IMG/VR virus record: IMGVR_UViG_3300032307_000117
Coordinates: 1-64,000 of that record
Length of the DNA stretch: 64,000 bases
DNA from: a virus
Direction: 5' to 3' (one strand)
This document shows, one piece after another, positions 1-64,000 of this stretch. Positions within the stretch are counted from its first letter, which is position 1; each line of letters starts with the position of its first letter. The notes below the pieces were generated by a model that saw nothing but the letters and a program-made list of their open reading frames with translations, searched no databases and was not told where the DNA came from. Made by a program: the position numbers and the translations under genes.

Positions 1-463
1 CAAGCTTATCTTTTGTATAGTCTATAATATTGTGAAACTCTACGACTATTTGACGAAACCTATCTACAGACTCACTAGAGCAATTTTTTAAAACATCAAT
101 CTCCGAACCTTCAATATCCATTTTTAAAATTAAGTCTTTGTCAAAATCGGCTCTTGATATAGCTTCGTCTAAACCAATATCGCTTCCAACGGTCTCTTTA
201 AAGAATTTTGAATCTACCACATGCTCTGGCAAACCATCAATAGAGTTGTCATACATATGAATTCCGCTAGCAAATTTCATAAAGTCTTGATCCCAGCTTA
301 CATCTCCAGCAATACCAAAAGAAATTCCAAAGTCATTTTGGGTAATGTCGTCTACCAGAATATATCCACCGTCATTATCTCTACCAAATCTTTTATAAGA
401 CACCTCAACTGCTGTTGCCTTAGTCAAAATTGTTTTTAATCTTTTTACGTTGTCTATAATCAT
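1..463 (-). CDS. FkbM-like SAM-dependent methyltransferase (3' end outside window)
   Basis: Hand-translated: [10 protein letters not shown]...RFGRDNDGGYILVDD...ISFGIAGDVSWDQDF...LILKMDIEGSE...FRQIVVEFH. ATG overlaps the upstream stop (TAATG). KMDIEGxE and QIVVEFH are typical of FkbM/Methyltransf_21-22. Confidence 0.75.
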   Translation of the reverse strand, partial: MIIDNVKRLKTILTKATAVEVSYKRFGRDNDGGYILVDDITQNDFGISFGIAGDVSWDQDFMKFASGIHMYDNSIDGLPEHVVDSKFFKETVGSDIGLDEAISRADFDKDLILKMDIEGSEIDVLKNCSSESVDRFRQIVVEFHNIIDYTKDKL

Positions 464-1056
464 TAGGCTTCTCTTTTATAATAGTAAACTGCCTTGGTAA
501 ATCCTGCAGCATCATATTTAAACAATAGGCTAGCGTTAAGGGATAACTTTATTAGTTCTAAAGATATTGGCCTATACTCTCCAGGATTAATGTCTGAATT
601 AGTGGTCCCCGAAAAATCCTCACAAATTAATGCATGATTGCAAGATTCTTTTATTTTGTTAAGTATTTTATTTACATCGGAGTTTGGGTTGTGCTGCAAA
701 ACATCCTTTATTATAATTAAATCAGATTGTGGATATTCTTCATCAATAATGGAGGAGTTTATAATTCTGTAGTCTTTATCCTTATTATTTTTATAGAATA
801 ATGCAACTGCTGCATTCGAAGCCTCAATACCAACGTAGGACATATTTTCAAGATTTAGCTTTGAAACAAGTCTTCCGTCTCCAGATCCCAAATCCAATAT
901 TGATTTTATGTTATTTTCTGCAATAAATTTTTGCAGAAATACCAGCCAATCGGCAGAAACTTGGGGGTCAGACCCAGGCCCTGAATTCTTGTCCGAACTC
1001 CAAACCCCGTTCTTGTATATGCTATCCCACAAATCTAAAGCTGACAAGACACGCAC
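463..1056 (-). CDS. class I SAM-dependent methyltransferase (true start may be TTG near 1032)
   Basis: SGPGS motif, ILDLGSGDG motif [17 protein letters not shown]. Confidence 0.8.
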
Positions 1057-3158
1057 CCTTCCATCTCTGTACCCTCTAGTGCAGTCTGTCTAATGCGAAT
1101 GTAGTAAATTGTTTTGATACCCTTTTTCCATGCGTAAATCTGTGCCTTGTTTACGTCACGAGTAGTAGCAGTATCCTTAAAGAATAGTGTCAAGGATAGC
1201 CCCTGATCAATGTGCTGCGTTGCTGCAGCATAAACATCAATAACCTTTTCTGGACCAATCTCGTATGCATCCTGGAAGTATTCACGGTTGTCATTAGTTA
1301 GGTATGGGGCAGGGTAGTAAACACGACCCAGCTTTCCCTCTTTACGAATTTCAATCTGAGACGCAATAGGATGAATAGAGCTAGTGCTATTGTTAATGTA
1401 GCTAATTGATCCTGTAGGTGGAACTGCTTGTAGGTTCTGGTTGTATAGACCATGAGCCATTACAGAACTAGCTAAAGACTTCCAATCTTCTTGTGTTGGA
1501 ATTTCAATATTTGCATTAGCAAAAATCTTTGCAACTTTATCTGTTTGTGGTAGCCACTCTTGAGTAGTATATTTAGTAAAAAATTCGCCAGACGCATACT
1601 TGGACTTTTCAAAACCCTCAAAAGGCGATCCTGTTTCCTTTGCAAGCTTATTGCTTGCTCGTAGTGCATGGTACAACACTGTGTAGAAATAGATGTTTGT
1701 AAAGTCAATTGATTCCTCTTCTCCATAATGCATCTCCTCTTTTCCAAAATATCCATGTAGGTTCATCTGCCCTAGACCAATTGCACGAGACTTTCTATTA
1801 CCTTCTGCAACAGACATTACGGAATCAATGTAGGACTGCTCAGATACCGATGTAAGGGCACGAATGGCGATTTCAATGGTTTTACCAAAGTCTGGAGACT
1901 CCATAGCTTTTGCAATGTTTAGTGATCCTAAGTTACATGAGATGTCCTTGCCAATATCCTTGTATGACATGTCATTGTTGTAGGTGGTTGGGGTGTTGAC
2001 CTGCAGAATTTCAGAGCAGAGGTTAGACATGTTGATGCGGCCCTCAATTGGGTTTTCCTTATTTACAGTATCCTCATAAACGATGTATGGATAGCCAGAC
2101 TCAAACTGTAGCTCTGCAATCTTTTCAAAAAGCTCACGGGCCTTGATCTTGGACTTACGGATGCGTGGGTCATCGACCATCTCGTTGTATAGTTCTGTAA
2201 CAGATACATCGCTCATTGGTTTTCCATAGACTCTTTCTACGTCGTATGGAGAGAATAGATACATATCTTCATTAGTCTTAGCAAGTTCGATAGTAATGTC
2301 TGGAATAACTACCCCCAGGCTTAGGGTCTTGATGCGAGTCTTTTCGTCAGCGTTTTCTTTCTTGGTATCCAAGAATCTCATAATGTCTGGGTGGTGAGCG
2401 TTTAGGTAAACCGCACCTGCACCCTGACGAGCACCTAGCTGGTTGGCGTAGGAGAATGCATCCTCAAGCATCTTCATGACTGGGATAACTCCAGAGGACT
2501 GACTTTCAATCTTCTTAATTGGTGCCCCATGTTCACGAACGTTTGTAAGATTAAGACCTACACCACCACCACGCTTTGATAGCTGAAGGGATGATGCGAC
2601 AGCACGAGCAATTGACTCCATGTTATCTTCTACACGTAGCAAGAAACAAGACACAAACTCTCCACGCTGCTTCTTACCAGCATTAAGAAATGTTGGGGTA
2701 GCTGGTTGGAAACGACCTGAGATAATTTCGTCTACAGTGTCTTTTGCAATCTGCTCATTACCACGTGCAAGCATAAGTGCGTTCATTACGACACGGTCTT
2801 CAAAGCGCTCTAGGTAGCGCTCACCATCAAAAGTCTTTAGGGCATAGGATGTATAAAACTTGTAGGCTCCGACAAATGTAGGGAATCTAAACTTATATGA
2901 GTATGTGTGCTTAAATAGATCTTTGATAAATTCTGCGGAATACTGGTCTAAGACATCTTTGTCATAGTATTCATTTTCAACAAGATAGCTTAGCTTTTCT
3001 TCAATAGAGTGAAAGAATACTGTGTTCTGGTTTACGTGATCTAAGAAGTATGACTTTGCGGCCTCCCTATCCTTGTCAAACTGTATCTTGCCATTCTCGT
3101 CATAGAGATTTAGCATTGCGTTTAGTTCGTGGTAGCTATAGCCGTTATTCGTTGTCAT
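1035..3158 (-). CDS. nrdE: ribonucleotide reductase class Ib alpha subunit
   Basis: [24 protein letters not shown] catalytic motif, C-terminal CVSC; no ATP cone; adjacent to nrdI. Confidence 0.97.
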
Positions 3159-3561
3159 ACAACATCCTCATTCTTTCTTTTACAATATTTAGGTCTTCTG
3201 GTGTTCCAAATATCTCTACTCTAGCGATAATTGGCACCCCAGTTTTTTGAGAGATAACCTCTGCGGCTTTGCAGAAGTGCTCTCCAAAATTGGTGTTCCC
3301 AAATCCAACGATACCCCTAAGGTTATCCCTGTTTTGGGAAATATTTAAAAACTTCTTGACTTGCCTAGGGACTGCTGAGCTTTCAGAGCCGCCACCATAG
3401 GTAGGAATAAACAATACAAAATCACTGGGGGCAACCAAGGGATCAGATTGATCCCAATCGATAGGAATTCTGTGAACATTCCCAAAGCTGTCTCCCAGTT
3501 TCTCCACAAATTTTTTAGTATTACCAGAGTAGTTTGAAAAGTATACTATGTTGATGGACAT
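3145..3561 (-). CDS. nrdI: NrdI flavodoxin
   Basis: [28 protein letters not shown] motifs. Confidence 0.95.
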
Positions 3562-3609
3562 CTATTATACCTCTCTTTTAAACTTGTTGCAAATCAATGA
3601 TTTTTATAA

Positions 3610-3640
3610 TATAAATGGGGGCACCTTTCGATGCCCCCAC
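3610..3640 (-). terminator. intrinsic terminator after the surface-protein gene
   Basis: Minus strand TGGGGGCATC-GAAA-GGTGCCCCCA hairpin followed by TTTATATT. Confidence 0.8.
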
Positions 3641-3652
3641 TCAATTAATAGG

Positions 3653-4513
3653 TTACTTCTTTTTCTTTAGCTTAGCTACTCGCTTAGCTAGCTTGGCTAC
3701 CTTGGCCTCTAGCTCTGCAATCTTTGCATTTGCAGCAGTGATTGCATCGTTTAGGTTGAGTACGCTTACAGTAAACGATACCTCTGTTACTGGCTTAGCT
3801 AGTCCAGCTACTGCAGTTGCAGAAATTCTGGCTACACCAAAGTCGTTTCCAGCTGTTGCTGGAGCAGTAACAACAGCCTTGTAGACCTTGTCAGTTGCAT
3901 TCCAGGCAAACTGTGTTGTAACAGTGCCACGAAGAACTGTTGCGGTAATTGCAGCATTCTCCACAGCATTTCCAAAGATGTCCTGAGCTGTCGCAGTTAG
4001 GTTTACTGCAGACCCTAGTCCTGCAAAAGCTGGAGCAGTCACAGAAACTGTGTATGCTGGGCCAGCTGTTCCCTTAACGTGGTAAACAGTTGTGTTTCCA
4101 CCAACAGAAACTGATACAGAACCAGTTGCAGTTGATGTGGTGTACACGTAGATGTCTGCAGTTGTTCCGCTACCTGTGTTTACAGATACAGAAGATGCTC
4201 CAGCATCTGCCTTAACTACGTCTGAACCAGTGGTGACCTTTGTCACAAGCTTTAGGTTAGTTGTAGTTGCGGTTACAGTGGTGTTTGTTGCAACACCAGT
4301 AAGTGCAATGCGAAGTGCATCTGCAGAGCTAACATCGTTATCTGCTGGAACTGGAACAGCAATTGCAGTTGCTGCAGTTGTTCCACCAGTAGCAGAAGAT
4401 CCTGCAATAGTTAGCGTTGCGGTATTAGCATTTGCAGGAACAGCCACGAGCATAGCTCCTGCAAGAGCTACTGCAGAGGCAATAGCGATTAGTGGATTCT
4501 TAAATGAATTCAT
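3653..4513 (-). CDS. secreted Ala/Thr/Val-rich beta-sandwich protein with signal peptide and basic C-terminal coiled coil (host surface/S-layer-like)
   Basis: N-terminal MNSFKNPLIAIASAVALAGAMLVAVPANA (AxA site); beta-strand-rich body; C-terminal AKIAELEAKVAKLAKRVAKLKKKK; AGGAG SD. Confidence 0.7.
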   Translation of the reverse strand: MNSFKNPLIAIASAVALAGAMLVAVPANANTATLTIAGSSATGGTTAATAIAVPVPADNDVSSADALRIALTGVATNTTVTATTTNLKLVTKVTTGSDVVKADAGASSVSVNTGSGTTADIYVYTTSTATGSVSVSVGGNTTVYHVKGTAGPAYTVSVTAPAFAGLGSAVNLTATAQDIFGNAVENAAITATVLRGTVTTQFAWNATDKVYKAVVTAPATAGNDFGVARISATAVAGLAKPVTEVSFTVSVLNLNDAITAANAKIAELEAKVAKLAKRVAKLKKKK

Positions 4514-4530
4514 TTATTTATTTCTCCTAT

Positions 4531-6315
4531 TTACATTAGATTAAATCTATCCAAATATTCTTTTACTTCTTTTGGGATAGGCTTATATTGTATCACATTG
4601 CTTCTTTCGTTGTCAACCTGTGTTTTAGGCCTATCTTTGAAAGTATGAATCTCTACTTCAAGGTTTTGGTCTCTAGGGGTGTGGGATATTGCCCCAAATA
4701 CCGCCCCACAAACGGCGTCAGCCAAGTCCTTAGACTTTTTACGTGGGTGGTCAACCTTATTATTCTTCATAATCTTAAGTTCTGTTAGCTCTTCATACAG
4801 GAGGTCTATGGCTGGCATAGCTAGCCTTTCTTCATATATGAGCATTGCCATATCCTCATAGTGCTTTTTAGCAACAGATACCGTCTCTGTTCTAAGCCCC
4901 ACTTGCTTTAGCTCATTCTGGATATCAAATGACTGCCAGCGGTCAAAGCTAACCATTCCGATATTAAATCCTAGCCTTCTTAGGTTTTGAATCCATTGCT
5001 TAACCTCAGATAGGTTTACTGGGCCTTCAACCCTTGGCTCCCAGTATGCTACTGCATCCACAACAACGACTGGTGCTACCTGCTGGTAGTCCTTAATAAC
5101 CTGAATGTTTACCCATTTATCTACGTGAGCAATTGCTACCGCACACTTGTCGTGTTGCTGAGCAAGGTCGGCATGGACATAGTAAATCTTTTCTGGATCT
5201 GGAACAAACGTTTCATCAAATCTTCTAAAGGCATCCAGAGGATTACGAAGCATCATTGCTTCACGAACCTTTTCTGTCTGCTTAAAAAATGCATCAGATG
5301 AGTAGGTTGGGACGCAAGCAAAACGCTGCATGGCATCTCCGAGATCTGTATAAAAAGCTAGCTTGAAGTCATCAATCTTTCTAGTTGGATTAACTTCCCA
5401 CGTTGGTTTCTTTAGCGCAAACATTCCTGGATACTTGTAAGAGATTATGTTATCTTCATCCCAAGATATTTCCATAGAATTTCCTGGGGCATCTTCTGGA
5501 AGATCTTCGTTCATAATAAACTTGTGAGTCTTGGCGACAACTTCTTTTTCCATGATGACATCTTCGTATCTCTGAGAAATAAAGTCTCCTGGATAGCGTG
5601 GGAACGATAGCAAAGCAACCTTGCCAAGGTCTGGGAAACGAGAGTCTACGGATGCACGGAAGGCCTTGTAGATGTTGTCTGCTGTTTTACCCTGGTCATT
5701 ACCAGTCCCAACCTCATTTGCGAATCCAGAAATCTCATCAAGAACTGCTAGGATTAGGTTAAGACCCTCGTGAGATTCTCGTTCTGAGTGACCAGAGTAA
5801 ACAGTAATAGCCTTATCGAACTCTACGCTATCTGCCTTTGCATAAAACTTTCCTGCAAACCATGGAGACTTTTCTACCTTAGTCTTGAACCCTTTAAAGA
5901 AAACGTTCTTAGCCTGCTGTGCGTTAATAGCTACGTTAATAATATCAATAGCATCTCCAGATGGCTTGCCAAAGTATCTTGCTGGATCCTTTAGACATAG
6001 AAGCTTGTATACGATGTAGGCACAGGCCACGGTAGATGTAAAGTCTTTTCCAGATCCCTTGCCCAGCTGTAGAATAACTTCATTTTTTGTATACTTCTTG
6101 TAGTATCTTCTACCCTCTTCATCGCCCATAAGATCAATAAGATCTTCTTGCTTGTAGATCTGGCTCATAGCTTCTACAATCTGATACTGGATTTCAGATA
6201 GCGGAGGCTGATTAAGATAATTCTCACCTTCAACAAATGTCTTTGCGTCTACAGGCTTCTCCTCAAAGTTGTCTGCCTTAAGAACCTCAAAGAATTCATT
6301 AAACGTTGTGGACAA
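4531..6315 (-). CDS. terL: terminase large subunit
   Basis: Walker A QLGKGSGKD, Walker B AVLDE, nuclease motifs HADLA, FDRW, KDLADA. Confidence 0.93.
   Translation of the reverse strand: MSTTFNEFFEVLKADNFEEKPVDAKTFVEGENYLNQPPLSEIQYQIVEAMSQIYKQEDLIDLMGDEEGRRYYKKYTKNEVILQLGKGSGKDFTSTVACAYIVYKLLCLKDPARYFGKPSGDAIDIINVAINAQQAKNVFFKGFKTKVEKSPWFAGKFYAKADSVEFDKAITVYSGHSERESHEGLNLILAVLDEISGFANEVGTGNDQGKTADNIYKAFRASVDSRFPDLGKVALLSFPRYPGDFISQRYEDVIMEKEVVAKTHKFIMNEDLPEDAPGNSMEISWDEDNIISYKYPGMFALKKPTWEVNPTRKIDDFKLAFYTDLGDAMQRFACVPTYSSDAFFKQTEKVREAMMLRNPLDAFRRFDETFVPDPEKIYYVHADLAQQHDKCAVAIAHVDKWVNIQVIKDYQQVAPVVVVDAVAYWEPRVEGPVNLSEVKQWIQNLRRLGFNIGMVSFDRWQSFDIQNELKQVGLRTETVSVAKKHYEDMAMLIYEERLAMPAIDLLYEELTELKIMKNNKVDHPRKKSKDLADAVCGAVFGAISHTPRDQNLEVEIHTFKDRPKTQVDNERSNVIQYKPIPKEVKEYLDRFNLM
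4587..4616 (-). promoter_or_regulatory. near-consensus sigma-A promoter inside the terL 3' end, positioned to drive 3653..4513
   Basis: TTGACA-N18-TACAAT with TG extension (TGATACAAT). Confidence 0.7.
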
Positions 6316-6832
6316 TTGTGATTACCTCTTTTTCTTTAGAGACATCAGATAGCCTACGCATAATCTCATCACGAATCTGTGGATACTCTGCAGCTATGTC
6401 TCTTAGAATACCGACCAGGATATCCTGCTTTCTCTCAATCTCCAGCATCTCTTCTGCTAGCTCTTTGTTTTCTAGCAGACCAGCTTTCTGCAGCATGTCA
6501 ATTCTTTTAGCTTCAATATCCAATACCAGCTTAATTGCTGATGTTTTTGCTGTAAGGTTTGCTGTGGTGGTGGCATCATCTATAACTTCGTAAGCCTTTT
6601 GTATTAGTTTGTTATAGTGTGTGTCTGCTCCTGCAAGCGCTTCCTTTGCCCTGGCTCTAATGACGGCATTGTCGGAAGCCATCTGCTTCCACTCATTGAT
6701 ATGGGCTACGACCTTTTGTCTTGGTATCACAAGCTCTTTTGATATCTGTGTTGGATCATTACCCTTAAGGTATTCTTCTACGACCTTATTTACTTCATCT
6801 AAATGCTCTATTAGTTTATCTTCAGTTGACAT
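6299..6832 (-). CDS. terS: terminase small subunit (putative)
   Basis: N-terminal HTH-like segment, helical body, overlaps terL start. Confidence 0.65.
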   Translation of the reverse strand: MSTEDKLIEHLDEVNKVVEEYLKGNDPTQISKELVIPRQKVVAHINEWKQMASDNAVIRARAKEALAGADTHYNKLIQKAYEVIDDATTTANLTAKTSAIKLVLDIEAKRIDMLQKAGLLENKELAEEMLEIERKQDILVGILRDIAAEYPQIRDEIMRRLSDVSKEKEVITIVHNV

Positions 6833-7103
6833 TTCTTCTTCCCCTCTTTGTTGGAATTCTCTTTATTTTATCAATCTTAAAGGACCTATATGCAGAAGCT
6901 GCACCCCTTTGCATTTCAAAGCAGTCGACCCACTTAGCCCCAGTAAGTGTGTTTGTAACAAGGCTGTCAAACTTAAACTTGGTTCCGTATTCTCCACGCA
7001 CCTTTATGATGTCGCCCTTTTGTATCACAAAGTTATCTAGCTGAAGCTCATACTCTCTGCTAAAGATAGTTGATGCTACTGGCGCAAAAGTTCTTTTATT
7101 CAT
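6822..7103 (-). CDS. hypothetical protein
   Basis: ORF coupled to both neighbours by overlaps. Confidence 0.7.
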   Translation of the reverse strand: MNKRTFAPVASTIFSREYELQLDNFVIQKGDIIKVRGEYGTKFKFDSLVTNTLTGAKWVDCFEMQRGAASAYRSFKIDKIKRIPTKRGRRNVN

Positions 7104-7255
7104 CTCCCAGCCTTTCTGAGATTAAACTTCTTTAGATAGAGGTAGATAGTTTCTACGCTTACCCCGCACTCCTTGGCAATCTCCTCTGGAGTCTTTTTAT
7201 CGATCCAGTATCTTTTGCGTAGAAATGCTTCGCTTGTGTGTAGTTTAGCAGCCAT
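7100..7255 (-). CDS. small HTH DNA-binding protein (51 aa, not in ORF track)
   Basis: Hand-translated MAAKLHTSEAFLRKRYWIDKKTPEEIAKECGVSVETIYLYLKKFNLRKAGR; clear HTH pattern; ATGA overlap with the next gene. Confidence 0.8.
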   Translation of the reverse strand: MAAKLHTSEAFLRKRYWIDKKTPEEIAKECGVSVETIYLYLKKFNLRKAGR

Positions 7256-7270
7256 GATTTAGTTTGTCAA
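7242..7270 (-). promoter_or_regulatory. sigma-A-type promoter straddling the HTH gene start
   Basis: TTGACA-N17-TAAACT with TG extension (TGCTAAACT). Confidence 0.55.
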
Positions 7271-7840
7271 CTTCTCCCAATTATTGATGGCCCAATGTCC
7301 AATACCACAGGCATCTGCAACATCGTTATCATCTATTGTTTTATCATAGTAGGTATTAATAAAGCTAATAGTCTTCTGCTTTCTTAATTCTCTTTCATGA
7401 GCTTTGTACCAAGCCTTTGACTTACCTGGAAATTCCTGAACAATGTCCTGCTTCTCTTTTGTTGTAAATCTTTTGTTCCCCAAAAAGTTTTGCCACGTTA
7501 TAGGGCTTACAGATCCAGATATCTTTATGCCGTGTATCCCAGCAGCCCCCAGGATGGCTCCCTGGACTAGGGCAAGGTCAGCTGCCACCTTTGGACTATT
7601 CATAAATACTGTATGCTCAATTACAATAGCATCTACGGCATCATAGATAGAAAAGAATGAGCTAACCTTTCTGCAGGCATCTGCAACCTTTTCGTAATTA
7701 GTTTTTCCCTCAAACTTAATCTTCCCAGTTGAGATTAAATCTTTTTTATTAAAGACTGCAAATGCAAGGCTATTTGTACTAGCATCTATTGCAAAAATTG
7801 TATCTGGCTGGCTACTCTTTATTTGGCTTAGATTTACCAT
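7259..7840 (-). CDS. RuvC-like Holliday junction resolvase
   Basis: IFAIDAS, IVIEH, DDNDVADACGIG acidic RNase H-fold motifs. Confidence 0.8.
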   Translation of the reverse strand: MVNLSQIKSSQPDTIFAIDASTNSLAFAVFNKKDLISTGKIKFEGKTNYEKVADACRKVSSFFSIYDAVDAIVIEHTVFMNSPKVAADLALVQGAILGAAGIHGIKISGSVSPITWQNFLGNKRFTTKEKQDIVQEFPGKSKAWYKAHERELRKQKTISFINTYYDKTIDDNDVADACGIGHWAINNWEKLTN

Positions 7841-8114
7841 TGGCCAACCCCTTTATATCCTTCAGAGCTTTTGAGACATCCCCTGGAATAATTAAACATC
7901 TTGGACAAAGAACTTCGTCATTATAAATTGATAGGACGCTATCGCAAGACTTACACTTTCGTTCTTTTGAAACCCTATTGGTTCTTCTCTTTACAAGATA
8001 CCTAGCCGCAATCTTTTCTTTGGTCGCAGCCTCTCTACAGCTCACAGAGCAGTAGATCTGGTAAGAAATTTGTGTGTCGAACTGTGCGTCACACCATTGG
8101 CAATGTTTCATCAA
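7812..8114 (-). CDS. Cys-rich zinc-binding protein
   Basis: CxxC, YCSxSC, CxxC, CxxC. Confidence 0.7.
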   Translation of the reverse strand: MMKHCQWCDAQFDTQISYQIYCSVSCREAATKEKIAARYLVKRRTNRVSKERKCKSCDSVLSIYNDEVLCPRCLIIPGDVSKALKDIKGLANGKSKPNKE

Positions 8115-8889
8115 GTGGCTCCAAGGATTTGATCTTTAGCTCTCCAACACCAGCATCTGCACACACCTTTGTCAAAGGACATGTTTTGCAGATCTTTGAG
8201 TTTGAACGATAGTTCTTGGTTGGAAGCTTCTTGTCTTCCCAAGCCTTACGAACCTCTTTCATCCAATCAAATGCTGCATTTACCCACTTTTTGTAATAGT
8301 CATTTATTTCAACTGGAATAATCAATAGGTCATGGTTATTCTTGTTTTCATAAATTAGCACCGCTCTTGCTTTTTTAAGAATCTTCATATAGATTAGTAG
8401 CTGAATTAGGTGGCCAGTCTTAGCCTTACCAGCAGCCTTTCTATACTCAAATCCCTCGCTTGGCATAGTCTTAATCTCGCCAAGAAGTTCTTCGCCACCC
8501 CAATTAAGAATGACGTCTCCAAATCCAAAAATCGGAGGATCATTATAAGTAATCTTGAACTCTGAATCCACAAGAAAGTCTGGCACGTTGCTCATGGCTT
8601 CCTGAATACGCTCGTGAGCCTTTGTTCCAGCCGTCATGTTAGCTCCACCATAAGCATCTGCATTGTCCTCAAAGACTCCGCCTTCAAATGCAAGATACCA
8701 ATACCTAGGGCATTCACCATGAGAGAATGCTATTGTGCTTGGAGCAAAAGAGTTTTTCTTGGTAAACTTATCTACACGGTTAATAGTGTAGCCAGATCTA
8801 ATCTTTTCTATTAAGGCATCCTTGTCCACAAAAGAAGGACCTTCTCCTGGGCTTTTTACCATTATTTGTTTTAATAAGTTTTGTGCCAT
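8089..8889 (-). CDS. Cas4-like PD-(D/E)XK exonuclease
   Basis: CPR, GTKAHERIQ, GFGD, GEIKT, QLLIY, C-terminal CxxCxxxxxC. Confidence 0.85.
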   Translation of the reverse strand: MAQNLLKQIMVKSPGEGPSFVDKDALIEKIRSGYTINRVDKFTKKNSFAPSTIAFSHGECPRYWYLAFEGGVFEDNADAYGGANMTAGTKAHERIQEAMSNVPDFLVDSEFKITYNDPPIFGFGDVILNWGGEELLGEIKTMPSEGFEYRKAAGKAKTGHLIQLLIYMKILKKARAVLIYENKNNHDLLIIPVEINDYYKKWVNAAFDWMKEVRKAWEDKKLPTKNYRSNSKICKTCPLTKVCADAGVGELKIKSLEPLDETLPMV

Positions 8890-8895
8890 AATAAT

Positions 8896-9207
8896 TTAGC
8901 GAGTTATATACTTTAGGGCAGAAACCAGTTGTCCAACTGCCTCTGCTGCCGTATAGTATAAGTTCTTCTTCGCCCTATCTCCTTTATCAACATTTGCCAT
9001 CCATGTGGCTTTTAGCGATAGCTTTGCAGCAATAGCCTGCAATCTAACTATTTCGAGAGTAACGACGTTAATAGGAATGTCTGGCTTGATAATAGCTTTT
9101 GCAATAAATGTTAGAGCCTGTGTAAGCTCCTCATCTTGCATGTAATCTGCTATTTCAGAGAGACCATTTATCTTATCAATCGTATTACTGTTTTCGTTTT
9201 TCTCCAT
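8896..9207 (-). CDS. hypothetical helical protein (start MEKNEN at 9207, leaderless)
   Basis: ATG lies 6 nt downstream of TGCTATAAT; the longer ORF call overlaps the upstream gene. Confidence 0.7.
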   Translation of the reverse strand: MEKNENSNTIDKINGLSEIADYMQDEELTQALTFIAKAIIKPDIPINVVTLEIVRLQAIAAKLSLKATWMANVDKGDRAKKNLYYTAAEAVGQLVSALKYITR

Positions 9208-9213
9208 AGTATA

Positions 9214-9222
9214 ATTATAGCA
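9214..9222 (-). promoter_or_regulatory. extended -10 promoter (leaderless)
   Basis: TGCTATAAT-N6-ATG. Confidence 0.65.
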
Positions 9223-9823
9223 CGAAGCCAGATTCTTGGATTCCCTGCTTTTCCTTGCTGGTAACGCTTGCCTTACCAGTAAACCAGGGCAATAGGTGGT
9301 AGTATAGATCAACTAGGAGGTTGACATCCTGAACCTGATATTCCTTCATTTCCTTCCAGGCCTTCTTGTCACCCTCCATGCATCGAACCCAAAGGCTAAA
9401 CCCAGAATGCTTAACCTTTGAACCCACGCCAAGTGCCTGGGCTACGTAGTCAAGCTTATTGGATGGAAACTGGAAGTTAGCCTTAGTGATGCTCATAAGG
9501 TCTAGGTCTTTTACTGGTGAAGGTGGGGTCATCCCATTCTCAAGGAATTCCCTATTGATGTGCTTGTGGTCAAATGCAGCAGAGTTCCAGCCGACAAGGA
9601 TGTCTGCCTCTTCCATTAGGCCGTGAAGCTCTTGAAGCATCTCCTTCTTGCCGTCATGATGGACTGATTTAAAGATAACCTTCTTTTTGTCTAGCCATCT
9701 AGCACCAAAGCATAGCATTTCTGTTGGCTTAATGATTTGATCAATGGTTATGTTTTGATCCCATAGTCCCCAAGCATAAACCTGCATTGGAGTTGTTTCT
9801 ATATCCAGTAGTAATATTTTCAT
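9215..9823 (-). CDS. RNase H-like 3'-5' exonuclease (YprB/DnaQ-like)
   Basis: LDIET, GWNSAAFD, YQVQDV: ExoI-III motifs. Confidence 0.85.
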   Translation of the reverse strand: MKILLLDIETTPMQVYAWGLWDQNITIDQIIKPTEMLCFGARWLDKKKVIFKSVHHDGKKEMLQELHGLMEEADILVGWNSAAFDHKHINREFLENGMTPPSPVKDLDLMSITKANFQFPSNKLDYVAQALGVGSKVKHSGFSLWVRCMEGDKKAWKEMKEYQVQDVNLLVDLYYHLLPWFTGKASVTSKEKQGIQESGFVL

Positions 9824-9824
9824 T

Positions 9825-10112
9825 TTATTTATTATCCTCTATTAGTTGTTCTAAAATTGACATCTCTATAACTGCTAGTCTTGTCTTAATTCCTGATTCT
9901 CCTAGGACCACAACGATTGCTGGGTCCTTGCCGTTCTTTAGTGCATCAGTCGTAGCTTTTGCCCATACATCTTTATTAAGTGTAAATGACTTGCCAACTT
10001 CCTTAAAGTCAATAACGAAGTTTTCCCAGGATGCGTCTCCCTTTTGTGTATTCCTGCCAGAATTCTTGTGCTGCTTAGCACCAATTCTTTTGGACTCACC
10101 CTTTTCGCTCAT
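9825..10112 (-). CDS. small PD-(D/E)XK nuclease / resolvase-like protein
   Basis: NSGR..KGD....VIDFKE. Confidence 0.6.
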   Translation of the reverse strand: MSEKGESKRIGAKQHKNSGRNTQKGDASWENFVIDFKEVGKSFTLNKDVWAKATTDALKNGKDPAIVVVLGESGIKTRLAVIEMSILEQLIEDNK

Positions 10113-10275
10113 TTTTCCTCTTACTCTTTTTAGTGTTTAAGTTTACCAAGGTCATGTGCTTTTGAGAACACATCCAGGTCAGCTCTTTTGTATCTGGGTA
10201 GAGCCTTAGGGTCTTTACGTCTTCTTTGCATGTATGACACTTAAAGATTCCGTGATAAACAGAATAGCTAGACAT
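10096..10275 (-). CDS. small zinc-ribbon protein (59 aa, not in ORF track)
   Basis: Hand-translated MSSYSVYHGIFKCHTCKEDVKTLRLYPDTKELTWMCSQKHMT...; CxxC...CxxxH; fills the gap between recA and the next gene. Confidence 0.65.
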   Translation of the reverse strand: MSSYSVYHGIFKCHTCKEDVKTLRLYPDTKELTWMCSQKHMTLVNLNTKKSKRKNERKG

Positions 10276-11275
10276 TAAGTTTATCCCTAATAGACTGCTG
10301 TAGCTCTAGATCTTCTCTAACCTTATTTACGAATCCATCTCTACCCTGGACCTTAGATCCATCTGGAAGAATATACCAGGCACCAGTACGCTCTACAATG
10401 CCCATCATTTCTGCAGTATCAACAAGATCTCCAATTTCGTCAACACCAATCATGTCTCCCCTAAAGAAGAAGTCGTACTCACCAGTTTCTCCTGGAGCAG
10501 AAGTTTTTGAGTTTTGAACTTCCCAAAGAACACGTCTTCCAATTTTTTGTTCGATAAGCTTGTCTCCAGATTTAATCTTGCCCTTAATTGCTTTTGTATC
10601 TGAGCTAGAAGAAAACAACTTAATGATTGTTGACGAGAAGAACTGTGTTGCATTTCCGCCAGTAGGGACTGACTGGGTATACATTGCAGTAATGTTATTT
10701 CTTGCCTGAGAAATTGCAATTACCAAAGCTGGCTTTTCTCTATTGTTAGCATAGTTAATCATCATCCAAGCATGCTTTAGATCTTTAGACTCTGCACCAA
10801 TCTGCTTTGTCTGGTCTAGCTGCTTTAGTTCTGTAGAATCTTTTTCAAAGTATACCGCTGGCAACAAAGAGCTAATACTATCGATTACCACAAGGTCAAC
10901 TCCAGCATGTAGCAGGGCTACAGTCACATCCACCATGTCGTTAATACTTCTTGCTTCTGAATAGATTAGCTTTTCTGTATCAACGCCTAGTTTCTTTGCC
11001 CACTCTTCATCGTAGGACATCTCTGCATCAACCCAGGCACACAGCTTTCCCTCTTTTTGTGCAAGACCAATTGTCTGTAGGCACAAGGATGACTTTGCAC
11101 TAGATTTGCTACCCCACAGAAGGACCTGCCTTCCGTATGGGAGGCCTCCTCCAAGGGCTCTATTTAGCCCTATACTGGGCGTAGGCTGCATTTCAGTCTT
11201 AATCCCTACCCCAGGGCCTATTCGCTTTCTGATCTTTGGATCTAGCTGAGCCAAGGCTTCCTCTATCGTTGTCAT
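10268..11275 (-). CDS. recA: RecA-family recombinase
   Basis: GLNRALGGGLPYGR, Walker A GSKSSAKS, WVDAE, VVIDS, GAWY. Confidence 0.93.
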   Translation of the reverse strand: MTTIEEALAQLDPKIRKRIGPGVGIKTEMQPTPSIGLNRALGGGLPYGRQVLLWGSKSSAKSSLCLQTIGLAQKEGKLCAWVDAEMSYDEEWAKKLGVDTEKLIYSEARSINDMVDVTVALLHAGVDLVVIDSISSLLPAVYFEKDSTELKQLDQTKQIGAESKDLKHAWMMINYANNREKPALVIAISQARNNITAMYTQSVPTGGNATQFFSSTIIKLFSSSSDTKAIKGKIKSGDKLIEQKIGRRVLWEVQNSKTSAPGETGEYDFFFRGDMIGVDEIGDLVDTAEMMGIVERTGAWYILPDGSKVQGRDGFVNKVREDLELQQSIRDKLNV

Positions 11276-11496
11276 TATTCTGCCAATCCTGAGATCTTGT
11301 CTGGATTAAATCCAGCCCAAGAGTCATCATCCGTAATTACTACTGGTGCTGATTTGAACCCCTTAGAGATTAGCATATCAAAGGCCTCTGTGTCAAGGGT
11401 AATATCCACCGTGTTGTAATCAATCTTTAGTTTATCCATCATTCTCTTTGTGGCATCGCACTGAACGCATGCTGGCTTTGTGTATACTGTAATCAT
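11275..11496 (-). CDS. nrdH: NrdH glutaredoxin-like protein
   Basis: ITVYTKPACVQC, APVV, WAGFNPDKI. Confidence 0.95.
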   Translation of the reverse strand: MITVYTKPACVQCDATKRMMDKLKIDYNTVDITLDTEAFDMLISKGFKSAPVVITDDDSWAGFNPDKISGLAE

Positions 11497-14400
11497 TTTT
11501 CTATATCCTCCAAGATAATTGTTCCGTCTTTTGTTTTACCAAAACTGAATTTATAGGCATTGCCTTCCTTAACCATCATGTATGCCTTTGGGTATGCCGT
11601 GGGAAATACTGTCACCAAGTGTAGATCTCTAGCATCATCTGCCAGTGTCATAAGTGCCATCTTCTTGCCAGCCTTTGTAATTCTTGACTTAAAAGAAATT
11701 ACGAACAGCTCGTCATCCTTGTATGGCAGTTGCTTGTAGTTTAAAAACTTAACTAGCGTTGAGTCAGACTTTCTGATTTCATCCGCAGGGACAGCTTCAA
11801 GAATCCTGTTGTCGCCACATAGAAGAAGATACGTCCTACCAGCCTCAATGGCTGTTTGCTCTTCATCAAAGATTCCAACACTTCCTGTTTTGTCTAGAAT
11901 TTCTACACGAGACCAGCCCTTGCCACGCTTAATTCCTTTTACCATACCCATAAGAATAAACGATCCCTTTTCTTCAAACTCCTCTACATCATTTATAAAT
12001 GCGTGGAAGTGAGATGGAACGGTAATGTTAAACTCTGGTAGGTTTAGATACTCGTATAGGTTCTCACGAATGTCATCATCGTTTCTTGGGTTGTCCTCAA
12101 ATGTTGCAGCACCGACAACTCTCAAAGCCTGGAGGGCACGAGTGTTAACACCATTGCCCTTGGTCATAGTAAACTCTTCTAGCTCTTTATAGGTCTTGAA
12201 TGGTCTAGCAGCAAGATACTTGGAGGCAATGTTGTCTGAGATATACTTGATAGCAGTTAGTCCAAATCTAATGCCCTTGCCCTCAATCTTAAAGTCAATA
12301 TCTGAATCATTGATGTGTGGCAGCCTTACAGAAATACCCATTCTTTTTGCCTCAATTAGATATTCAGTTCTTGCATCCTTATCTTTTTCATTCTTAAGAA
12401 TCGCAAACATAAATTCTAGTGGATAGTGGGACTTTAGCCAAGCTGTCCAGTAAGATAGTGTTGAATAGGCCACAGCGTGAGACTTGTTGAAGGAGTAGCC
12501 AGCGTGGGCTTCAAAGTCTTGCCAAAGCTCTACAGCTACGCTTGGAGCTAAGAATCTAGATGCACCCTCTACGAATCTATCCTTAAATACATCGAACTCT
12601 TTGGCATCCTTCTTCTTACCAATGATCTTACGAACCTTGTCAGCCTCAGCCATTGACATGCCACCAAGCTCTGTACATGCCTGCATAACCTGTTCCTGGT
12701 ATAGAATACAGCCATAGGTATCCTCTGTAAACTTCTTCATAACCTGGTGGTGGTAGCTAATGTTTTGCTTACCGTGCTTTCTAGCAATATAGTCTTTTCC
12801 AATGGTGTTAGCTGCACCTGGTCTAACCAATGCGTTAGAGGCTACTAGCTCAGAAAAATTCCTTACACCCATCTTTACAAGAAGATTGGTATATGGTGTA
12901 GCTTCACATTGGAATACGCCCTTTGTGTATCCACTAGATAGCATTTCATATACCTTATCGTCTTCCATGCCAATTTTTAGAAGGTCTATCTTTTTGCCAT
13001 GGCGATCTTCGATAATCTGCAAAGTATCTTTAAGAACACTGAGGGTCTTCAGACCCAAAGCATCAATCTTAATAAGACCAATTCTCTCTGCTTCTGTCAT
13101 GTCTACCGCAACCACAGGGATTCTTTCATTAGACCCAGGGCTTGTTCTAGTTTCCATTGGTGCAAATCTGAAGATGGGGTCCTTGCTAGTAACAACTCCA
13201 GCAGCGTGGATTCCAGTACCACGAATACGGCCACGAAGCTGTTCCCCATACTTTTCAATTTCTGGATACTTGAGCCTAAACTCTAGTGTGCTCTTTGAGG
13301 TGCAATATTCATCCCATGTGTCTACCATCTTAAGAACCTTGTTGACATCTGGCAAAGGGATGTTTAGAACACGTGCGATGTCTCGAACAACACCCTTGTC
13401 TTTGAATTCCAGGAACGTTGCAATAGATGCTACGTGTCGATACTGTCGGACTAGATAGTCCTTAACCTCATCACGCCTAGAGTCCTGGATATCTGTATCA
13501 ATATCTGGAAAGTCATTACGTTCAGGATTAATAAATCGGAAGAATAGCAAACCGTGTGGAATTGGGTCAATATCTGTAATTCCTAAGGAATAGCATAGCA
13601 ATGATCCAGCAGATGATCCTCGTCCTGGGCCTACCATGATACCCTCTTTTTTAGCCCAGTTAATCATATTACGAACCACAAGAAAGTATGGCCCAAAGTT
13701 TTTGTCCTTGATTACTTTCAGCTCTTCGTCAAGTCTGTCGAGATACTCTTGCTTGGTATCAAGGCCTCTTTCCTTTAGCCCTTCAAGAGCTAGTGACTTT
13801 AGCTCACCATCTGGATCCTTATACTGAACTGGCAAAAGGTTGAGGCCATCTTTAATATTGTAGTCTTCAATCTTTTCTGCAAGTTCAACCGTATTAGAAT
13901 ACATGTCTGGTCTATCAATACCCTGGGCTTCCATGGCAGACTTAATCTCTTCGTAAGATAGCAGATGAATGTCAAACTTATTAAAGCTCATCTGCCTATC
14001 TGCACCATATAGGTAGTCAAGTCTTTCCATCAAGTTTTCGTACTTCTTAGACTTTTCATATGTAGCGTCTTTCTGTACCTTGTTAGAGTATGTGTTTAGA
14101 ATAAGCTTTAGCTCCTGCACTTCTTTCTGAGAAGTGTCTGCGTGGTGACAGTCTGGGGTGGCAATCATCTTTACCCCGAATTCATCCGCAAGCTCTACAA
14201 GAACTTTGTTAATTTCTGCGGCTGTGTGTGGCATCATTTCGATGTAGTAGTCATCGCCAAAAACATTCTTAAACCACTCGATGTGTTTCTTGGCTACTGC
14301 AAGCTCTCCAGCTTCGATAGCCTTTGCCAGAACACCAGATGGACAGGCTGAAGAAACAATAATTCCTTCTTTATATTGCTCTAGAACCTTGTAGTCAATT

Positions 14401-14768
14401 CTTGGCTTCTTGTAAAAGCCTTCAGTCCATGCAATTTCATTTAGCTTGTTTAGGTTTTCCAAACCCTTTTTGTTCTTGGCGAGAAGGATAATGTGATTGT
14501 AGATTAGGTCTAGTGGACCAGTTCTTTCGTCTTTATCACGGTGGTCAAAACGGTCATCAGTGATGTACCCTTCTACGCCAAGGATTGGCTTAATGCCCTT
14601 TTCTTTCGCAGCACGGTACATCTCTCTGTGTCCAGAAAGAGACCCGTGGTCCGTGATTGCTAGGGCAGGCATCCCCAGGGATACCGCACGATCTACATAC
14701 TCTTGTGGGGTGGCGATTCCGTCAAAGAGTGAGTAGTGCGTGTGGACATGTAAGCCAACATAAGCCAT
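11493..14768 (-). CDS. dnaE: DNA polymerase III alpha subunit
   Basis: PHP domain HVHTHYSLFDG, GRGSSAGS, FPDIDTD, YSFNKSH. Confidence 0.97.
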   Translation of the reverse strand: MAYVGLHVHTHYSLFDGIATPQEYVDRAVSLGMPALAITDHGSLSGHREMYRAAKEKGIKPILGVEGYITDDRFDHRDKDERTGPLDLIYNHIILLAKNKKGLENLNKLNEIAWTEGFYKKPRIDYKVLEQYKEGIIVSSACPSGVLAKAIEAGELAVAKKHIEWFKNVFGDDYYIEMMPHTAAEINKVLVELADEFGVKMIATPDCHHADTSQKEVQELKLILNTYSNKVQKDATYEKSKKYENLMERLDYLYGADRQMSFNKFDIHLLSYEEIKSAMEAQGIDRPDMYSNTVELAEKIEDYNIKDGLNLLPVQYKDPDGELKSLALEGLKERGLDTKQEYLDRLDEELKVIKDKNFGPYFLVVRNMINWAKKEGIMVGPGRGSSAGSLLCYSLGITDIDPIPHGLLFFRFINPERNDFPDIDTDIQDSRRDEVKDYLVRQYRHVASIATFLEFKDKGVVRDIARVLNIPLPDVNKVLKMVDTWDEYCTSKSTLEFRLKYPEIEKYGEQLRGRIRGTGIHAAGVVTSKDPIFRFAPMETRTSPGSNERIPVVAVDMTEAERIGLIKIDALGLKTLSVLKDTLQIIEDRHGKKIDLLKIGMEDDKVYEMLSSGYTKGVFQCEATPYTNLLVKMGVRNFSELVASNALVRPGAANTIGKDYIARKHGKQNISYHHQVMKKFTEDTYGCILYQEQVMQACTELGGMSMAEADKVRKIIGKKKDAKEFDVFKDRFVEGASRFLAPSVAVELWQDFEAHAGYSFNKSHAVAYSTLSYWTAWLKSHYPLEFMFAILKNEKDKDARTEYLIEAKRMGISVRLPHINDSDIDFKIEGKGIRFGLTAIKYISDNIASKYLAARPFKTYKELEEFTMTKGNGVNTRALQALRVVGAATFEDNPRNDDDIRENLYEYLNLPEFNITVPSHFHAFINDVEEFEEKGSFILMGMVKGIKRGKGWSRVEILDKTGSVGIFDEEQTAIEAGRTYLLLCGDNRILEAVPADEIRKSDSTLVKFLNYKQLPYKDDELFVISFKSRITKAGKKMALMTLADDARDLHLVTVFPTAYPKAYMMVKEGNAYKFSFGKTKDGTIILEDIEK

Positions 14769-14781
14769 AGTTATTTATCTT

Positions 14782-15435
14782 CTACCAGTCGATGTTGGAT
14801 GAAGTAACTGATGGCGAGTCAAAGCCCAGGTAGAAAGCTTCCTGCTCTGCATATGGAACTTTCTTTAGGGCCATCTCTAGTGGGTATGGCTCAACGCTTG
14901 CCCAATTGAATGGCTCTGTATCTGGAGCTGAAGGAATTAGTGTGTAGTTTGTTTCTGTTCCCTGACCATTGCGCTTTAGCTTCCAGGTTAGGTTCGAGAT
15001 ACTTCCAGTCTCTAGCGCATACTCACGAATTGTGTTAAACGATGACTGCTTGCTAATGCCCATAGACCAAATAGCTACGTATGGAGCATCGATACCGTCG
15101 TCTACTAGAACGTTGCAGTAGAAGCGCAGTCTTGCTCTCCAGCCAGCCTTAGGATCTTTTCTGTGCATTTCTTCTGCCCAGTCACGACCTTCTGTGTCCA
15201 TTGTGTCTACAGCCTTACGCTTGTAGTCCTTTGGATTTGTGTGTTCCTTTACAACGATAGCCAAGCCACGCTTAGGATCATAGTTAGCTGAATCCTCGTC
15301 CAGCTCTTCAATAAAGCGGATCTTTACTGACTGGCCGTCAGCAAGCTTTAGCCACTTTACTCTTGGTGAATTTTCGTCATACTTTGGTTTGTCAAGCAGG
15401 GCGTTGATGTCTTTTAGTCCCTTTATTACGCTCAT
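14782..15435 (-). CDS. single-stranded DNA-binding protein (gp32-like)
   Basis: LKLADGQSVKIRF, KRNGQGTETNY, acidic C-terminal NIDW; lies between primase and polymerase. Confidence 0.7.
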   Translation of the reverse strand: MSVIKGLKDINALLDKPKYDENSPRVKWLKLADGQSVKIRFIEELDEDSANYDPKRGLAIVVKEHTNPKDYKRKAVDTMDTEGRDWAEEMHRKDPKAGWRARLRFYCNVLVDDGIDAPYVAIWSMGISKQSSFNTIREYALETGSISNLTWKLKRNGQGTETNYTLIPSAPDTEPFNWASVEPYPLEMALKKVPYAEQEAFYLGFDSPSVTSSNIDW

Positions 15436-15466
15436 TATTTCTCCTATTTTTATATTTTTGGTTTTA

Positions 15467-16411
15467 TTATTTTAACATAGACATGATAGAGTTGTCAAAC
15501 TTAAAGTCTAATTCTTTAATTGCTTCGTCTGTCATATCCCCAATATCCTTGTATTGTTTGTCTATTTGTATTACGCTAACACGTGATGCTAGTTTCTCAA
15601 CTATCTTATCTTTCATGTTACCGCCAGCTTCATCGTTATCTGCAATGACAATAATGTCATTGAAATACTTCTGAAGAAGTTCTATTTGAATGTTTGATAC
15701 ATTTGATCCCAAGGTTGCTACCGCTGGGAATCCGCACTGGTCCAGCCTAATAGCATCGAATGATGACTCTACGACATATACCTTACCAGCTGCCTTTATT
15801 CTGTGTAGGTTAAACAGAATCTTGCTCTTAGGAAGTTTCGGAGTGTTCTTAAATTCTTTGCCCTCAATAGATCTACCAACAAAACCGACCTCCATGCCGT
15901 CTGGAGAGTGAACTGGTATTGTGACCATATCCTGCTTTTCAGAAAATCCTAGGGAAAACTTCTTTACAGACTCTTCGGATATCAGCCTAGACTGAAAATA
16001 TCTCATAGCTCTAGGGGACTCTAGTGCCTGGGTGTTTAGCCTTTTAATTGTTAGCTCATCGAACTGGACATAGTCTGGCTGGTGCCTTAGCTGATTTTCA
16101 ATATCCTGCTCAAGGCTTGTCTCTTGTTCTTTGCTCTTTATAAATCTTACAGATTCAAAGTAGGTTCTGTTAGACGTGAACATTATTAGCTCTACTAGAT
16201 CTACAACCTTGTGACAAGAAAAGCAAAAGAATATGCCGCTAGACTTATCTACTTCTCCAGCTGGTGTCCTGTAGTTTCCATGAAAAGGACAAAATATGAT
16301 GTAGTCAGAGTCTACCTCTGATTCAACATCTATACCCGCACCAGCAAGGACTCTCTTAATCTGCTCTTTTGAGTATAGATTTGAGTGTCTTCTTCTGTCT
16401 CTGCTATCCAT
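15467..16411 (-). CDS. dnaG: DNA primase
   Basis: CPFH...CFSC zinc finger; TOPRIM VVESSFD and DNDEAG. Confidence 0.92.
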   Translation of the reverse strand: MDSRDRRRHSNLYSKEQIKRVLAGAGIDVESEVDSDYIIFCPFHGNYRTPAGEVDKSSGIFFCFSCHKVVDLVELIMFTSNRTYFESVRFIKSKEQETSLEQDIENQLRHQPDYVQFDELTIKRLNTQALESPRAMRYFQSRLISEESVKKFSLGFSEKQDMVTIPVHSPDGMEVGFVGRSIEGKEFKNTPKLPKSKILFNLHRIKAAGKVYVVESSFDAIRLDQCGFPAVATLGSNVSNIQIELLQKYFNDIIVIADNDEAGGNMKDKIVEKLASRVSVIQIDKQYKDIGDMTDEAIKELDFKFDNSIMSMLK

Positions 16412-16436
16412 TTTATTTCCGTATATTCTTTATATT

Positions 16437-17657
16437 TTATTTATCTTCAAAGTCTTTGTATTTGTAAATGCCTCTGTCAAAATCTGCCTGGACTAGGAAC
16501 TCCCCCATAAATCCATTTCTATTTTTCCTAAAAACACATTCTATGATATCACTATTTGTTCCACGACCCAAAGCCATTACCCAGTCAGCATCGTAAGCAA
16601 TCTGGCGAGACCATGCAGTCTGACCAAGAGTTGGTACGGTGTCTAGCTTTGTAACATCGTCTGGCGTTGCAGAAGAAATGGCCATGATTGGCACTGCTTC
16701 AGAAATAGCCATAAGCTTTAGCTCACGAGAAAGATTCTTCATTCTAACAGTTTCGTTATCTGACTTTTGGTTTGGGCTCATAAGCTGAAGGTAGTCTACG
16801 ATTACGAAGTCTGGCTTATATTGATCAATCTTTCCACGAAGAACTGATGGCGTAATATCTCCACCAGTGTCATTAGAAATAATGTGAAACTCTGGCTTGC
16901 CCTCTAGATGATTCTTGTGCCACATCTTAAGCGTGTCTAGCTCAACCTCTCCAGAGCTCATCTTTCTGTGGGACCAAAGACCTTCGCCCATAATTGTAAA
17001 TACACGATTACGGACTTCTGTCTCTGACATTTCTAGAGAGATTACTAGTGGCGACTTTCCCTGTTTCCATGCCTGTACCGCAAAGTAAAGTGATAGCCAG
17101 GACTTACCGATTCCAGGATACGCTAGGAACACGCCAAGCTGTCCTGGCATAATTCCAGCTGGGAGATAGTTGTCAAATCCTGGCAGGCCAGTTTTAATTC
17201 CAGCGATTCCAGCTTCTTGCTGCTTCTTTAGGTTTTCAAAGTAAGCAATGGCAGACTCTAGGTCGGTGACATCAATGTCTCGAATTGCTGCAGTGTTTTT
17301 CTTAAGCTCTGATGTTTGCGAGATGAGCGACTCTAGGGCATGAGTACCATTGCCATTCTGAACGTCTGCAGCAGCCTGTCTAATAATATCCTTTAGGCTA
17401 TCGTTAAGATATTCTGTCTGCAGCTCTTCTAGGTGGTGCTTGGTTGCACCAACGCTATCTACAGGGTGGAAGTCTCTAAACTTTTCTATGACCAGTGACT
17501 TTGGTGGAACTGATCCATTGTGCTCTGTATAGTTTCTAATGAAATCCCAGATATCGTTGTGGGTTCTTAGAAGTCCGTCGACGTTGGCCTGAAGCAAAAC
17601 ATGAACTTGTTTATCTTCCAATACCGCAGATATTAGTTTTGCCTCTGTGTTATTCAT
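16437..17657 (-). CDS. dnaB: DnaB-like replicative helicase
   Basis: AYPGIGKS, SLEM, VDYLQLM, KNRNG. Confidence 0.93.
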   Translation of the reverse strand: MNNTEAKLISAVLEDKQVHVLLQANVDGLLRTHNDIWDFIRNYTEHNGSVPPKSLVIEKFRDFHPVDSVGATKHHLEELQTEYLNDSLKDIIRQAAADVQNGNGTHALESLISQTSELKKNTAAIRDIDVTDLESAIAYFENLKKQQEAGIAGIKTGLPGFDNYLPAGIMPGQLGVFLAYPGIGKSWLSLYFAVQAWKQGKSPLVISLEMSETEVRNRVFTIMGEGLWSHRKMSSGEVELDTLKMWHKNHLEGKPEFHIISNDTGGDITPSVLRGKIDQYKPDFVIVDYLQLMSPNQKSDNETVRMKNLSRELKLMAISEAVPIMAISSATPDDVTKLDTVPTLGQTAWSRQIAYDADWVMALGRGTNSDIIECVFRKNRNGFMGEFLVQADFDRGIYKYKDFEDK

Positions 17658-17958
17658 TTAGCCATTCCCTCGCCATTCTTCGTCTCTGTATTCTTTCTTG
17701 TAAATCTTGTTCGTACTGACTTCTAGAGTCCTGGATTTTATCTGCATAGTTTGCAAAGTATTTCCATGCTGGACTCTGAGAAACGTCGAAATAATATTGT
17801 AGCAGATCGTAGCAGAACTCTATACCATACGACTCAATCAGGGCATCTGCTGCCCACTGCTCTACGTTTAGATTAAGATTGGGTCGCTCATTGTACTTTG
17901 CTGCATGCAACTTGCTGTATCTGCTGAGCAAAGCCATACGGTCTTTGCGCTCAGGCAT
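17650..17958 (-). CDS. hypothetical protein (replication module)
   Basis: Overlap-coupled ORF upstream of the helicase. Confidence 0.65.
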   Translation of the reverse strand: MPERKDRMALLSRYSKLHAAKYNERPNLNLNVEQWAADALIESYGIEFCYDLLQYYFDVSQSPAWKYFANYADKIQDSRSQYEQDLQERIQRRRMAREWLNE

Positions 17959-18170
17959 TACTCTGAAACTTCTTCTTTGGCTTCGTTAATCTTAGTAATT
18001 AGCTTCTGCTCAACAAATGAGTAGACACGAGTAAAGGCTTCGTCAATCGATTCGCCATCTCGCTTTGAGTCAACAACCCCAAGATCAATTCTTAGAGATT
18101 GGAAGTTTCCTAGATTAAGCGTATAACCTAGAGCAACGTTAACTTTTGTGCTGTCGTTTTCCATACCCAT
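17958..18170 (-). CDS. hypothetical protein
   Basis: LGYTLNLGNFQSLRIDLG; coupled to the next gene. Confidence 0.65.
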   Translation of the reverse strand: MGMENDSTKVNVALGYTLNLGNFQSLRIDLGVVDSKRDGESIDEAFTRVYSFVEQKLITKINEAKEEVSE

Positions 18171-18184
18171 ACCCTTTCAAGGTA

Positions 18185-18730
18185 CTAAATAGATTCACTC
18201 CAAATCGGAATGAATCTGCCGTCTTCTGTTCTCGTATAAGTCAGTATACCATCACCCATACGCCTTGTCAACTCCTGACGTGTTGGGGTTATATCATTTG
18301 TAATAAGCTTATCTTTCCTTGGTCTACCCTGATGGTAAGAGGCAAGGATGTCACGGATTTCTCTGACCTGTGATTCAGAGTAGTAGGACCTAACCTGCCA
18401 GCCCCTCTCTCCGCCCTTCTGGGAGCCCATAGGAAAGGGAATGACGCCTCTTTTCATCAAACTAGGCATATACTTCTTGTGCCTGTTTACAAGGTCTGCA
18501 GTCTGTCCTACGGTATAGGCTCTTTCCCTGTTCTTCTTAAAATCACTAATAAGACAGCTTTCAATCTGGTCTTTGGTTATGTTGTAAACAGACATAATTC
18601 CATTAGACTTATTCAGGTGATGGATCCTTACAAGGTCACCATTTAAGAACCAGACCTTTTTGTTGCCAGGAATTACTGGAGCCTCGTTATATTTTTCTTC
18701 TTCTATTGATCGCTTATCGTTGGCTGCCAA
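18185..18730 (-). CDS. MerR-like HTH DNA-binding protein
   Basis: YTVGQTADLVNR...RSYYSESQVREI pattern. Confidence 0.6.
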   Translation of the reverse strand: MAANDKRSIEEEKYNEAPVIPGNKKVWFLNGDLVRIHHLNKSNGIMSVYNITKDQIESCLISDFKKNRERAYTVGQTADLVNRHKKYMPSLMKRGVIPFPMGSQKGGERGWQVRSYYSESQVREIRDILASYHQGRPRKDKLITNDITPTRQELTRRMGDGILTYTRTEDGRFIPIWSESI

Positions 18731-18747
18731 AACATACCCCGCCTTTA

Positions 18748-19191
18748 TTAGTTAGGGATTCCAATTGCAATTAGGTTTACGCCAGCAGATACGTCTCCGC
18801 TAATATTAAATTTAACTAGCCCATCAATAGATGATGTGGTTACTCCAGTTATTACAACTGAAACGTCTTTACCAGCTGAAGTATTTCCAATATTCACTAG
18901 TGTAGCTGTAACAATTGGCGGATACTTAAAGTCTGTTGGAAAGCTGTATGAAAAGGTCTTTTCGTTTCCTGCGTTTACTGAGCTGTTGTTTGCTACCTGC
19001 ACGAACCCTGCAATAAATCTTGCCTCTGAGGCCCTAACGCTTTGCTTGCCCGCACTTGGGGTGTCAACAGTTACATACTTATAAACTGCTGGAGAAATCT
19101 CCGACGACATCTCATTAACTGCATTAACAATCTGAGCAACATAAGTCAAGTCTAGTGGTTGCCCACGCTCTGGTACTGGTATTCTTGCCAT
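18748..19191 (-). CDS. minor tail/tip protein with H-type-lectin-like C-terminus
   Basis: FPTDFKYPPIVTAT...VTTSS...AIG pattern; last gene of the tail operon. Confidence 0.55.
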   Translation of the reverse strand: MARIPVPERGQPLDLTYVAQIVNAVNEMSSEISPAVYKYVTVDTPSAGKQSVRASEARFIAGFVQVANNSSVNAGNEKTFSYSFPTDFKYPPIVTATLVNIGNTSAGKDVSVVITGVTTSSIDGLVKFNISGDVSAGVNLIAIGIPN

Positions 19192-19205
19192 TTTTCTCCT
19201 ATATT

Positions 19206-19214
19206 ATTATATCA
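19206..19214 (-). promoter_or_regulatory. extended -10 promoter
   Basis: TGATATAAT followed by AGGAG SD and ATG. Confidence 0.55.
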
Positions 19215-19724
19215 TTAAATCGTTGTGTTAGCTTTAGAGTATACCTTTAAAAAGGCGTCTGGAGCATCTGATCTGGTCACTGGATTGCCAACGACATATA
19301 TCTCAACATCTAGCCTATTAGGCTGGTCTTCTTGATCCACGCCATTGATAAAGTAGGTATCTACTGGAATAATTGTTAGGCTGGTTCCTTCGATTCTTTC
19401 AAAGTATGTCCAGTCTCCCGCATCACTCTTATGCCACCTAAGCCAAACATCGTATTGTAAAGCTTTTCTAACAATATTATTATTCTTTTTAATTGTTACT
19501 GGATTCCAGATGATCAGGACGTGACCAGCATTCTTTTCTACCAGCAATTGACCATATGGCACTAATTCATACTCTGGTTTAATATTATATACTGGAGACC
19601 AGTGAGAGGCCCTGTTTCGGTCTTCAGAAATTATTCGATACCTAACGCTGTATGCCTCAGTCTGAGTATTTACTGGTGGAAGGTTTGCTTGTAAAACTAC
19701 CGCCTTTTTTACAACATCTGCCAT
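19215..19724 (-). CDS. minor tail protein (FnIII-like)
   Basis: YSVRYRI...SHWSP; position in the tail operon. Confidence 0.55.
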   Translation of the reverse strand: MADVVKKAVVLQANLPPVNTQTEAYSVRYRIISEDRNRASHWSPVYNIKPEYELVPYGQLLVEKNAGHVLIIWNPVTIKKNNNIVRKALQYDVWLRWHKSDAGDWTYFERIEGTSLTIIPVDTYFINGVDQEDQPNRLDVEIYVVGNPVTRSDAPDAFLKVYSKANTTI

Positions 19725-20878
19725 TAGATTACATCCATTGCAAATCTAAACTCAATAAAGTTTGTAGTGTTGGCAAGCTTAGTAATTGTTCTGGCTTCCT
19801 GAGTTCTTACAGTTGAATACCCAGTAAGACCATATAGTGGATTTTCAGAAGTGGTGTTTTCCAGTCTTAGCGCATCCAAGAAAACATAGAAGTCACTTGA
19901 AACAGCTCCACCATTTACAACTGAAGCATAGATTTTTACAACATCCACAGAATTCCAGGTAAACCCAGCACTCTTAAACAGATCCTCAATCTTTTTGCTA
20001 ACAACAACATATCTATTCTGGGCAAAGTCATGTTGTCCAGTTCCAGTTCCATTTTGTAGGTTAACCTCAAATCTAGCAAACTCAATATTCTCTGGAACAG
20101 AAGAATCTGAAGATGCAAACTCTAGCAAGATTCTAACAGTGTCTGGCACTTGAGAAGTGTTGGCATCTTTGCTAACAACAGAGAAAGCAAGCCTTAGCTC
20201 ATCAGTTGGGGCACTCTTGTTTAGGTCAATAACTAGTCCAGTAATGTGAATGTGATTAGACTGATTTCCAGGAGATATGTCTGTTGGAATTAGGTGTCCG
20301 TCACCATCTGGAACAAGGCTTGAATCATCTCCACGAATAACTATTGTATTGTTCAAGAACCTGGTGGTTTCGTACCTTGCAATTCTTTCTGGTCTAGAAA
20401 AAATTCTATTGTCTGGGTTTGTCTGGAAAACCTGTAGGCCAGTCTCAATCTGTCCATCCTCGTTCTCCTCGTCAAGTGGCCCGTAAAGCTGTGGAATGGA
20501 AGTTGCAGCCTGTGCGGTGTGATATTCCCATCTTTCATTCTGACCAAAAGAATATATCATCTTGCTGTCATTGTCTCTTGCAGATGGATTTGATCCAGCA
20601 GAATAGATACCAATTTCGGTAATCTCATATCTTTCTTCTGTTGGTAGCTCTGCAGTTAATACAACTTTTGACATGCCTTCTTCGTTCACGTATCCCCTGG
20701 AAATAATTGGAACACGGAACATCTCGAAGTCTAGGTTTTTCTTGGCAGAGTAATCTAGCAGTTCACCGTCAGATGCGATTGGCTTAGGGCCACAGCCCAC
20801 AGCAATGTAAGAGGCATAGGCTGGTGCCTGCCCAATCAAGTATTTGGCTAATATGTTTTTGCCTGTATTTGTTATCAT
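19724..20878 (-). CDS. minor tail/baseplate protein
   Basis: MITNTGK...YIAVG...ITEIGIY N-terminus typical of tail-collar/fibre-attachment proteins. Confidence 0.6.
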   Translation of the reverse strand: MITNTGKNILAKYLIGQAPAYASYIAVGCGPKPIASDGELLDYSAKKNLDFEMFRVPIISRGYVNEEGMSKVVLTAELPTEERYEITEIGIYSAGSNPSARDNDSKMIYSFGQNERWEYHTAQAATSIPQLYGPLDEENEDGQIETGLQVFQTNPDNRIFSRPERIARYETTRFLNNTIVIRGDDSSLVPDGDGHLIPTDISPGNQSNHIHITGLVIDLNKSAPTDELRLAFSVVSKDANTSQVPDTVRILLEFASSDSSVPENIEFARFEVNLQNGTGTGQHDFAQNRYVVVSKKIEDLFKSAGFTWNSVDVVKIYASVVNGGAVSSDFYVFLDALRLENTTSENPLYGLTGYSTVRTQEARTITKLANTTNFIEFRFAMDVI

Positions 20879-21408
20879 GGTGCTTCCTCTATATCTACAT
20901 ATATTGTATCACTAAGTCGATCTTCTGAGGCCAATATCTGGACCTCTATTTGATACCCAGGATTTATGTTAATGACCTCTATATTTAGGTTTCCATTATT
21001 ATCTAAATAAACAATCTTGTTCTTATTTGGATTTGCTGGATCTTCTGGTTCATCTATCTGGATATTTGGTAGATAGTTTTCAAGCTTAATTGGAAAGTTA
21101 TTGAAAAAGGCAGAAGAATTCTGTGGTGAGAAAAGAATGTTCTGGGAGTTATACTGTAGGGCAATATCGTTTATGTTTTTAATAGGCTGGTTTATTACGT
21201 CCTGTCCATTAATAATATCATTGCGTGAAATACTGAGCAGTTCCTGTCCTCCGATGTCTTCAAAGAGTAGGTCTGCCATTATTTCTACTTCGATGCCCTC
21301 CTGGTCAAACAGGATTAGATCTGGAGTTGCTGGCTTTACTGGTTGTTCACGTGTCCTAGTTTTTAACTCTGGAATAATCGGAAATGGCATTATTCTAAAT
21401 TCACCCAT
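20875..21408 (-). CDS. minor tail protein
   Basis: Position in the tail-tip operon. Confidence 0.55.
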   Translation of the reverse strand: MGEFRIMPFPIIPELKTRTREQPVKPATPDLILFDQEGIEVEIMADLLFEDIGGQELLSISRNDIINGQDVINQPIKNINDIALQYNSQNILFSPQNSSAFFNNFPIKLENYLPNIQIDEPEDPANPNKNKIVYLDNNGNLNIEVININPGYQIEVQILASEDRLSDTIYVDIEEAP

Positions 21409-21411
21409 TTA

Positions 21412-24400
21412 CTAAACTACCTCACTTAAGTATGCCGTTATTTCTGGCCCTGATCCATTATTTGAATACTCTATATTGTATACCACAAACTTAGATTCTG
21501 GAGATAAAACCTGGTCTACGTTTGCATCCGACTTGTAATTAATATTTACAATATCTCCTAGCTGAAGTGTAGACGCACCAAATAGCCTAATTCCAACGGC
21601 CATCCTTGGCTTCATGATTTTTGATATTATCCATCCCATCAAATCGTTAGCGTCATCCTGGGTTTGAATGTATGGAGTGTCAAGCGTGAACTCTCTCTTG
21701 CCATATGTAATTCTGCTATTTTTTATGTCCTGGTATTCTTTCTTTTCTTTAATTGGAGAGATGACCAGGTTTGAGCCAACGGTTTGTGGATTTGAAAAAT
21801 CTCCACGCTTAGAGAAGTAGTCGTCTACTGTAAGCTCCTGTGGCGAAGACTGGGTAAAGGTAATGCCCTGAATTCTTAAGTAATTTCCAGTAGTCTCATC
21901 TAGGCTAATAGCAGTATCAGTAGAGTTAAAGATTAAGAACTCTGCACCATACGCACCAGGAATATAGCCAGATACTGTATATCCCTTTATGGAATTAAAA
22001 GTTGGTGAAATCTTTGAGTATAGAGCTGGATACGCCTTGTCATACTTTACGTTAAGGTATGAAGCTTCCCTCATAATAGTGCCAAACTCTTCAAAATACA
22101 TATTGTATCTTGGCGGTTCGAGTGGGCTAATGCCAGAAAGATATGTTGACTGAATCATTCCACTCATAGCGTATTTTCTAAATGCTTCGTTTAAGTCTAT
22201 CTCTGGATCTTGGAATGCAGAGTTAACTGGTGTATTTATAGATGCCCCAGTATTTTGACTATAGTTATTTGCAAGAGCATAAAGGTTTTCAAACATTACC
22301 CTGGATGATCCACGTACAAATAATCCCATGTTGTTGTAAACTGGTAGGGGATTTTCATCATCTACTGTGGCTACAAGCTTATTGTTGATGTATAGGAAGA
22401 ATCTTCTCTTTGTGCCTATGTTTTGATACTCTACTGCTAAATCGTAGACGGTTGGATTCTCTTCTCCAGTCATACGATACTGGCCAGTAAAAATTCCATT
22501 GTCTACAATTATCTTAGATAGTCCAGACCAAAGTTTAATCGGTAGGGCCTTATCGTCTCTCGTAAGCTCCCACTTGTAGTTTATCACTTCGTCAGTTTCT
22601 GGATCTGTGTAGCTTCCACCAATATTAGTAACAAGGTAGTAGCCATTTTGCTCTGTATTTGGAGCCTGATCCTCAACTAAAACCCTGTCTCCTATTTGTG
22701 CAGTATTTCCATTTATTATGAGCTCTTGTCCTGGAACCTTGCTTGTTAGGGTATTTACTTCATAAATTCCATCGATAGCAAATCCGCCAGTGTCATAGGT
22801 AAACGAAACATTTTCTTTTACTTTATAAAACACAATATTAAATATATCTGAAGTAGAAGAGTATGACTCTACGTTGTTTTCTGTTAGGGCAGCAATTTCA
22901 AAGTAGTAGCCAACATTTGTTTCTGGATTAACCATGACAGCTAGCCCGCCAGAAGCACCGCTAATATTTATATTTTGGTCTGGTGTATTATTTGCAGATG
23001 ATGTCTGACCATTATTGTTCTGGCTTTCTAGTGATTCCGATATACCGCCAGTTGCTGTGTAGTATGTTGTACTTCCAATAGGTGTCTGGCCACGCACCCT
23101 GCTGTTTTCAATTTTACCAATAATGCGCATTCTTGTTCCAAAATGCCTAAATGATTTATTTAACGGCTTAAAAACATAAGAGATAAAGTCGACTGGCTTT
23201 TCAGTTGTTGCAAAGGTTGGACCATTCATTACCAAGGCTGATGACTGAACTGTTCCACTTTGAGTAGAGTAAAGACTTGCTACATCTGACTCTTTAGAGA
23301 AGGAGTTGCTAAAGAAGTTTTTTATGATTCCGTTTCTTGTTGTCTTTTCTGCAAGAGTGTTGTTGACTCCAGCGTGACCAATATCGGATTCAAGCGCATC
23401 TGTGCCAGAGACTAGGTAGTTAAAGTCCATAGTGCAGCCACGAATATTTTGATTGCTTGACCAGTAGTTATCTAGTCCAGCTTTGTGAGCTACTAGGTCG
23501 GTGCCAAACTGTTTTCTACCGTGCTTTGCAACAGGTCCATTTTGCAACCTAGTAATTCCGTTTATTATCTCATAGTTTGGCTCTGAGTAAATTCTTACCA
23601 GTCCTGTTGGGTATATCTTTCCGTTAAACGGAATCTTTGAAAAGTAGTTCTGGTATTCTTGAGTGCTAGAAATCCAGACGTTATTCTCTAACTGATTTGT
23701 TTCTGGATTAAATATTCCAGCTCCTGGTACGCTATATTGCACAGCATCATACCTTATAATTTCTCCATTAGCATAGAAGTAGCCGTTATAGCGTGTTATC
23801 CAATACACACCTTCTCCCAGATCCATAACGTTGTTGACCACTCTGTGATTTACAACCTGTGGCAAATCTGCAGCAAGATCTGAGTTAAGTGGTATTGCAG
23901 CTAAAACGTATGATGACTGATTGCTTGCCTCCTCATTGATTGATTTGGTGGCTTCTGTTCCGCTAATTTCCCAGAGTAGCGCTGGCTTATAAATCCAGGT
24001 TTTGTCTCTGTCAATCATGCTTGCTTGTTTTATTGAACTATATGACCTTTGAATGTATCTGGATGTATAGGTTATCTTTCCATCATTGTATACCAAATTT
24101 GGCTGGAATGAAATATCTTCAATGTTGGCAAGAGATGTGTTAGTTGCTTTATTCTTATATGCGCCCTCAGATATGCTGTCTTTAGATCCATATAGCGTCA
24201 TATCGATTTCACGCTGGCCCTCGGATGGCAGAATGTATTCTTTGCTCATCATAACAAAATTGTTGTATTCGTCAAAGAACATGGCTGTCTGTGTTGATAC
24301 CGCAATATTTTCTAATGCCTGTGCTATAGAGGTGTCTGGGCCAACGAAAAAGTATGGGATTACGACCTCTGTGTCTTCTTCGTTTCTTTTAAATACATAA

Positions 24401-26049
24401 TTTGAAAATCCAATAGAATCTAGCAATAGAGCAACGGCATAGCTAACAGACGCATTTTGAATTAGTATTTCTGGAGCAGTTATTGATTCAAAATAGAATA
24501 GAAGATCCCTAAGCTCTAGGTCAACTTGCCTATCTAGTGAATTAGTTTCTGGAAATCCATCTGCGTATAAAACCTTTATAGGAATAAAAAAGTCTTCTGT
24601 TTTGCCTGGCGAAACCTCCACGTCTTTAACTACTTCAAATAGTTTGATTTGTAGGTTTTGGCCAGAATATTTAGAGATAATACTGTTAGTATTATTTTTA
24701 TTAAATGCCTGGTCATAGTCAAAGATACTCAACCTTCCAGTAGCTGCCAATAATTGTCCGACTGGCATTCCGCTTAGACCTAGGTCTGATGCTGGCTTGG
24801 TAGCAGAAAACGATATAGTCCTATCTGATAGATCGGCAGTTAGTCTCGGAGACATTTCTATTAGGTCTAGGGTAGAGTCGTACACATTCATGGTGTCTAC
24901 TACAATTCTGATGCCCTGAATATATTCGAACTCTCTATATTTCTTTTCTGTGCTTGTGCCAGTAATATATTCTGGTGGCGATACAAACTGTTTGACTGTG
25001 GCAGTCCTACTGTCAATTTCATCTTGTGATAAATACCAGCCATAGCTTGGTACGAATGTCTCGTATTCAGACCCCATCCAAACATGATAGGTTCCTAAGC
25101 TAGAAGCTGTAGCTCCAACCAGATAGGCGTCTCCAACTGAAGATGTCTGTGGCAGCAAAATTTCTGAAGCAACTTCACCAGCATATCTTAATATGGTTTT
25201 GTATTTATCTGGAATGTTTAATCCATAGGATATTTCCACATAGCCATCAATGCCAACTATTGGCTGACCGTTTATTCTAGACGAGTTCTCGTCAAAGGAA
25301 ATTGCGTCTGTCCAAATATTATTATTAAGATACTGAATCTTCCATCTTTTTGGAGTTCTCTGATTGTTAAATCCAAAAAATGGGTCCTCAAAAGATTGGA
25401 AAGAATTGCCAAATGGGCCGAGATCAACTGAACCAACGCCAGTCTGCATTTTTACAACAATTCTGTTTACTGGGATTTGCTCTTTATAGACTATATATGG
25501 TGCGGCATCGCTAATGTAAAACTGATTATTTACTTTCTTATTGGCAATTCCAAACTCCTGGCCACCCTCAGTTCTGTATGAAGTCCAGTATTTAAACTTA
25601 TCATCTTTGCTAGCCATATAAAATCTTGGTCTTTTTACAAGATCTATGTTTGAGTGGTGAGAAAACTGTGTGTCAAAGTAACGCAGCTTATTGATTCCAG
25701 ATCTTGGCCTAAACCTATTGAAGCAATCTTCTAATGAATAAAGAAGCTTTTCTTTTTCTTTTGGAGATATGAATGGGGCTGGAGGTACATTGTCGTTACC
25801 CATACCGCCGTCAATAACAATGTCTGCATCTGTAGCGCCAGTATAAAAATTACCCTCGTCATTTTCATCAAAGTTATTAGGGATTGTTCGATAAACTGAT
25901 GACACTGGGTCTGTTGGCCTATAGCGATAGTTTCCCAACCTAAAAATATTTTCTGCAATATTCAGGTTCCATTCTGCTATGACTGCAGACTCTACCTTTA
26001 TTGTTGAAGATGTTTCTAGGTGATTTTGTAAGTTGACATCTTTAAACAT
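21412..26049 (-). CDS. large tail-tip/hub (Tal-like) protein
   Basis: 1545 aa, two genes after the TMP; C-terminal LQLGDIVNI hub-like motif. Confidence 0.7.
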   Translation of the reverse strand: MFKDVNLQNHLETSSTIKVESAVIAEWNLNIAENIFRLGNYRYRPTDPVSSVYRTIPNNFDENDEGNFYTGATDADIVIDGGMGNDNVPPAPFISPKEKEKLLYSLEDCFNRFRPRSGINKLRYFDTQFSHHSNIDLVKRPRFYMASKDDKFKYWTSYRTEGGQEFGIANKKVNNQFYISDAAPYIVYKEQIPVNRIVVKMQTGVGSVDLGPFGNSFQSFEDPFFGFNNQRTPKRWKIQYLNNNIWTDAISFDENSSRINGQPIVGIDGYVEISYGLNIPDKYKTILRYAGEVASEILLPQTSSVGDAYLVGATASSLGTYHVWMGSEYETFVPSYGWYLSQDEIDSRTATVKQFVSPPEYITGTSTEKKYREFEYIQGIRIVVDTMNVYDSTLDLIEMSPRLTADLSDRTISFSATKPASDLGLSGMPVGQLLAATGRLSIFDYDQAFNKNNTNSIISKYSGQNLQIKLFEVVKDVEVSPGKTEDFFIPIKVLYADGFPETNSLDRQVDLELRDLLFYFESITAPEILIQNASVSYAVALLLDSIGFSNYVFKRNEEDTEVVIPYFFVGPDTSIAQALENIAVSTQTAMFFDEYNNFVMMSKEYILPSEGQREIDMTLYGSKDSISEGAYKNKATNTSLANIEDISFQPNLVYNDGKITYTSRYIQRSYSSIKQASMIDRDKTWIYKPALLWEISGTEATKSINEEASNQSSYVLAAIPLNSDLAADLPQVVNHRVVNNVMDLGEGVYWITRYNGYFYANGEIIRYDAVQYSVPGAGIFNPETNQLENNVWISSTQEYQNYFSKIPFNGKIYPTGLVRIYSEPNYEIINGITRLQNGPVAKHGRKQFGTDLVAHKAGLDNYWSSNQNIRGCTMDFNYLVSGTDALESDIGHAGVNNTLAEKTTRNGIIKNFFSNSFSKESDVASLYSTQSGTVQSSALVMNGPTFATTEKPVDFISYVFKPLNKSFRHFGTRMRIIGKIENSRVRGQTPIGSTTYYTATGGISESLESQNNNGQTSSANNTPDQNINISGASGGLAVMVNPETNVGYYFEIAALTENNVESYSSTSDIFNIVFYKVKENVSFTYDTGGFAIDGIYEVNTLTSKVPGQELIINGNTAQIGDRVLVEDQAPNTEQNGYYLVTNIGGSYTDPETDEVINYKWELTRDDKALPIKLWSGLSKIIVDNGIFTGQYRMTGEENPTVYDLAVEYQNIGTKRRFFLYINNKLVATVDDENPLPVYNNMGLFVRGSSRVMFENLYALANNYSQNTGASINTPVNSAFQDPEIDLNEAFRKYAMSGMIQSTYLSGISPLEPPRYNMYFEEFGTIMREASYLNVKYDKAYPALYSKISPTFNSIKGYTVSGYIPGAYGAEFLIFNSTDTAISLDETTGNYLRIQGITFTQSSPQELTVDDYFSKRGDFSNPQTVGSNLVISPIKEKKEYQDIKNSRITYGKREFTLDTPYIQTQDDANDLMGWIISKIMKPRMAVGIRLFGASTLQLGDIVNINYKSDANVDQVLSPESKFVVYNIEYSNNGSGPEITAYLSEVV

Positions 26050-26687
26050 TATACCTCTTCCAGGCTAAGAGATATGTTCCAAAAGTCATAGTTGCTGCCA
26101 CCACGCTTAACAACCCCGTAAGAAAAGTCTGAAAAGAATACTTCGACAACTTCATTGTATTTCTGCAGGTTTGTGTATGAACCAGCATCTCTACCAAAAT
26201 TTGTGTGCTTGTCGTATGCAAGGTATACCCAGAAAGATCCACTGTGTTTTTCGTACCAGTCTAGAATCTCTACTCCACCAGCACCACCATCTGAAGTAAA
26301 TTCCTGAGTGTTGTTCTTGTAGTATTGAGATCTTCCCTCTTCATCAAATCCAGGATATGATGTGTACGATCTTGATGGCAACATATCCCAAGAAGCAGAA
26401 ATCTCTAGCTTGTCAGCAATATGATAGGACCTCATCCTACCATTTACCATTCGTTTCCTGTTTTCAATTCTGTTTACGTTAAAGCCAAGCTCTGCCCTAT
26501 TGTCGTCTGAAAGGATTAAGAATTGATCTAGATCTGATGCAGATGCACCCTCTGTTGTTTCTTGGTTAACCTCAAGACCGTTTGGCACATAGAAACCATC
26601 AATAATCGTTCCTGGATTGTCTGCAAATAGCAAGGCCTGTGGACGCTGATATCTTTTTCTACCAGACATGTATTCAAGGGTGGACAT
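26049..26687 (-). CDS. distal tail (Dit-like) protein
   Basis: Immediately follows the TMP; ends WNISLSLEEV. Confidence 0.65.
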   Translation of the reverse strand: MSTLEYMSGRKRYQRPQALLFADNPGTIIDGFYVPNGLEVNQETTEGASASDLDQFLILSDDNRAELGFNVNRIENRKRMVNGRMRSYHIADKLEISASWDMLPSRSYTSYPGFDEEGRSQYYKNNTQEFTSDGGAGGVEILDWYEKHSGSFWVYLAYDKHTNFGRDAGSYTNLQKYNEVVEVFFSDFSYGVVKRGGSNYDFWNISLSLEEV

Positions 26688-29600
26688 TAGAACCTATTAC
26701 CCCTGATTCTCTGAGAGTCAATTCTCTTAATCTGTGTCATTACATTCCTTGCAATTTGGTCTGCGTTAGCATCTGTTTGTACGTTTACGTTGATACTATA
26801 ATTATACACTGATTCGCCAGAATATGTTCCGTTATTTATTGCCTTCATATTATCTAGGCCAAAGTTCTCAACAGCATACTTTCTCATTACAAATTCGCCA
26901 GGTGTTAGCATTGCTGGGACAATGTCGGTTCCGCCCTTGGCAAACTTTACGTTGGCTAGGCCTCCACCCGCAAACATCTTGGCAACATAGCCACCCTGGT
27001 TAAACTTAGCTGCATTAACCTTGCCAACATTAGAAATCTTATTCCACTTCTTGCCATCCCACTTCCAGGTTGCATTTGGACCAACCCAAACCTCACCCTT
27101 CTTTTTCCCATCGTGATCTGGGCCTGGCCTTGTACCCTTAAATTCGGCATTTGGCTGGCCTGCAACTGGAGCCTGAGCCCCAGTGCCCTGACTTACCAGA
27201 GGAACGTCAACCTGCGTTTCTCCTGGAGTAGCATTTTTCCATGCAGTCTTTAAGCTTTCTACCATTGCGATTGCATTAGAAATTGATTCAGTATAGCGAG
27301 TACTTCCAATTCTAGAGTTCTCTATTTCGGATTCGATTTGTTGCCAAGCTAGTCTAGTCTTATCCAAAACAGTTACGGAATCTATAAGGGCTTGTTTCTC
27401 GATGTCTGCTAATCTAATTCTTTCTTGTGCTGGCTCCAGCCTCTTTTCCTCTATAGCAAAGATTTCATCTTGCAACTTTTTAATCTCATCTTCTAGCTGC
27501 TTTCTAGTTTTGCCATTAGAAGATACTAGGGTCGCTAGCTCTTTCTCCTTTGAAAGCTCTAGGGCCTTTTGCTGAGCGTCTATGCTTGTTTGAGCCTGAG
27601 TAGCACGAAGATCTTGGGCTGCCTTTGCAGCTGCAGCAATATCTCCTCTAGATAGTGCATCTGCTACGGTAAGCTGAGCTTTTTGCTGAGCTACTAGGTC
27701 TGAGTTTATTTCTTTTATCTCACTCAGGGCCTTGCTACGGTCAGCGTACTTCTTGTTAACCACATCTTCCTGGTCTGCAATTTCCTTTATTCCAGCCTGA
27801 AGGTCATCAATTGTAAACGATATCTTATCGATATCATTCTGTGCAGCATCAATAATCTTTAGATCTGGCTGAGTCTTTACTTCAAAGTCTAGCTCTATCT
27901 TTCTTTCTTTTACTGAGATTGCATTCATTGCAGCATTAAAGCCTTCGTCAAACAGACCCTGTAAGAACTCTGGATTAAGGATTTGCTTTACTCTAGCCTG
28001 AAGAAGCTTTTGATTTTTACCGCTCAGGAATAGCTCTGTGAGTGCTGAGTCGCTAAGAATTGCCTGTCTTTCTGCAAAGCTGTAAGAGCTCTTTTCAAGA
28101 GCGTTAGCAGCCTTAGCCAAGTTGTTTGCATCTTGTGCGGCTATCTGAACTGAGGCTACATTTTGGAATTCTTTTGTTGCAGCAGTTGCAGCCTTAGTAT
28201 CTGCAATTAGCTTAGTAAGTGCAGATTCACTTATCTGCTTTCCAGCAAGCGCAGCTGCTACTCCAGCATTTTCAACAGCGTTGTAGGCCTCTTCTAGAGA
28301 TAATCCTGCAGCTACTAGCCTGTTTACTGCAACAGTCTGGTCTTTTGTCTCTTGAATGGTTCTAGCCTGATTTAGCCCAAATTCACCAACTGCAATTCTA
28401 GCATAAGCGGCCTCTCTTCTCTTACCAGCCTTAGTAAGAATTGCTGTTCCATCTTTTCCTATTTGAACAAATTTCTTTCTAGCATCTTTGCCCATGCCCA
28501 TAAGCTCATCAGCAAATGCTTCTGAAATGCCAGCTTTTGCAAGTTTTTGTCCAAGTCCGTCGAACACGTTTAGCTTAGTTCCATCGATTACACGCTTTAG
28601 CTCTTTTAGTCCACCGTTTGCATTAATTGATGCATTAGTTAGGTTCTTTAGCTTTTTAAGTGTGTCATCAATCCAGGTTGTCTTTTTAGCTCCTGCACCA
28701 GTAGTTGTTGTCTCTCCCTCAGTGTTGGTTCCAGTACCACCATCAGTTTCAGATGGTTGACCAAGGAATGCAGCCATCCGCTGTTCTGCAGTAATTCTAG
28801 ACATTGCAGTTTCGCTTCTGATGTTTTTACCTGGGCCAACCGTGTAGTACCAAGCGTCAACGGCTGTCTGGTTGTATTTTCCAATTGCAAAGTCAACAAT
28901 TAACTCTGCATTCATTGTTTTCTTTCCACCAGACAAGACATCCCAATTTGCAAGAACTGATTCCAGGATTCCCTTTGATGGACCAGCTGGCATCGTAGAT
29001 ATGAAGTTTGTCAAGACTGTCTGAGTTACTTCCTTTGGAAGACCCTTTGTGTCCTTTACTAGATTTCCGATAACTTCAGTGTTTTCGGCAGTTATTTCAA
29101 CGCCTATACCATATTCACTCTGCATGCTGTTTAGTTCAGCAAGTGCCTTTAGGTTATAGTCTATGTCTGCTTTATCTTTAGTAACAAGGCTAAAGACGGC
29201 CTCGTACTCTTTACCTTCAACCCCTGCGGCATTTAGTAATTGAATTACCTGGTTTGAATCTGCAGTTCCAACTGCTTTTACCATTAGATTAAACTTAGAG
29301 CTGATATTGCCGTTAGATTCTTTATTAGCATTAATGAGGTTTGAAATAGTGACTGGATCAAATTCGCCGCTTGCCAAACCTATCTGAAGCGTTGTCTTAA
29401 AGTCTCCCTGCTCCAACCCAGCCAGCGAACTCTTCGCTAGATCAGCAGCTGCCTTCATGGCTCCAGTTGCATTTGCAAATCTTGAATCAATCGCCAAGTT
29501 TATTGAGTCTGTGAAGCCAGATCCCATTATTCTTGCTTGCTCTACTAGAGAATCAAATACCGCTGCATTTGCTGCTTTTTGTTTTGCCAGCCCAGCATTT

Positions 29601-32600
29601 CTTTCAGCAATCTTATCGCTAATCTGCTTCTCTATGGCAAGTCTTTCTTTTCTAGTTGTTGCAGCTTCTTTTTCTGCCTCAAGCTGGGATATCTGACCGT
29701 CGTACTGTCTTTCTAGAGAATCTAGCAATCCCTGGTTTTGTGCAATTTGTTCTGCACCAAGCTGTACGGCTACGCCACGAGCCTTGTTGTTTTCTTCCTG
29801 ATCTCCGAGTGCCTCTACTCCTAGGGTTGCACCAGCTGCAGCAACACCTCCAGAAATAAGTCCGATACCAAGAAGACCACCAATACCAGTTGCAGTTAGG
29901 GCTGCCCCAACGGCTGTCATAATTCCAGCACCGATTAGGTTGCCTACAGAACCACCAGATACCTCGGCATTCTTTTTCATTAATTCTATTGAGTTGTCAA
30001 AAGCCTTGTTTTGCTGTGCAAGAGAATCTTTTTGGATTGCCAAAGAAATTTCTATTGGATCTCCATTAAGAAGGTTCTCTCCGTTTGGACCAAAAAGCTG
30101 TGTTAACTTTCCACCGATGTTTGCGCTTATAGAATAGTCTCCGAGTTTTTCTGAAAGCCCAAACGCAATACTTCTAGCCTGTTGGTCAGTTATTGCACCC
30201 TGCATTATTGCATAAGAAAGTTGGCTAGCAATGCTTGAGGCAACTTCTGCACTGCTCATTCCAGATGTTGTCATTGCCTCTGCATCGGAAAGCAGCTTCT
30301 TTCCAGCCTGAGATTCTAAGAAGTTTTGTCCGAACTCTCTCTTCTTTGCACCTTGACCACTTAGCTGTTTTTCTCTTTGTCTTTCGGCAATTTGACTTGC
30401 TGTTACTTTTCCAGTAATCTCAGACATTTCGTTAAGCTTTTCGCTTGTCATTGCCATAGACTTACCAGCCTCTAGCCCAGCCTTAGTGGCATCTGATAGC
30501 TTAGTGGTTAGATAAATAATTCCTGCAGCTAAAGCCCCAACTGCAACTAGTGCCAAACCTATTTTATTTGCAATCATAGGAAGCATCATTAATGGTAGCG
30601 AGGCCATTCCAGCTAAGTCTGACGCTGGGCCTCCAGTCATGCTGTACATCATAGCAGCGGTACCAGCAAGCATGCCAACTCCGCCTACACGACCAGCCAT
30701 AGATCTCTTTCCTGCTGTGGCTGGTTCTGTTGGATCAAGATCGGCTGGGGCCGTTCCAGTTCCTGGAGCTCTAACTCCAGTAGCTGCTGCAATTGCTCTT
30801 CTAGCTGCATCGCCAAAGCCCTGCTTTAGATTGCCAGCAAGACCTCTTGATGACTTTTGGGTAAGCTCAACCTGAACTGGCTCAGCTGTATTTGGTAGCG
30901 TACCTCCAGGTGCCGTCTTTCCTTTTACGTATCCAGGTACGTTATCGGCAATCATAGAATTAATTAGTGGTGCATACTTCTTTGACATTTGAGCTGGTAT
31001 TACAGCTTCTCCTGGAGAAAGCATTGCTGGAACGATGTCCCCAGCACCCTTTGGGCCTGGAACAGACACTACGCCCTTATTAAAGGCAAAGCCTCTTCTT
31101 CTAAAGAATGCCTTAAAGAAATTAGTATTTGGAGACTTAGCATATTCAAGGTTTTCTTTAGATCCTGGGAACTGCTTAGCCAGTGGCCTCATTGGTATCC
31201 CAATTGGCTTTCTTTCCAGCCCCTTGCTCTTAAAGCCAGGAAGGTCTTTGTTTCTTATTTCGGCTGGTGAAGTTTGTGATCTTTTAAAGATGTACTGTAA
31301 ATCTTTAGTTCCTGCTGGCAAACGCTTTTTGGCTAAGTCATAAATTCTTTCCATACTTATGGCTTTGACACCTTTACTTTCTAAGTATCTGGCTGATGCT
31401 TCAGAATCTACTACCTTTGTTCCTTGCGGAAGATCGTCTAAAATTTTAGTGATGGTGTCATCAAACATCTTCGTCTGAGGAGCTAAAGCAGCTGGGTCTC
31501 CTCCGCCAAAAATAATAGAGCGATCCCATTTAGAAATGCCAGATCTTCTGAATTCTCTAAGTAATGCATCCTTGTCTGCTCCCTTTGCATACTTAATTGA
31601 CCCATCTGAATTTTGCCCTTCTGCCATTTGAGCATTTAGTCTTACTAGCTTTCCATCTGGCCCTATTTCTTTGTTTTCTATGTCAAAACCAAAGCCACTC
31701 TTTAGGTCTAACATTGTAGCATTTGGATCGGCAACTGTTTGCAAAGCTCTTTTTTGACTAGGAGAAAGCTTAAGTATTCCCTGATCAGATAGCCTTAATG
31801 CTTCTGCAGCAGATATTTTTGTTCCAGATCCGATATGAGCAAATTCTTTTTTAATTGAAAAAGCTTGTATGCCCATAGCTTCTCTGAAAGATTTCTTTAA
31901 GACTCCTGATCCTAGCTTAGTTCCACTCTGGTTTGCAGTTAAAATTAATGAGTCTATGGCTCTAAGAGTTTTTTGAGCACCTAGCTGTGTTTTTGATTCA
32001 TTTGCAGCATCGCTCATTATAGATGCAGCATCTTGGCTACCGATATTTGCCTGTGCTAATTTTGCAAGAATTTGTCTACCAATGTCAGCAGATCCTGCAG
32101 CATCAAACATGGCTAAGCTTGTTGGGACAGTTCTATAGCTTCTGCCACCACTATAGGTGTATCCTAGAAGCTCAGAATATTTCTTTTGCTGGGAGCCAGT
32201 TAGGTTAAGATCACGGAATACCGCTCTATCTTGGTCAGTAAGGGCTAGTGCTGCACCTATCGTTCCACTCATCAATCCCTGGAAAAGTCCAGACTGAGAA
32301 CCGCCTGGTACAGAGGCGATGCCCTTGCTATATCCTGGAACCCCAAGCTTTTTAAATAGCCTTGCTATAAAGCCAGGCCCTGTAACACGGATTGAGCCAA
32401 GACCTGCAGATTTTAATTCTGACTTGATCTGCTTTGCCATTGCTGGATTGCTAGCAATTACCTTTTCAATTTCGGCAAATCCAAATCCACCAGGAGTATA
32501 TGTTTCTACGTATGGAGATCTTGGATTAGTGGTGTACTGGTTCTTAGTTCCTGGAGTTAGGTTGCTGCCAAAGGGCATTCCCAGTCTTTCAAAAGAACTT

Positions 32601-35344
32601 AGTTGTCCAGCTGATGCGCCTCGCATTGGAGCAATCTGGAATGTGCCTCGGCCACCTGAGCTTTTTGCTCTATAGTAATCCATCAGGATATCACCAGGGT
32701 ATGCAGAAGACCTTCTTGCAACAGAACCCTTAGTTATAAGATCTATATCTCCATACATACCCAAAGATTTATCTGTTGGCTTTCTGGTAAGGGCATTAAA
32801 GTTTCTTCCCTTAATTCCAAACAGTGAATTAACTATTGACTGAAGAACAGAAGTTTTTGCATATCCGTATGTAGGCCTAGCAGATCCTGAAGTAGTCTTG
32901 GGATCTAGACCAAAAACATCGGACTCCATTTTTGCACGAAGCTTTTGCTGCTTTGGGTTTTGGCGACCATACTTTGTGAGGTAATCTGCCCCGCTTTGTG
33001 TGTCAAATGCGCTTTGATATCTTGCATTCTTTCCTTGTGACTGTAGAGCACTTATAAAGTTTCCTGAACCCATCCTTACAGCAACTCTGGATTTACCTAG
33101 CATCGATGCAAATGGATTTCGTCCAAAAGCAAAGCCAGGAACGTTGTCGGCAATAAGAGATGAAATAATTCCACTGTACTTTTGGGATTGTCTTGCAGGA
33201 ATAACTGCTTCTCCTGGTGAAAGCATGGCTGGCACAACATCTCCAGCCCCCTTAGGACCTGGAACAGAAAGAATTCCACGTGCATATCCTGGTATGCCAT
33301 CAATGGTTCCCTGTGGTGACTGAGCTCTTCTGCCTCCAGGAATTCTAGTTATTGGCGGTGCAATAGAAATTCTTTGATTTGCGGCAGCCGCATTCATTGC
33401 TAGCTGTGCTCTAGTTGCTGCCTGATAAACTCCAATTAGCTGAGTTAGGGCTGCTGCCTCAGAAGTGAAGGTTTGCTTAAGCATTGCATGAGATTGATTC
33501 AAAGATGCTGCTACGGCTGCTGCTTCCAGCTGCTCTTGGGTCATGTATTGGGTTGCAGATCCTAGCTCTGTAGAAGACCCAGACAATCTTTGATAGAATA
33601 ACCTTAAGGCATTAAATCCCTTTGCCAGGTTTGCAACACCGTTGGCAACTAGACCTATAGTCATAAGAGCCGCTGGCGCAATTAATCCCAATGTTGTAAT
33701 AAGTCCAGTTACAAAGGCTTTTCCGCCTTCGCTCATATTGTTAAACTGTTTTAGTAGCGATGTTCCAAAATCAATAATTGGTGTAACAAGCTTAATAAAC
33801 TGTTCTCCAAATGGGGCAAGAGATGCCTGAAGATCTTCCATTGCTTTCTTAAACTTGTAAGCTGGAGAATCCTCTAGTCTCTTTAATTCTCGCTCTGAAA
33901 GTATCGCAAGCTCTTCTGCGGTTGCCTTAGATAGCTGAAGAACACGGCTTGCCTGATTTCCTTGTCCAATTACGTTTTGAAATAGTGTTGAAATACGTGA
34001 AAATTGGAACTTACCGAATAGCTGCTCAATTGCTCTAGCACGGTTTAGAGGATCTAGCGTATCCAATGCATTAGCAAAATCAATGACTAGACCTTTTACG
34101 TCGCCCTTATTTGACTCTACAATATTTTTTACATTTATTCCAAATTGAGCCAGCATTTCTGCAGCTTTGCCAGTTGGATTAATTAAAGAGGCAAGACCAG
34201 ACTTAAGTGCGTTGGCACCTTCAGAGGCATTAATTCCACCTTCTTTCATGGCGGTTAGGAAAAATGCTAAGTCCTCGACGTCTCCACCCAGCTGTTGAAC
34301 TACTGGACCAGCTTTTGGAATGGCAATAGTTAAGTCTTCAATACTTACAACAGTTTGGTTTTCAACAGCGTTAAGAAAGTCTGTTTTTCTTGCAAGATCT
34401 TCGGTTGCAACACCAAAAGCACTAGTTAAAGATATTGTAGTTTTTAGTGCTTCTTGCTGTTCTACCCCACCCAAAACGGCAAGTCTTGTTGCCTCTGCAA
34501 CCTGAGCTGTTAATCCTGCGCCCATTTGACCCATTGCTGCAGCATCGGCTGCTAGCTCCATAGTCTTTTCTACGGCAACACCATATTTTGTAAACTCATT
34601 TGCAAGGTCTCTAATACCAGCCAAAGCCTTTTCTGTTTCAGCAGTGGTTGTAAACATTTCACCATAAACACGTCTAAAACGAATTGCCTGCTCTTCGAGC
34701 TTCATAAATGTCTTAGAGGCAACAGTCCCAAGCATTGTAAGAGGAATAGTAAAACCAACCATAAGCTGGCGACCAGCCCACTGAGTATTTTTACCCCAGT
34801 TTAAAAGATTTGTAGATCCTTGCTTTACAAGCTGATTGAATAGTTGCTGCTTCTGAGCAGTCATGGCTGTCTGGGTAGCCAAGTTATTCATATCTAGAAC
34901 AAGTGGTCTAACGTTAATTGCCTGAAGGGCACCGCTAGCATCACGACCCATCTTAATGTATTGGGTCTGAAGAGTCTTTACTCTTTCTCTAGATACCTTT
35001 TCAATTGTGTCAAACTCGGATCTGAATAGTCGTCCGAATGTTTTTGTAGATGCCCCAGCGTACCTAAAGTACTCTCCCATAGAGAGCTTGTTCTTTTCCA
35101 GGGCATTGGTAAAAGATTCTGTAGTGCTTTTTATTGTAGAAAGATTGGCAGAAAACTTGCCAGTAGCATTAATAGAGTCAACAAGACTCTTCTGCATGTT
35201 TCTGGACATAGCAGCATTAGCTGCATTTCCAGATGCTTGCATTTGTGTGTGAAAGGCCGAAATCTGACGCTGCAGATTTTTAATACTTGCCAGAGCTGAC
35301 GAAGTATCAATATCTATTCTAATATTGGCTTCAGAATCAGCCAT
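26687..35344 (-). CDS. tape measure protein with embedded globular cargo domains
   Basis: 2885 aa after the tail chaperones; TP901-like core (IPKAGPVVQQLGG...GANALKSGL), hydrophobic segments, coiled coils, repeated DxVPAMLxPGE motifs. Confidence 0.92.
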   Translation of the reverse strand: MADSEANIRIDIDTSSALASIKNLQRQISAFHTQMQASGNAANAAMSRNMQKSLVDSINATGKFSANLSTIKSTTESFTNALEKNKLSMGEYFRYAGASTKTFGRLFRSEFDTIEKVSRERVKTLQTQYIKMGRDASGALQAINVRPLVLDMNNLATQTAMTAQKQQLFNQLVKQGSTNLLNWGKNTQWAGRQLMVGFTIPLTMLGTVASKTFMKLEEQAIRFRRVYGEMFTTTAETEKALAGIRDLANEFTKYGVAVEKTMELAADAAAMGQMGAGLTAQVAEATRLAVLGGVEQQEALKTTISLTSAFGVATEDLARKTDFLNAVENQTVVSIEDLTIAIPKAGPVVQQLGGDVEDLAFFLTAMKEGGINASEGANALKSGLASLINPTGKAAEMLAQFGINVKNIVESNKGDVKGLVIDFANALDTLDPLNRARAIEQLFGKFQFSRISTLFQNVIGQGNQASRVLQLSKATAEELAILSERELKRLEDSPAYKFKKAMEDLQASLAPFGEQFIKLVTPIIDFGTSLLKQFNNMSEGGKAFVTGLITTLGLIAPAALMTIGLVANGVANLAKGFNALRLFYQRLSGSSTELGSATQYMTQEQLEAAAVAASLNQSHAMLKQTFTSEAAALTQLIGVYQAATRAQLAMNAAAANQRISIAPPITRIPGGRRAQSPQGTIDGIPGYARGILSVPGPKGAGDVVPAMLSPGEAVIPARQSQKYSGIISSLIADNVPGFAFGRNPFASMLGKSRVAVRMGSGNFISALQSQGKNARYQSAFDTQSGADYLTKYGRQNPKQQKLRAKMESDVFGLDPKTTSGSARPTYGYAKTSVLQSIVNSLFGIKGRNFNALTRKPTDKSLGMYGDIDLITKGSVARRSSAYPGDILMDYYRAKSSGGRGTFQIAPMRGASAGQLSSFERLGMPFGSNLTPGTKNQYTTNPRSPYVETYTPGGFGFAEIEKVIASNPAMAKQIKSELKSAGLGSIRVTGPGFIARLFKKLGVPGYSKGIASVPGGSQSGLFQGLMSGTIGAALALTDQDRAVFRDLNLTGSQQKKYSELLGYTYSGGRSYRTVPTSLAMFDAAGSADIGRQILAKLAQANIGSQDAASIMSDAANESKTQLGAQKTLRAIDSLILTANQSGTKLGSGVLKKSFREAMGIQAFSIKKEFAHIGSGTKISAAEALRLSDQGILKLSPSQKRALQTVADPNATMLDLKSGFGFDIENKEIGPDGKLVRLNAQMAEGQNSDGSIKYAKGADKDALLREFRRSGISKWDRSIIFGGGDPAALAPQTKMFDDTITKILDDLPQGTKVVDSEASARYLESKGVKAISMERIYDLAKKRLPAGTKDLQYIFKRSQTSPAEIRNKDLPGFKSKGLERKPIGIPMRPLAKQFPGSKENLEYAKSPNTNFFKAFFRRRGFAFNKGVVSVPGPKGAGDIVPAMLSPGEAVIPAQMSKKYAPLINSMIADNVPGYVKGKTAPGGTLPNTAEPVQVELTQKSSRGLAGNLKQGFGDAARRAIAAATGVRAPGTGTAPADLDPTEPATAGKRSMAGRVGGVGMLAGTAAMMYSMTGGPASDLAGMASLPLMMLPMIANKIGLALVAVGALAAGIIYLTTKLSDATKAGLEAGKSMAMTSEKLNEMSEITGKVTASQIAERQREKQLSGQGAKKREFGQNFLESQAGKKLLSDAEAMTTSGMSSAEVASSIASQLSYAIMQGAITDQQARSIAFGLSEKLGDYSISANIGGKLTQLFGPNGENLLNGDPIEISLAIQKDSLAQQNKAFDNSIELMKKNAEVSGGSVGNLIGAGIMTAVGAALTATGIGGLLGIGLISGGVAAAGATLGVEALGDQEENNKARGVAVQLGAEQIAQNQGLLDSLERQYDGQISQLEAEKEAATTRKERLAIEKQISDKIAERNAGLAKQKAANAAVFDSLVEQARIMGSGFTDSINLAIDSRFANATGAMKAAADLAKSSLAGLEQGDFKTTLQIGLASGEFDPVTISNLINANKESNGNISSKFNLMVKAVGTADSNQVIQLLNAAGVEGKEYEAVFSLVTKDKADIDYNLKALAELNSMQSEYGIGVEITAENTEVIGNLVKDTKGLPKEVTQTVLTNFISTMPAGPSKGILESVLANWDVLSGGKKTMNAELIVDFAIGKYNQTAVDAWYYTVGPGKNIRSETAMSRITAEQRMAAFLGQPSETDGGTGTNTEGETTTTGAGAKKTTWIDDTLKKLKNLTNASINANGGLKELKRVIDGTKLNVFDGLGQKLAKAGISEAFADELMGMGKDARKKFVQIGKDGTAILTKAGKRREAAYARIAVGEFGLNQARTIQETKDQTVAVNRLVAAGLSLEEAYNAVENAGVAAALAGKQISESALTKLIADTKAATAATKEFQNVASVQIAAQDANNLAKAANALEKSSYSFAERQAILSDSALTELFLSGKNQKLLQARVKQILNPEFLQGLFDEGFNAAMNAISVKERKIELDFEVKTQPDLKIIDAAQNDIDKISFTIDDLQAGIKEIADQEDVVNKKYADRSKALSEIKEINSDLVAQQKAQLTVADALSRGDIAAAAKAAQDLRATQAQTSIDAQQKALELSKEKELATLVSSNGKTRKQLEDEIKKLQDEIFAIEEKRLEPAQERIRLADIEKQALIDSVTVLDKTRLAWQQIESEIENSRIGSTRYTESISNAIAMVESLKTAWKNATPGETQVDVPLVSQGTGAQAPVAGQPNAEFKGTRPGPDHDGKKKGEVWVGPNATWKWDGKKWNKISNVGKVNAAKFNQGGYVAKMFAGGGLANVKFAKGGTDIVPAMLTPGEFVMRKYAVENFGLDNMKAINNGTYSGESVYNYSINVNVQTDANADQIARNVMTQIKRIDSQRIRGNRF
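30925..33290 (-). repeat. two ~55-codon repeat units within the TMP (about 33135-33290 and 30925-31093); partial copies near 32310-32345 and 26870-26945
   Basis: GILSVPGPKGAGDVVPAMLSPGEAVIPARQSQKYSGIISSLIADNVPGFAFG vs GVVSVPGPKGAGDIVPAMLSPGEAVIPAQMSKKYAPLINSMIADNVPGYVKG. Confidence 0.9.
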
Positions 35345-35367
35345 TCACTAGCACCTCTTTGTTGTTT

Positions 35368-35688
35368 TTACTTAAGATTGTTTAGCAAAGCTGCATCTGT
35401 AAGATTAATTCCAGATGCCTCTTCTACAATCTTATACACAGTTGGAAGGTCTAGAAGCTCTTCCAAAGCTGCTGCATCAGCTGCCAACTCTGGCTTGTAC
35501 TGCTGCATAGCAATCTGTACACATTCCATCAGTAGGCTCATCGACTTCTCGTTGTCCTCTGCCACCTTTGCAATGCCCTCAAACTTGGACATGAATGGAC
35601 GCAGTAGAGAAATCTTTAGTGGGCGAACTGCCACCTTTGTTCCATCAATTAGTGTAATTGTCTTTTCTTCATTTACTGTTGTAGCCAT
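35368..35688 (-). CDS. tail assembly chaperone, short (G-like)
   Basis: Between major tail and TMP; paralogous to the N-half of 35715..36410. Confidence 0.75.
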   Translation of the reverse strand: MATTVNEEKTITLIDGTKVAVRPLKISLLRPFMSKFEGIAKVAEDNEKSMSLLMECVQIAMQQYKPELAADAAALEELLDLPTVYKIVEEASGINLTDAALLNNLK

Positions 35689-35713
35689 TTTTTCCTCTCA
35701 TATGGTTGATTAA

Positions 35714-35722
35714 ATTATACCA
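35714..35722 (-). promoter_or_regulatory. extended -10 promoter for the short chaperone and TMP
   Basis: TGGTATAAT then GAGAGG SD. Confidence 0.6.
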
Positions 35723-36410
35723 CAGTTGCACTCTTTTTGTCTATCTTTTCATAGCTTAGCCCCATGCCAATGCCGAAGCCAGCCTTCTGGGCTCCTACCC
35801 CTTGCAGGGCGACAACGTCATTTGGATCCTTTGTGGTTCCACCACTAAAGACCTTTGCCTTCATCTGTTCCCATGCGTTAGAGCTCTTCTTGTTGTCTTT
35901 ATCTATGTCAACTCCCTGAATGGCAGCCAAAAACTTTTTTTCTTGATAGTCTAGCTCTCTTTTAGATTCTAGGGTGGCCATTAATTCTGGCATAGATAGC
36001 GATGACTCTAGTTGTTCATAGTCTTTCCAGATACCCAGCAAGAATGCCTCTGCCTCTAGCTTTGCCAGGTCAAGGGTTTCCCATGTAGAACCACTCTCTA
36101 CGGCCTGGTCTTTAACAGTTTCTTCAGAATCTGGCTTTACCTTGATTCCAGCGGCTACCTCTATGATCTTATAAATAGTGTGAATATCGGCATTGTCTTC
36201 TAGGTCAAACCTGTCTGGGGTATATTGCTTCATAGCTATTTTTGCACATTCCGTCAAAAATAAAACAGCTTGACTGTCATTACTTGCATTTTTTACAAAC
36301 TCAAACAGCTCCATAAATTCTCTAAGATATTTAATCTTTAGTGGAGTTAGGCTAACTTCCGTGCCGTCCATAAGAGTTATGCTCTCAACGTCATATATTT
36401 TAGTAGCCAT
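35715..36410 (-). CDS. tail assembly chaperone, long (GT-like, in frame)
   Basis: G-like N-half plus a C-half (WKDYEQLESSLSMPEL) resembling a T moiety. Confidence 0.7.
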   Translation of the reverse strand: MATKIYDVESITLMDGTEVSLTPLKIKYLREFMELFEFVKNASNDSQAVLFLTECAKIAMKQYTPDRFDLEDNADIHTIYKIIEVAAGIKVKPDSEETVKDQAVESGSTWETLDLAKLEAEAFLLGIWKDYEQLESSLSMPELMATLESKRELDYQEKKFLAAIQGVDIDKDNKKSSNAWEQMKAKVFSGGTTKDPNDVVALQGVGAQKAGFGIGMGLSYEKIDKKSATVV

Positions 36411-36416
36411 CTAACC

Positions 36417-36446
36417 ATTATAACAAAAATAAGGCTACCCAGTCAA
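36417..36446 (-). promoter_or_regulatory. leaderless promoter overlapping the major-tail terminator
   Basis: TTGACT-N18-TATAAT (TGTTATAAT), ATG 6 nt downstream. Confidence 0.6.
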
Positions 36447-36468
36447 CAAATGACCGAATAGCCTTATC
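36425..36468 (-). terminator. intrinsic terminator after the major tail gene
   Basis: ATAAGGCTATTCGGTCA-TTTGT-TGACTGGGTAGCCTTAT followed by TTTT. Confidence 0.75.
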
Positions 36469-36481
36469 TTTATTAGTTTTA

Positions 36482-37120
36482 TTACGAAGCAGCAGGAATG
36501 GTGCGATCTACGATCTTACCATATGATGCGTTATCGTTTGGAAGCAGACGGAAAGAAACCTCGAACATGGTTGGTTCGTCACGCTTAGCAGATACTGTAA
36601 CACTCTCAATTGAAAGCGCACGGTATGCGGCGTAGACTCTTTCGATCTGGTCACCTAGAGCACAGTCTCCTGTACCAGGACCAACAGCCACTAGACCACG
36701 CTCTACTGGACATTCTCCAATGTCACCAGCAGATAGGTTTAGGGTTGGGTTGCCACCAACGGTAGTCAAGTCTTCGTCCTGACCAGCTAGTGAGAATAGC
36801 AAGTTTTCCAATGTTGCCTCAGCAAATGCTGTGTTTAGGTTAACCTGCATACCCTGCTTGTATAGCTTTGCAACGTCTAGAACCTGGTCGACCTGCACCT
36901 CACCAAAATCAGGCTGGAAAACAATTTCCAAACCGTTCATGGTGTAACCAACGTTTCTGAAGTCTGCGTCGTCAGAAAGTGTAGTTCTGTACGATACATC
37001 GTCAACGTAGCTTGGCAAGTCTGCTTCGGTAAGCTGTGAAGCTCCTCCAACAGGCTCGTATGTAAAAAGTGCAGCTGCACCAACAATGATGTTTGCACTT
37101 GAACCACGTGTATATGCCAT
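36482..37120 (-). CDS. major tail protein
   Basis: NIIVGAA, VGYTMNG, AEATLENL; strong SD; followed by terminator and chaperones. Confidence 0.85.
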   Translation of the reverse strand: MAYTRGSSANIIVGAAALFTYEPVGGASQLTEADLPSYVDDVSYRTTLSDDADFRNVGYTMNGLEIVFQPDFGEVQVDQVLDVAKLYKQGMQVNLNTAFAEATLENLLFSLAGQDEDLTTVGGNPTLNLSAGDIGECPVERGLVAVGPGTGDCALGDQIERVYAAYRALSIESVTVSAKRDEPTMFEVSFRLLPNDNASYGKIVDRTIPAAS

Positions 37121-37201
37121 ATTTTTTCACCTCTTTTTCTTTAATAGATTAAAGGCGTGTTTCCTCATGTATAAGTATACACCCATTTATGAAAGGATTA
37201 T

Positions 37202-37810
37202 TTAAGATATTGGCGCTGAATAGTGCCAGTCATAGTCTACAATTATCTTGTTTCCAGCATAGGTTCTGGCTGTACCAAAGTCAATAATATCCCTGGTTTC
37301 TTCTAGCTGGTAGATCTTAATTTCGTGGAAAAACGGTAGCAAAAAGTCTTTTGCGGATGGTCCAGAGCCAAAAGTAACGACTTTAAAGGTTTCGTTTTGT
37401 CCAGTAACAACGTTTGCAACCTGGGTTGTCTTTTTGCCCTGAGCAATGTGAATGTTAGCAATCCAAGAGTTTAGCTCTTGAGCTGATTCGTCTCCTCTGT
37501 CCAACAGATCCATAACTAGCTGAGATGTCTCGATAAGCTCTTCTGGGGTATCCTGCATTTTGTAGAAGTAGTAGAGTAGTTGCTCTCTTTTAATGTGTGG
37601 GAAGGCTGTTCTTCTCATCTTAAACATTCTGTCATATACCGCAAATAATCCGCTTCCGTTTGGAAATGACTCTGTTAGTGCATTAATGTCTGTTGGACTT
37701 GTTGGGAAAAATGGAAGACTTACGTCCCGTCCAGTCTGAGCACCAAAGTAGCCACTAACCTTTTCAGAAAGATAGTTGTTTATAAAAACTGGTGGGTAAT
37801 GAATAGCCAT
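37202..37810 (-). CDS. tail terminator-like protein
   Basis: Synteny: directly before the major tail gene. Confidence 0.55.
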   Translation of the reverse strand: MAIHYPPVFINNYLSEKVSGYFGAQTGRDVSLPFFPTSPTDINALTESFPNGSGLFAVYDRMFKMRRTAFPHIKREQLLYYFYKMQDTPEELIETSQLVMDLLDRGDESAQELNSWIANIHIAQGKKTTQVANVVTGQNETFKVVTFGSGPSAKDFLLPFFHEIKIYQLEETRDIIDFGTARTYAGNKIIVDYDWHYSAPIS

Positions 37811-38487
37811 TATATCTCCAAACCTGCATTAGCTATCCAGCGATAGCCTGTTGATATTCCCTTGGATTTACCTATTCTACTGCCACTTCTCATATCTTTC
37901 TTAAATACTTCTGCATTAGAAAGGTACCGCCCAATTCCGCTAGAGCTTAGGAATGCCTGGGTAAAATAATTCCTAAAGAAATCATCAAATGTTCTTTGGA
38001 AGCTGCCTTCTACGTTATCTCCACCAGGATTTGAAACAGATATTGGTTTTCTTGTAAAGACCTGTTCACCGTTATCGTCAAAAGCTAGGACCTCTGATCG
38101 TCTAGGACTAATTGTAACACCAATACCATTTTCCATTATTGCTGCCTTGTTATAAAATGGAACATTTGACCCCATCTTAACAGAGGTAGACTGTCTAAAG
38201 TTAGACTTTAGTGATAGGCCTAGCCCACTCACAGTATAGTTAATGTCAAATAGTCTAGCATCTGGGCTTCCAGTTCTAGACCACTCGTATACGTGATGCA
38301 AGGCTTCTGGATTTACTCTAGCATTAGCGTCTATAAATTGCTGCAAAATTTGTACGGTATTCTTACCTATATTATTAAGAAGCTCATTCTTGCCAAGCTT
38401 TATTCCATCTAAGAATCCAATAGAGTAGTTCATGATATTGTTCATATCTTTCATAAACTTTCTAGAGTCAATCTTTGATTTCATCAT
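37810..38487 (-). CDS. neck/tail completion protein
   Basis: Synteny in the head-tail module. Confidence 0.55.
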   Translation of the reverse strand: MMKSKIDSRKFMKDMNNIMNYSIGFLDGIKLGKNELLNNIGKNTVQILQQFIDANARVNPEALHHVYEWSRTGSPDARLFDINYTVSGLGLSLKSNFRQSTSVKMGSNVPFYNKAAIMENGIGVTISPRRSEVLAFDDNGEQVFTRKPISVSNPGGDNVEGSFQRTFDDFFRNYFTQAFLSSSGIGRYLSNAEVFKKDMRSGSRIGKSKGISTGYRWIANAGLEI

Positions 38488-38930
38488 AGCGTTGCCGCCT
38501 GATTCTCTGATCTACGAATAACTATCTTGTAGTATTCTGTTGATCCAAATGGACCTACAAATGGCTCTACTGTGGCGACTTCAAATATAGTTGACTTTCC
38601 AGTTCTTGGACCAGAAGTTTCTAGATAAATCTCATTGTCATTCTTGTCCCTGATGTTAGTGACAATAATGTTTGTTATTGCATTTTTAGAGTCCCTGGCT
38701 GAAATACGGATGTCGGTTTTTGCTCTTCCAAGAAGGACCGAGTTTTCAATAATTGCCCTGTTTGGCTTTACTTCTTGAGCCCAGTCTGTACCAGCAGTAG
38801 TAAAGCTAGAGGCTATTGTTCTGTCGTGCATCCATTCTTTTTGTACAGATCCATAGGCATTCTGAGAAATGGTTGGATAAAAGATATCTGCCTTCATGGG
38901 GAACATGAAGTCTGGAGTTTCGCAAATCAT
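38484..38930 (-). CDS. head-tail stopper-like protein
   Basis: Synteny; NAYG motif; beta-rich. Confidence 0.55.
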   Translation of the reverse strand: MICETPDFMFPMKADIFYPTISQNAYGSVQKEWMHDRTIASSFTTAGTDWAQEVKPNRAIIENSVLLGRAKTDIRISARDSKNAITNIIVTNIRDKNDNEIYLETSGPRTGKSTIFEVATVEPFVGPFGSTEYYKIVIRRSENQAATL

Positions 38931-39841
38931 TATAGAACTCCAATTTTACGAATAGACTTTATATACTTAGAAAGTATCTTGTCTACAATAAGGTTTCCTG
39001 TCCCCTCAAACGATTGCTTGTCAAACTGAATCTTAAATTGATCTGTATTGTAGGATGAGACGTATCTCTTGTAATATTCTAGCTTTCCGCATTCAATGTC
39101 ATCTATAAGAAGCTGGGTTGCTCTTGCAATGTCTGATGGGACTGCGTATACCCCAGCCTCAAGGAATATCCTGTAGTCAAAAGTGTGTGGGAATCCTCTA
39201 CGTCCAAAGTATGCTAGGTCTACATAGTCTGATGGAGAAGCTGGAAGCTCTAGTGGAGCACCCTCTCTTCTATTAAAGGTTCCAGTGTAGTCTTCCACAA
39301 TGGCTGTTTTGTCATCTGAAATCTTGTAAAGCGTTCTGGATGTTTCTGGGCTAAGTGCGTCGAATACCAAAACATTGTTTTCGTATACTTTTAAAATCTT
39401 TTTTGCGTCTACCCAAACTGGGATATAGTCCAATCCAAGACCAGTGGTCTCTAGGACAACCTTCTTGAGATAGAATCCGTCTGGAACTATTGAGTCTATG
39501 ACTGCCCTAGCCAATTCTTCCTTTTCGGCAAATGCCGCTATTTCTGATGGCAACTCTGCCTTTGTAGCTGGATCAATGTACGGCCTAACTAGCTCTACAG
39601 TTTCGTCTATAAGTATTGATGAGTCTGGAGCAAATATTCTCACTCTATAAGAGTTGTCATATTCTCCTGGCAAAACGACAACTATTTTTTGTCCAGTTGA
39701 TTTTGTAGATGTTGTAGAGGTTTCTGACAAGTCCGCCATATCAGTTACGGTAATCTTAAATTCTGCATTGGTGTATCCAGCTGGTACTGTCAATGCTTCA
39801 AAATTAACGTCTAGATATGGCGAGACTCTCAGAATTTCCAT
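38930..39841 (-). CDS. head-to-tail adaptor
   Basis: AVPSDIARATQLL...TGNLIVDKILSKY, gp6/gp15-like C-terminus. Confidence 0.65.
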   Translation of the reverse strand: MEILRVSPYLDVNFEALTVPAGYTNAEFKITVTDMADLSETSTTSTKSTGQKIVVVLPGEYDNSYRVRIFAPDSSILIDETVELVRPYIDPATKAELPSEIAAFAEKEELARAVIDSIVPDGFYLKKVVLETTGLGLDYIPVWVDAKKILKVYENNVLVFDALSPETSRTLYKISDDKTAIVEDYTGTFNRREGAPLELPASPSDYVDLAYFGRRGFPHTFDYRIFLEAGVYAVPSDIARATQLLIDDIECGKLEYYKRYVSSYNTDQFKIQFDKQSFEGTGNLIVDKILSKYIKSIRKIGVL

Positions 39842-39844
39842 GTT

Positions 39845-40297
39845 TTACTTACCGAACTCTTTAGCAACTTCTTCTGGAGTTGCAAGTCTTATGTGACCAC
39901 GAGTTAGCCACTTTTCTGCAGCTGACTTCTTCACAATGTTGTAGCCAGTGTAAACTTTGCCAACTTCATTCCAGGTTACATTTCTGGTAGAATGAATGGC
40001 TACGGTTTCTTCTTTTGGCTCTTGCTTTTTGGCAGGCTTCTTTTCTGCCTTTTCTGCAGATGCTGAGCCAAACGCTCCGCTCTTTAGATTTACAATTCCA
40101 GATGACTTACGGGCAGCTGGAACTACCTTTTGTACTGAATCGATAACATTGTTTTCTTCGACTGCTGGCTTGACATCTTCAGAAATTGATGCGGTAATTC
40201 CTAGCTCTTCGGCTACTTCTTCTACCTTAGTTTCTGGAGCCTGAGCCAACTCTTCTTCAATTACTGGTTCATTATTTGTATTAATATCTTCAGACAT
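39845..40297 (-). CDS. hypothetical protein (acidic N-terminus, small C-terminal domain)
   Basis: AGGAGG SD; TGTTATAAT at 40319-40327. Confidence 0.7.
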   Translation of the reverse strand: MSEDINTNNEPVIEEELAQAPETKVEEVAEELGITASISEDVKPAVEENNVIDSVQKVVPAARKSSGIVNLKSGAFGSASAEKAEKKPAKKQEPKEETVAIHSTRNVTWNEVGKVYTGYNIVKKSAAEKWLTRGHIRLATPEEVAKEFGK

Positions 40298-40340
40298 AAA
40301 TACCTCCTATTTATATATATTATAACAGATTAATTAATAA

Positions 40341-40376
40341 TAAAGGGGCAGAGACCGTTAAGCCCCTGCCCCCTTA
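40341..40376 (-). terminator. intrinsic terminator after the capsid gene
   Basis: AAGGGGGCAGGGGC-TTAAC-GGTCTCTGCCCCTTT hairpin followed by a T/A tract. Confidence 0.75.
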
Positions 40377-40390
40377 AAAGGTTTTACAGA

Positions 40391-41503
40391 TTATGAAGCG
40401 TCTGCTCCAGCATCTGCGAACGCAATGGCGTCTTCCTCTTCGAACTGAATACCGAAACGTACGAATACGGTGTACTCAATTGTGTCCTTCTTTGCAACGT
40501 ACTCACGGTTTACAACGATGTCACGCTGGAAACCCCAAACACGGTTAGCTGGGAAGGTTAGGTCAACATAACCATCTGGGTAGTAAGGAACTTCCTGAAC
40601 GTCGATGCCAAGAACACGAGTGGTACGTGCAGTACCAAGTGTCTGAGCAGCTCCGTCTAGGTAAGACTGACGGTTTCTTTCGGTTCCGCCAGTAGCTGGT
40701 GAAAATGCTTCAGCAATTGCGTCTGCAAGTGTACCATTGTTCTTTACGATACCCTGGAATGCATCGGTACCTGCGTAGAACTTTAGGTTGTTCTTGATCG
40801 CACGGTACTTACGAGGCATTGCCAAGATGATGTTCTGCATTACGTCTGGAGTCCATGCATTGTTGGCTACTGTTACAACAGCCTCGTGTGCATCTCCAGT
40901 AACGGTCTTGTTAACAAAACCGTTCATGATTGAAAGGAATGCATCTGGGCCAGTTCCTGTTCCGTTGATCGCTAGATCTTCGATGTCATTAGCAAAAGCG
41001 TTTGTCATCAAACGGACTAGGTGGTCCTCAAGTGCACCTCCTTCAATATTGTCTTCTAGTGCTTCAGCAGAAACTTCCCAGTCCAAGCGAATCTTCTTGG
41101 TGGTTAGCTCTACCTTTGAGAATGTTGCACCAGTGTTTGTGTATGTTGCATCAGCCTGGGCTGCAGCACGGATAACACGCTCACCGACGTTAACCTTCTC
41201 TAGTTCCATTGTGTTGGCTCGCATAGTTACACGACGACCGTCTTTGGCGAGAACTGTAGCATCCCACACGTAGTCAATAAAACGACGTGCCTGTTCAGGG
41301 CGTAGGATACCGCTTGCTGCATCACCCGAAGGATTTACGGCATTTGGACCACTTGTAACACCAAATTCGGCTGTTGGGATGTTGCCTAGGGTGTTTAGCC
41401 CTGGATCAGTTACCCCTCCAACACCTCCAGACGCAAATGCACCTTCGCCGTTTACTTCGTTAGCGCCAGCTCCTGGATAGTTTTTCTTAATCTCTTCCGA
41501 CAT
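40391..41503 (-). CDS. major capsid protein (HK97 fold); start MSEEIKK at 41503
   Basis: GILRPEQARRFID, EALEDNIEG, DIEDLAING; AGGAGG SD before 41503; follows the protease. Confidence 0.92.
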   Translation of the reverse strand: MSEEIKKNYPGAGANEVNGEGAFASGGVGGVTDPGLNTLGNIPTAEFGVTSGPNAVNPSGDAASGILRPEQARRFIDYVWDATVLAKDGRRVTMRANTMELEKVNVGERVIRAAAQADATYTNTGATFSKVELTTKKIRLDWEVSAEALEDNIEGGALEDHLVRLMTNAFANDIEDLAINGTGTGPDAFLSIMNGFVNKTVTGDAHEAVVTVANNAWTPDVMQNIILAMPRKYRAIKNNLKFYAGTDAFQGIVKNNGTLADAIAEAFSPATGGTERNRQSYLDGAAQTLGTARTTRVLGIDVQEVPYYPDGYVDLTFPANRVWGFQRDIVVNREYVAKKDTIEYTVFVRFGIQFEEEDAIAFADAGADAS

Positions 41504-41528
41504 ATTGTCACCTCCTAAGTGAATTTTC

Positions 41529-42914
41529 TTATCTAAATAGATCGGCAGTTTTGAGGAAACGTCCGCCCCATAGGGATTTTTCAACCGTTTCAGGTTGATT
41601 CTGTACAATCTCGCCTAGATCGCCAGACTTACGGAAAGCGGTGTCTGCCTCAACAGCATCAATCCTCTTTCCAAACTCATTAAAGTCGCTTTCTGCATCT
41701 GCAAGTTTTGCATTTGCTAGATCAAGTGACTTCTTTAGCTCAGCAATTTCGTCACCAAGTGACTTTACTACTGATGTTAGATCGCTAAAGGCTGTTGTGA
41801 TACCGTCACGAATTTCAGCAACTGCTGCTGTAACGACATCCTCTGACTTAGATACCTCTTCGGTTGACTCAGATTTTTCTACAGCAGGCTCTACAGAAGC
41901 GGAGTCTTCCGACTTCTCCTTGTAGTTGCCCTTCATAGCGTCTTCTTCATCTTCTTCATCGTCTTCATCGTCCATGCCTTCGGAGCCAGCAGCAGGGCCA
42001 CCAGCAGTAGCTGACTTTTCAGCATCTACTTCTTCAGACTTTTCGACATTCAACTCGGCAGCGGTATCTGCCTCTGGAGCGACCTGTGTTTCTTCAACTG
42101 CTGGAGCTTCTGCTACTGGAGCTTCTGCTGCCACGTTTTCTGTTGCGTCAGTCATAGGACTTACCTCCTTAATTATCTTAGAAGTATTAATGCCTTTAGC
42201 ACTATCAACTAAGAACTTTATCATTTCTGGTTTTTCTGTATCCGTCTTTTCAACGAAACCTATGTTTTGCATTTCTATGCCAGAGGTGGGACTTACCTCT
42301 GTTTCGTTTTCGGATAGTAGGACCATGCCAGCTTCGGCATCCCAGAAAACATTTTCAATTACGGTATCTGCATTTGCACCCTGAACGGTGTCTACACCAT
42401 CTACCTTCTGAACAGACAAAATACTAGCAAACTGATTTGCTGGATTGTCTACAAGTGAAAGCTCTACAAGGTCGTATTCTTTGATAATGCGAACCTTGGA
42501 TTCCATCTTCTCATCGTAAGCGTCATCCCACTTGTTCATTCTACCGCCGATTGAAAAACCAGTGTATGTTCCATCTAAAACTTTTTCCCAAGCATCCTGG
42601 GCACCCTTAGAAATATAAGTAGATACGTAAACACCAGAATAAAACTTCTTTGTCTCTGGGTCAAAGTACTTGTCTTCCTTAAACGATAGCATCTTGCCAA
42701 CAGCAATTGGTTGGTGCATTTCACGGATGTTGCCACGGAATTTTGCAAAAGCCTTCATGCTTGCTTCTGCTGTGACAATGTCAGCCTGCTTGTCTACGTT
42801 ATCGAGTGTTGCAAATCCAGAGACAATACGTCTCTCAACGTCCACTTTACTGAACGGCATGGATAGGCGAACATTCTCGCCCTCTGTGTCCCAATGGGCT
42901 TTTGCAATAGTCAT
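41529..42914 (-). CDS. prohead protease fused to acidic scaffold
   Basis: RIVSGFAT, REMH, TGFSIGG, ELSLVDNPAN; acidic/coiled-coil C-half. Confidence 0.9.
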   Translation of the reverse strand: MTIAKAHWDTEGENVRLSMPFSKVDVERRIVSGFATLDNVDKQADIVTAEASMKAFAKFRGNIREMHQPIAVGKMLSFKEDKYFDPETKKFYSGVYVSTYISKGAQDAWEKVLDGTYTGFSIGGRMNKWDDAYDEKMESKVRIIKEYDLVELSLVDNPANQFASILSVQKVDGVDTVQGANADTVIENVFWDAEAGMVLLSENETEVSPTSGIEMQNIGFVEKTDTEKPEMIKFLVDSAKGINTSKIIKEVSPMTDATENVAAEAPVAEAPAVEETQVAPEADTAAELNVEKSEEVDAEKSATAGGPAAGSEGMDDEDDEEDEEDAMKGNYKEKSEDSASVEPAVEKSESTEEVSKSEDVVTAAVAEIRDGITTAFSDLTSVVKSLGDEIAELKKSLDLANAKLADAESDFNEFGKRIDAVEADTAFRKSGDLGEIVQNQPETVEKSLWGGRFLKTADLFR

Positions 42915-42967
42915 ACTACTCCAATTATAGGGCCTTTTTGTAATGATTGTTAAAAACCTACAAAAAA

Positions 42968-44560
42968 CTACTCAGCTGCTCTACCCTCACCCTGTGGATT
43001 TCTACCACTTAGGGTTGTTGGGCTATCAGAAGCGTTGTTAGACCTTTCGGTGTCCCTTGCTCTATTTCCTGAGAGATCCGCCCTAGTATCCGCAGCCTGC
43101 CGTGGTGACATTACAAATGGCATGTCTCCGTCTGGCCTCTGTGGCAAACCAAGAACCTGTCTGGCTTCGTTAGGAACCATAACTTGGGTCTTTACGTATC
43201 TTTCAAGAATCTGGGACTGAGCAATTTCATCAGTCAGGGTTAGCTCGTTAAACTTAAGCTCTAGGATGTCAGTCTTTTCACGAATAATCTTATTAAGAAC
43301 CTTCTCTAGATTCCTCTGAGCTGGTCTTGCCACCTGCTCTTTAAATGTACGATCCTGGGCAAGGGCAGATGCGATGTTTGAAGAATCCCCTCCACCAATC
43401 TTAGATAGCGGAACCTGGTGTGCAATAAGAATGTCGTCTCTGTTTTGCTTGCGGTATTCCTTGAAGGAAGCTTCCTGAACACCGTTCTCAATTGGCTCCA
43501 TTTTAAACTCAACCTTATTAGTCTCTGTATCTCCTGGTAGCGGAACGTAGAGGGTTCTGTGGGACTGACCCTTTAGATTTGTCTGAAGGAATCTAAATAA
43601 CTTATCTTCTGCCTCGTCAGATAGTCTTGCACCCTTTAGGGTTACGACGTATCTAGGAACAGCCTTATTTCCAAAGTAATCAATGTTGTATTGTGATGCT
43701 AGCTGGTCTCCATGCAAAGATCCAATTGCAGCCATAATGTCTGGAATACCATAGAAAGTATTTAGTGGAGAATACTGCTTAAAGTGAATGATCTCGTTTG
43801 GTCTTGGATCATCAGTCATTGGGTTTACGTTAGTTGCCCCGAAATTTCTAAAGTAGACAACCCTGTGACCAATCATCTGGACATAGCCATCACGAAGTCT
43901 ACGGACTCTCATGGTTGTTGCTGGAATGTGCCCCAGGTATCCAATCTGGCCATTTACGGTTCTACCAATTTCTAGGTATCCATTTCCAGTTGCCTGAACA
44001 TCTGTGTAAACCTTTGTCATAACGTTTGTAAAGGACTCGTCATCATTAAGGGTTTCTATCCAGTCCCGCATCTCAATTTTTGCTCGTTCAATTCTGTTTC
44101 TTGCCCTAGCCCTCTGCTCTTCATTAGCAGACTCAAGCTTCATCATAGTCCTATCAGAAACGTGGAAGTCATAACCAAGTCCAACGATATTTTCCACCTT
44201 TGCATCAATGGCTGCGTGGTTGGCAAAAGATGTGTCATAGTAGTTTGCAAGCTCATAAAGATTCCATGGCGGGGTAATGACATCAAACAAGCCATATCCG
44301 TTGTGGTAAACAACTCCAGGGTTAATCTCCTTAGATCTTGCACCGTCTCTACCAGCATTTACAGCAAGGGCATTCCCAAGGTATTGGTCGGTTGCATCAA
44401 CCTTTGCAATCCTGTTGGTTTTTCTTTTAAAGTTATTGCTAATTCCAGAGAACTTCTTTAGCTCTTCCCAAGGCTTGTTAAAGGGGTCTTGCCTTTTAAA
44501 GGTGTCATCTTCTGGTAATAGGTCATCTGTTTTTAGCAGAATTCTCTGGATTTCATCCAT
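42968..44560 (-). CDS. portal protein
   Basis: GNGYLEI, EIIHFK, YGIP, AHQVP, PNEAR..LGL. Confidence 0.92.
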   Translation of the reverse strand: MDEIQRILLKTDDLLPEDDTFKRQDPFNKPWEELKKFSGISNNFKRKTNRIAKVDATDQYLGNALAVNAGRDGARSKEINPGVVYHNGYGLFDVITPPWNLYELANYYDTSFANHAAIDAKVENIVGLGYDFHVSDRTMMKLESANEEQRARARNRIERAKIEMRDWIETLNDDESFTNVMTKVYTDVQATGNGYLEIGRTVNGQIGYLGHIPATTMRVRRLRDGYVQMIGHRVVYFRNFGATNVNPMTDDPRPNEIIHFKQYSPLNTFYGIPDIMAAIGSLHGDQLASQYNIDYFGNKAVPRYVVTLKGARLSDEAEDKLFRFLQTNLKGQSHRTLYVPLPGDTETNKVEFKMEPIENGVQEASFKEYRKQNRDDILIAHQVPLSKIGGGDSSNIASALAQDRTFKEQVARPAQRNLEKVLNKIIREKTDILELKFNELTLTDEIAQSQILERYVKTQVMVPNEARQVLGLPQRPDGDMPFVMSPRQAADTRADLSGNRARDTERSNNASDSPTTLSGRNPQGEGRAAE

Positions 44561-44940
44561 TATTCATCACTTCCATAAGCATCGAAGGTTTTCTTTGCAG
44601 CTATCAAAGCACCAATGTCATTCTCGGATGGGATTAGACCTTGGTTCATTCTATCTGCCTGCTCGCTATACTGCTCATCAGATATCTTTGAGCTTCCTTC
44701 GAAGTAATACTCTTTTCCATCTGGTTCGCCATAATAGGCTGCAGCTGCTCTAAGCTCAGCAATCTTAGACTCATCACCTTTGCGAGAATTGATGCTAAGA
44801 ACGTTACCCTGGCCATCAGTAAACCATTTGCCATTAGCTTTTTTCCAAACGTAAACGCCGAATCCAGTAAAAGATTCGTTTACGATCTGTACTTTTGTGT
44901 CACCAACTTGACCAGGAAATCGTGGTTTTTGCCTTTTCAT
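44560..44940 (-). CDS. hypothetical protein (leaderless start at 44940)
   Basis: TGGTATACT-N7-ATG; coupled to the portal gene. Confidence 0.7.
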   Translation of the reverse strand: MKRQKPRFPGQVGDTKVQIVNESFTGFGVYVWKKANGKWFTDGQGNVLSINSRKGDESKIAELRAAAAYYGEPDGKEYYFEGSSKISDEQYSEQADRMNQGLIPSENDIGALIAAKKTFDAYGSDE

Positions 44941-44958
44941 AACCACCAGTATACCACA

Positions 44959-47900
44959 TTATGCTGGGTCTGTCACGCTAGACTCTAAAAGAACGTTTCT
45001 AAGGACGTTGTATTGATAGTTTTTGAGCCTAAAAGTATTAGAGGTGTTTGTATCTACCTTTAAATCGTCCACAATTATCTTATTTGTTCCAGTGTAAGCC
45101 TTGTAAATGTTAGAGGCATTCAGACCAAGGAAGCTGGCAGACGAGATAACAAGAACATCGTTCCAGGTAAAGGAGTCTAGCCAGTATTCCCAGGTTCTAT
45201 CTAGTGGATCAGTTGTGCTGGACTTAACTCTTAGCCATGGCCTAGACACGGTCACCTGGACCTCCTGGAGGCTTGTAGACTGATAATAGGATACATTGTT
45301 GATAAGAACATCCCCCGTAATTCTAAAGGCTCCCTGGTAGTTCTTAAAGTCGATGGTTTGAGAGAAGCTAATCCCTAGCATAGCCCATTCATCTACAGAG
45401 ATCATAGGGTTCTTGGCAGCATTTCCATTTACATAAAATACTATTCCGTCCTCTACCATTCCAGTATTTGCATTTATAGCGTAGATTCTTCCACGTTTTC
45501 TGTCTGGTTGAGAAGAAACAACGTAGAACTTTATATATGTGCTCCTACCCTGTATCTCAAAGATTTCTCTAGCTTGCTCAGGAAATAGGCCCTGATTCTG
45601 TAGAATAGCCAATTGAGCTGCAATAATTCTATAGTTTGTAGCAAGGTTTTCGTTTATCGGAATAGATAGCCCTCTACTTACTCCAGGCTCTTCTGGACCC
45701 CTAAGCTGAATACCGCTGTTTTTTGTCAGGTATAGGTAGGGTGTGCTGCCCTTGTAAATACTAATTGGATTTCTTTCCTTGTAAGAAAAATATACGCCAT
45801 ATTTCTTGTATGGAAACATCTTTGCTCCAAATCTTGTACCAATCGGATTTGGGGAGACCTCATTAAATGACTGAGAGGCAAGCTGTAGCTTTTTGATTTT
45901 TACTGGCTGTGTCAAAATACCTTCGCTTTGCAGCTCTATGTGAACGACAATTTGTAGGTCATTAAAGTTTATGCCACTTGGCATATAAATGACTGAATTG
46001 TCTACAACCTCATACTTTGTATTAAATATGCTTGAGTCTGGAATAACTATCCCATCGGCTGGCAACAATCTGGTATTTGTAAAAGACTTAAATGGTGCAT
46101 TTGGAGACTGAAGATATTGGAATGTTATGTAGGTCTTTACCAATGCGTCGGATGTGTCATAGTATTGCTGTCCCTCTAGCTCTACCGTTTTTGTCACGGC
46201 TGGGTAATTAATATTGAGCTGAATAAAGTCTAGGTCGTAATAGCTGTCACCATTAACATCTGTGACAAATTTTGCAAAGTATGTAAGTGGCAGGTAATCT
46301 TCCCAATAAGAGTCAGTAGCTATATCTAGGATTAGCTTGTTAAATATTATTTTAGGAACCAGAGTATAGCTTGCTGTATGAGCATCAGTGCTTATTACAG
46401 ATCCAGACTCGTAAGATCCTCCGTCTGTTATTGTTGGCCATTCAGTAGTGTTGTAGCTACCGCCATCAAGATCTGTTAGCTCATTAAATGGGTCTCCGAA
46501 ATCGTTAAAAATATCGTTATAGGGAATAAGGCCATTGTCATTAAAGGCATCGTATATCTTATCTAAGTTTCTTTCCGAACAAATAGCGACCTTATAGATC
46601 TTGCCGCTGAAAGTATTTGTAAGGTCTTTATTGCCACCAACGTATAGTTTTAGCCCATCCTTGTTACCAAAGAATGACAATAGGTTGCCGCCTACTGACT
46701 CTGCAAACCGTTTTATGTCAAAGCCTACGGAAAACTCTGTGCCCTCAACATACTGGTTTGATGTTGTAAGAATATTCTGCTCTGCACCCTGTCCAAATTT
46801 TAGCTTGTATACAACTTCTCTATCTACGAGACTTACTGTCAGGTAATTATTTGTTAGCTCATTTACTAGCTGTAGCAGTACCTGTTCAGATGGGGATGCT
46901 TCCATAAACTTGAATATGCCATATACTGCTTTTGGATCTTGACCTATTAGATTTAGGCTAGGGAACAATATGTGACCCTGTGAGCTATCCCAGTCTGAAT
47001 CTGGCCTAAGGCTTATAAATGTCTTTAGGTCATCTTGGGCAGCTAGGCAATCTGCGTACCAGTCACTACTAGGGTTATTTCTAAATACTATTTCTGGCAA
47101 CGAGTAAGATGGGGAAGACAGTGTGTTGTTTTGTACAGAAACGTTCTCCTGAACTCCCTGACTCCATCTACCAATATCTGGATACAAATAGTTATTTGCA
47201 TAATCTGCAAATGGATAATCTATAAATACAGATGTTCCACTATATGCGGTGTTAATGTTTTCTGGAAATTCCACACCCTGGCCATACACCCACCTTCTTT
47301 TAGCAACAATTGCTGGAACAGAATATGGGTAAAGAGCCACACAGTCTATTTCTATTGGGTCTACGTCATCATATGCATAGAATCCTAACCAGTCTTGGCT
47401 TCTTCCAAACTCGTCAAATTCTTTTGGTAGCTGTAGATTGGCAGTATCTACGTCAAGGAATAGAACTTCTTCTCCGTTTATCATAAGGCTGGCAGAATTA
47501 TTAAGAACTCTAATATTAATAAGCATTGGCCTAAACCATTCCCCGACAAAGTGCGAAGAAAATGCATCTCCAACCTTCAGAGTTATAAACGGCCCATCTA
47601 CATAAAGTCCATCTGTAGATGCTATTGGTCCAAAGATTCTTTTATTTTCTGTAGTATTGGAGTTTAGTCTTAGCCACATCTCCATGGTATATTCTTTATA
47701 TTGACCAACATCATTCAAGAATCCAGATCCAGGAATTATTAAGGATGGACCGTCTGGATTTGGGGAAATCTTTGTAACGCTAGATGCCCCATAAACCAAT
47801 GGTACACCAGAGTTTTTTGCAAACAAAAAGTTATCTTTTGCTAAATAGTATCCAGGCAGATCCTGCAATCCATAAGCCCTTGCTTCAATTCCATGACTCA

Positions 47901-48546
47901 TAGACAGAGCAATATTCTTGTCCGATAAGTCTTCTAAGTCTACCCCCAAAGAGCTTGTGCTAAAGTTCTCTGACCACTGCCCTAGAGTTAATCCATTTAT
48001 CAAAAACGGATACTCTGTAATTTCTGGGGTCGCTTCATATTTAAGCTTAAGAATTATTCTTATTCCCTCAGTGGTTTCTGGGATTTCAAAGGTCTCTGAT
48101 AAAAATATCCAGCGATTAAATATGCTGCTAACAAAGCTCTTTGTTTGTGTAACTGTATCTAGTGTATCTGGATCTGTATACTCGTATCCAAGCTCAAAGC
48201 CACTGACTAGCGGAGTTTCTGGATATACGTATACCCCAATAGAAAATGTGCCAAGATCCTGATTCATTTGTGGTACTGGGAATCCCTCGTTTTTAAAGCA
48301 TACCACTTCTGGATCTGCGGGAGACCCAATAACCCTGCTTACAACACTATTAATAAAAGGCTCGTCAGAAATTGTTTCTGGTCCAGTCGCCTCTCCATTA
48401 ACAATGCCCCATTCGGTTTCATTAAAAAACTGGCGGTCTTGCTCGTTAATAAAAGACACAAAATCTGCCTTGTCATCTAGAGACCATAAAGCCGTAGGAT
48501 GCTCTGCGAACACCTTTTCAGCATAGAGGTTTGATGGAGATGACAT
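44959..48546 (-). CDS. large virion structural protein with LamG/ConA-like domains
   Basis: 1195 aa; HPTALWSLDD, YTMEMWLR, LYVGG...FSGKIY LamG-like patterns; leaderless promoter TGGTAAACT at 48553-48561. Confidence 0.6.
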   Translation of the reverse strand: MSSPSNLYAEKVFAEHPTALWSLDDKADFVSFINEQDRQFFNETEWGIVNGEATGPETISDEPFINSVVSRVIGSPADPEVVCFKNEGFPVPQMNQDLGTFSIGVYVYPETPLVSGFELGYEYTDPDTLDTVTQTKSFVSSIFNRWIFLSETFEIPETTEGIRIILKLKYEATPEITEYPFLINGLTLGQWSENFSTSSLGVDLEDLSDKNIALSMSHGIEARAYGLQDLPGYYLAKDNFLFAKNSGVPLVYGASSVTKISPNPDGPSLIIPGSGFLNDVGQYKEYTMEMWLRLNSNTTENKRIFGPIASTDGLYVDGPFITLKVGDAFSSHFVGEWFRPMLINIRVLNNSASLMINGEEVLFLDVDTANLQLPKEFDEFGRSQDWLGFYAYDDVDPIEIDCVALYPYSVPAIVAKRRWVYGQGVEFPENINTAYSGTSVFIDYPFADYANNYLYPDIGRWSQGVQENVSVQNNTLSSPSYSLPEIVFRNNPSSDWYADCLAAQDDLKTFISLRPDSDWDSSQGHILFPSLNLIGQDPKAVYGIFKFMEASPSEQVLLQLVNELTNNYLTVSLVDREVVYKLKFGQGAEQNILTTSNQYVEGTEFSVGFDIKRFAESVGGNLLSFFGNKDGLKLYVGGNKDLTNTFSGKIYKVAICSERNLDKIYDAFNDNGLIPYNDIFNDFGDPFNELTDLDGGSYNTTEWPTITDGGSYESGSVISTDAHTASYTLVPKIIFNKLILDIATDSYWEDYLPLTYFAKFVTDVNGDSYYDLDFIQLNINYPAVTKTVELEGQQYYDTSDALVKTYITFQYLQSPNAPFKSFTNTRLLPADGIVIPDSSIFNTKYEVVDNSVIYMPSGINFNDLQIVVHIELQSEGILTQPVKIKKLQLASQSFNEVSPNPIGTRFGAKMFPYKKYGVYFSYKERNPISIYKGSTPYLYLTKNSGIQLRGPEEPGVSRGLSIPINENLATNYRIIAAQLAILQNQGLFPEQAREIFEIQGRSTYIKFYVVSSQPDRKRGRIYAINANTGMVEDGIVFYVNGNAAKNPMISVDEWAMLGISFSQTIDFKNYQGAFRITGDVLINNVSYYQSTSLQEVQVTVSRPWLRVKSSTTDPLDRTWEYWLDSFTWNDVLVISSASFLGLNASNIYKAYTGTNKIIVDDLKVDTNTSNTFRLKNYQYNVLRNVLLESSVTDPA

Positions 48547-48586
48547 ATTCCTAGTTTACCATATCTGCAGTTAATTAATTAAGGTT

Positions 48587-49927
48587 TTACACTTTTACGA
48601 TTGTATCCGATAAAACAACATCGCTTGTTGGTCTTCCGCCTGGGTCTCCGCCAAACAGGGACGGAGGGCTACCTTCCAAAAAAGTGGCATCTGATATTGT
48701 AAGCGATCCATTAGATTCTGAAAATGATCCAGCAACAACAGTAAAAGTCTGCCCCTCCATCTTATAAGATCCTAAAACTGAACCGTCTGTTGGCAATGAC
48801 AAAAGCATGTGTCTTTTGTTTCCAAGATAAGGAAAGGCAGTTGATTGAAGAAGAATTAGGCTGTCTTTTGGAAGCCTTGAGTCTACAGTTTGCAAGTTAC
48901 TAGAAGTAATAGATGCAAGTCTTTGCAATTGCAATGCCCCAGAACTGTTGTACTTTACAAAAAACATAGCGCTTCCAGATGCTCCAGTTACATAGCAGTT
49001 AGACGATGAGTCTACGTGAATTTTATCAAAGCCATATATGTTGGGTCCAAAAAGATTTTTTTGCCAAAGGATGTCCCCCGCTGGACTTAATTTTACTACA
49101 ATTGCTTTGGATGGGCTTCCATTTATTCCAGGGTCTGAAATTAGAAGATAAATATTATTCGAGGGGTCTGTAGCAGTACTAACTGGCATAATTCTAGAGC
49201 CTGCAGGAGAAACTATTAGCTTTTGCCATTGTAGCGTTCCAGAAGAGTTATACTTTGCAATAAGACCTCCCTCTGCCCAACCACTGCCCAAAAAATTTCT
49301 TTGCCTAGCTGCTGGAATAATAATGTTTCCAGAGCTATCTATCGTAGGTGGAACTCCAGCAAAAATACCATCCGCAGATTCGGTACCATTTCCATCTATT
49401 ACAGAGTTGTTTCTCAGCATTCTTTGAAACAAAACGCTTCCAGAATTATTTAATTTAGAAAGAACCATGGCGTTTGGAGACTGAAAACCGCTAAAAATCA
49501 TGTATCTATTTTCTGAAGAATCTAGGCAGTGACCACCCCAAAATCCAGATCCATAAATTATCCTCCACTGCTCTACCCCAGAAGAGTCTCTCCTAGAAAT
49601 ATATGGGCTACTAGAGTTTCTAATGTTTGCTGTGTATATGTTTCCAGAACTAGAAACATTAAATGCGTTTTGATAGAACCACTCTTCTTCAAGAGCTACT
49701 CTGTCAAAAACCTTTGAGAACAAGATTGTTCCACCACTATTATATTTTCTTAAAGATGTTTTAGAGGTATTTCTGTACCATCCACCAACATAAATATTTC
49801 CAGAGGAATCGGCATCAAAGGATTTAATTATAGATTCTTCGACTGGGGAGCCTGGTGATCCTATCAATAGAAACCAGTGCTCTGGATTCCTTTCTCCTTC
49901 TTTAACTACTCCGATTGGGATTCTCAA
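48587..49927 (-). CDS. beta-propeller (SBBP-like repeat) protein
   Basis: Repeated DSSGNIY..G...KYNSSG.L.WQ units. Confidence 0.75.
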   Translation of the reverse strand: MRIPIGVVKEGERNPEHWFLLIGSPGSPVEESIIKSFDADSSGNIYVGGWYRNTSKTSLRKYNSGGTILFSKVFDRVALEEEWFYQNAFNVSSSGNIYTANIRNSSSPYISRRDSSGVEQWRIIYGSGFWGGHCLDSSENRYMIFSGFQSPNAMVLSKLNNSGSVLFQRMLRNNSVIDGNGTESADGIFAGVPPTIDSSGNIIIPAARQRNFLGSGWAEGGLIAKYNSSGTLQWQKLIVSPAGSRIMPVSTATDPSNNIYLLISDPGINGSPSKAIVVKLSPAGDILWQKNLFGPNIYGFDKIHVDSSSNCYVTGASGSAMFFVKYNSSGALQLQRLASITSSNLQTVDSRLPKDSLILLQSTAFPYLGNKRHMLLSLPTDGSVLGSYKMEGQTFTVVAGSFSESNGSLTISDATFLEGSPPSLFGGDPGGRPTSDVVLSDTIVKV

Positions 49928-49929
49928 GA

Positions 49930-50592
49930 CTAGCCTCCGATATCCCCAACAAAATAGTAAACGCCATCTAGCTTAACCAGAGTTGCAGCGGCATATTGAG
50001 AAAAAGTAGCAAGCTTTCCATCCCTAGAATTAATCGTAAGTCCACTGCCAGCAACGGTAATTTTGCCATCTCCAGACTGAATGAAGGTCACAGATTGTCC
50101 ATTTTGCAAAACATCTGGAACTGTTATTGTGATATCAAAAGCTCCAGATCCAATTATAGTGTTTGCATCTGTTGCCTGTAGAGTATACGAGGTAGTCTTG
50201 CTTGTTGTAGTTGTTTCTAGCTGAGTGCTGCTTATGGATATGGAAGACTGATTTATAGATACCGTTTCGCTTTGGGCATCATAAGCTAGTGGGCTTGTTG
50301 CATTAGTTACCCCAGAGGGTCCGTCATCACCTTTTATACCAGTGTCACCTTTTGGTCCTGCTGGACCTGCTGGCCCCAGTGGTCCAACTGGGCCCTGTGG
50401 TCCAACTGGGCCCTGTGGTCCTGGAACACCTTCGGCTACATAGGGAAGGTCTACCCACTCGGTTGCTCCATCTCCAACTTTTAGATTGGTAGTGTCTGAC
50501 TCAAATCCAATTTCACCATCTTCCAGTATTGGATTTGCGGTTTCCCACTGAGCCGCCGTACCACGCCTCTGTCTAGTTCTAACGAAAGTCAT
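49930..50592 (-). CDS. fibre protein: Mtd-N-like domain + collagen + C-terminal beta domain
   Basis: QRRGTAAQW...[15 protein letters not shown]...W..LPY; GXY repeats; ends YFVGDIGG. Confidence 0.8.
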
Positions 50593-50604
50593 ATATTTCT
50601 CCTA

Positions 50605-51264
50605 TTAATCCAGATCGCCAAATAAAAAGTAGCTGCCATTTGCTTTTGCTACAGATGCTCCAGCATATTGCATTTTTGTTTTTGGTGAAGTAGCCTTTGT
50701 ATTCAGGGTGATGCCTTGTCCTGTAAACGTTATCTTTTCCGTGCCAGTTTGAATAAAAGTAACCATGTCACCGTCCTGCAGAACATCTGGAACTGTCACA
50801 GTCAATGCTAGTGTCGATGATCCTATAAAAGAGTTGGCATCAGATGCCTGCAGTGTATATGTTGACTGCTTTGTGCTCGTCAAAGACGATACCCGTGATT
50901 CGTTTACTGTGATTGCAGATTGATTAAGGGATAACGCTTTTGTTGTTGAATTGTAAAGAATTGGTGGTTCTACATTTACCGAGCCTGAGTCTCCGATAGG
51001 CCCCTCGTCTCCAATTGGACCTTTTATGCCAACAGGTCCTAGTGGTCCACTTGGTCCCGCTGGACCCTCTGGTCCTAACGAACCAGTTTCTCCTGGCACT
51101 GCGCCACCAACATATGTAAGATTATTCCAGGCTGTTCTGCCATCTCCAAGCTTTAATTTTTTGGTGTCTGTTTCTATGCCTAGCTCACCAGACTCTAAAA
51201 CTGGATTAGTAACGGCCCATTGGGGTGCTGTTCCCCTTCTTTGCAGTAGTCTGCTAAGTGCCAT
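50605..51264 (-). CDS. fibre protein, full-length paralog of 49930..50592
   Basis: QRRGTAPQW...GELGIETDT..LKLGDG; GXY repeats; ends YFLFGDLD. Confidence 0.8.
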   Translation of the reverse strand: MALSRLLQRRGTAPQWAVTNPVLESGELGIETDTKKLKLGDGRTAWNNLTYVGGAVPGETGSLGPEGPAGPSGPLGPVGIKGPIGDEGPIGDSGSVNVEPPILYNSTTKALSLNQSAITVNESRVSSLTSTKQSTYTLQASDANSFIGSSTLALTVTVPDVLQDGDMVTFIQTGTEKITFTGQGITLNTKATSPKTKMQYAGASVAKANGSYFLFGDLD

Positions 51265-51281
51265 GAAAAATCCTAATCAGT

Positions 51282-51611
51282 TTAAAATAGTCTATTTTGA
51301 ACTATAGCCTGTATCTCAGCTTCTGAAAATCCGAGCGTAGCTAATTTCTCTCTTGCAGTTCTAGGAGCATTCATAATTTCTAGCTCTGCCTCAGTTAAAT
51401 CTCTTACAATCCAAGTGTGGAACCATTCCCCATTAATCTCTTCTGGCTCCCCAGCTTCAAAGGTCTGTCCAGGCTCTAGTTCTGGAGGATTAGTTTCATT
51501 TACGAATATCCATCCAGCTGGTAGCGGATCTCCGACATTCCATTCTGGATTAAGGATCTGGATATCTCCAGGGTATCTAGGGTATTCATTGTTTGGTGAT
51601 ATGTATGGCAT
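51282..51611 (-). CDS. small fibre-associated/chaperone-like protein
   Basis: SD and promoter TGATAAAAT at 51633-51641; ends AREKLATLGFSEAEIQAIV. Confidence 0.55.
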   Translation of the reverse strand: MPYISPNNEYPRYPGDIQILNPEWNVGDPLPAGWIFVNETNPPELEPGQTFEAGEPEEINGEWFHTWIVRDLTEAELEIMNAPRTAREKLATLGFSEAEIQAIVQNRLF

Positions 51612-51664
51612 ATAACTCTCCTTGTTAAGACTATTTTATCATACTATAAGTTGTATTATTCAAG

Positions 51665-51702
51665 TAAAATAGCGGAGCAGATTTTAGGTCTGCCCCGCTA
51701 TT
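51665..51702 (-). terminator. intrinsic terminator
   Basis: AATAGCGGGGCAGA-CCTAAAA-TCTGCTCCGCTATT followed by TT. Confidence 0.75.
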
Positions 51703-51715
51703 ATCGCAATATTGA

Positions 51716-53317
51716 TTATACTAGTAGCGTTCCTACAGTTGTAATCGTGGCTGCTCCTGTCACGGTAACCCAGACATAAACGTCTGTTCCAGAAACAATA
51801 GCTGAAACTTCTGACAAAGAACCGTTAGTTCCCACAACTCCGTACTCGGTAACTGCAACGTTGTCTGAAGAGTCCAGAGTAAGTAATAGCTTTGAAATTT
51901 CTGTGTGAGATCCAGACTGAACCTTTACCAAGAATTCTGCAGATCGGTATTCTGACTTTAGGAATGTTGCAGCTGCAAGAGATCCAGCCTCAACTGCTTG
52001 GGTTGTAAATGCTACCTGCTTAGCAATCGAATTAATATCTACGGCTAGGTAGGTTGGGGTAGCTGTAGCATCACCAGCAGCAACCAAAGCATCTGAATAT
52101 CCATTGGCAGCAAGCAGTGTAGCTGCATCCTGCTGATCAATGTATTCAACTGTTGTACCAGTACTTGGATCTAGGAACCCATCGATGTAGTTCGTAAGAT
52201 CGCTTACGGCTGTGTCTGTGTATTCCTTAGTTACAGCGTGGTCATTAGCTGTTGGTGTTGCAAGACCAGTAATATTGTTGCTACCCATGGCTAGGTTTCC
52301 AGTCATGGAGTCTCCAGCCTTGCTAACCTTAGTTCCGATGTCAGTTGCTATTGTGGCTGCAAAGTTTTCGTCATCGTTAATAGCTGCGGCTAGCTCATTA
52401 AGGGTATCCAACAAAGCTGGGGCACCGTCAACAAGATTTGCAACTGCAGAATCTACATAAACTTTTGTAGCAGCATCGTTGTCACTGTTTGGAGCACCTA
52501 GATTATTGATGTTCTTAAAGTTAGCATCTAGAGCACTGTCAAGTAAGGTTCCAGACCCAAGAGTCTTGTTTGTAAGAGTCTGGCTGTCTGAGTCACCTAC
52601 AATGTTTCCATTTACTCCGTGGGCAGATGTTGCCTCAGTGTGATTAAGAAGAGAGCCTCCAATTGCACCAGTTGCAAAATCTACATAAGGCTTTGTTGCA
52701 GCAATTTCATAACCTATTCTAACTTCGTAGCCAGCTGCTGGGAAAAGGCTAATGTCGTTAGATGTTGAGCTAATTGCAACCCCATTAACATCGTTAGAAA
52801 ATGCAATGCTAAGGTTAGTTCCAGCATCATCAACAGTCAGCCCAGTTGCTGAAATATCTCCAGCTGCAAAGTCTCCATTTGCATCACGCTGTACAATCTT
52901 GTTTGCAGTGTTAGTTGAGGTGGCAGCTGTCTCTACTGCGTCTACTGCTCTCTGGTCTGTAAAGTACTTGTTAGTTGTGCCTTCATCTAGATCGTCTGTA
53001 GTTGAATCTTCTACACCGTTTTCAGCGGTAATGACTAGACCTTCTTCAGTTCCAGTAATTGATATATTTGTCTGTGTAGACTGTACCAAAAGCTGTGTAG
53101 CTGCTGCTTTAGCTTCTTCGTCTGTATAACCTGGAGCTGCCTCAAAGGTTACTTTTTTCTCTACTGCATCGTATCCTACAGTAATGTTTAAGTTACCGTC
53201 GCCATTTCCAGCGAGAAGGGCATCCTCTGTAATAATGTCTGATCCGTTGATGGTACCATTCTGTCCCTCAACGACTAAACCATGTTTGACCTTAAAGTCT
53301 TTGGTTACTGTTGCCAT
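51716..53317 (-). CDS. long fibre protein
   Basis: TTDDLDEGTTNKYFT, QTLTNKTL, DAATKVYVD, APALLDTLNELAAAI, KVSKAGDSMTG: trimeric fibre motifs. Confidence 0.8.
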   Translation of the reverse strand: MATVTKDFKVKHGLVVEGQNGTINGSDIITEDALLAGNGDGNLNITVGYDAVEKKVTFEAAPGYTDEEAKAAATQLLVQSTQTNISITGTEEGLVITAENGVEDSTTDDLDEGTTNKYFTDQRAVDAVETAATSTNTANKIVQRDANGDFAAGDISATGLTVDDAGTNLSIAFSNDVNGVAISSTSNDISLFPAAGYEVRIGYEIAATKPYVDFATGAIGGSLLNHTEATSAHGVNGNIVGDSDSQTLTNKTLGSGTLLDSALDANFKNINNLGAPNSDNDAATKVYVDSAVANLVDGAPALLDTLNELAAAINDDENFAATIATDIGTKVSKAGDSMTGNLAMGSNNITGLATPTANDHAVTKEYTDTAVSDLTNYIDGFLDPSTGTTVEYIDQQDAATLLAANGYSDALVAAGDATATPTYLAVDINSIAKQVAFTTQAVEAGSLAAATFLKSEYRSAEFLVKVQSGSHTEISKLLLTLDSSDNVAVTEYGVVGTNGSLSEVSAIVSGTDVYVWVTVTGAATITTVGTLLV

Positions 53318-53333
53318 TTCTTATCTCCTTATT

Positions 53334-53783
53334 TTATGCCTTTAATCCTATGCGAGCAAAACGCACAGTGATTGGCCTAACTGCAGGATTGGGGGTAACG
53401 ACAAGATTAATATCGCCAGCCTCAGTCCTTGAGACGCTAATGGTTCCAACATCCCCATCATTGTCTAAAACTCCATATTCTGAGACGTTAACATTTGTAC
53501 CGTCGCTTAGTATGGATAATTCTGTAGCAAAAAATTTGTTATCATCATTTGAGGTTTTTGATATAGAAACTAGATACTTAACCATTCTCCAGTCAGATGC
53601 CCTGAATGAATCAACTACCGTTTCGTTTTCTATGCCAAAAATCTCATTTTCGTTATTACCATTAGTGCCTAGATCAGTTGCCTGAGCTGCAAGGGTATCA
53701 ATTAGATTCTTGTAATCATCAGACGTCGGCCTATCGCCTCTCTCAAAACGTGTTTTGAGCGTGGTAATATCAATTTTAGCCAT
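53334..53783 (-). CDS. fibre-associated protein sharing a C-terminal domain with 51716..53317
   Basis: SDWRMVKYLV...VSEYGVL vs SEYRSAEFLV...VTEYGVV; leaderless promoter at 53790-53798. Confidence 0.65.
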   Translation of the reverse strand: MAKIDITTLKTRFERGDRPTSDDYKNLIDTLAAQATDLGTNGNNENEIFGIENETVVDSFRASDWRMVKYLVSISKTSNDDNKFFATELSILSDGTNVNVSEYGVLDNDGDVGTISVSRTEAGDINLVVTPNPAVRPITVRFARIGLKA

Positions 53784-53808
53784 AACGATATTATATCATT
53801 ATTTTATT

Positions 53809-54156
53809 TTATATAGACTGCTGATCCCAAGATATGGTTTCTTCGTTCCATAAATACATACCGCCGTCATTTGGATACGGTGTTGGGGATTCCCACAAAG
53901 CGGTTTCTTCATTTAGTGTCCACGACTCAAAAGGTTTTGGCGATATAAAAGCATCTAAAGCTTCATCATAGGTGTAGCCAACCCCAGCATAGTTTTTACG
54001 ATAGTTACCGTTGTACGAAGTTCTTTTACAGGTCTGCCCCCGAAATTCTCCATACCATACTTCAGGGTGCTTACCCTCAATTAGCTCTGTTTCATCAATT
54101 CCGACGATAACCTCTGTTACGATATTGTCGTTGTCTAGAAATGCATAGTGTGCCAT
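53809..54156 (-). CDS. small partner protein of Gly-rich adhesin (copy 1)
   Basis: MAHYAFLD...RTSYNGNYRKNYAG.GY.YDE.LDAFI.PKPFESW. Confidence 0.7.
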   Translation of the reverse strand: MAHYAFLDNDNIVTEVIVGIDETELIEGKHPEVWYGEFRGQTCKRTSYNGNYRKNYAGVGYTYDEALDAFISPKPFESWTLNEETALWESPTPYPNDGGMYLWNEETISWDQQSI

Positions 54157-54166
54157 TTTTATCTCC

Positions 54167-55129
54167 TTATGTCCAACTAATATTTCCAGCTCCTGCTGTT
54201 ATTATTGTAGTTACAAGCCCTCCACTTGCCGCAGATGATGATCCAGTTAGTCCTGCCCCAATGGTCAGAGAATATGATTCTGGATATCGTAAAACAACAA
54301 CTCCTGAACCACCGTTTCCACCACCCTGTTCATATAGATATCCAGCCCCACCTCCACCAGTATTGGCTACTCCATTTGCATTTCCTAGTCCACGCCTTGC
54401 TGTTTGGTTAGGAACCTTTAGTCCAGAAGTTCCTCCACCACCAATACCACCAACTCCAGTAGTAAGTGGAGAAGTTGCAGATAGGTTTCCTCCACCGCCA
54501 CCTCCAGCATAATAACTGTTAGTAAACCCCAAAAGTCCTGCACCACCAACACCAGAAGTATTTATAATGTTTGGTTGTGTTCCAGCAGACCCAGCTCCTC
54601 CACCACCACCGTTTGCATAGTCATAAACGTAAAAATTACCGCTTCCACTAGAGTGCCCTCCTACAAACCCCTGATTAGCAGTTCCAGTACCAGCCCTGTT
54701 TGCACTATCTGAAGCTCCACCACCAGATCCACCATCATTTACTGAGCCTGCTGTTTGTCCTTGTGCTACACCTCTTCCACCACCTAAAGAAGTAATAGAG
54801 CCAAAAACTGAATCTATACCTTTAGTGCCTTGATCAGCTCCAGACTGATTTCCAATAGCTCCACCAGCACCAATTGTTACTGAATAATTTACATTAGTTT
54901 GAGCAATTAGAGCACCTTCTGGATTAGATCCACCACCTGAGGTAAAACCAATGGCATTTGTCCTGTAGCCACCGCCACCACCACCGCCTGAGTGATATCC
55001 ACCACCGCCACCACCACCCGCAACAACAATATATTCAACTGTTAGTAATGGTGGTGGTAACTGAGCTTTTGCATTACGAAAAACATAAAAATTATTTATT
55101 CCAGAATATCTTAGGCTTCTTGCTGACAT
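54167..55129 (-). CDS. glycine-rich (polyproline II bundle-like) putative adhesin (copy 1)
   Basis: VEYIVVAGGGGGG...YYAGGGGG...GGSGVVVLRY. Confidence 0.75.
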   Translation of the reverse strand: MSARSLRYSGINNFYVFRNAKAQLPPPLLTVEYIVVAGGGGGGGYHSGGGGGGGYRTNAIGFTSGGGSNPEGALIAQTNVNYSVTIGAGGAIGNQSGADQGTKGIDSVFGSITSLGGGRGVAQGQTAGSVNDGGSGGGASDSANRAGTGTANQGFVGGHSSGSGNFYVYDYANGGGGGAGSAGTQPNIINTSGVGGAGLLGFTNSYYAGGGGGGNLSATSPLTTGVGGIGGGGTSGLKVPNQTARRGLGNANGVANTGGGGAGYLYEQGGGNGGSGVVVLRYPESYSLTIGAGLTGSSSAASGGLVTTIITAGAGNISWT

Positions 55130-55137
55130 ATATTGTC

Positions 55138-55470
55138 CTAAGCTGTTATCTCGGAGCCAAACACACTAAATGTTAAAAGATCACTTGATGCTCTAACAGT
55201 AATGACATCTGCTGCATCAAGGGTAATTCCAAGAGTAAGGGTTGTTGAGTCAGACGCTGATACTGGGACATCGTAGGCAATGTAATGCTGATTTGCTAAA
55301 GTAGCCCCATTTGGTCTAATTGCAATTCTATATGTTGCGTCCTGAGTATGTCTGTTTGCAATTATAATTGAAGAAATAATTGCTTGAGTGTTTGCTGGTA
55401 CAGTGTATAAATTTACGTCTACTTCAGCATCTTGGGCAGACTGCCCTAAAACTTTATAAGTTGTCGCCAT
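55138..55470 (-). CDS. ~110-aa beta-sandwich adaptor-like protein
   Basis: MATTYKVLGQ...LYTVP...SSIIIAN...FGSEITA. Confidence 0.7.
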   Translation of the reverse strand: MATTYKVLGQSAQDAEVDVNLYTVPANTQAIISSIIIANRHTQDATYRIAIRPNGATLANQHYIAYDVPVSASDSTTLTLGITLDAADVITVRASSDLLTFSVFGSEITA

Positions 55471-55471
55471 T

Positions 55472-55642
55472 TTAGGCTCCCATCAATAAAAATATGTTTG
55501 GATCTACGCCACTTTGTGCAGATGACTGACCTACAGATACCGCCTTCCAAACGCCAACGGTATCGTTCCAAACCCAAGTTTTACCAGATGCAGAGAACTC
55601 TTGTCCATCTGTAGGAGTGTCTGGAAAGTCAATAGCGGGCAT
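55472..55642 (-). CDS. 56-aa DFP-domain mini-protein (not in ORF track)
   Basis: Hand-translated MPAIDFPDTPTDGQEFSASGKTWVWNDTVGVWKAVSVGQSSAQSGVDPNIFLLMGA; leaderless promoter TGGTATAAT at 55649-55657. Confidence 0.8.
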   Translation of the reverse strand: MPAIDFPDTPTDGQEFSASGKTWVWNDTVGVWKAVSVGQSSAQSGVDPNIFLLMGA

Positions 55643-55665
55643 ACGCTAATTATACCATAATAGTT

Positions 55666-56019
55666 TTAAGACTCTGACGACACTTCTACAGGAATCCAAG
55701 AAAGTTCGTCTTCGTTCCATAGATACATACCGTCATCATTTGGATAAGGTGTTGGTGGCTCCCACAATGCACTACTTTCATCAAGTATCCATGACTCGAA
55801 TGGTTTTGGAGGTATAAAAGCATCCAATTCTTCGTTATACGAATATCCAATTGCTGCGAAGTTTTTTCTAATATTGCCATTGTAGCTGGTTTTTATCCAG
55901 GTTCCCCCAAGATTATCGATTAGCCATTGATACCCTTCGTCACCGTTAGGATCTTCATTATCTCCAACAAGCACACGAAGAACAATGTTGTCTTTATCTA
56001 GTTCTGCCCAGTGTGACAT
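55666..56019 (-). CDS. small partner protein of Gly-rich adhesin (copy 2)
   Basis: Paralog of 53809..54156; SD and promoter TGCTATAAT at 56046-56054. Confidence 0.7.
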   Translation of the reverse strand: MSHWAELDKDNIVLRVLVGDNEDPNGDEGYQWLIDNLGGTWIKTSYNGNIRKNFAAIGYSYNEELDAFIPPKPFESWILDESSALWEPPTPYPNDDGMYLWNEDELSWIPVEVSSES

Positions 56020-56083
56020 AATTTCTCCTTATAAAATTTATTTATATTATAGCATTGGGTGATGTAAAAGAATTCTGTAACTT

Positions 56084-57097
56084 TTAGTTAGATGCTGCTG
56101 TTCTAAGGTATCTAATAATTACAATTCCAGCCCCTCCAGCACCCGAAACTCCACGATAACTAGCATAGCCAGACTGTTCCGCACTTCCACCACCAGAGCC
56201 CGTGTTAATTCCACCATCTCCAGCTCTTGTGATAGCACCATTATTAAATACAATGCTACCATTTCCACCAGAATTCCTAGCAGATCCACCGCCGACTCCA
56301 GCCTGGGTGCCACCATTGTAATCTGCCCTGCTGCCGCCTCCACCGCCACCTATTCCACCATTTCCACCTCTTCCAGAGTTCCAGGAAGATCCGCCACCGC
56401 CAGCTGCATAAAAAAGTCCATCAACCCATTGTTTTCCAGGTCCACCGTCTCCACCATTTGTTGATCCTGTTTGACCAGCACCACCTGCACCTCCACCGCC
56501 ACCAGAAACAACGTTTGTATTCCAGCCACCGCCAGAAAAACCAAAAGCAGTTCCTTGTACTCCTGCTACCTGATTACTTGCTCCTGGAGATCCTCCATAT
56601 GGAGCTCCACCACCCGAACCACCAGCAAGTCCATTTTGAATAACTGGTCCACCATCGCCATAAACTCCACCGCCACCGCCACCGACGGCCACTTCTTGCA
56701 AAAATGAAGAATTTGTTCCATTATTTCCAAGAACTCCATTGCCCTCTACCGAGGCTCCTCCTGCACCGATAAGGACTGGATAAGATCCAGGTGTGATTGA
56801 TAGGCTTCCAGAAATAAATCCGCCAGCCCCGCCGCCTCCACCGTGACGTCCGCCTCCAGATCCGCCACCAGCAACTACTAAGAAATCAGCCTGAACGGGG
56901 CCATTAAATACTTCCAGGGTTCCATTACCTGTAAAGGTGCGATAGTGATAAACGGAATCAGAAGTTAAAATGCCACCAGTAACAGTAGGCAGTAGCCAAG
57001 CATTATCCCTTACTAATTGATAATGCTCAGGAAGTCCGAAAAATCCTTTGATGCTGCCATTAGCCGTAGGCCCTAGCCTGCCACCATTCTTTGGCAT
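56084..57097 (-). CDS. glycine-rich putative adhesin (copy 2)
   Basis: YHYRTFTGNGT, DFLVVAGGGSGG, FYAAGGGG, GGAGIVIIRY. Confidence 0.75.
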   Translation of the reverse strand: MPKNGGRLGPTANGSIKGFFGLPEHYQLVRDNAWLLPTVTGGILTSDSVYHYRTFTGNGTLEVFNGPVQADFLVVAGGGSGGGRHGGGGGAGGFISGSLSITPGSYPVLIGAGGASVEGNGVLGNNGTNSSFLQEVAVGGGGGGVYGDGGPVIQNGLAGGSGGGAPYGGSPGASNQVAGVQGTAFGFSGGGWNTNVVSGGGGGAGGAGQTGSTNGGDGGPGKQWVDGLFYAAGGGGSSWNSGRGGNGGIGGGGGGSRADYNGGTQAGVGGGSARNSGGNGSIVFNNGAITRAGDGGINTGSGGGSAEQSGYASYRGVSGAGGAGIVIIRYLRTAASN

Positions 57098-57459
57098 TAC
57101 GCAATTTCCTCATAAGAACAGATCGCTGTTAGGTCTCCTGCAGCACTGGCCTGTAGCCAAATACTGTCATTTTCTTCTAGGTAAATCGAAGTAGCTTTGT
57201 CAATAAGTGTTAGAGTCGAATCAGCTGGTACAGAGATAGTTGAAGCTATAAAAAAGTTTGCGCTGTTATTCTTTCTAACATATGCGGTAACGTCTGCAGC
57301 TGCTGAACCATCAACATTTGCAATTATTAATGAGTTAATCTTAAAAATCTTGTTGCTGTTTGAAGAGTTGGTTACAATTGCTGCAGCGGATGTACCTATA
57401 GCCTGTCCAGCAATTTTTCCTAGAATGCTTGTTACACTTACAATGTTTGGGTTTGCCAT
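57097..57459 (-). CDS. ~120-aa beta-sandwich adaptor-like protein
   Basis: MANPNIV...KINSLIIAN...VPADSTL...SYEEIA; distant paralog of 55138..55470. Confidence 0.7.
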   Translation of the reverse strand: MANPNIVSVTSILGKIAGQAIGTSAAAIVTNSSNSNKIFKINSLIIANVDGSAAADVTAYVRKNNSANFFIASTISVPADSTLTLIDKATSIYLEENDSIWLQASAAGDLTAICSYEEIA

Positions 57460-57462
57460 TTG

Positions 57463-57804
57463 TTATCCTCCAAAAACTATTGACATTGCAATAGCCTTTC
57501 CTGTTGATGCCTTTGTTTCTAGCTGAGACTCTAGCTCTGAAATACCGTCGCTTATGCTATTAGTTACTAGCTCAACCCAAAAACTATCGTAATAAATATA
57601 TGTCGATCCGTCTACGGAGTTAAACCAAAGATCTCCCTCTTCGGCGTCTTCTGGCGCTGTTTCAGAAACAGTGATGCTACCAGATCCTCCACCAGAGGTT
57701 ACCCCCATTGACTCCCATCGAGATCCATCCCAAATCCACACCCTACCATTTTCAGTAGTAAAGGTGTCATTCAGGCTTGGCGAATTGGGAAAGTCTAAAG
57801 GCAT
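57463..57804 (-). CDS. DFP-domain protein with one GDxW module, ending KAIAMSIVFGG
   Basis: MPLDFPNSP...WIWDGSRW; VSETAP..AEEGDLWFNS..G..YIYYDSFWVE; leaderless promoter at 57811-57819. Confidence 0.75.
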   Translation of the reverse strand: MPLDFPNSPSLNDTFTTENGRVWIWDGSRWESMGVTSGGGSGSITVSETAPEDAEEGDLWFNSVDGSTYIYYDSFWVELVTNSISDGISELESQLETKASTGKAIAMSIVFGG

Positions 57805-57843
57805 AAGGCTATTTTATCACACTATTAAGCTAGTTTTAATAAG

Positions 57844-58695
57844 CTATGATACTTTTAAGATAGTAGAAACTATGGCTCTTCCAGCCTCTGTATCTGGAGT
57901 AATAATTGCCATGCTACTTCCAGCTCTATAGACCCTTAAGTAATAGCCAGTCGATATATCTGTAACGTTAGCCATAAAAGAAAACATTGCTGGCCCTGGA
58001 TCATTTACAACGTTTCCAGTTCCAAAGCTTCTAGCAATTATCGTTCCTGCTGCCGTTGCAAGATTTACACCAGTCCAAACATCTCCACCAGATCCAAATC
58101 TCCATCCAACATTTATTAGATATACTCCAGGCTGAGAGAATGTTATTAGGCCGTTAGACGTATTCAGGGTTATATTGCTAGCTATAACTGATTCATTTAA
58201 AACAATATTTTGATGACCAGATCCGTAAGTTACTTCTTGAATTCTATTAAACTGGGCATAAGCTTTAGATAAATCAATTGTTGACCACTGGGTATCATAA
58301 TCATTAGTTGATGCCTTGGTTAAAATTTGACCAGTGGTTCCGCCAACTGCTATTCCTGGGCCTGCTGGACCAGTTTCTCCTGCGACACCATTTGCCCCAT
58401 TTTGTCCGTTTGCTCCTGTAGGTCCTGCTGGACCTCTTGCACCAGCAGGGCCAACTCTGACCTCTCCAACCTCAACCCAGGAATTGTCGTAATAAATAAA
58501 AAATTGGCCAGTATTTGAGTCAAACCAGCCCTGCCCCTCTTGGATATTTTCTGGTGGGGTAGTGGAAGCGATAAATTTTCCAGGGAATATGGTAGTTACT
58601 GCTGCATCCCAAGAGGTGCCATTCCAAGTCCAAGCATTTCCATTTACGGAAAACTGCTGCCCTACTGATGGCGTGTTTGGAAAATCAATAGGCAT
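57844..58695 (-). CDS. DFP-domain + GxW module + collagen + C1q/BclA-like head fibre protein
   Basis: MPIDFPNTP; EGQGWFDS; GXY repeats; GGTTGQILTKAS..DYDTQW; ITFSQPGVYLI. Confidence 0.75.
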   Translation of the reverse strand: MPIDFPNTPSVGQQFSVNGNAWTWNGTSWDAAVTTIFPGKFIASTTPPENIQEGQGWFDSNTGQFFIYYDNSWVEVGEVRVGPAGARGPAGPTGANGQNGANGVAGETGPAGPGIAVGGTTGQILTKASTNDYDTQWSTIDLSKAYAQFNRIQEVTYGSGHQNIVLNESVIASNITLNTSNGLITFSQPGVYLINVGWRFGSGGDVWTGVNLATAAGTIIARSFGTGNVVNDPGPAMFSFMANVTDISTGYYLRVYRAGSSMAIITPDTEAGRAIVSTILKVS

Positions 58696-58742
58696 AATCT
58701 ATATTATATCTTATATTATTGAGATTAGGCTGAGTTTAACTA

Positions 58743-59048
58743 TTAAGCTATTTCAACGCCACTGATGTGGAATGTTAGGCCTGTTCCAGATGCCCCGCCA
58801 GTCACTGCGTCTCCAGCATCCAAGACCTGCTTAAGATCAATGTACGCTGTTGAATTTCCAGCCAAAGGTGCTGCGGTGTTAATGGCTATACCATCTAGCG
58901 AAAGAGTAAAGGTTCTTTCTGAAGATGTTGCATTTGATACAACAATGTTTGTTACGATAGCCTGTTTACCTGTAGGCACGGTATACAAAGCGGTGGTAGT
59001 TGTAGTAGTAGCGGCACCTCTAAATAGCACCTTGCTTGTTACTGGCAT
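58743..59048 (-). CDS. ~100-aa beta-sandwich adaptor-like protein
   Basis: MPVTSKVLFRGAA...LYTVP...TNIVVSN...FHISGVEIA; SD and TGATAAACT promoter. Confidence 0.7.
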   Translation of the reverse strand: MPVTSKVLFRGAATTTTTTALYTVPTGKQAIVTNIVVSNATSSERTFTLSLDGIAINTAAPLAGNSTAYIDLKQVLDAGDAVTGGASGTGLTFHISGVEIA

Positions 59049-59075
59049 AATTCCTCCATAAATAAGTTTATCATA

Positions 59076-59336
59076 TTAAATTGCGCCCATGATGGATAAA
59101 AGCTCTGAATCTTCTAGCCCAGCAACCTGGGACTTTTCGATTTCTATAAGGCTTTCGTTTATACCAATTATTGGACTATACTGAGTTCCAGTATTTGTAA
59201 TTGGTGAAGTTGTCTGTGTCCCATTTATTGCAAATGAAACAGTATTCCAAACAGAACCATCCCAGCTCCAACTGCGACCATCGGTTGCAACAAAGACCTG
59301 ATTTAATGTGGGGGAATTTGGAAAGTTAATGCGCAT
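59076..59336 (-). CDS. DFP-type mini-protein ending LLSIMGAI
   Basis: MRINFPNSP...WSWDGSVW; leaderless promoter TGATATAAT at 59343-59351. Confidence 0.75.
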   Translation of the reverse strand: MRINFPNSPTLNQVFVATDGRSWSWDGSVWNTVSFAINGTQTTSPITNTGTQYSPIIGINESLIEIEKSQVAGLEDSELLSIMGAI

Positions 59337-59373
59337 AGCTTAATTATATCACTAATTAAAATAATCACTGTAG

Positions 59374-59417
59374 ATATAGCAATACCCCAGAATTTTTATC
59401 TTCTGGGGTAGCTATAT
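59374..59417 (-). terminator. strong intergenic hairpin, probable terminator
   Basis: ATATAGC-TACCCCAGAA-loop-TTCTGGGGTA-TT-GCTATAT; weak U tract. Confidence 0.55.
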
Positions 59418-59422
59418 TGTTT

Positions 59423-59764
59423 TTAGGATTCGTCTAGCAGAGTGTATGTTCCATCTGGTGCTGGCTCGTGGGGAACTGGCTCATCTGATGGTGGGACTAC
59501 AATAGACGGATCATAGTCAAATGGCTCTGGTCTAGGAATTACTGGCTCATCTGGGTTGTTGCCCTGAATAAATTCAGATGTTGAATCTAGCAATGCCGTA
59601 ATGTAGGCATCTGCCCAATTCTGAACTTCCTGTCTATTAGCCCAAGGCGTACCATCTGGCCAGTCTGGCTGGAATAGGAATGGGGCATTGCCTGGTAGCT
59701 CCAAGTCATTATCCCAAACCCTAAGGTGATTGTTTGCATCTATTTCATAGTAGTACTTGCTCAT
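59423..59764 (-). CDS. small fibre-associated protein (start MSKYY, ATGA overlap)
   Basis: FQPDWPDGTPW...WA motif; translationally coupled to the glycosyltransferase. Confidence 0.6.
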   Translation of the reverse strand: MSKYYYEIDANNHLRVWDNDLELPGNAPFLFQPDWPDGTPWANRQEVQNWADAYITALLDSTSEFIQGNNPDEPVIPRPEPFDYDPSIVVPPSDEPVPHEPAPDGTYTLLDES

Positions 59765-60429
59765 GATCTTGGTCCTTCCCATGTTAGTTTCATGACTTTG
59801 TTGTGTTCTAGTTTGATACTTGGGTCGAACCAGATTTCAAATCCAGCTTCCCCCGCTCTGTGGCAGAATGATAGGTCTTCTCCAGTGATAGAAAAGTCAA
59901 GTTTTCCACCATCCCAGTCTACCTCAACTTTTGGAGACTGGAACCATGGCCTGCTAAGTGATTCGAATACTCCAGACTTTACTGCCATAAAACCCATTCC
60001 TGCACCCCAAACCTGTACTGGCTCTTTCATTTGTAGAACCTGATCGTAGGTGTATGGCTGCCCCATCTTTTCTTTGTGGGCAACAACTGTTCCATTTCCA
60101 AGAAGGTACGCTCCAGCAACAACGTCATACTCAGACTCATAGGCTTTGATAACGTCTTCTGGGGTAAACCTGATATCAGAATCTATCCATAAAATTTTGT
60201 CGTATGTAATTTGACCACTAAATGGTCTGCTGTCTTTTGGATTTGGAGTATTGCTACCATTTAAAGTTATTTCTCTGGCGTCAGCCACATGGCTAGAATA
60301 TTCTGAGGTATATAGCCAAGAAATCTGCCTTCTGTTTAGCTCATCAATTGTCAACAATAGGCTTTTTAGATATGGTGCCATAACTGAATGACCAGGGGTA
60401 GCTATAACTAAATTTACGTGATTTTCCAT
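59761..60429 (-). CDS. GT-A fold glycosyltransferase
   Basis: LVIATP, ILWIDSDI (DxD), GMGFMAVK..VFE, PWF, GEDLSFC. Confidence 0.8.
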   Translation of the reverse strand: MENHVNLVIATPGHSVMAPYLKSLLLTIDELNRRQISWLYTSEYSSHVADAREITLNGSNTPNPKDSRPFSGQITYDKILWIDSDIRFTPEDVIKAYESEYDVVAGAYLLGNGTVVAHKEKMGQPYTYDQVLQMKEPVQVWGAGMGFMAVKSGVFESLSRPWFQSPKVEVDWDGGKLDFSITGEDLSFCHRAGEAGFEIWFDPSIKLEHNKVMKLTWEGPRS

Positions 60430-60457
60430 TTAACTTCTCTCTAGTATTTTGCTTATA

Positions 60458-61696
60458 TTATACTATAGCAGAAATTTCAGCTTTTTTCTCAAACAGGACT
60501 CTGGTCTCTGCAGTTGCTGCTCCACCAAAGGTGGTTGTATTCCACAAAACTGCCTGATGTACACCAGTGTTTGGCTGGAATCCCATACCGCCCATGAGAT
60601 AACGGTTGTTTCCAAAAATAATTCCATAGGCGTGATAGTCTGCACCACTAAATGTTGACGGATTTGTTCTAAGGGTCCATGTAAGTCCATCTACCGATGT
60701 TTGTACAGAATATCTTGCAGCAGCAATAAATATTCCACCCTGGAAAATTATTTCAAATATTGGCTGTTGGTTGCCAAATGGCGTAACTGCCCAAACCACA
60801 CCATCTGTAGAAGTTCTAAGCTGTCCATTTCCAGCAACCACAAATCTGCCATTACCAAATGCTGCAGCCTCTAGCCAGTTACCAACAGCATTAGCATTCC
60901 TTGTTGTCCAGGTAACGGTATCTGTAGAAGTTATAAGCTGGCCTTCTGCACCGCAGATAACATAAACGCCATTTCCGAACGCTGCGGATCTCATGCTTCT
61001 GCTTTGAAACGCTGATTGTGCAGAAGAGTTTACTTCGGACCAATTTACTCCATTTGTAGAAGTTCTTAGTGTCCCGCTGTCTCCACCTGCCAAGAAAATG
61101 TTATTTAAAAATCTTGCAAAGAAATAAGATGTTCCAGAAAAGGGTCTATCCCAATGCCAGGCATTTGTAGATGTCCACAACTCTCCTCCAGCAGATCCAC
61201 CAGCAACTGGAATAACATATCTTCCAGCACCGTAGGCTCCTGGGAAAAATGTACTATTTATCGTAGCATTTAATGGGTGGCCCCAGTCACCAGTTCCAGT
61301 TGTTGAAACCCTTAGTTGTGGGGCAAAGTTGTTGCCATCATACCTATAAACCCCCAATAAAAATAGCTCATTTCCAAATACTAAAGGTTTTGCAACGAAA
61401 TAGTTGTTAGACTCATATCCATATCCGCCAGTTAGGCCAGACCACGGAACAGCTCCAGATGCGCCCAATGGAGCAATCGTCATAGATGTTTGTGGGGTAG
61501 TTATGAAGTATGTGCCAGTAGTATTATTAACAAGAGTGTTTGTTCCTAAAGCAATGTTTCCAGATGAAGCTACTGTGACATTGTATACCCCAGGCTTAAT
61601 GTCAACTGGAACAGATCCAGAACGCTCAGTTATATACGCTCTGCTATAGCTAGATGGATCTCCACCAGCTGATAGCGGGAATTGTGAAATTGCCAC
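60458..61696 (-). CDS. beta-propeller (BNR/YCF48-like repeats) receptor-binding-like protein; GTG start
   Basis: Repeated (F/Y)GNG..V..G...L.TSTDG..W units. Confidence 0.75.
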   Translation of the reverse strand: MAISQFPLSAGGDPSSYSRAYITERSGSVPVDIKPGVYNVTVASSGNIALGTNTLVNNTTGTYFITTPQTSMTIAPLGASGAVPWSGLTGGYGYESNNYFVAKPLVFGNELFLLGVYRYDGNNFAPQLRVSTTGTGDWGHPLNATINSTFFPGAYGAGRYVIPVAGGSAGGELWTSTNAWHWDRPFSGTSYFFARFLNNIFLAGGDSGTLRTSTNGVNWSEVNSSAQSAFQSRSMRSAAFGNGVYVICGAEGQLITSTDTVTWTTRNANAVGNWLEAAAFGNGRFVVAGNGQLRTSTDGVVWAVTPFGNQQPIFEIIFQGGIFIAAARYSVQTSVDGLTWTLRTNPSTFSGADYHAYGIIFGNNRYLMGGMGFQPNTGVHQAVLWNTTTFGGAATAETRVLFEKKAEISAIV

Positions 61697-61737
61697 TACC
61701 TGACCTCAATTCTTAGAATAATCATTTTTAAATATAA

Positions 61738-63123
61738 CTACTGAGTTAATGTAGTTATCTCACCCTTCTTTTCAAAGGAAACATACGTGCTACCGCCAGA
61801 GACTGCCTCACCCATGCTTGTTGTGGTTAGTCCAGTTGCGTATGACCAGTTATTTCCATCTCGTCTACCCTGGCCACTCATAATCCATCTTCCATTACCA
61901 AAGTCAATTTTGCTAACATATCCAGAAGGATAGGTTCCAGTCCACCAAGGTGGATTATTTCTTAATGTCCAAGTAATTCCACTTGGAGATGTTGCCACAA
62001 AGTAATCTCCAGCCATAACAAAAATACCATTAGCAAACTTAAGTGCGTAAATCGCATTTCCAGTTCCTGGATTTCTTAGTTCCCAGTTTACTCCGTCAGT
62101 AGACGACCTTAGTTGATTTCCTCCAGCAACCAAGAATAATCCATTGCCGTAGGTTGCAGCTGTTAGCCAGTTACCAACGGCATTAGAGTTTCTTGTGGTC
62201 CAAGTTGTTAAGTTAGTTGAAGTAACGAGCTGTCCTTCTTGGCCTGCAACAACATAAGTTCCATTTCCATAAGCCATGCTTCTGATTGATCTGCCAACAA
62301 ATCCAATATCAATTGGAGCTGTCCAGTTAGTTCCATTTGTTGCATACCTAAAGTGACCGCCATCACCACCAATAAAGTGATAGCCATTAAAAAATTCTGC
62401 CATGTATGGCTGACCAAGTCCACCAGAAGAGTTACTGTTAATTTGTTCGTCCCAGTGGAAAGCATTTGTTGAAGACCAGACCCTTGGAGTACCAACCTGA
62501 GTAACCACATATCTTCCATTGCCGTATCCGCCAACAAAGAATTCGTTATCTACGTTTCCAGTTAAAACCTGTGGCCAGCTAGAAACGTTTGTAGAGACAT
62601 AAAGTCTAGGAACTTCTCCAACACCAGACCTATGCCTGAAGGCCATTAGGTAAACATCGTTTCCATAGCCGCAGCTACTAAACCAGCCATTCCAGTTGTC
62701 ATTGATAAAAATAGCGCCCCAGTTTACGTTTCCAGTAGATCCAATAGGGAGAATGTTCATGCTTGTTTGTGGTGTGTCAAAGAAATACATTGTGTTAGCA
62801 TTTTGAGAGATCGTCTGTCCACCGACAATAAAATCTGCAGCTGCTTGAGCTCTTACGTGATATGCTCCAGCTGGCACGTTAATTGTGTAAGTTCCAAAAC
62901 CAGTAACCTTATATGTTGGGTTATACTCAGTCTGGTCTCCAATAATTCCCAGGGTATTTGGTTCAGCAACGGCATATTCCAAAGCATTCCAAGCGGTAAC
63001 ACCATCACCAATCTTAAACTGGTTAGTGTCATTCTCTATACCCACTTCGCCAATAGCTAAAGTTGGGTTTTCAGATGTCCAGTTTGCCGCTGTATCATTA
63101 CGAAGCTGGATTTGTACTGACAT
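61738..63123 (-). CDS. Mtd-N-like domain fused to a beta-propeller paralogous to 60458..61696
   Basis: IQLRNDTAANW...GEVGIENDT..FKIGDG; shares TWTTRN.NAVGNWL.AA and FEKK.EI with 60458..61696. Confidence 0.75.
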   Translation of the reverse strand: MSVQIQLRNDTAANWTSENPTLAIGEVGIENDTNQFKIGDGVTAWNALEYAVAEPNTLGIIGDQTEYNPTYKVTGFGTYTINVPAGAYHVRAQAAADFIVGGQTISQNANTMYFFDTPQTSMNILPIGSTGNVNWGAIFINDNWNGWFSSCGYGNDVYLMAFRHRSGVGEVPRLYVSTNVSSWPQVLTGNVDNEFFVGGYGNGRYVVTQVGTPRVWSSTNAFHWDEQINSNSSGGLGQPYMAEFFNGYHFIGGDGGHFRYATNGTNWTAPIDIGFVGRSIRSMAYGNGTYVVAGQEGQLVTSTNLTTWTTRNSNAVGNWLTAATYGNGLFLVAGGNQLRSSTDGVNWELRNPGTGNAIYALKFANGIFVMAGDYFVATSPSGITWTLRNNPPWWTGTYPSGYVSKIDFGNGRWIMSGQGRRDGNNWSYATGLTTTSMGEAVSGGSTYVSFEKKGEITTLTQ

Positions 63124-64000
63124 TAAAAACTCCCTGCGTTTCCACCACTAATAGACATTATACCATTATAAATAGCACTAGCAGAGCCTCCGTCTATGTT
63201 TCCAAAATATCCGATATTGCCCTCTGGTCCTTGTGGACCCGCTGGACCCTGTGGTCCTGCTGGACCCTGTGGTCCTGGAACAGTACTAGCCGCTCCTGCT
63301 GGACCTGTTGGCCCCGCTGGTCCTTGTGGTCCTGCAGGTCCTTGTGGTCCTGGAACAGTACTGGCTGCACCAGTTGCTCCTGTCGGACCTGCTGGCCCCT
63401 GAGGACCTGGCTGATTAGAGGTTACCTCAATCCAATAGTTGTCATAAAAAATGTAAAACCTTGAGCTTGCTGCATCATACCAAAGTTTTCCTTCTTCGGG
63501 ATTCTGTGGCATATTTTCAGATACCAGGAATTTTCCATCTGGTCCCTGAGGTCCTTCTACACCCTGAGGACCTGGCTGACTAGGAAATGTCTCAACCCAG
63601 TAGTTATCATAAAACATGTAGAATCTAGAAGTTTCTGCATTGTACCAGGCGTCTCCCTCTTCTGGCGATTCTGGAGCAGTCTCAGAAACTAGGAACTTTC
63701 CTAAAGGACCTTGTGGGCCTTGTGGTCCTTCTGGACCAACCTGAGATGGATTTGAGTCTACCCAGAAACCATCGTAGTACAAGTAAGTTGTTCCAACGCT
63801 TGAGTTATACCAAAGATCTCCAGTTGCAGGATTTAGTGGTGGGGTATCGCTGACCGTTACGCTTACGGTTTCGCCACCGCCTCCGCCTCCTCCAGTCATT
63901 TCTCCTGGTATCCAGCTTGAGGTAGATTCGTTATAGATTAAGACATCGCCATTGCTTAGGCCAGAAAGATTTACGTTTGCAAGGGCATCTAAAGGAGATG
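63123..64000 (-). CDS. collagen-like fibre protein with three GDxW modules (5' end outside window)
   Basis: Frame stays open upstream of the 63899 Met (..[34 protein letters not shown]); 3x VS..P..P..G..WY....YD..W; GPQGPAG repeats; C-terminal IDGG..ISGG. Confidence 0.8.
63225..63410 (-). repeat. collagen-coding short tandem repeats
   Basis: 9-nt-period GPx codon repeats and a duplicated [19 protein letters not shown] unit. Confidence 0.8.

Follow-up and report, generated by a model that had tools for sequence, protein, structure and literature searches.

The window, a stretch of viral DNA of 64,000 nucleotides, carries on its minus strand a single open reading frame (nt 26687-35344) that encodes a tape measure protein (TMP) of 2,885 aa, here called P0001. 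The protein belongs to the TP901 family: PF10145 matches aa 246-444 (E 1e-23, 84.7 bits, cut-off 33.2), TIGR01760 matches aa 207-552 (E 3.8e-26, 91.9 bits, cut-off 28.8), and PHROG tape-measure families match aa 8-666. The TMP core is the sole match of NCBIfam on the protein; it is about 30% identical to the TMPs of Streptomyces and Gordonia siphophages. The gene is placed as in siphophages, between the tail chaperone and the distal and minor tail genes. On its 5' side are small paralogous ORFs (phrog_10504) and a tail protein with an Ig domain (phrog_2175); on its 3' side are a protein of 212 aa and a minor tail protein of 1,545 aa. Streptomyces phage Muntaha has the same gene order, and its neighbour genes match those adjoining the TMP gene of the record. 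The gene contains the following features.

26687..35344, minus strand: TMP gene (P0001, 2,885 aa; single ORF, PF10145, TIGR01760, PHROG)
33689..34726, minus strand: TP901-type TMP core, aa 207-552 (TIGR01760, PF10145)
33632..33718, minus strand: hydrophobic stretch ahead of the cargo, aa 543-571 (mean Kyte-Doolittle value 2.08 over 19 residues)
33110..33289, minus strand: module R1, aa 686-745, core 689-742 (HMM 5.7e-32; majority identity 0.84, 29 relatives)
32345..33118, minus strand: cargo domain 1, predicted ADP-ribosyltransferase (ART) fold, aa 743-1000 (AF2 pLDDT 89.6, pTM 0.85)
32300..32347, minus strand: half module GVPGYSKGIASVPGG, aa 1000-1015, left edge of the variable slot (left breakpoint of replacements)
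31079..32302, minus strand: cargo domain 2, in the variable slot, aa 1015-1422 (AF2 pLDDT 83.9)
30908..31087, minus strand: module R2, aa 1420-1479, core 1423-1476, right edge of the variable slot (HMM 1.7e-31; breakpoint aa 1421)
30494..30598, minus strand: hydrophobic stretch beyond the cargo, aa 1583-1617 (mean Kyte-Doolittle value 2.26)
29816..29938, minus strand: Gly-rich hydrophobic segment, aa 1803-1843 (Kyte-Doolittle means 1.7-1.8)
26798..26977, minus strand: terminal module R3, aa 2790-2849, penultimate position (HMM E 1.8e-6; 78 bits with a widened model)
26690..26809, minus strand: C-terminal ~40 aa, putative hub-binding plug (majority identity 0.75 across relatives)

The first 745 residues look like a complete small TMP, with TP901 core, hydrophobic segment, helical stretch and R1. 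Beyond R2 come two hydrophobic regions, a helical ruler of about 950 aa, and then the terminal module and the plug. Kyte-Doolittle profiles confirm the hydrophobic segments that the preliminary description of this DNA had placed on both sides of the block (aa 543-571 and 1583-1617). The last ~40 aa are probably a hub-binding plug, because their position equals that of the TMP C termini resolved in Douge (aa 1658-1699; PMC13033339), lambda (aa 818-849; PMC12617516) and T5 (last 35 aa; PMC10038345).

P0001 contains three copies of a module of about 55 aa (R1, R2 and the terminal R3, the last at about aa 2794-2843) and one half module. The motif VPAML(S/T)PGE is found at aa 704, 1438 and 2809 (nt 33235, 31033 and 26920), the last being the usual C-terminal site where it had already been noticed; PG[YF]xxG occurs at aa 685, 736, 1003 and 1470. 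An HMM built from the repeats recovers R1, R2 and the C-terminal copy with E values far beyond chance, and the existence of the repeats is thereby established. R1 and R2 share 38 of 60 residues, with a nearly identical core from SVPGPKGAGD to PGEAVIPA. The word 'near-identical', originally applied to the repeats, fits this protein core but not the DNA, which is only 62% identical. A recent duplication or gene conversion of R1/R2 is ruled out by the same DNA identity and by saturated synonymous sites. Codon comparison indicates that the modules are maintained by selection at the protein level, since 19 of the 38 conserved codons differ synonymously and R1 is conserved like the TMP core (majority-residue identity 0.84 versus 0.82 in 29 aligned relatives). 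Pfam returns no family at E 10 for any of the three modules, and complex prediction with three module copies gives a score of 0.03, with the module's own fold uncertain, and has no bearing on oligomerisation in either direction.

The module is an ordinary part of TMPs. In most of 78 prophage TMP frames, 35-75 aa separate the end of the module from the C terminus, and 68 of the 78 have one copy; ordinary TMPs of 650-1000 aa terminate in a module. R3 ends 36 aa before the C terminus of P0001. The module is also found in TMPs of cultured phages, including two internal copies in that of mycobacteriophage Douge, and in some T4-like cyanophage proteins. By sequence, R1 and R2 are identified as homologous copies of this penultimate TMP element. 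A look-alike occurs in lambda gpH at aa ~735-790, about 63 aa before the end of the protein; by eye it has an aromatic-x-x-GG lead-in, PA, GE[FY]V and then a helix, and it reaches only 5.7 bits with the module HMM (aa 754-785). In Pfam, the lambda gpH-type C-terminal TMP module is Tape_meas_lam_C. T5 pb2 has no statistical match to the module HMM. Lambda and T5 are linked to the module by pattern and position only, that is, by analogy. T5 pb2 is cut after R1127, parting its enzymatic portion from the remainder (PMC10038345); the residues following the cut are AEGGMMYPGVSYQMGEHGTEVV. Lambda gpH is cut within a Gly-rich region, at a site and by a mechanism reported as still unknown (PMC12617516), and the look-alike lies just downstream of this cleavage zone.

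The stretch between R1 and R2 measures 680 aa, close to the roughly 700 aa first estimated, and the half repeat reported to divide it does lie between two domains. The interval initially assigned to the block, nt 31100-33290, spans R1 and the cargo and stops just before R2. AlphaFold models of both domains, with pLDDT of 89.6 and 83.9, bear out its characterization as globular and unlike a TMP.

Domain 1 is confidently predicted to fold as an ADP-ribosyltransferase. Its best structural match is SopF (7dn8; Foldseek E 1e-6, VIA Z 11.5, rmsd 3.4 over 179 residues), DarT structures match at Z 9-10.6 (7yk3 at Z 10.6) and Tpt1 at Z 7.7, and the top ~30 structural matches are all ARTs or NAD-using relatives. 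The alignments with SopF and DarT cover 176-182 residues at 10-18% sequence identity, and the modelled resemblance is one of fold level only. Residues R15, Y34, R61, E65, R81, P82, Y84, G85, Y122, G123, D143 and E205 (domain numbering) are invariant. In the model, strand 1 carries R15, the core strand after it carries Y84/G85, and a later strand opens with E205, an ART-like order; R15, Y84 and E205 are candidate catalytic residues. Sequence searches are silent: hmmscan of domain 1 against Pfam finds no family even at E 10, DUF3626 included, a profile of 13 homologues has no match among PDB sequences, and a PF12294 search of the record gives no match, yet its controls are equally silent. One payload, the modelled ART, has an enzyme fold characteristic of injected effectors, in keeping with the effector cargo first proposed.

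Domain 2 consists of a folded part (~aa 1036-1375) followed by a basic disordered linker. Its AF2 model combines a helical with an alpha/beta subdomain, and H135, G139, G184, N202, G234 and D278 (A3 numbering) are invariant. Foldseek against the PDB gives a best E of 0.48, which is not convincing; the best hit in VIA wide, Z 6.8, covers the helical subdomain only; BFVD yields no fold match, the ESM Atlas no usable match and Pfam no family at E 10. Domain 2 is thus predicted as a confident but unmatched fold.

Relatives reveal where this architecture varies. Over the 29 aligned relatives, the slot from the half module to R2 has zero columns common to 80% of the sequences. The alignment of P0001 with P0010 is restricted to 3-1008 and 1421-2885, and P0003/P0040, P0085/P0089 and P0071/P0078 are like cases. 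These comparisons place the beginning and end of cargo replacement at the half module and R2, and they support the view that the cargo is exchangeable. The half module itself is the lead-in of a full module found at the same place in P0037, P0062 and P0071. The preliminary description had expected conserved repeats around variable content: R1 is conserved and the slot contents are unrelated, but the ART domain is kept within the clade, although the relatives were seeded from the query's own cargo, which inflates the apparent universality of the ART. It had also proposed the repeats as recombination boundaries. Breakpoints do fall at the half repeat and R2, but at 62% identity the repeats are not recombinogenic as DNA within the genome.

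Layouts differ among the relatives (M, module). By approximate counts, in which greedy domain families (D3-D24) are rough and serve for this purpose only, M-ART-[~400]-M is found in ~35 proteins, M-ART-M in ~25 and M-[~400]-ART-M in 7. A second cassette site before the plug, M-[300-850]-M, occurs in 15 proteins, four of them with a second ART there, and P0117 has four internal modules and three cassettes. Bracketing by modules is not obligatory: behind the cargo, a strong second module is missing in about 31 of 120 relatives. In L007 and L010 the first module is a chimera whose first half is of B type and whose second half is of A type.

Other payloads occur in the slot. Between its modules, L019 has a HAD IIIB phosphatase (PF03767, E 4e-16, DxDxT motif). 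L019 also has a kinase-like domain that has no match among PDB sequences; this payload is a lead only, because its nearest named Atlas clusters, HipA_2, PI3_PI4_kinase and LepB_N, stand at 0.87-0.88, all Atlas matches being below 0.9. Pfam on 20 slot segments from relatives recovers HAD, SLT and Gly-zipper only; some relatives have LysM or PG_binding_1 near the C terminus. Among 1.84 billion representatives the cargo matches 52 clusters only, nearly all of them giant TMPs. The cargo region has no match in INPHARED phages by blastn or tblastn, and domains 1 and 2 as single-protein queries find no relatives in viral_contigs, where an alignment query is needed. The closest module-bearing contigs in the genome collection are without the ART and come from MAG bins labelled Methylococcus, Flavobacterium and Bifidobacterium; they are probably mis-binned phage contigs.

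The best explanation of the locus as a whole, held with moderate confidence, is that its carrier is an uncultured siphophage whose TMP is a composite of helical ruler and enzyme payloads. The tail would probably carry ready-made enzymes into the host, because an ART-fold domain and a second domain lie between modules and the second is swapped exactly at the motifs. At infection the TMP (present in model phages at 3 or 6 copies per virion) would be expelled ahead of the DNA, and the enzyme payloads would leave the tail with it. The block between the two hydrophobic regions would reach the cytoplasmic side, with access to NAD+. Ahead of any phage gene expression, the enzymes would then act near the point of entry on targets of the host or of its defences. 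Each module may also mark a maturation cleavage, since T5 pb2 is cut just before its Gly-rich motif and lambda gpH in the Gly-rich region just upstream of the look-alike; the payloads would be released by such cuts. Processing and injection are proposed solely by parallel with T5, lambda and P23-45. It counts against this reading that folded domains of ~28-45 kDa, present in 3-6 copies, would need to be accommodated in a tube lumen of ~4 nm or else be kept unfolded.

The modules may, with an appreciable though smaller probability, be structural or assembly elements instead of cleavage signals. The cargo would then stay tethered to the TMP channel and act, if at all, at the membrane; possible module roles are docking in the lumen of the tube or hub, or resetting the register of the TMP bundle around a bulky insert, and exchange would occur at the modules merely because they are conserved, foldable joints. 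In agreement with this, TMPs from many phyla have the module as their normal penultimate element, with 35-75 aa left to the end in most of the 78 frames, and it also occurs in TMPs of cultured phages, in some cyanophage proteins and twice internally in Douge; strong protein-level conservation would suit a binding or folding role, and the flanking hydrophobic segments would tether an uncleaved block. Against a structural role stand the mapped or bounded TMP cleavages of T5 and lambda (PMC12617516), which lie just upstream of the equivalent motif, and no partner or structure of the module is known, the region being unresolved in lambda (PMC12617516) and Douge (PMC13033339). Those cleavages would acquire a broader sense if the module were a portable maturation signal, the giant TMPs polyproteins that free exchangeable enzymes, and the site and determinant of lambda gpH cleavage the same module. 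This extension, drawn by analogy, seems rather unlikely. A cut would then fall in the Gly-rich lead-in of every module, as at T5 R1127 and in the Gly-rich zone of lambda, and the tail lumen would be loaded with free ART, kinase-like, phosphatase and orphan-fold enzymes.

The nature of the inserts weighs on two further readings. It is very unlikely that they serve envelope penetration or channel building, like peptidoglycan hydrolase motifs, and not host manipulation. Embedded muralytic domains are a known type of TMP insert (TM4, PMC1796659; T5, PMC10038345). In Muntaha two degenerate modules enclose sequences of transglycosylase-like and M23 (HLHFE) type, an SLT domain follows the module of a Streptomyces prophage TMP, and the LysM and PG_binding_1 domains of some relatives point the same way. 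Domain 1, however, matches NAD-dependent ARTs only, and NAD+ is cytoplasmic; Pfam detects no muralytic family in the cargo of the window, and the HAD phosphatase and kinase-like payloads of the same slot are not wall-degrading types. The idea that two or more TMP genes, each closed by its own module, were fused end to end and left the internal modules as relics, with functionless, linker-like or decaying sequence between them, is highly improbable. The resemblance of aa 1-745 to a small TMP with a module at its end, the module ending of ordinary TMPs of 650-1000 aa and the decayed second module of some lineages (e.g. the PGEVVL remnant in P0055) would agree with it. Yet by majority identity among relatives the internal modules (0.84 and 0.68) are conserved above the ruler (0.41-0.44), the models of both cargo domains are compact and of high confidence, with polar residues that are invariant, and slot contents are replaced by other folded-looking domains, not simply lost.

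If the composite reading is true, the TMP would be a standard socket and give access to a large unexplored reservoir of first-strike effectors, many without a known fold, and a swappable socket would be a natural scaffold for protein delivery by phage tails. The membrane nuclease SNIPE, a defence acting at entry, associates with the lambda TMP (PMC13190303), and phage proteins present in the cell before phage gene expression are prime candidates for disarming such defences. The module comparison also supplies a concrete candidate for the determinant of lambda TMP cleavage (PMC12617516).

No published description of a module-bracketed, exchangeable cassette architecture in a TMP was found. Maturation of a TMP by cleavage is known from T5, where pb2 yields pb2* and pb2C (PMC10038345), and lambda, where gpH yields gpH* and gpHC (PMC12617516). 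In both, the cut lies just upstream of a Gly-rich lead-in and GE motif near the C terminus; each has one cut there, in contrast to the several cuts that the modules of P0001 may mark, and the payload is muralytic in T5 and missing in lambda. TM4 (PMC1796659) and Muntaha likewise have enzyme domains inside the TMP, in Muntaha immediately ahead of the plug, with a degenerate copy of the P0001 module on either side. Their payloads act on the cell wall, whereas domain 1 has a predicted NAD-dependent transferase fold, and the P0001 cargo sits a quarter along the protein, between hydrophobic segments.

In fold, domain 1 comes closest to SopF, a Salmonella T3SS effector (Pfam DUF3626/PF12294; PDB 7DN8/7DN9; Z 11.5), and to DarT, a DNA ADP-ribosyltransferase toxin (PDB 7YK3, 7OMY; Z 10.6); its delivery, in contrast, would be by a phage tail. 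T4 Alt is a virion-packaged, injected enzyme that travels in the head as a separate protein. Like P0001 as proposed, it is a ready-made enzyme brought into its target by an injection machine. Sle1-type CIS effectors present diverse functional domains on a TMP-related platform (PMC13277306); they share the delivery logic proposed for P0001 but belong to a contractile injection system and not to a phage TMP, and both Alt and Sle1 are without repeated gpH-type modules around the cargo. Among the publications considered, the only non-muralytic enzyme on a TMP is that of gp96 from Thermus phage P23-45, in which the TMP is joined to a virion RNA polymerase responsible for transcription of the pre-early genes (PMC10770324). 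This protein has a single N-terminal polymerase, with activity and role experimentally shown, whereas the putative enzymes of P0001 are internal, module-bracketed and exchangeable, comprise an ART fold and an orphan domain, and are known from sequence and models. Both are giant TMPs with an in-frame enzyme domain, and the gp96 enzyme is cytoplasmic and acts before phage gene expression.

The tape measure protein (TMP) of the window is a TP901-family protein (PF10145 over aa 246-444, TIGR01760 over aa 207-552), and the source of the window is a 75.9-kb IMG/VR virus record with an estimated completeness of 70%. Its flanking genes form a typical siphophage set. Upstream lie chaperone-like paralogues, a tail protein with an Ig domain and a capsid protein; downstream lie minor tail proteins. 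Streptomyces phage Muntaha shares this gene order, and the two TMP cores are ~31% identical.

26687-35344, minus strand: TMP ORF, 2,885 aa (P0001), with hydrophobic segments at aa 543-571, 1583-1617 and 1803-1843
35368-35688, minus strand: ORF of 106 aa upstream of the TMP, first ~100 residues matching phrog_10504
35715-36410, minus strand: ORF of 231 aa upstream of the TMP, first ~100 residues matching phrog_10504

Since these adjacent ORFs both match phrog_10504, the tail chaperone pair may, judging by sequence, be two paralogous genes rather than a frameshift product.

Three homologous modules of ~55 aa are present in the window TMP. The VPAML(S/T)PGE motif occurs at aa 704, 1438 and 2809, and PG[YF]xxG at aa 685, 736, 1003 and 1470; a repeat HMM detects R1 (aa 689-742; 5.7e-32), R2 (aa 1423-1476; 1.7e-31) and the terminal module (1.8e-6). 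The range that the preliminary description gave for the cassette block does contain R1 and the cargo but stops just short of R2. Nucleotide identity between R1 and R2 is just 62%, and synonymous differences affect 19 of the 38 codons whose residue is the same in both, so the duplication is old and the copies are maintained by selection on the protein. The repeats do not form a homologous-recombination substrate inside this genome.

The module is the ordinary penultimate element of TMPs. Among TMP-like frames taken from prophages and from MAG contigs across many phyla, 68 of 78 carry a single module, and in most of these its end lies 35-75 aa ahead of the C terminus. TMPs of cultured phages of Gordonia, Clavibacter, Stenotrophomonas, Nitrincola and Rhodococcus have it as well, and the Douge TMP has two internal modules (profile E 1.6e-8) in a region that the published map does not resolve (PMC13033339). 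In the 2,088-aa TMP of the cultured phage Muntaha (L016, NC_070786, 9154-15420), two degenerate modules directly before the C-terminal plug enclose transglycosylase-like and M23 peptidase (HLHFE) sequences. The "module-payload-module" layout thus appears to be a general means of mounting enzymes on TMPs. Proteins of the T4-like cyanomyophages P-TIM68, S-SM2, S-SCSM1 and Bellamy (records H34-H47), annotated as hypothetical, transmembrane or lysozyme, match the terminal-type module, so the element is not limited to siphophage TMPs. In a Balneolaceae MAG (L086:6953-10525), tandem modules (aa 948-1001 and 1011-1065) lie 10 residues apart with no cargo between them, and could represent an empty socket.

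A search with the region retrieved 1,231 related proteins, of which nearly all are TMPs (2,000-3,760 aa) on contigs of 10-125 kb. Searched exhaustively, 1.84 billion representatives yielded only 52 clusters, and almost all of these are giant TMPs. Most matches extend over the ADP-ribosyltransferase (ART) part alone, and in the layouts of the retrieved proteins the ART adjoins a module in every case.

Layouts among 120 retrieved proteins (approximate counts)
module-ART-[~400 aa]-module: ~35
module-ART-module: ~25
module-[~400]-ART-module: 7
module-ART without a strong second module: ~31
second cassette site, module-[300-850 aa]-module, directly before the plug: 15, of which 4 with a second ART

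One protein, P0117, has three cassettes and four internal modules. In P0037, P0036, P0064 and P0031, a diverged ART paralogue occupies the C-terminal cassette directly before the final module, so that each holds two ART-fold domains.

Alignment partly bears out the earlier proposal that the repeats bound exchangeable payloads, in that the repeats are conserved and the slot before R2 is variable.

Majority-residue identity over 29 aligned TMPs
R1: 0.84
TP901 core: 0.82
last 45 aa: 0.75
R2: 0.68
ART: 0.61
helical ruler: 0.41-0.44
half module-to-R2 slot: 0 columns common to 80% of sequences

Pairwise comparisons reveal exchange of cargo at modules. The window TMP and P0010 are alignable over 3-1008 (66%) and 1421-2885 (40%), and the part that fails to align is precisely the half module-to-R2 slot. 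Residues 1020-1479 are replaced between P0003 and P0040 (flanks 88% and 75% identical), residues 985-1354 between P0085 and P0089 (flanks 93% and 89%), and the C-terminal cassette between P0071 and P0078 (91% shared). P0037, P0062 and P0071 have a full module at the position of the window's half module, which is therefore a truncated joint. In two contigs the first module is chimeric (L007:9812-9988, L010:4247-4423), joining a first half of the 'GPGTGTSDSIPAMLSNGE' type to an internal-type second half ('AVIPAKQ..KY'), with a switch that looks like a crossover at GE. Such chimeras would be expected from crossovers inside the module.

Domain 1 (aa 743-1000) is, on fold grounds alone, a predicted ART. 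Its structure model is confident (pLDDT 89.6, pTM 0.85), and good structural matches came solely from ADP-ribosyltransferases, led by SopF (Foldseek E 1e-6; Z 11.5; rmsd 3.4 over 179 residues). Several structures of DarT come next (Z 9-10.6), ahead of Tpt1, CteC, CopC/OspC3 and the classical toxins. SopF is a member of the DUF3626 family (PMC6682159). Domain 1 matched no Pfam family even at E 10, nor PF12294, and its profile matched no PDB sequence. Over 13-30 homologues (25-77% identity), R15, Y34, R61, E65, R81-P82, Y84-G85, Y122-G123, D143 and E205 are kept; the candidate catalytic residues R15, Y84 and E205 fall on consecutive core strands of the model, in the order expected of an ART active site.

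Domain 2 (aa 1015-1422), the occupant of the variable slot, folds confidently across ~340 residues (pLDDT 83.9) into a helical and an alpha/beta subdomain, after which comes a basic, disordered linker. Comparison with PDB and BFVD gave no convincing match; its invariant polar residues (H135, N202 and D278) suggest an enzyme. A different payload is found in the 3,160-aa TMP of an 85-kb contig from a MAG bin labelled Bifidobacterium (L019:5387-14866; modules at aa 670-729 and 1540-1597), where two domains lie between the modules: a HAD IIIB acid phosphatase (PF03767, E 4e-16, with the motif DxDxT) and one whose kinase-like identity is a lead only (nearest named Atlas clusters HipA_2, PI3_PI4_kinase and LepB_N at 0.87-0.88). 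Neither L019 nor any other module-bearing contig in the genome collection contains the ART, so its near-universality in the first sample is partly a sampling effect.

Cleavage of lambda gpH within a Gly-rich region, around residues 690-720, yields gpH* and gpHC (PMC12617516). The protein contains a weakly scoring module look-alike at ~aa 735-790 (5.7 bits). In T5 pb2, cleavage after R1127 separates the enzymatic portion from the remainder (PMC10038345); the residues directly after the cut are AEGGMMYPGVSYQMGEHGTEVV, and pb2 does not match the module HMM. By analogy with these cut positions, cleavage at each module, as the preliminary description had supposed, is plausible. The TMP would exit the tail before the DNA, placing the block between the hydrophobic segments on the cytoplasmic side, and the cargo enzymes, possibly released by cleavage, would act in the cytoplasm earlier than phage transcription. 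Host defences such as SNIPE operate where the TMP enters (PMC13190303).

A literature search found no description of TMPs with ARTs or with exchangeable cassettes bracketed by modules. That a TMP can bear a cytoplasm-acting enzyme is illustrated by P23-45 gp96, in which a virion RNA polymerase is fused to the TMP (PMC10770324). The window TMP extends known kinds, namely TMPs that bear enzymes, TMPs matured by proteolysis and the fusion in P23-45.

Follow-up and report, generated by a model that had tools for sequence, protein, structure and literature searches.

The window analysed here comprises 64,000 nucleotides (positions 1 to 64,000) of the virus record IMGVR_UViG_3300032307_000117, which is 75.9 kb long and approximately 70% complete. 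On its minus strand, at 26687..35344, lies a single uninterrupted open reading frame, taken from the ORF list and its translation, that encodes a protein of 2885 amino acids. The N-terminal part of this protein matched PF10145 (aa 246-444, 84.7 bits, Pfam), TIGR01760 (aa 207-552, 91.9 bits, NCBIfam) and nine PHROG tape-measure families (aa 8-666), among them phrog_10030 with an E value of 1.6e-94. Hydrophobic segments are present at aa 543-571, 1583-1617 and 1803-1843, and a C-terminal module at aa 2804-2839 (VPAMLTPGEFV; 26828..26935, minus strand) matches motifs of the tape measure protein (TMP) of mycobacteriophage Douge. Searching the PDB with a profile of the whole-TMP alignment (A1) recovered the Douge TMP (8zdo_S) at this C-terminal motif, and nothing beyond it apart from coiled-coil noise. 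The neighbours of the gene include an Ig-domain protein and, downstream, a minor tail protein; paralogous genes with the PHROG label 'function unknown' lie upstream, in the usual place of tail chaperones. With its N-terminal domain, hydrophobic segments and C-terminal motif, and from its place among the tail genes, the 2885-aa protein is a tape measure protein.

Embedded in the TMP at aa ~745-995 (32360..33112, minus strand) is a domain resembling SopF and DUF3626, with a predicted ADP-ribosyltransferase (ART) fold, that was delimited using AlphaFold2, Foldseek, VIA-align and hhalign. A sequence-only reading of the window had proposed a DUF3626-like domain at 32350-33110, in agreement with these boundaries. 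The seven DUF3626-like strings that it listed were found in the same order in the minus-strand translation, all within the 2885-aa frame: RYQSAFDT (aa 775-782), RAKMESDVFG (803-812), RPTYGY (823-828), YGDIDL (864-869), RSSAYPGD (878-885), YVETYTPGG (945-953) and EIEKV (958-962), which jointly cover 32459-33022 of the window, or TMP residues 775-962. The DUF3626 pattern it had given was also correct, the consensus of seven Pfam-verified proteins being KSQFETGTS...RxxxExxxFG...RPxYG...YGS...RxTFxxxDS...YxEAQxHG.

The window's own domain had no match in Pfam, PHROGs, NCBIfam or the PDB sequences. PF12294, the DUF3626 family, did not match it even at an E value of 10 (cut-off 27 bits), either alone or within the whole TMP, leaving a direct Pfam search of TMP residues ~745-1000, which had been suggested as a check, without a score; nor did PF12294 match anywhere in the whole record, but 14 control genomes were equally without signal, which makes that search uninformative. 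The relationship is borne out by transitive evidence from the relatives of the domain. Two relatives embedded in TMPs just pass the PF12294 cut-off, L005 with 28.3 bits and L006 with 27.4, and PF12294 is the sole Pfam family matched by any of nine TMP-embedded domains at E values up to 10. Alignment with hhalign of these nine domains (A2) against seven DUF3626 proteins that pass PF12294 (A3) gave, over 151 columns, a probability of 99.1% and an E value of 1.2e-18 and left all the motif blocks in register; the resemblance is therefore far beyond chance. The A3 profile matched SopF in the PDB with an E value of 3e-14; the domain-only profile A2 had no match there, so that SopF was reached solely via A3. 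DUF3626 also accounted for 22 of the 30 nearest clusters in the ESM Atlas. Judged from these profile comparisons, TMP residues ~745-995 are homologous to DUF3626.

The fold points the same way. The AlphaFold2 model of the domain has a pLDDT of 83, and Foldseek placed SopF first (7dn8_A/7dn9_A, E 3.8e-6), followed by DarT and other ADP-ribosyltransferases. VIA-align superimposed the model on SopF with a Z score of 11.7 (190 residues, rmsd 3.7, 17% identity), on DarT with 10.7 and on Tpt1 with 7.6. A Foldseek-independent scan of 48,161 chains likewise had only members of the ART superfamily at its top ranks, with SopF at Z 11.3. The predicted structure is thus that of a SopF-type ART fold, which firms up a link that had been called tentative. 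The link holds by a second route, since SopF belongs to DUF3626 (PMC6682159) and has been shown by experiment to be an ADP-ribosyltransferase, with structures solved in complex with NAD, 7DN8 and 7DN9 (PMC10333799).

Residues Y224, Y240 and E325 of SopF contact NAD, the tyrosines at the nicotinamide and the catalytic glutamate at the N-ribose, and their mutation largely blocks activity (PMC11937434); an I-Y-E triad has also been named for this enzyme (PMC10333799). The alignment chain from A2 through A3 to SopF places their putative counterparts at Y826 in RPTYGY (codon 32867..32869), Y864 in YGDIDL (32753..32755) and E947 in YVETYTPGG (32504..32506), all on the minus strand. Across 48 family representatives, with overall identity down to ~30%, each of the two tyrosine positions holds Tyr in 47 and Phe in one, and the glutamate is kept in all 48. 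At the position of SopF E325 the NAD-bound entry 7dn9 has D and 7dn8 has E. R803, E807, P824, G865 and D885 are also invariant (48/48) and R823 nearly so (47/48); R757, again present in 47 of the 48, sits in the first beta-strand of the model, a strand outside the hhalign match.

The sequence-only reading had pointed to ETYTPG in place of EAQxHG and suggested that the domain may be altered or inactive. The deviation is real. In profile alignments the His of EAQxHG, which all seven DUF3626 reference proteins share and which SopF has as the second His of YIEAHIHG, falls on P951 (codon 32492..32494, minus strand), a position occupied by P, L, M, F, A or K in the 48 TMP-clade representatives and by His in none. 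The loss is shared by the entire TMP clade and therefore does not reflect decay of the window's copy; the Gln of the motif, at position 949, is kept in at least one relative. Inactivity is another matter, as the retained and near-invariant Tyr, Tyr and Glu predicted to contact NAD argue for catalysis, and the domain is probably an active enzyme. The change from His to Pro may have altered its chemistry or cost it activity.

The slot occupied by the ART domain is bracketed by repeated modules of the type found at the TMP C terminus. Flanking module 1 (aa 683-741; 33122..33298) is an internal copy of the C-terminus-type motif (VPAMLSPGEAVIPA), shows ~80% identity among 18 relatives and, in most relatives, precedes the matched stretch by ~15 residues. 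At the other end, a partial module, GVPGYSKGIASVPG (aa 1001-1014; 32303..32344), forms the junction between the ART domain and a second cassette insert (aa 1020-1420; 31085..32287), which aligns in 2 of the 18 relatives and returned no Pfam family and no informative Atlas neighbour. Flanking module 2, the second internal copy (aa 1418-1475; 30920..31093), is ~74% identical across relatives; all these features are on the minus strand. In related TMPs the ART domain is found at other positions, or the slot is filled by other inserts, and the domain thus behaves as a module that is placed differently from one TMP to another. It is 53.5% identical across the 18 relatives versus 35-39% for the coiled body of the TMP.

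The likeness to SopF, an effector of the Salmonella type III secretion system (T3SS), extends over fold, sequence superfamily and counterparts of Y224, Y240 and E325 and, if the TMP domain is delivered, would include the principle of an enzyme that an injection device passes ready-made into a target cell. Unlike SopF, the window's domain falls below the Pfam cut-off, has Pro for the EAQxHG His and lacks a counterpart of SopF residues 1-112. SopF is moreover a free-standing effector that depends on ARF GTPases of eukaryotes for its activation and has Gln124 of ATP6V0C as its modification site (PMC10333799), whereas the TMP domain lies within a structural protein of a phage and would act on a bacterial target.

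DUF3626 proteins that phages encode as free-standing or head-associated products, namely those of mycobacteriophage L5 (gp2), a Nodularia phage (gp019) and Actinomycetia phage DSL-LC01, align motif by motif with the TMP domains and pass the PF12294 cut-off with 27.6-38.8 bits. They differ in being separate genes of 259-625 aa outside the TMP and in keeping the EAQxHG His, and we found no published function for them. The DSL-LC01 portal, which lies beside the DUF3626 gene, was considered as a relative of the portal of the window phage and rejected, the two portals being unrelated. The second-best structural neighbour, DarT (PDB 7YK3, 7OMV and 8BAQ; Z 8.7-10.7 over 160-177 residues), is the toxin of a toxin-antitoxin pair, in contrast to a domain that is part of a virion protein. 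Membership of the DarT family was rejected, the nine TMP domains having no DarT family match and the ~70% complete record no DarG-like macrodomain.

Virion-delivered ARTs are represented by T4 Alt (PMC7824862) and by the MuF-VIP2 ART fusions of actinobacteriophages (PMC7302621). These share with the TMP domain the logic of an ADP-ribosyltransferase that travels in the particle and is brought in together with the DNA; by their descriptions they are set apart as head-packaged enzymes of the R-S-E (VIP2/Alt) type, as opposed to a tail-borne domain of predicted SopF type. Some TMPs, such as those of mycobacteriophage TM4 and T5 (pb2), have embedded peptidoglycan hydrolase motifs that act at entry and are likewise catalytic modules inserted in a tape measure. 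Those enzymes have the cell wall as substrate, work outside the cytoplasm and do without a cofactor, whereas an ART requires cytoplasmic NAD+. Head-borne ARTs of phages (T4 Alt and the MuF fusions) and TMP-borne cell-wall hydrolases are already known; for an NAD-dependent enzyme that acts in the cytoplasm and forms part of a tape measure, we found no published report.

We consider it reasonably probable that TMP aa ~745-995 constitute a divergent, embedded ADP-ribosyltransferase of the SopF/DUF3626 lineage that is probably active and is expelled with the TMP at infection. Its activity, the type of target (protein or nucleic acid), its release from the TMP and its entry into the cytoplasm are inferred, and the role of injected effector is suggested by analogy with known TMP behaviour, expulsion and channel formation having been summarised for Douge, lambda and HK97 (PMC13033339). 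Three copies of the domain, one per chain of the TMP trimer, would be stored in the tail lumen, and since three folded domains of 28 kDa would be a poor fit in a lumen of ~4 nm, storage would have to be unfolded or serial. Once the tail tip opens, the TMP would be expelled before the DNA, and its hydrophobic segments at aa 543-571 and 1583-1617, one on either side of the cassette, would insert into the envelope. The ART domain could then enter the cytoplasm either as part of the TMP or once cut free close to the repeated flanking modules, and would ADP-ribosylate a host target with host NAD+ prior to phage gene expression, host takeover or counter-defence being its likely purpose. We know of no experiment in which a globular TMP insert enters the cytoplasm, the location of NAD+.

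A more ambitious version, possible though doubtful, sees the TMP as a modular effector-delivery platform or polyprotein. Its slots, marked by repeats of its own C-terminal module, would carry ready-made enzymes in the tail lumen, which would be the first to be expelled and would be released into the cytoplasm of the host. One such cargo would be the SopF-type ART, and others the unrelated inserts of sister phages; the ART would need only seconds to modify a target that is close to the membrane or belongs to a defence system, ahead of all phage gene expression. Speculatively, and by analogy, this target could be the c-ring of ATP synthase, which in bacteria is the homologue of the SopF target ATP6V0C.

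How closely the chemistry would follow that of SopF bears on the first of the alternatives, an NAD-using enzyme that acts by DarT-like ADP-ribosylation of DNA or RNA, as an NAD+ glycohydrolase or by Tpt1-like 2'-phosphotransfer. DarT structures come within ~1 Z unit of SopF (10.7 vs 11.7), with Tpt1 at 7.6; the clade-wide replacement of the substrate-side EAQxHG His would fit a changed substrate, and a nucleic-acid or NAD+ target would require no host-specific protein partner. We nevertheless think such an enzyme unlikely, as sequence places the domain with DUF3626 and SopF (hhalign 99.1%, PF12294 the sole Pfam match, no DarT family). Moreover, neither a DarTG-like macrodomain nor an ADP-ribosylglycohydrolase or other ADP-ribosyl hydrolase partner was found in the 75.9-kb record (~70% complete), in which no target, partner or reversing hydrolase for the ART domain is visible.

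The absent direct Pfam match and the lost His could also be read as signs of a dead ART fold with a structural role in the TMP, as a lumen plug or spacer, an assembly checkpoint or a module binding the host envelope or membrane. Pseudo-enzymes of the ART fold exist in other contexts, and TMP inserts could merely supply length or anchor points. A spacer would have no need of SopF-type NAD contacts, nor of R803, E807, R823 and D885, all kept in 47-48 of 48 representatives at ~30% identity, and the domain is better conserved than the coiled body; because unrelated inserts occupy the same slot, no fixed structural role is bound to the ART fold. This makes a dead fold improbable, in our estimate. 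Least probable of all is an enzyme that acts in the producing cell, for example on tail or host proteins during assembly, and is then sealed into the tail: NAD+ is indeed present in that cell's cytoplasm, the site of TMP synthesis and folding, but an assembly-only enzyme would not require fusion to a virion protein, and in other phages a related fold is found in or near virion proteins (a BFVD match to a 'minor capsid protein' and the portal-adjacent DUF3626 gene of DSL-LC01), which fits delivery by the particle.

If the SopF-type domain is active and delivered as we favour, the protein that leaves the tail first would at the same time transport effectors, and its cargo could be exchanged. The DUF3626 family, which is large, occurs in bacteria and viruses and is for the most part uncharacterised, would then have a second functional setting besides that of Salmonella SopF, and the TMP would provide a workable means of studying whether parts of such proteins enter the cytoplasm.

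Relatives of the domain were elusive in most direct searches. No match was obtained by tblastn of the ART domain against 50,697 phage records or by megablast of the whole TMP gene, and a word-indexed search of 5.8 billion proteins with A2 at domain-like lengths gave one fragment and no free-standing relative. A search for related loci in 185,579 bacterial and archaeal genomes found none, so that this route provides no prophage copies and no host assignment. In viral contigs, the related-locus search found no locus when seeded with the single ART domain and 10 when seeded with the A1 alignment. Overall, ~50 cluster representatives carry the ART domain and nearly all of them are giant TMPs, which indicates a recurrent design in uncultured phages rather than a one-off.

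The plus strand of 32350–33110 is rich in stops, and translation of the minus strand gives a single open ORF of 2885 aa (26687–35344). The sequence-only reading had placed a DUF3626-like, tentatively ADP-ribosyltransferase (ART)-like domain here, inside a tape measure protein (TMP), and the seven strings that it quoted are all present, in the order given, at residues 775–962 of the minus-strand ORF. The ORF is indeed a TMP: PF10145 matches at aa 246–444 (84.7 bits) and TIGR01760 at aa 207–552, the first ~660 residues match nine PHROG tape-measure families, and the C-terminus has a VPAMLTPGEFV motif that also matches the mycobacteriophage Douge TMP 8zdo_S in a profile search of the PDB. Around it lies a tail/head gene block with portal, protease, major head protein, and Ig-domain protein genes, with a 1545-aa minor tail protein downstream. 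Directly upstream, in the usual tail-chaperone position, are two paralogous minus-strand genes (35368–35688 and 35715–36410) that together resemble a tail-chaperone pair; phrog_10504 (function unknown in PHROG) matches the first ~100 residues of both, and the longer additionally matches phrog_10474. No neighbouring gene scanned around the TMP gene matched a sheath family, and the neighbourhood fits a long non-contractile tail.

Used as a query, residues 720–1020 retrieved nothing from Pfam, PHROGs, NCBIfam, PDB sequences, or 50,697 phage records, and on a strict reading of Pfam the ART domain of the window falls outside DUF3626 (PF12294). Among its relatives, two TMP-embedded copies from viral contigs, L005 and L006, exceed the 27-bit PF12294 cut-off alone (28.3 and 27.4 bits), and two further TMP-embedded relatives match below threshold. 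HMMER, run exhaustively over 1.84 billion cluster representatives, recovered 51 relatives, nearly all of them proteins of 2500–3400 aa. Among the 30 nearest protein-language-model Atlas clusters, 22 are DUF3626 (best scores 0.92, 173 shared features). We aligned nine TMP domains with seven reference DUF3626 proteins (from Hymenobacter, two Streptomyces, a Vibrio plasmid, a Nodularia phage, Actinomycetia phage DSL-LC01, and mycobacteriophage L5 gp2; the three phage members verified on PF12294 at 27.6–38.8 bits) using hhalign, which returned 99.1% probability and E 1.2e-18 with all motif blocks in register. The Atlas neighbours, the relatives' PF12294 scores, hhalign, and the AlphaFold2 model are four independent lines that all agree with the DUF3626-like assignment, and by profile, fold, and active-site criteria the domain belongs to the DUF3626 lineage.

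The AlphaFold2 model of the ART domain (32 sequences, pLDDT 83, pTM 0.77) has as its first-ranking Foldseek match the Salmonella effector SopF (7dn8_A, E 3.8e-6). SopF also ranks first in VIA-align (Z 11.7, 190 residues, rmsd 3.7 Å) and in a Foldseek-independent scan of 48,161 chains (Z 11.3), followed by DarT (Z 8.7–10.7), Tpt1 (7.6), OspC3/CopC (~6), and CteC, and then by classical ART toxins and PARPs; structure comparisons of the predicted model gave no competing fold. The link between DUF3626 and the ART fold is established biology, because SopF carries DUF3626 at residues 178–338 (PMC6682159) and, as an ADP-ribosyltransferase of the I-Y-E triad type, modifies ATP6V0C at Gln124 (PMC10333799). 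SopF is matched by the profile of the reference DUF3626 proteins with E 3e-14.

SopF structures with ARF1 and NAD are available (7DN8 and 7DN9; PMC10333799), and the NAD-bound 7dn9 has YIDAHIHG where 7dn8 has YIEAHIHG, an E/D difference that identifies this position as the catalytic Glu of SopF. SopF loses most of its activity when E325 (N-ribose contact), Y224, or Y240 (nicotinamide contacts) is changed to Ala, and the primers used for mutagenesis locate the three residues in YIEAHIHG, RPIYAAL, and SAYGKSF, respectively (PMC11937434). Two alignments map them to E947 (YVETYTPGG), Y826 (RPTYGY), and Y864 (MYGDIDL) of the TMP. A local alignment covered 48 near-full-length cluster representatives, whose overall identity drops as low as ~30%. 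All 48 retain E947, as well as Y776, R803, E807, P824, G865, and D885; Y826 and Y864 are each present in 47/48, with Phe in the single exception at either position, and R757 and R823 are likewise retained in 47/48. R757 lies in the first strand, where the "I" of the triad is expected, and our guess is that it occupies the equivalent position. The domain had been suspected of being altered, and its one clear departure is at the EAQxHG His: this residue is invariant in the reference DUF3626 proteins and SopF, whereas Pro takes its place here and none of the TMP-clade representatives has His there. The replacement is a clade trait rather than decay of this copy. Judged from these residues, the SopF-like NAD site is predicted to be intact.

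The ART domain lies at ~700–1000 in relatives but also at ~1050–1380, 1830–2070, 2100–2340, 2320–2540, and 2510–2770, and these varied positions among giant TMPs indicate a module moving within them. It is 53.5% identical across 18 relatives, as against 35–39% in their coiled body; best conserved (74–80%) are the modules of TMP C-terminus type, present in the window's protein in three copies (VPAMLSPGEAVIPA / VPAMLTPGEFV), the two internal ones bracketing a cassette. Module 1 (aa 683–741, 59 aa; 33122–33298, minus) precedes the ART domain, which is followed by a short partial junction (aa 1001–1014, minus), a second insert (aa 1020–1420; 31085–32287, minus), and module 2, the second full internal copy (aa 1418–1475; 30920–31093, minus); the true C-terminal module is at aa 2804–2839 (26828–26935, minus). 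Hydrophobic segments (543–571 and 1583–1617) flank the whole cassette. In most relatives the matched stretch starts ~15 residues past a module, and in nine of the relatives listed another module begins no more than 10 residues beyond that stretch. The Douge TMP 8zdo_S likewise has two internal matches to the module motif, at ~aa 960–1014 and 1411–1461. The second insert falls in no Pfam family, its Atlas neighbours are uninformative, and just 2 of the 18 relatives align with it, so that it looks like variable cargo. A related TMP (L010, IMGVR_UViG_3300031857_002181; L010:2070–3182) has a ~360-aa insert between two modules, which is related neither to the ART domain nor to the window's second insert and likewise belongs to no Pfam family. 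A weak, sub-threshold GNAT acetyltransferase match (15.8 bits, E 0.018) lies at aa 1040–1093 of the related TMP L008 (L008:3–4706), downstream of its ART domain. Two short proteins also carry the domain: P0038 (480 aa) ends in a full TMP C-terminal module and tail and may thus be a truncated gene call or a mini-TMP, and P0044 (527 aa) has no module.

SopF-type ART domains exist in cultured phages outside TMPs, as L5 gp2 (gene 2 of mycobacteriophage L5, L013:1305–2084; 27.6 bits), the DUF3626 gene that follows the DSL-LC01 portal gene (L012:1754–3154; 38.8 bits), and Nodularia phage gp019 (L011:1244–3121; 36.2 bits) all score above the PF12294 cut-off. Viral proteins sharing the fold in BFVD include the DUF3626 protein of the Nodularia phage, an annotated minor capsid protein, and a protein resembling L5 gp2, as well as proteins of giant viruses and large multi-domain proteins of phages; none of the BFVD or DSL-LC01 proteins sharing it is a TMP. 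One BFVD neighbour of the fold is annotated with a NAT_SF domain.

In Douge, lambda, and HK97, a trimer of the TMP occupies the tail and keeps it sealed; the TMP is expelled on baseplate opening and is thought to form an envelope-spanning channel (summarised in PMC13033339). Given this expulsion, we read the ART domain as a pre-made enzyme leaving the particle. Beyond the SopF-like NAD site we infer every step: by analogy, the domain would exit ahead of the DNA and would modify a host target using cytoplasmic NAD+. Alternatively, its chemistry may differ, being DarT-like nucleic-acid modification, NADase activity, or 2'-phosphotransfer; it may be a dead ART fold with a structural role; or it may work inside the producing cell. 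The 75.9-kb IMG/VR record to which the window belongs, judged ~70% complete, encodes neither a macrodomain nor an ADP-ribosyl hydrolase.

A full-text literature search found no paper describing a tape measure protein that carries an ADP-ribosyltransferase. The ART-bearing TMP is a variant of systems already known: phage ARTs delivered with the virion, and TMPs that bear enzymes. A search through the genomes of 185,579 bacterial and archaeal species yielded no prophage copy. The portal (42968–44560, minus) shares 46–48% identity with those of ~128–133-kb Streptomyces phages, yet the G+C content of the window is only 41–42%; our guess is that the host is a low-G+C actinobacterium.

Follow-up and report, generated by a model that had tools for sequence, protein, structure and literature searches.

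Receptor-binding proteins set the host range of a phage, and the ease with which they can be exchanged depends on how they are mounted. The window analysed here (64,000 nt, positions 1 to 64,000 of the IMG/VR virus record IMGVR_UViG_3300032307_000117) poses this problem in concrete form, as between positions 53809 and 59351 it repeats a set of small genes in which a short protein with a hydrophobic C-terminus precedes a connector of about 110 residues and, in two cases, a Gly-rich protein. How would such parts be joined into a fibre, and what matches each to its neighbour? The answer proposed below is that the host-binding fibres of this phage appear to be put together from interchangeable parts, namely a tail peptide on one protein, a matching 110-residue connector and a matching head peptide on the receptor-binding protein, and that thousands of aquatic phages appear to do likewise.

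Gene content of the repeated cassettes

ORF calling places all of the genes in this region (11/11) on the minus strand, and recovers the two four-gene cassettes and the partial third that had been described from the letters of the sequence, at the same coordinates. Cassette A consists, in order, of anchor A (57463..57804, 113 aa), connector A (57097..57459, 120 aa, C-terminus EEIA), Gly-rich receptor-binding protein A (56084..57097, 337 aa) and partner A (55666..56019, 117 aa), a probable fibre chaperone. Anchor A has a DFP head and a class A tail, GKAIAMSIVFGG (C-terminus KAIAMSIVFGG), whilst the Gly-rich protein harbours a class A head (NGGRLG...GSIKGFFGL), its start overlapping the stop of connector A as TAATG. 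The same order is found in cassette B, with anchor B (55472..55642, 56 aa, DFP head, class B tail IFLLMGA), connector B (55138..55470, 110 aa, MATTYKVLGQ...FGSEITA), Gly-rich receptor-binding protein B (54167..55129, 320 aa, class B head MSARSLRYSG) and partner B (53809..54156, 115 aa), again a probable chaperone. Cassette C comprises anchor C (59076..59336, 86 aa), which has a DFP-type head (MRINFPNSPT..W.W....W) and a class C tail (LLSIMGAI), and connector C (58743..59048, 101 aa, C-terminus VEIA), a member of the jelly-roll family. The fibre cluster of this genome lies upstream of the portal gene.

That the cassettes are paralogous is well founded, as the similarity of partners, connectors, Gly-rich proteins and DFP heads is far above chance. 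The two partners display 59 % identity (E 3e-44), and connectors B and C are related at E 2e-11 by BLASTP and E 5e-20 by profile comparison, with an hhalign comparison of classes A and B returning a probability of 89 % (E 2e-6). For the anchors, similarity is confined to the first ~30 residues, i.e. the DFP head (E 1e-5 to 1e-10). Anchor B, at only 56 aa, had been put forward as a genuine gene and indeed is one, with conserved homologues of 48–55 aa in other phage contigs; mini-anchors of 37–90 aa that possess its tail are likewise conserved. A TGGTATAAT sequence is situated 6 nt before the ATG of anchor B, and a TGATATAAT box 6 nt before that of anchor C, for which inspection of the upstream region found no Shine–Dalgarno sequence before the ATG. 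Apparently, the cassettes are transcribed separately, each as a unit with a leaderless anchor as its first gene.

Cassette C requires some revision. Its anchor and connector are present as a third, partial cassette, but a complete DFP-collagen fibre gene that comes next, between cassettes C and A, had been overlooked. This stand-alone fibre (57844..58695, 283 aa) contains a DFP head, a collagen-like repeat (Pfam Collagen, E 2e-4) and a weak BclA_C/C1q-like C-terminal domain (BclA_C, E 0.06), matches several tail-fibre PHROGs and, over a stretch of 79 aa, shares 42 % of its residues with anchor A (E 2e-16). It has no tail motif. A class C-headed protein is thus missing after connector C in this window, the next gene being DFP-headed, which counts against the joint proposed below.

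Connector classes and their neighbouring proteins

Connector A shows 48–51 % identity to gp65 of Pelagibacter phage HTVC033P and to a 'putative lectin' of DSL-LC04, and has at least 515 IMG/VR relatives, whilst relatives of connector C occur in 63 IMG/VR loci. Connector B matches at least 7991 protein clusters of 109–111 aa (E ≤ 1e-3), with 67–90 % identity to the best 120 of these, and 55–71 % to 80 IMG/VR relatives. Its AF2 model (pLDDT 93.3, pTM 0.84) is confidently predicted to be an eight-strand jelly roll. This modelled fold is a generic one (best Z ~10) and does not, alone, point to a fibre joint: it matches nucleoplasmin-type chaperone cores (Z 10.4), the KHP40 trimeric capsid cement (Z 10.0 over 103 residues) and, with an equal Z of 10.0, the HFTV1 turret, the latter two at 8–12 % identity, level with the nucleoplasmin cores and at Z values typical of generic jelly rolls. 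Similarity to, among others, the fibre tip Bd2133 of Bdellovibrio, BclA and TNF-like proteins is weak, and no T4 gp10 chain is among the fold matches listed.

More informative are the proteins encoded around the connector, which were compared across 223 IMG/VR loci containing 203 distinct connector genes of three classes. Tails were likewise assigned to class A (AMAIVFG(G)), class B (FLLMG(A/G)) or class C (IMGA(Y/L/I)). A strict motif scan of the 6106 distinct ORFs in these loci returned 152 positives, 130 of them ≤60 nt upstream of a connector. In all 130 adjoining pairs, tail and connector are of the same class (72 B–B, 44 A–A and 14 C–C, with 0 mismatches). The other 22 tail-bearing proteins are non-adjacent, some by 1.5–5 kb, and every one (22/22) has a connector of the cognate class in the same locus. 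Covariation of peptide and adaptor across genomes, which the sequence-only reading had set beforehand as a check, is thus plainly present. Tails of the KAIAMAIVFG type terminate 52 of the 64 proteins upstream of class A connectors, as well as tail fibre gp66 of HTVC033P, and anchor A itself matches the tail fibre family phrog_9729 (E 5e-11). Upstream of class C connectors, [LI]MGA[LYI] tails are found in 30 of 47 loci.

The correspondence extends to both sides of the connector. When nearest-neighbour class prediction was limited to proteins with unrelated bodies, and compared with shuffling, the last 8 residues of the upstream protein were enough to name the class of the connector correctly for 177 of 193 (68 on average after shuffling, at most 84), and the first 12 residues of the downstream protein did so in 161 of 180 (shuffled mean 63, maximum 85). 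Tail-bearing proteins range from 37 to 1213 aa and carry at least 6 unrelated heads, and the downstream proteins fall into 69 families, 9 of them common to more than one class. Downstream heads are class-specific in Gly-rich and non-Gly-rich proteins alike. Consequently, the earlier proposal that each C-terminal peptide recruits a cognate adaptor, which loads one adhesin, agrees with the three-way class covariation and with the order of natural fusions (below), but must be widened on its last point, as many of the downstream proteins are not Gly-rich. The tail, the connector and the head are for the most part inherited together as a block, so that covariation alone does not amount to proof of contact.

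Natural fusions back the proposed order of parts, as they occur both as fibre–connector (P0137, with the domain at the fibre C-terminus) and as connector–receptor-binding protein (connector–Gly-rich in P0124 and P0161). The connector is fused to another domain in P0175, P0134 contains two connectors followed by a collagen fibre, and the connectors of P0123 and P0139 harbour an insertion of 160–260 aa after strand 1. The same gene order is seen in cultured podo-, sipho- and myoviruses, including HTVC033P (gp66-gp65-gp64-gp63), DSL-LC04 and P-SSM2 (301-302), the connector homologues being phiPsal1_021, HTVC033P gp65 and PSSM2_302. The phiPsal1 module (020-021-(Gly-rich)-024) has the genes for the tape measure and the distal tail immediately before it, and annotated tail fibres precede the module in both P-SSM2 and HTVC033P.

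A proposed fibre joint and competing explanations

On balance, it is reasonably likely that this region encodes a system of modular fibre joining, in which anchor, connector and binding protein are matched by class. From the patterns above we infer the physical contacts, their stoichiometry and the presence of the parts in the virion. The proximal anchor would contribute a head for attachment to the virion, which in this phage is the DFP head, together with a short, hydrophobic tail belonging to one class, and this tail a jelly-roll connector of the same class would bind, probably holding three tails as a trimer. The connector would also bind the class-specific N-terminal head of the receptor-binding protein encoded next, so that the order along the fibre would be anchor, connector and then binding protein. 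The Gly-rich PF21722 proteins would be the binding proteins of this phage, and the small chaperone encoded immediately after each probably aids folding and then leaves. The module is real and widespread, and is apparently an undescribed variant of modular fibre attachment.

Several other explanations bear on the same observations. T4 gp38 and gp57A, and Tfa proteins, are assembly chaperones that are released, and there is a small chance that the connector is similarly a non-structural protein, reading the C-terminal tail of the fibre encoded upstream as a tag for folding or trimerisation before departing. It is small, is encoded right after fibre genes in the classic position of a fibre chaperone and resembles nucleoplasmin-type cores, and the specificity of the tails would suit a recognition tag. 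Such a role leaves unexplained, however, why the downstream heads are equally class-specific, and why connectors are covalently fused into fibres and binding proteins or bear large surface insertions; moreover, the cassette already has a separate chaperone-like gene, the partner. It is doubtful that the connector is instead the distal knob, or receptor-binding tip, of the upstream fibre, with the downstream proteins being independent fibres. Jelly-roll knobs do end many trimeric fibres, the weak matches to Bd2133, BclA and TNF-like proteins are of this type, and P0137 possesses the domain at a fibre C-terminus. The conservation amongst connector B relatives is nevertheless unlike that of variable receptor-binding tips, connector class covaries with the downstream heads, and the domain is also N-terminal in Gly-rich and collagen fibres.

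Very improbable, too, is an absence of docking altogether, whereby tail, connector gene and head would form a single co-inherited recombination block, and the tail would be kept by overlap with a ribosome-binding site. The three elements are usually contiguous, and GGAG lies within class B tails where the gap is 1–4 nt, as it does in anchors A and B of the window. In the window, as in the majority of class B loci, the tail Gly codons (GGA GCx or GGA GGx) are the Shine–Dalgarno sequence of the connector, with the GGA codon present in 67 of 75 class B loci, and so part of the conservation is at the RNA level. In classes A and C, by contrast, a separate Shine–Dalgarno sequence exists and the Gly, Leu and Phe codons of the tail vary synonymously, indicating that constraint acts on the protein. 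A block of this kind also fits poorly with the 22 non-adjacent tails that still match the class of their locus, with the nested orders of loci L025, L031 and L182, and with a covariation that persists after removal of all body-related neighbours. There is, finally, scarcely any likelihood that the connector decorates the capsid or forms a turret, with the DFP proteins serving as head fibres. Its fold does match KHP40 and HFTV1, and the cluster in this genome precedes the portal gene, yet those Z values are in the usual range for generic jelly rolls, the placement in phiPsal1, P-SSM2 and HTVC033P is with tail genes, and the connector gene is always found among fibre genes, without the capsid-gene neighbourhood of cement and turret proteins.

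With regard to known systems, modular fibre joining as proposed here resembles in design the branched receptor-binding proteins of Klebsiella podophages KP32, K11 and KP34, in which an anchor and a T4gp10-like branching domain receive the conserved docking peptide of a second receptor-binding protein (PMC6872550; PMC13352976). In that system, and as proposed for this one, a receptor-binding protein is attached in modular fashion by a short conserved N-terminal peptide on a beta-sandwich platform, and the parts are exchangeable between phages; the peptide has its counterpart here in the class-specific heads of unrelated downstream proteins. This likeness appears to be one of design and not homology, with no sequence relation found between the module and the Klebsiella system. 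The architecture also differs, as the proposed platform is a free-standing protein of 100–120 aa from a separate gene, and not a domain of the first receptor-binding protein. Unlike the Klebsiella platform, it is additionally matched to the conserved C-terminal tail of the preceding protein, and three specificity classes coexist in one genome.

A broader reading is offered tentatively. The three connector classes may constitute a portable and mutually orthogonal docking standard of tail, jelly-roll socket and head, with which phages of many aquatic bacteria, podo-, sipho- and myoviruses alike, swap and branch their receptor-binding proteins, and a single connector may be shared by several proteins with a tail. 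As for the DFP head, it is similar to the class C head (M-G-I-S-V-F-P) and could itself dock on a connector, in which case the cassettes would assemble into a branched fibre tree. 

A short-peptide docking code with three specificity classes would, if it exists, account for the recombination of widely differing fibres and binding domains in aquatic phages; it would be conserved in all three tail types and across environmental phage genes numbering in the tens of thousands. It would also name a function for abundant 'hypothetical' families (the 110-aa connector, phrog_7759, to which the partners belong, and the mini-anchors of 37–90 aa), and would provide a small natural set of parts with which binding domains could be mounted on phage particles in the laboratory.

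Gly-rich proteins and their partners

Both Gly-rich proteins are, by profile search, members of PF21722 (Gly_rich_2), scoring 54.1 bits (protein A, E 2.7e-14) and 58.3 bits (protein B, E 1.5e-15) against a gathering cut-off of 24.3 bits, and both match phrog_2295 (E 3e-37 and 6e-37, respectively). In the Atlas, the neighbours of protein B are all viral PF21722 clusters, and the Atlas's own model has a pTM of 0.84. A connection to T-even gp38 had been suggested, but neither a single sequence nor a 38-sequence profile retrieved any phage adhesin from all PDB chain sequences at E ≤ 1, leaving the likeness to gp38 as an analogy only. T-even long tail fibres do consist of separately encoded segments, with a Gly-rich adhesin at the distal end, as proposed for this module. 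In size, the T4 hinge protein gp35 bears no relation to the connector. In phage S16, the gp38 adhesin is joined straight to the tip of gp37 (Dunne et al. 2018, cited in PMC13243795; PMC12032242), where this module would have a connector between. The hub and minor tail proteins of siphoviruses have polyglycine-rich 'brush' domains, which are proposed as anti-receptors in sipho- and actinophages (PMC13243795). Those domains form the C-terminal part of the hub protein, whereas here the Gly-rich proteins are separate and would be reached via a connector relay.

A further parallel is cyanophage Pam3, in which the gp24 fibre has a Gly-rich domain and is followed by a small chaperone gene, gp25 (PMC9608196; PDB 7YPX). 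The same succession is evident here, with a Gly-rich gene directly before the partner gene in 59 of 69 distinct cases, as well as in both window cassettes. The window's Gly-rich proteins have no sequence similarity to any solved chain in the PDB sequences. Pam3 gp24 docks on the baseplate directly via a helical domain, with no need of a connector (PMC9608196), and in this respect the module, which has one, is different.

The partners match phrog_7759 (E 2e-39 for A and 7e-39 for B). Against 48,161 chains, the AF2 model of partner B (pLDDT 93.6) has as its best match the N-domain of Pam3 gp25 (7ypx_a; Z 4.4, rmsd 2.9, 54 residues), a weak similarity located in the N-terminal half of the model; Mu Tfa (5yvq_B) is third in the ranking at Z 2.5, and Foldseek with the same model gave no significant match. 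As the sole match above Z 4 is the Gly-rich-binding beta-sandwich at residues 1–55 of gp25, the partner is probably a fibre chaperone of the Pam3 gp25 or Tfa kind, and not a part of the displayed structure. It differs from gp25 in that the model is devoid of the C-terminal helical trimerisation domain, possessing a single short helix (residues 31–39). The C-terminal half of the model is beta-rich and Trp-rich.

Gene order, paralogy and cassette starts

The IMG/VR viral contig to which the window belongs is 75.9 kb long. The window contains both a portal gene (42968–44560) and the gene for a 2885-aa tape measure; the phage is therefore long-tailed. The genes at about 53809–59351, which the sequence-only reading had arranged into repeated cassettes, all have precisely the minus-strand positions that it had given them. 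In the 5′ to 3′ direction these are anchor C (86 aa) and connector C (101 aa); a 283-aa collagen-like fibre that had been overlooked; anchor A (113 aa), connector A (120 aa), Gly-rich protein A (337 aa) and partner A (117 aa); and anchor B (56 aa), connector B (110 aa), Gly-rich protein B (320 aa) and partner B (115 aa). Anchors are proteins that end in a hydrophobic tail, and the three anchors and the collagen-like fibre begin with a common DFP head, with similarity among the four confined to the first ~30 residues. No DNA match to cultured phages was returned for the region by megablast.

The proposed paralogy of the cassette parts is borne out by sequence and profile comparisons. Partners A and B are 59 % identical (E 3e-44), connectors B and C are related by both BLASTP (E 2e-11) and profile comparison (E 5e-20), and connector A is linked to class B through profile comparison (probability 89 %, E 2e-6). 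Both Gly-rich proteins belong to PF21722 and phrog_2295. A BLASTP hint (E 0.006) of connector-like C-terminal domains in the neighbouring fibres at 53334–53783 and 51716–53317 was unsupported by profile comparison and was not retained.

Additional fibre families occupy 48587–53317 and 60458–63123 of the same cluster, and the phage therefore has an unusually large fibre set. The proteins at 61738–63123, 50605–51264 and 49930–50592 have another conserved N-terminal head in common (E about 1e-12), which is missing from 60458–61696, a paralogue of 61738–63123 with 40 % identity to it. Just upstream of the cassettes, the gene for a 222-aa phrog_1574 protein (59761–60429; E 3.5e-55) overlaps the start of that for a 119-aa Pro-rich protein (59423–59782), and both proteins are also found beside two other connector loci (L061 and L062).

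In the four DFP genes and the gene at 53334–53783, the ATG is preceded at 6–7 nt by an extended −10-like box (TGnTATAAT or TGATAAAAT). These boxes are located on the minus strand at 53781–53795, 55640–55654, 58693–58708 and 59334–59348, and, with TAAAAT, at 57805–57825. None of these five genes has a Shine–Dalgarno sequence, which is present in the connector, Gly-rich and partner genes. The window has seven instances of the arrangement TATAAT-N6–7-ATG where 2.0 would be expected, all of them on the coding strand; a standard promoter and terminator scan of the region gave site numbers no higher than in shuffles. The proximity of the boxes to the ATG, together with the missing Shine–Dalgarno sequences, suggests that each cassette could be its own transcription unit, opening with a leaderless mRNA.

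Class-specific tails and heads around the connector

For the comparison, gene contexts were drawn from 223 IMG/VR loci, which together contain 203 distinct connector genes. The hydrophobic tail at the end of the protein immediately upstream is specific to the connector class: A[ML]A[IM][VI]FG(G) for class A, [FL][LM]L[MI]G[AG] or ..LGGM for class B, and [LI][LIM]MGA[LYI] for class C. The upstream proteins that bear these tails are 37 to 1213 aa long, with at least six unrelated heads. Strict tail patterns, applied to the 6106 distinct ORFs of the loci, identified 152 tail carriers, of which 130 adjoin a connector, with the class matching in all 130. For the 22 non-adjacent carriers, some of which lie at a distance of 3–5 kb or within nested arrangements of genes, the locus in every case also contains a connector of the cognate class. 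Seven loci (L034, L036, L047, L050, L054, L073 and L076) have a sole class B connector gene and, 3–5 kb downstream of it, encode extra proteins of 70–165 aa ending in ..FMLGGM; several tail-bearing proteins may therefore share one connector.

The N-terminal head of the protein downstream of the connector is likewise class-specific, reading ..(Y/F)xxNGxxIG...SG(I/V)(W/F)xL in class A, MA(I/V)x(S/R/T)(L/F).. in class B and MG(I/L)S(V/T)FP.. in class C. It is kept whether the body is Gly-rich or very different (e.g. 788 aa, 11 % Gly).

Relatedness of the neighbouring proteins was controlled for by limiting nearest neighbours to proteins whose bodies lack BLAST similarity. Under this restriction, the class of the connector was predicted correctly from the last eight residues of the upstream protein in 177 of 193 cases (about 68 with shuffled labels), and from the first 12 residues of the downstream protein in 161 of 180 (about 63). 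This nearest-neighbour test replaced single-linkage clustering, which merged the upstream fibre bodies into a single large cluster because of the fibre repeats common to them. Conservation of the class B tail is also partly confounded by translation signals. The penultimate tail Gly is encoded by GGA in 67 of 75 class B loci, and with the next codon forms GGAG 1–4 nt ahead of the connector start, so in these loci the tail is at the same time a ribosome-binding site, which also applies to tails A and B of the window. In classes A and C, however, ribosome-binding sites are separate from the tail and synonymous codons vary freely, and tails are conserved even where they are not adjacent to a connector; the constraint therefore acts at the protein level.

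The sequence-only reading had held that each tail peptide recruits its cognate connector, which in turn loads one adhesin. Covariation of tail and connector class across genomes, the check proposed for this idea, is what the adjacent pairs display, and the interpretation, partly supported, withstands this check in its core; the binding of tail and head by the connector, its stoichiometry and the presence of these proteins in the virion are inferred. A complex prediction with three copies each of anchor B and connector B, each supplied as an alignment, scored 0.00, which speaks neither for nor against binding. In other genomes, Gly-rich proteins and long fibre proteins carry the DFP head directly, and in the window the complete collagen-like fibre does, a distribution that would fit a general attachment head.

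Occurrence, predicted folds and fused forms

The same gene order is present in four cultured phages. Pelagibacter podophage HTVC033P encodes gp66, ending in ..KAIAMAIVFG, followed by gp65, the Gly-rich gp64 and the partner-like gp63; DSL-LC04 has the same order; the module of Pontimonas siphophage phiPsal1, which has an 85-aa anchor, comes directly after the genes for the tape measure and the distal tail; and in the T4-like cyanophage P-SSM2 tail fibre 301 precedes 302. In phiPsal1 (L227, MG835450.1; 8045–8740), translation of the annotated phiPsal1_022 and phiPsal1_023 gives Val/Leu-rich nonsense; they are probably wrong-frame readings over a Gly-rich gene flanked by the connector (021) and the partner (024). 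The literature on PF21722, PSSM2_302, HTVC033P and phiPsal1 yielded no published description of the module, its closest published likeness being the anchor, branching-domain and conserved-peptide system of Klebsiella phages (PMC6872550, PMC13352976). As a variant of modular fibre attachment it is widespread and apparently undescribed. The connector B family alone includes at least 7991 protein clusters of 109–111 aa at E ≤ 1e-3, the best 120 of which are 67–90 % identical to connector B, and IMG/VR scans recovered at least 554 loci of class B, at least 515 of class A and 63 of class C. In bacterial genomes a scan gave seven matches only, all in metagenome bins, so hosts are not readable from prophages.

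Sequence searches of the PDB with single and profile queries of the connector, partner and Gly-rich proteins returned nothing meaningful. Connector B is modelled with confidence as an eight-strand jelly roll (pLDDT 93.3) with generic PDB matches, i.e. nucleoplasmin-like cores, the HFTV1 turret and KHP40 cement at Z about 10, and phage baseplate and fibre domains at Z around 7–8.6. In BFVD, many stand-alone viral proteins share its size and fold (TM 0.8–0.94), the fold also lies inside some tail-fibre-like proteins, and same-fold proteins of S-SCSM1, S-TIM5 and MaMV-DC bear the database label 'virion (structural) protein'. The partner model, likewise confident (pLDDT 93.6), has very few structural neighbours (28 of 48,161 chains at Z ≥ 2). 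Chain a of the Pam3 fibre complex scores highest (Z 4.4); it corresponds to gp25 residues 3–56, the beta-sandwich by which the Gly-rich domain of Pam3 gp24 is gripped (PMC9608196); Mu Tfa ranks third. Given these matches, and the Gly-rich gene directly preceding the partner gene in 59 of 69 cases, a chaperone is the best, albeit weakly supported, reading of the modelled partner.

A search for longer connector relatives revealed fused forms: a fibre ends in the connector domain in P0137, Gly-rich proteins start with it in P0124 and P0161, another domain follows it in P0175, and two tandem copies precede a collagen fibre in P0134. Thus, single chains sometimes carry the order fibre, connector, binding protein. 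P0121 and P0122 were not counted as true fusions, as they resemble stop-codon read-through (..SEIA-Q-.., ..MGA-QQ-M..) and may be recoded or miscalled genes. In P0123 and P0139, the connector has a 160–260-aa insertion after the first strand. The insertion-bearing sub-family (P0123, P0128, P0139, P0171 and P0198; about 267 and about 365 aa) harbours a large domain between strand 1 (MATTYKVLGQ) and strand 2, and one of its clusters has 48 members.
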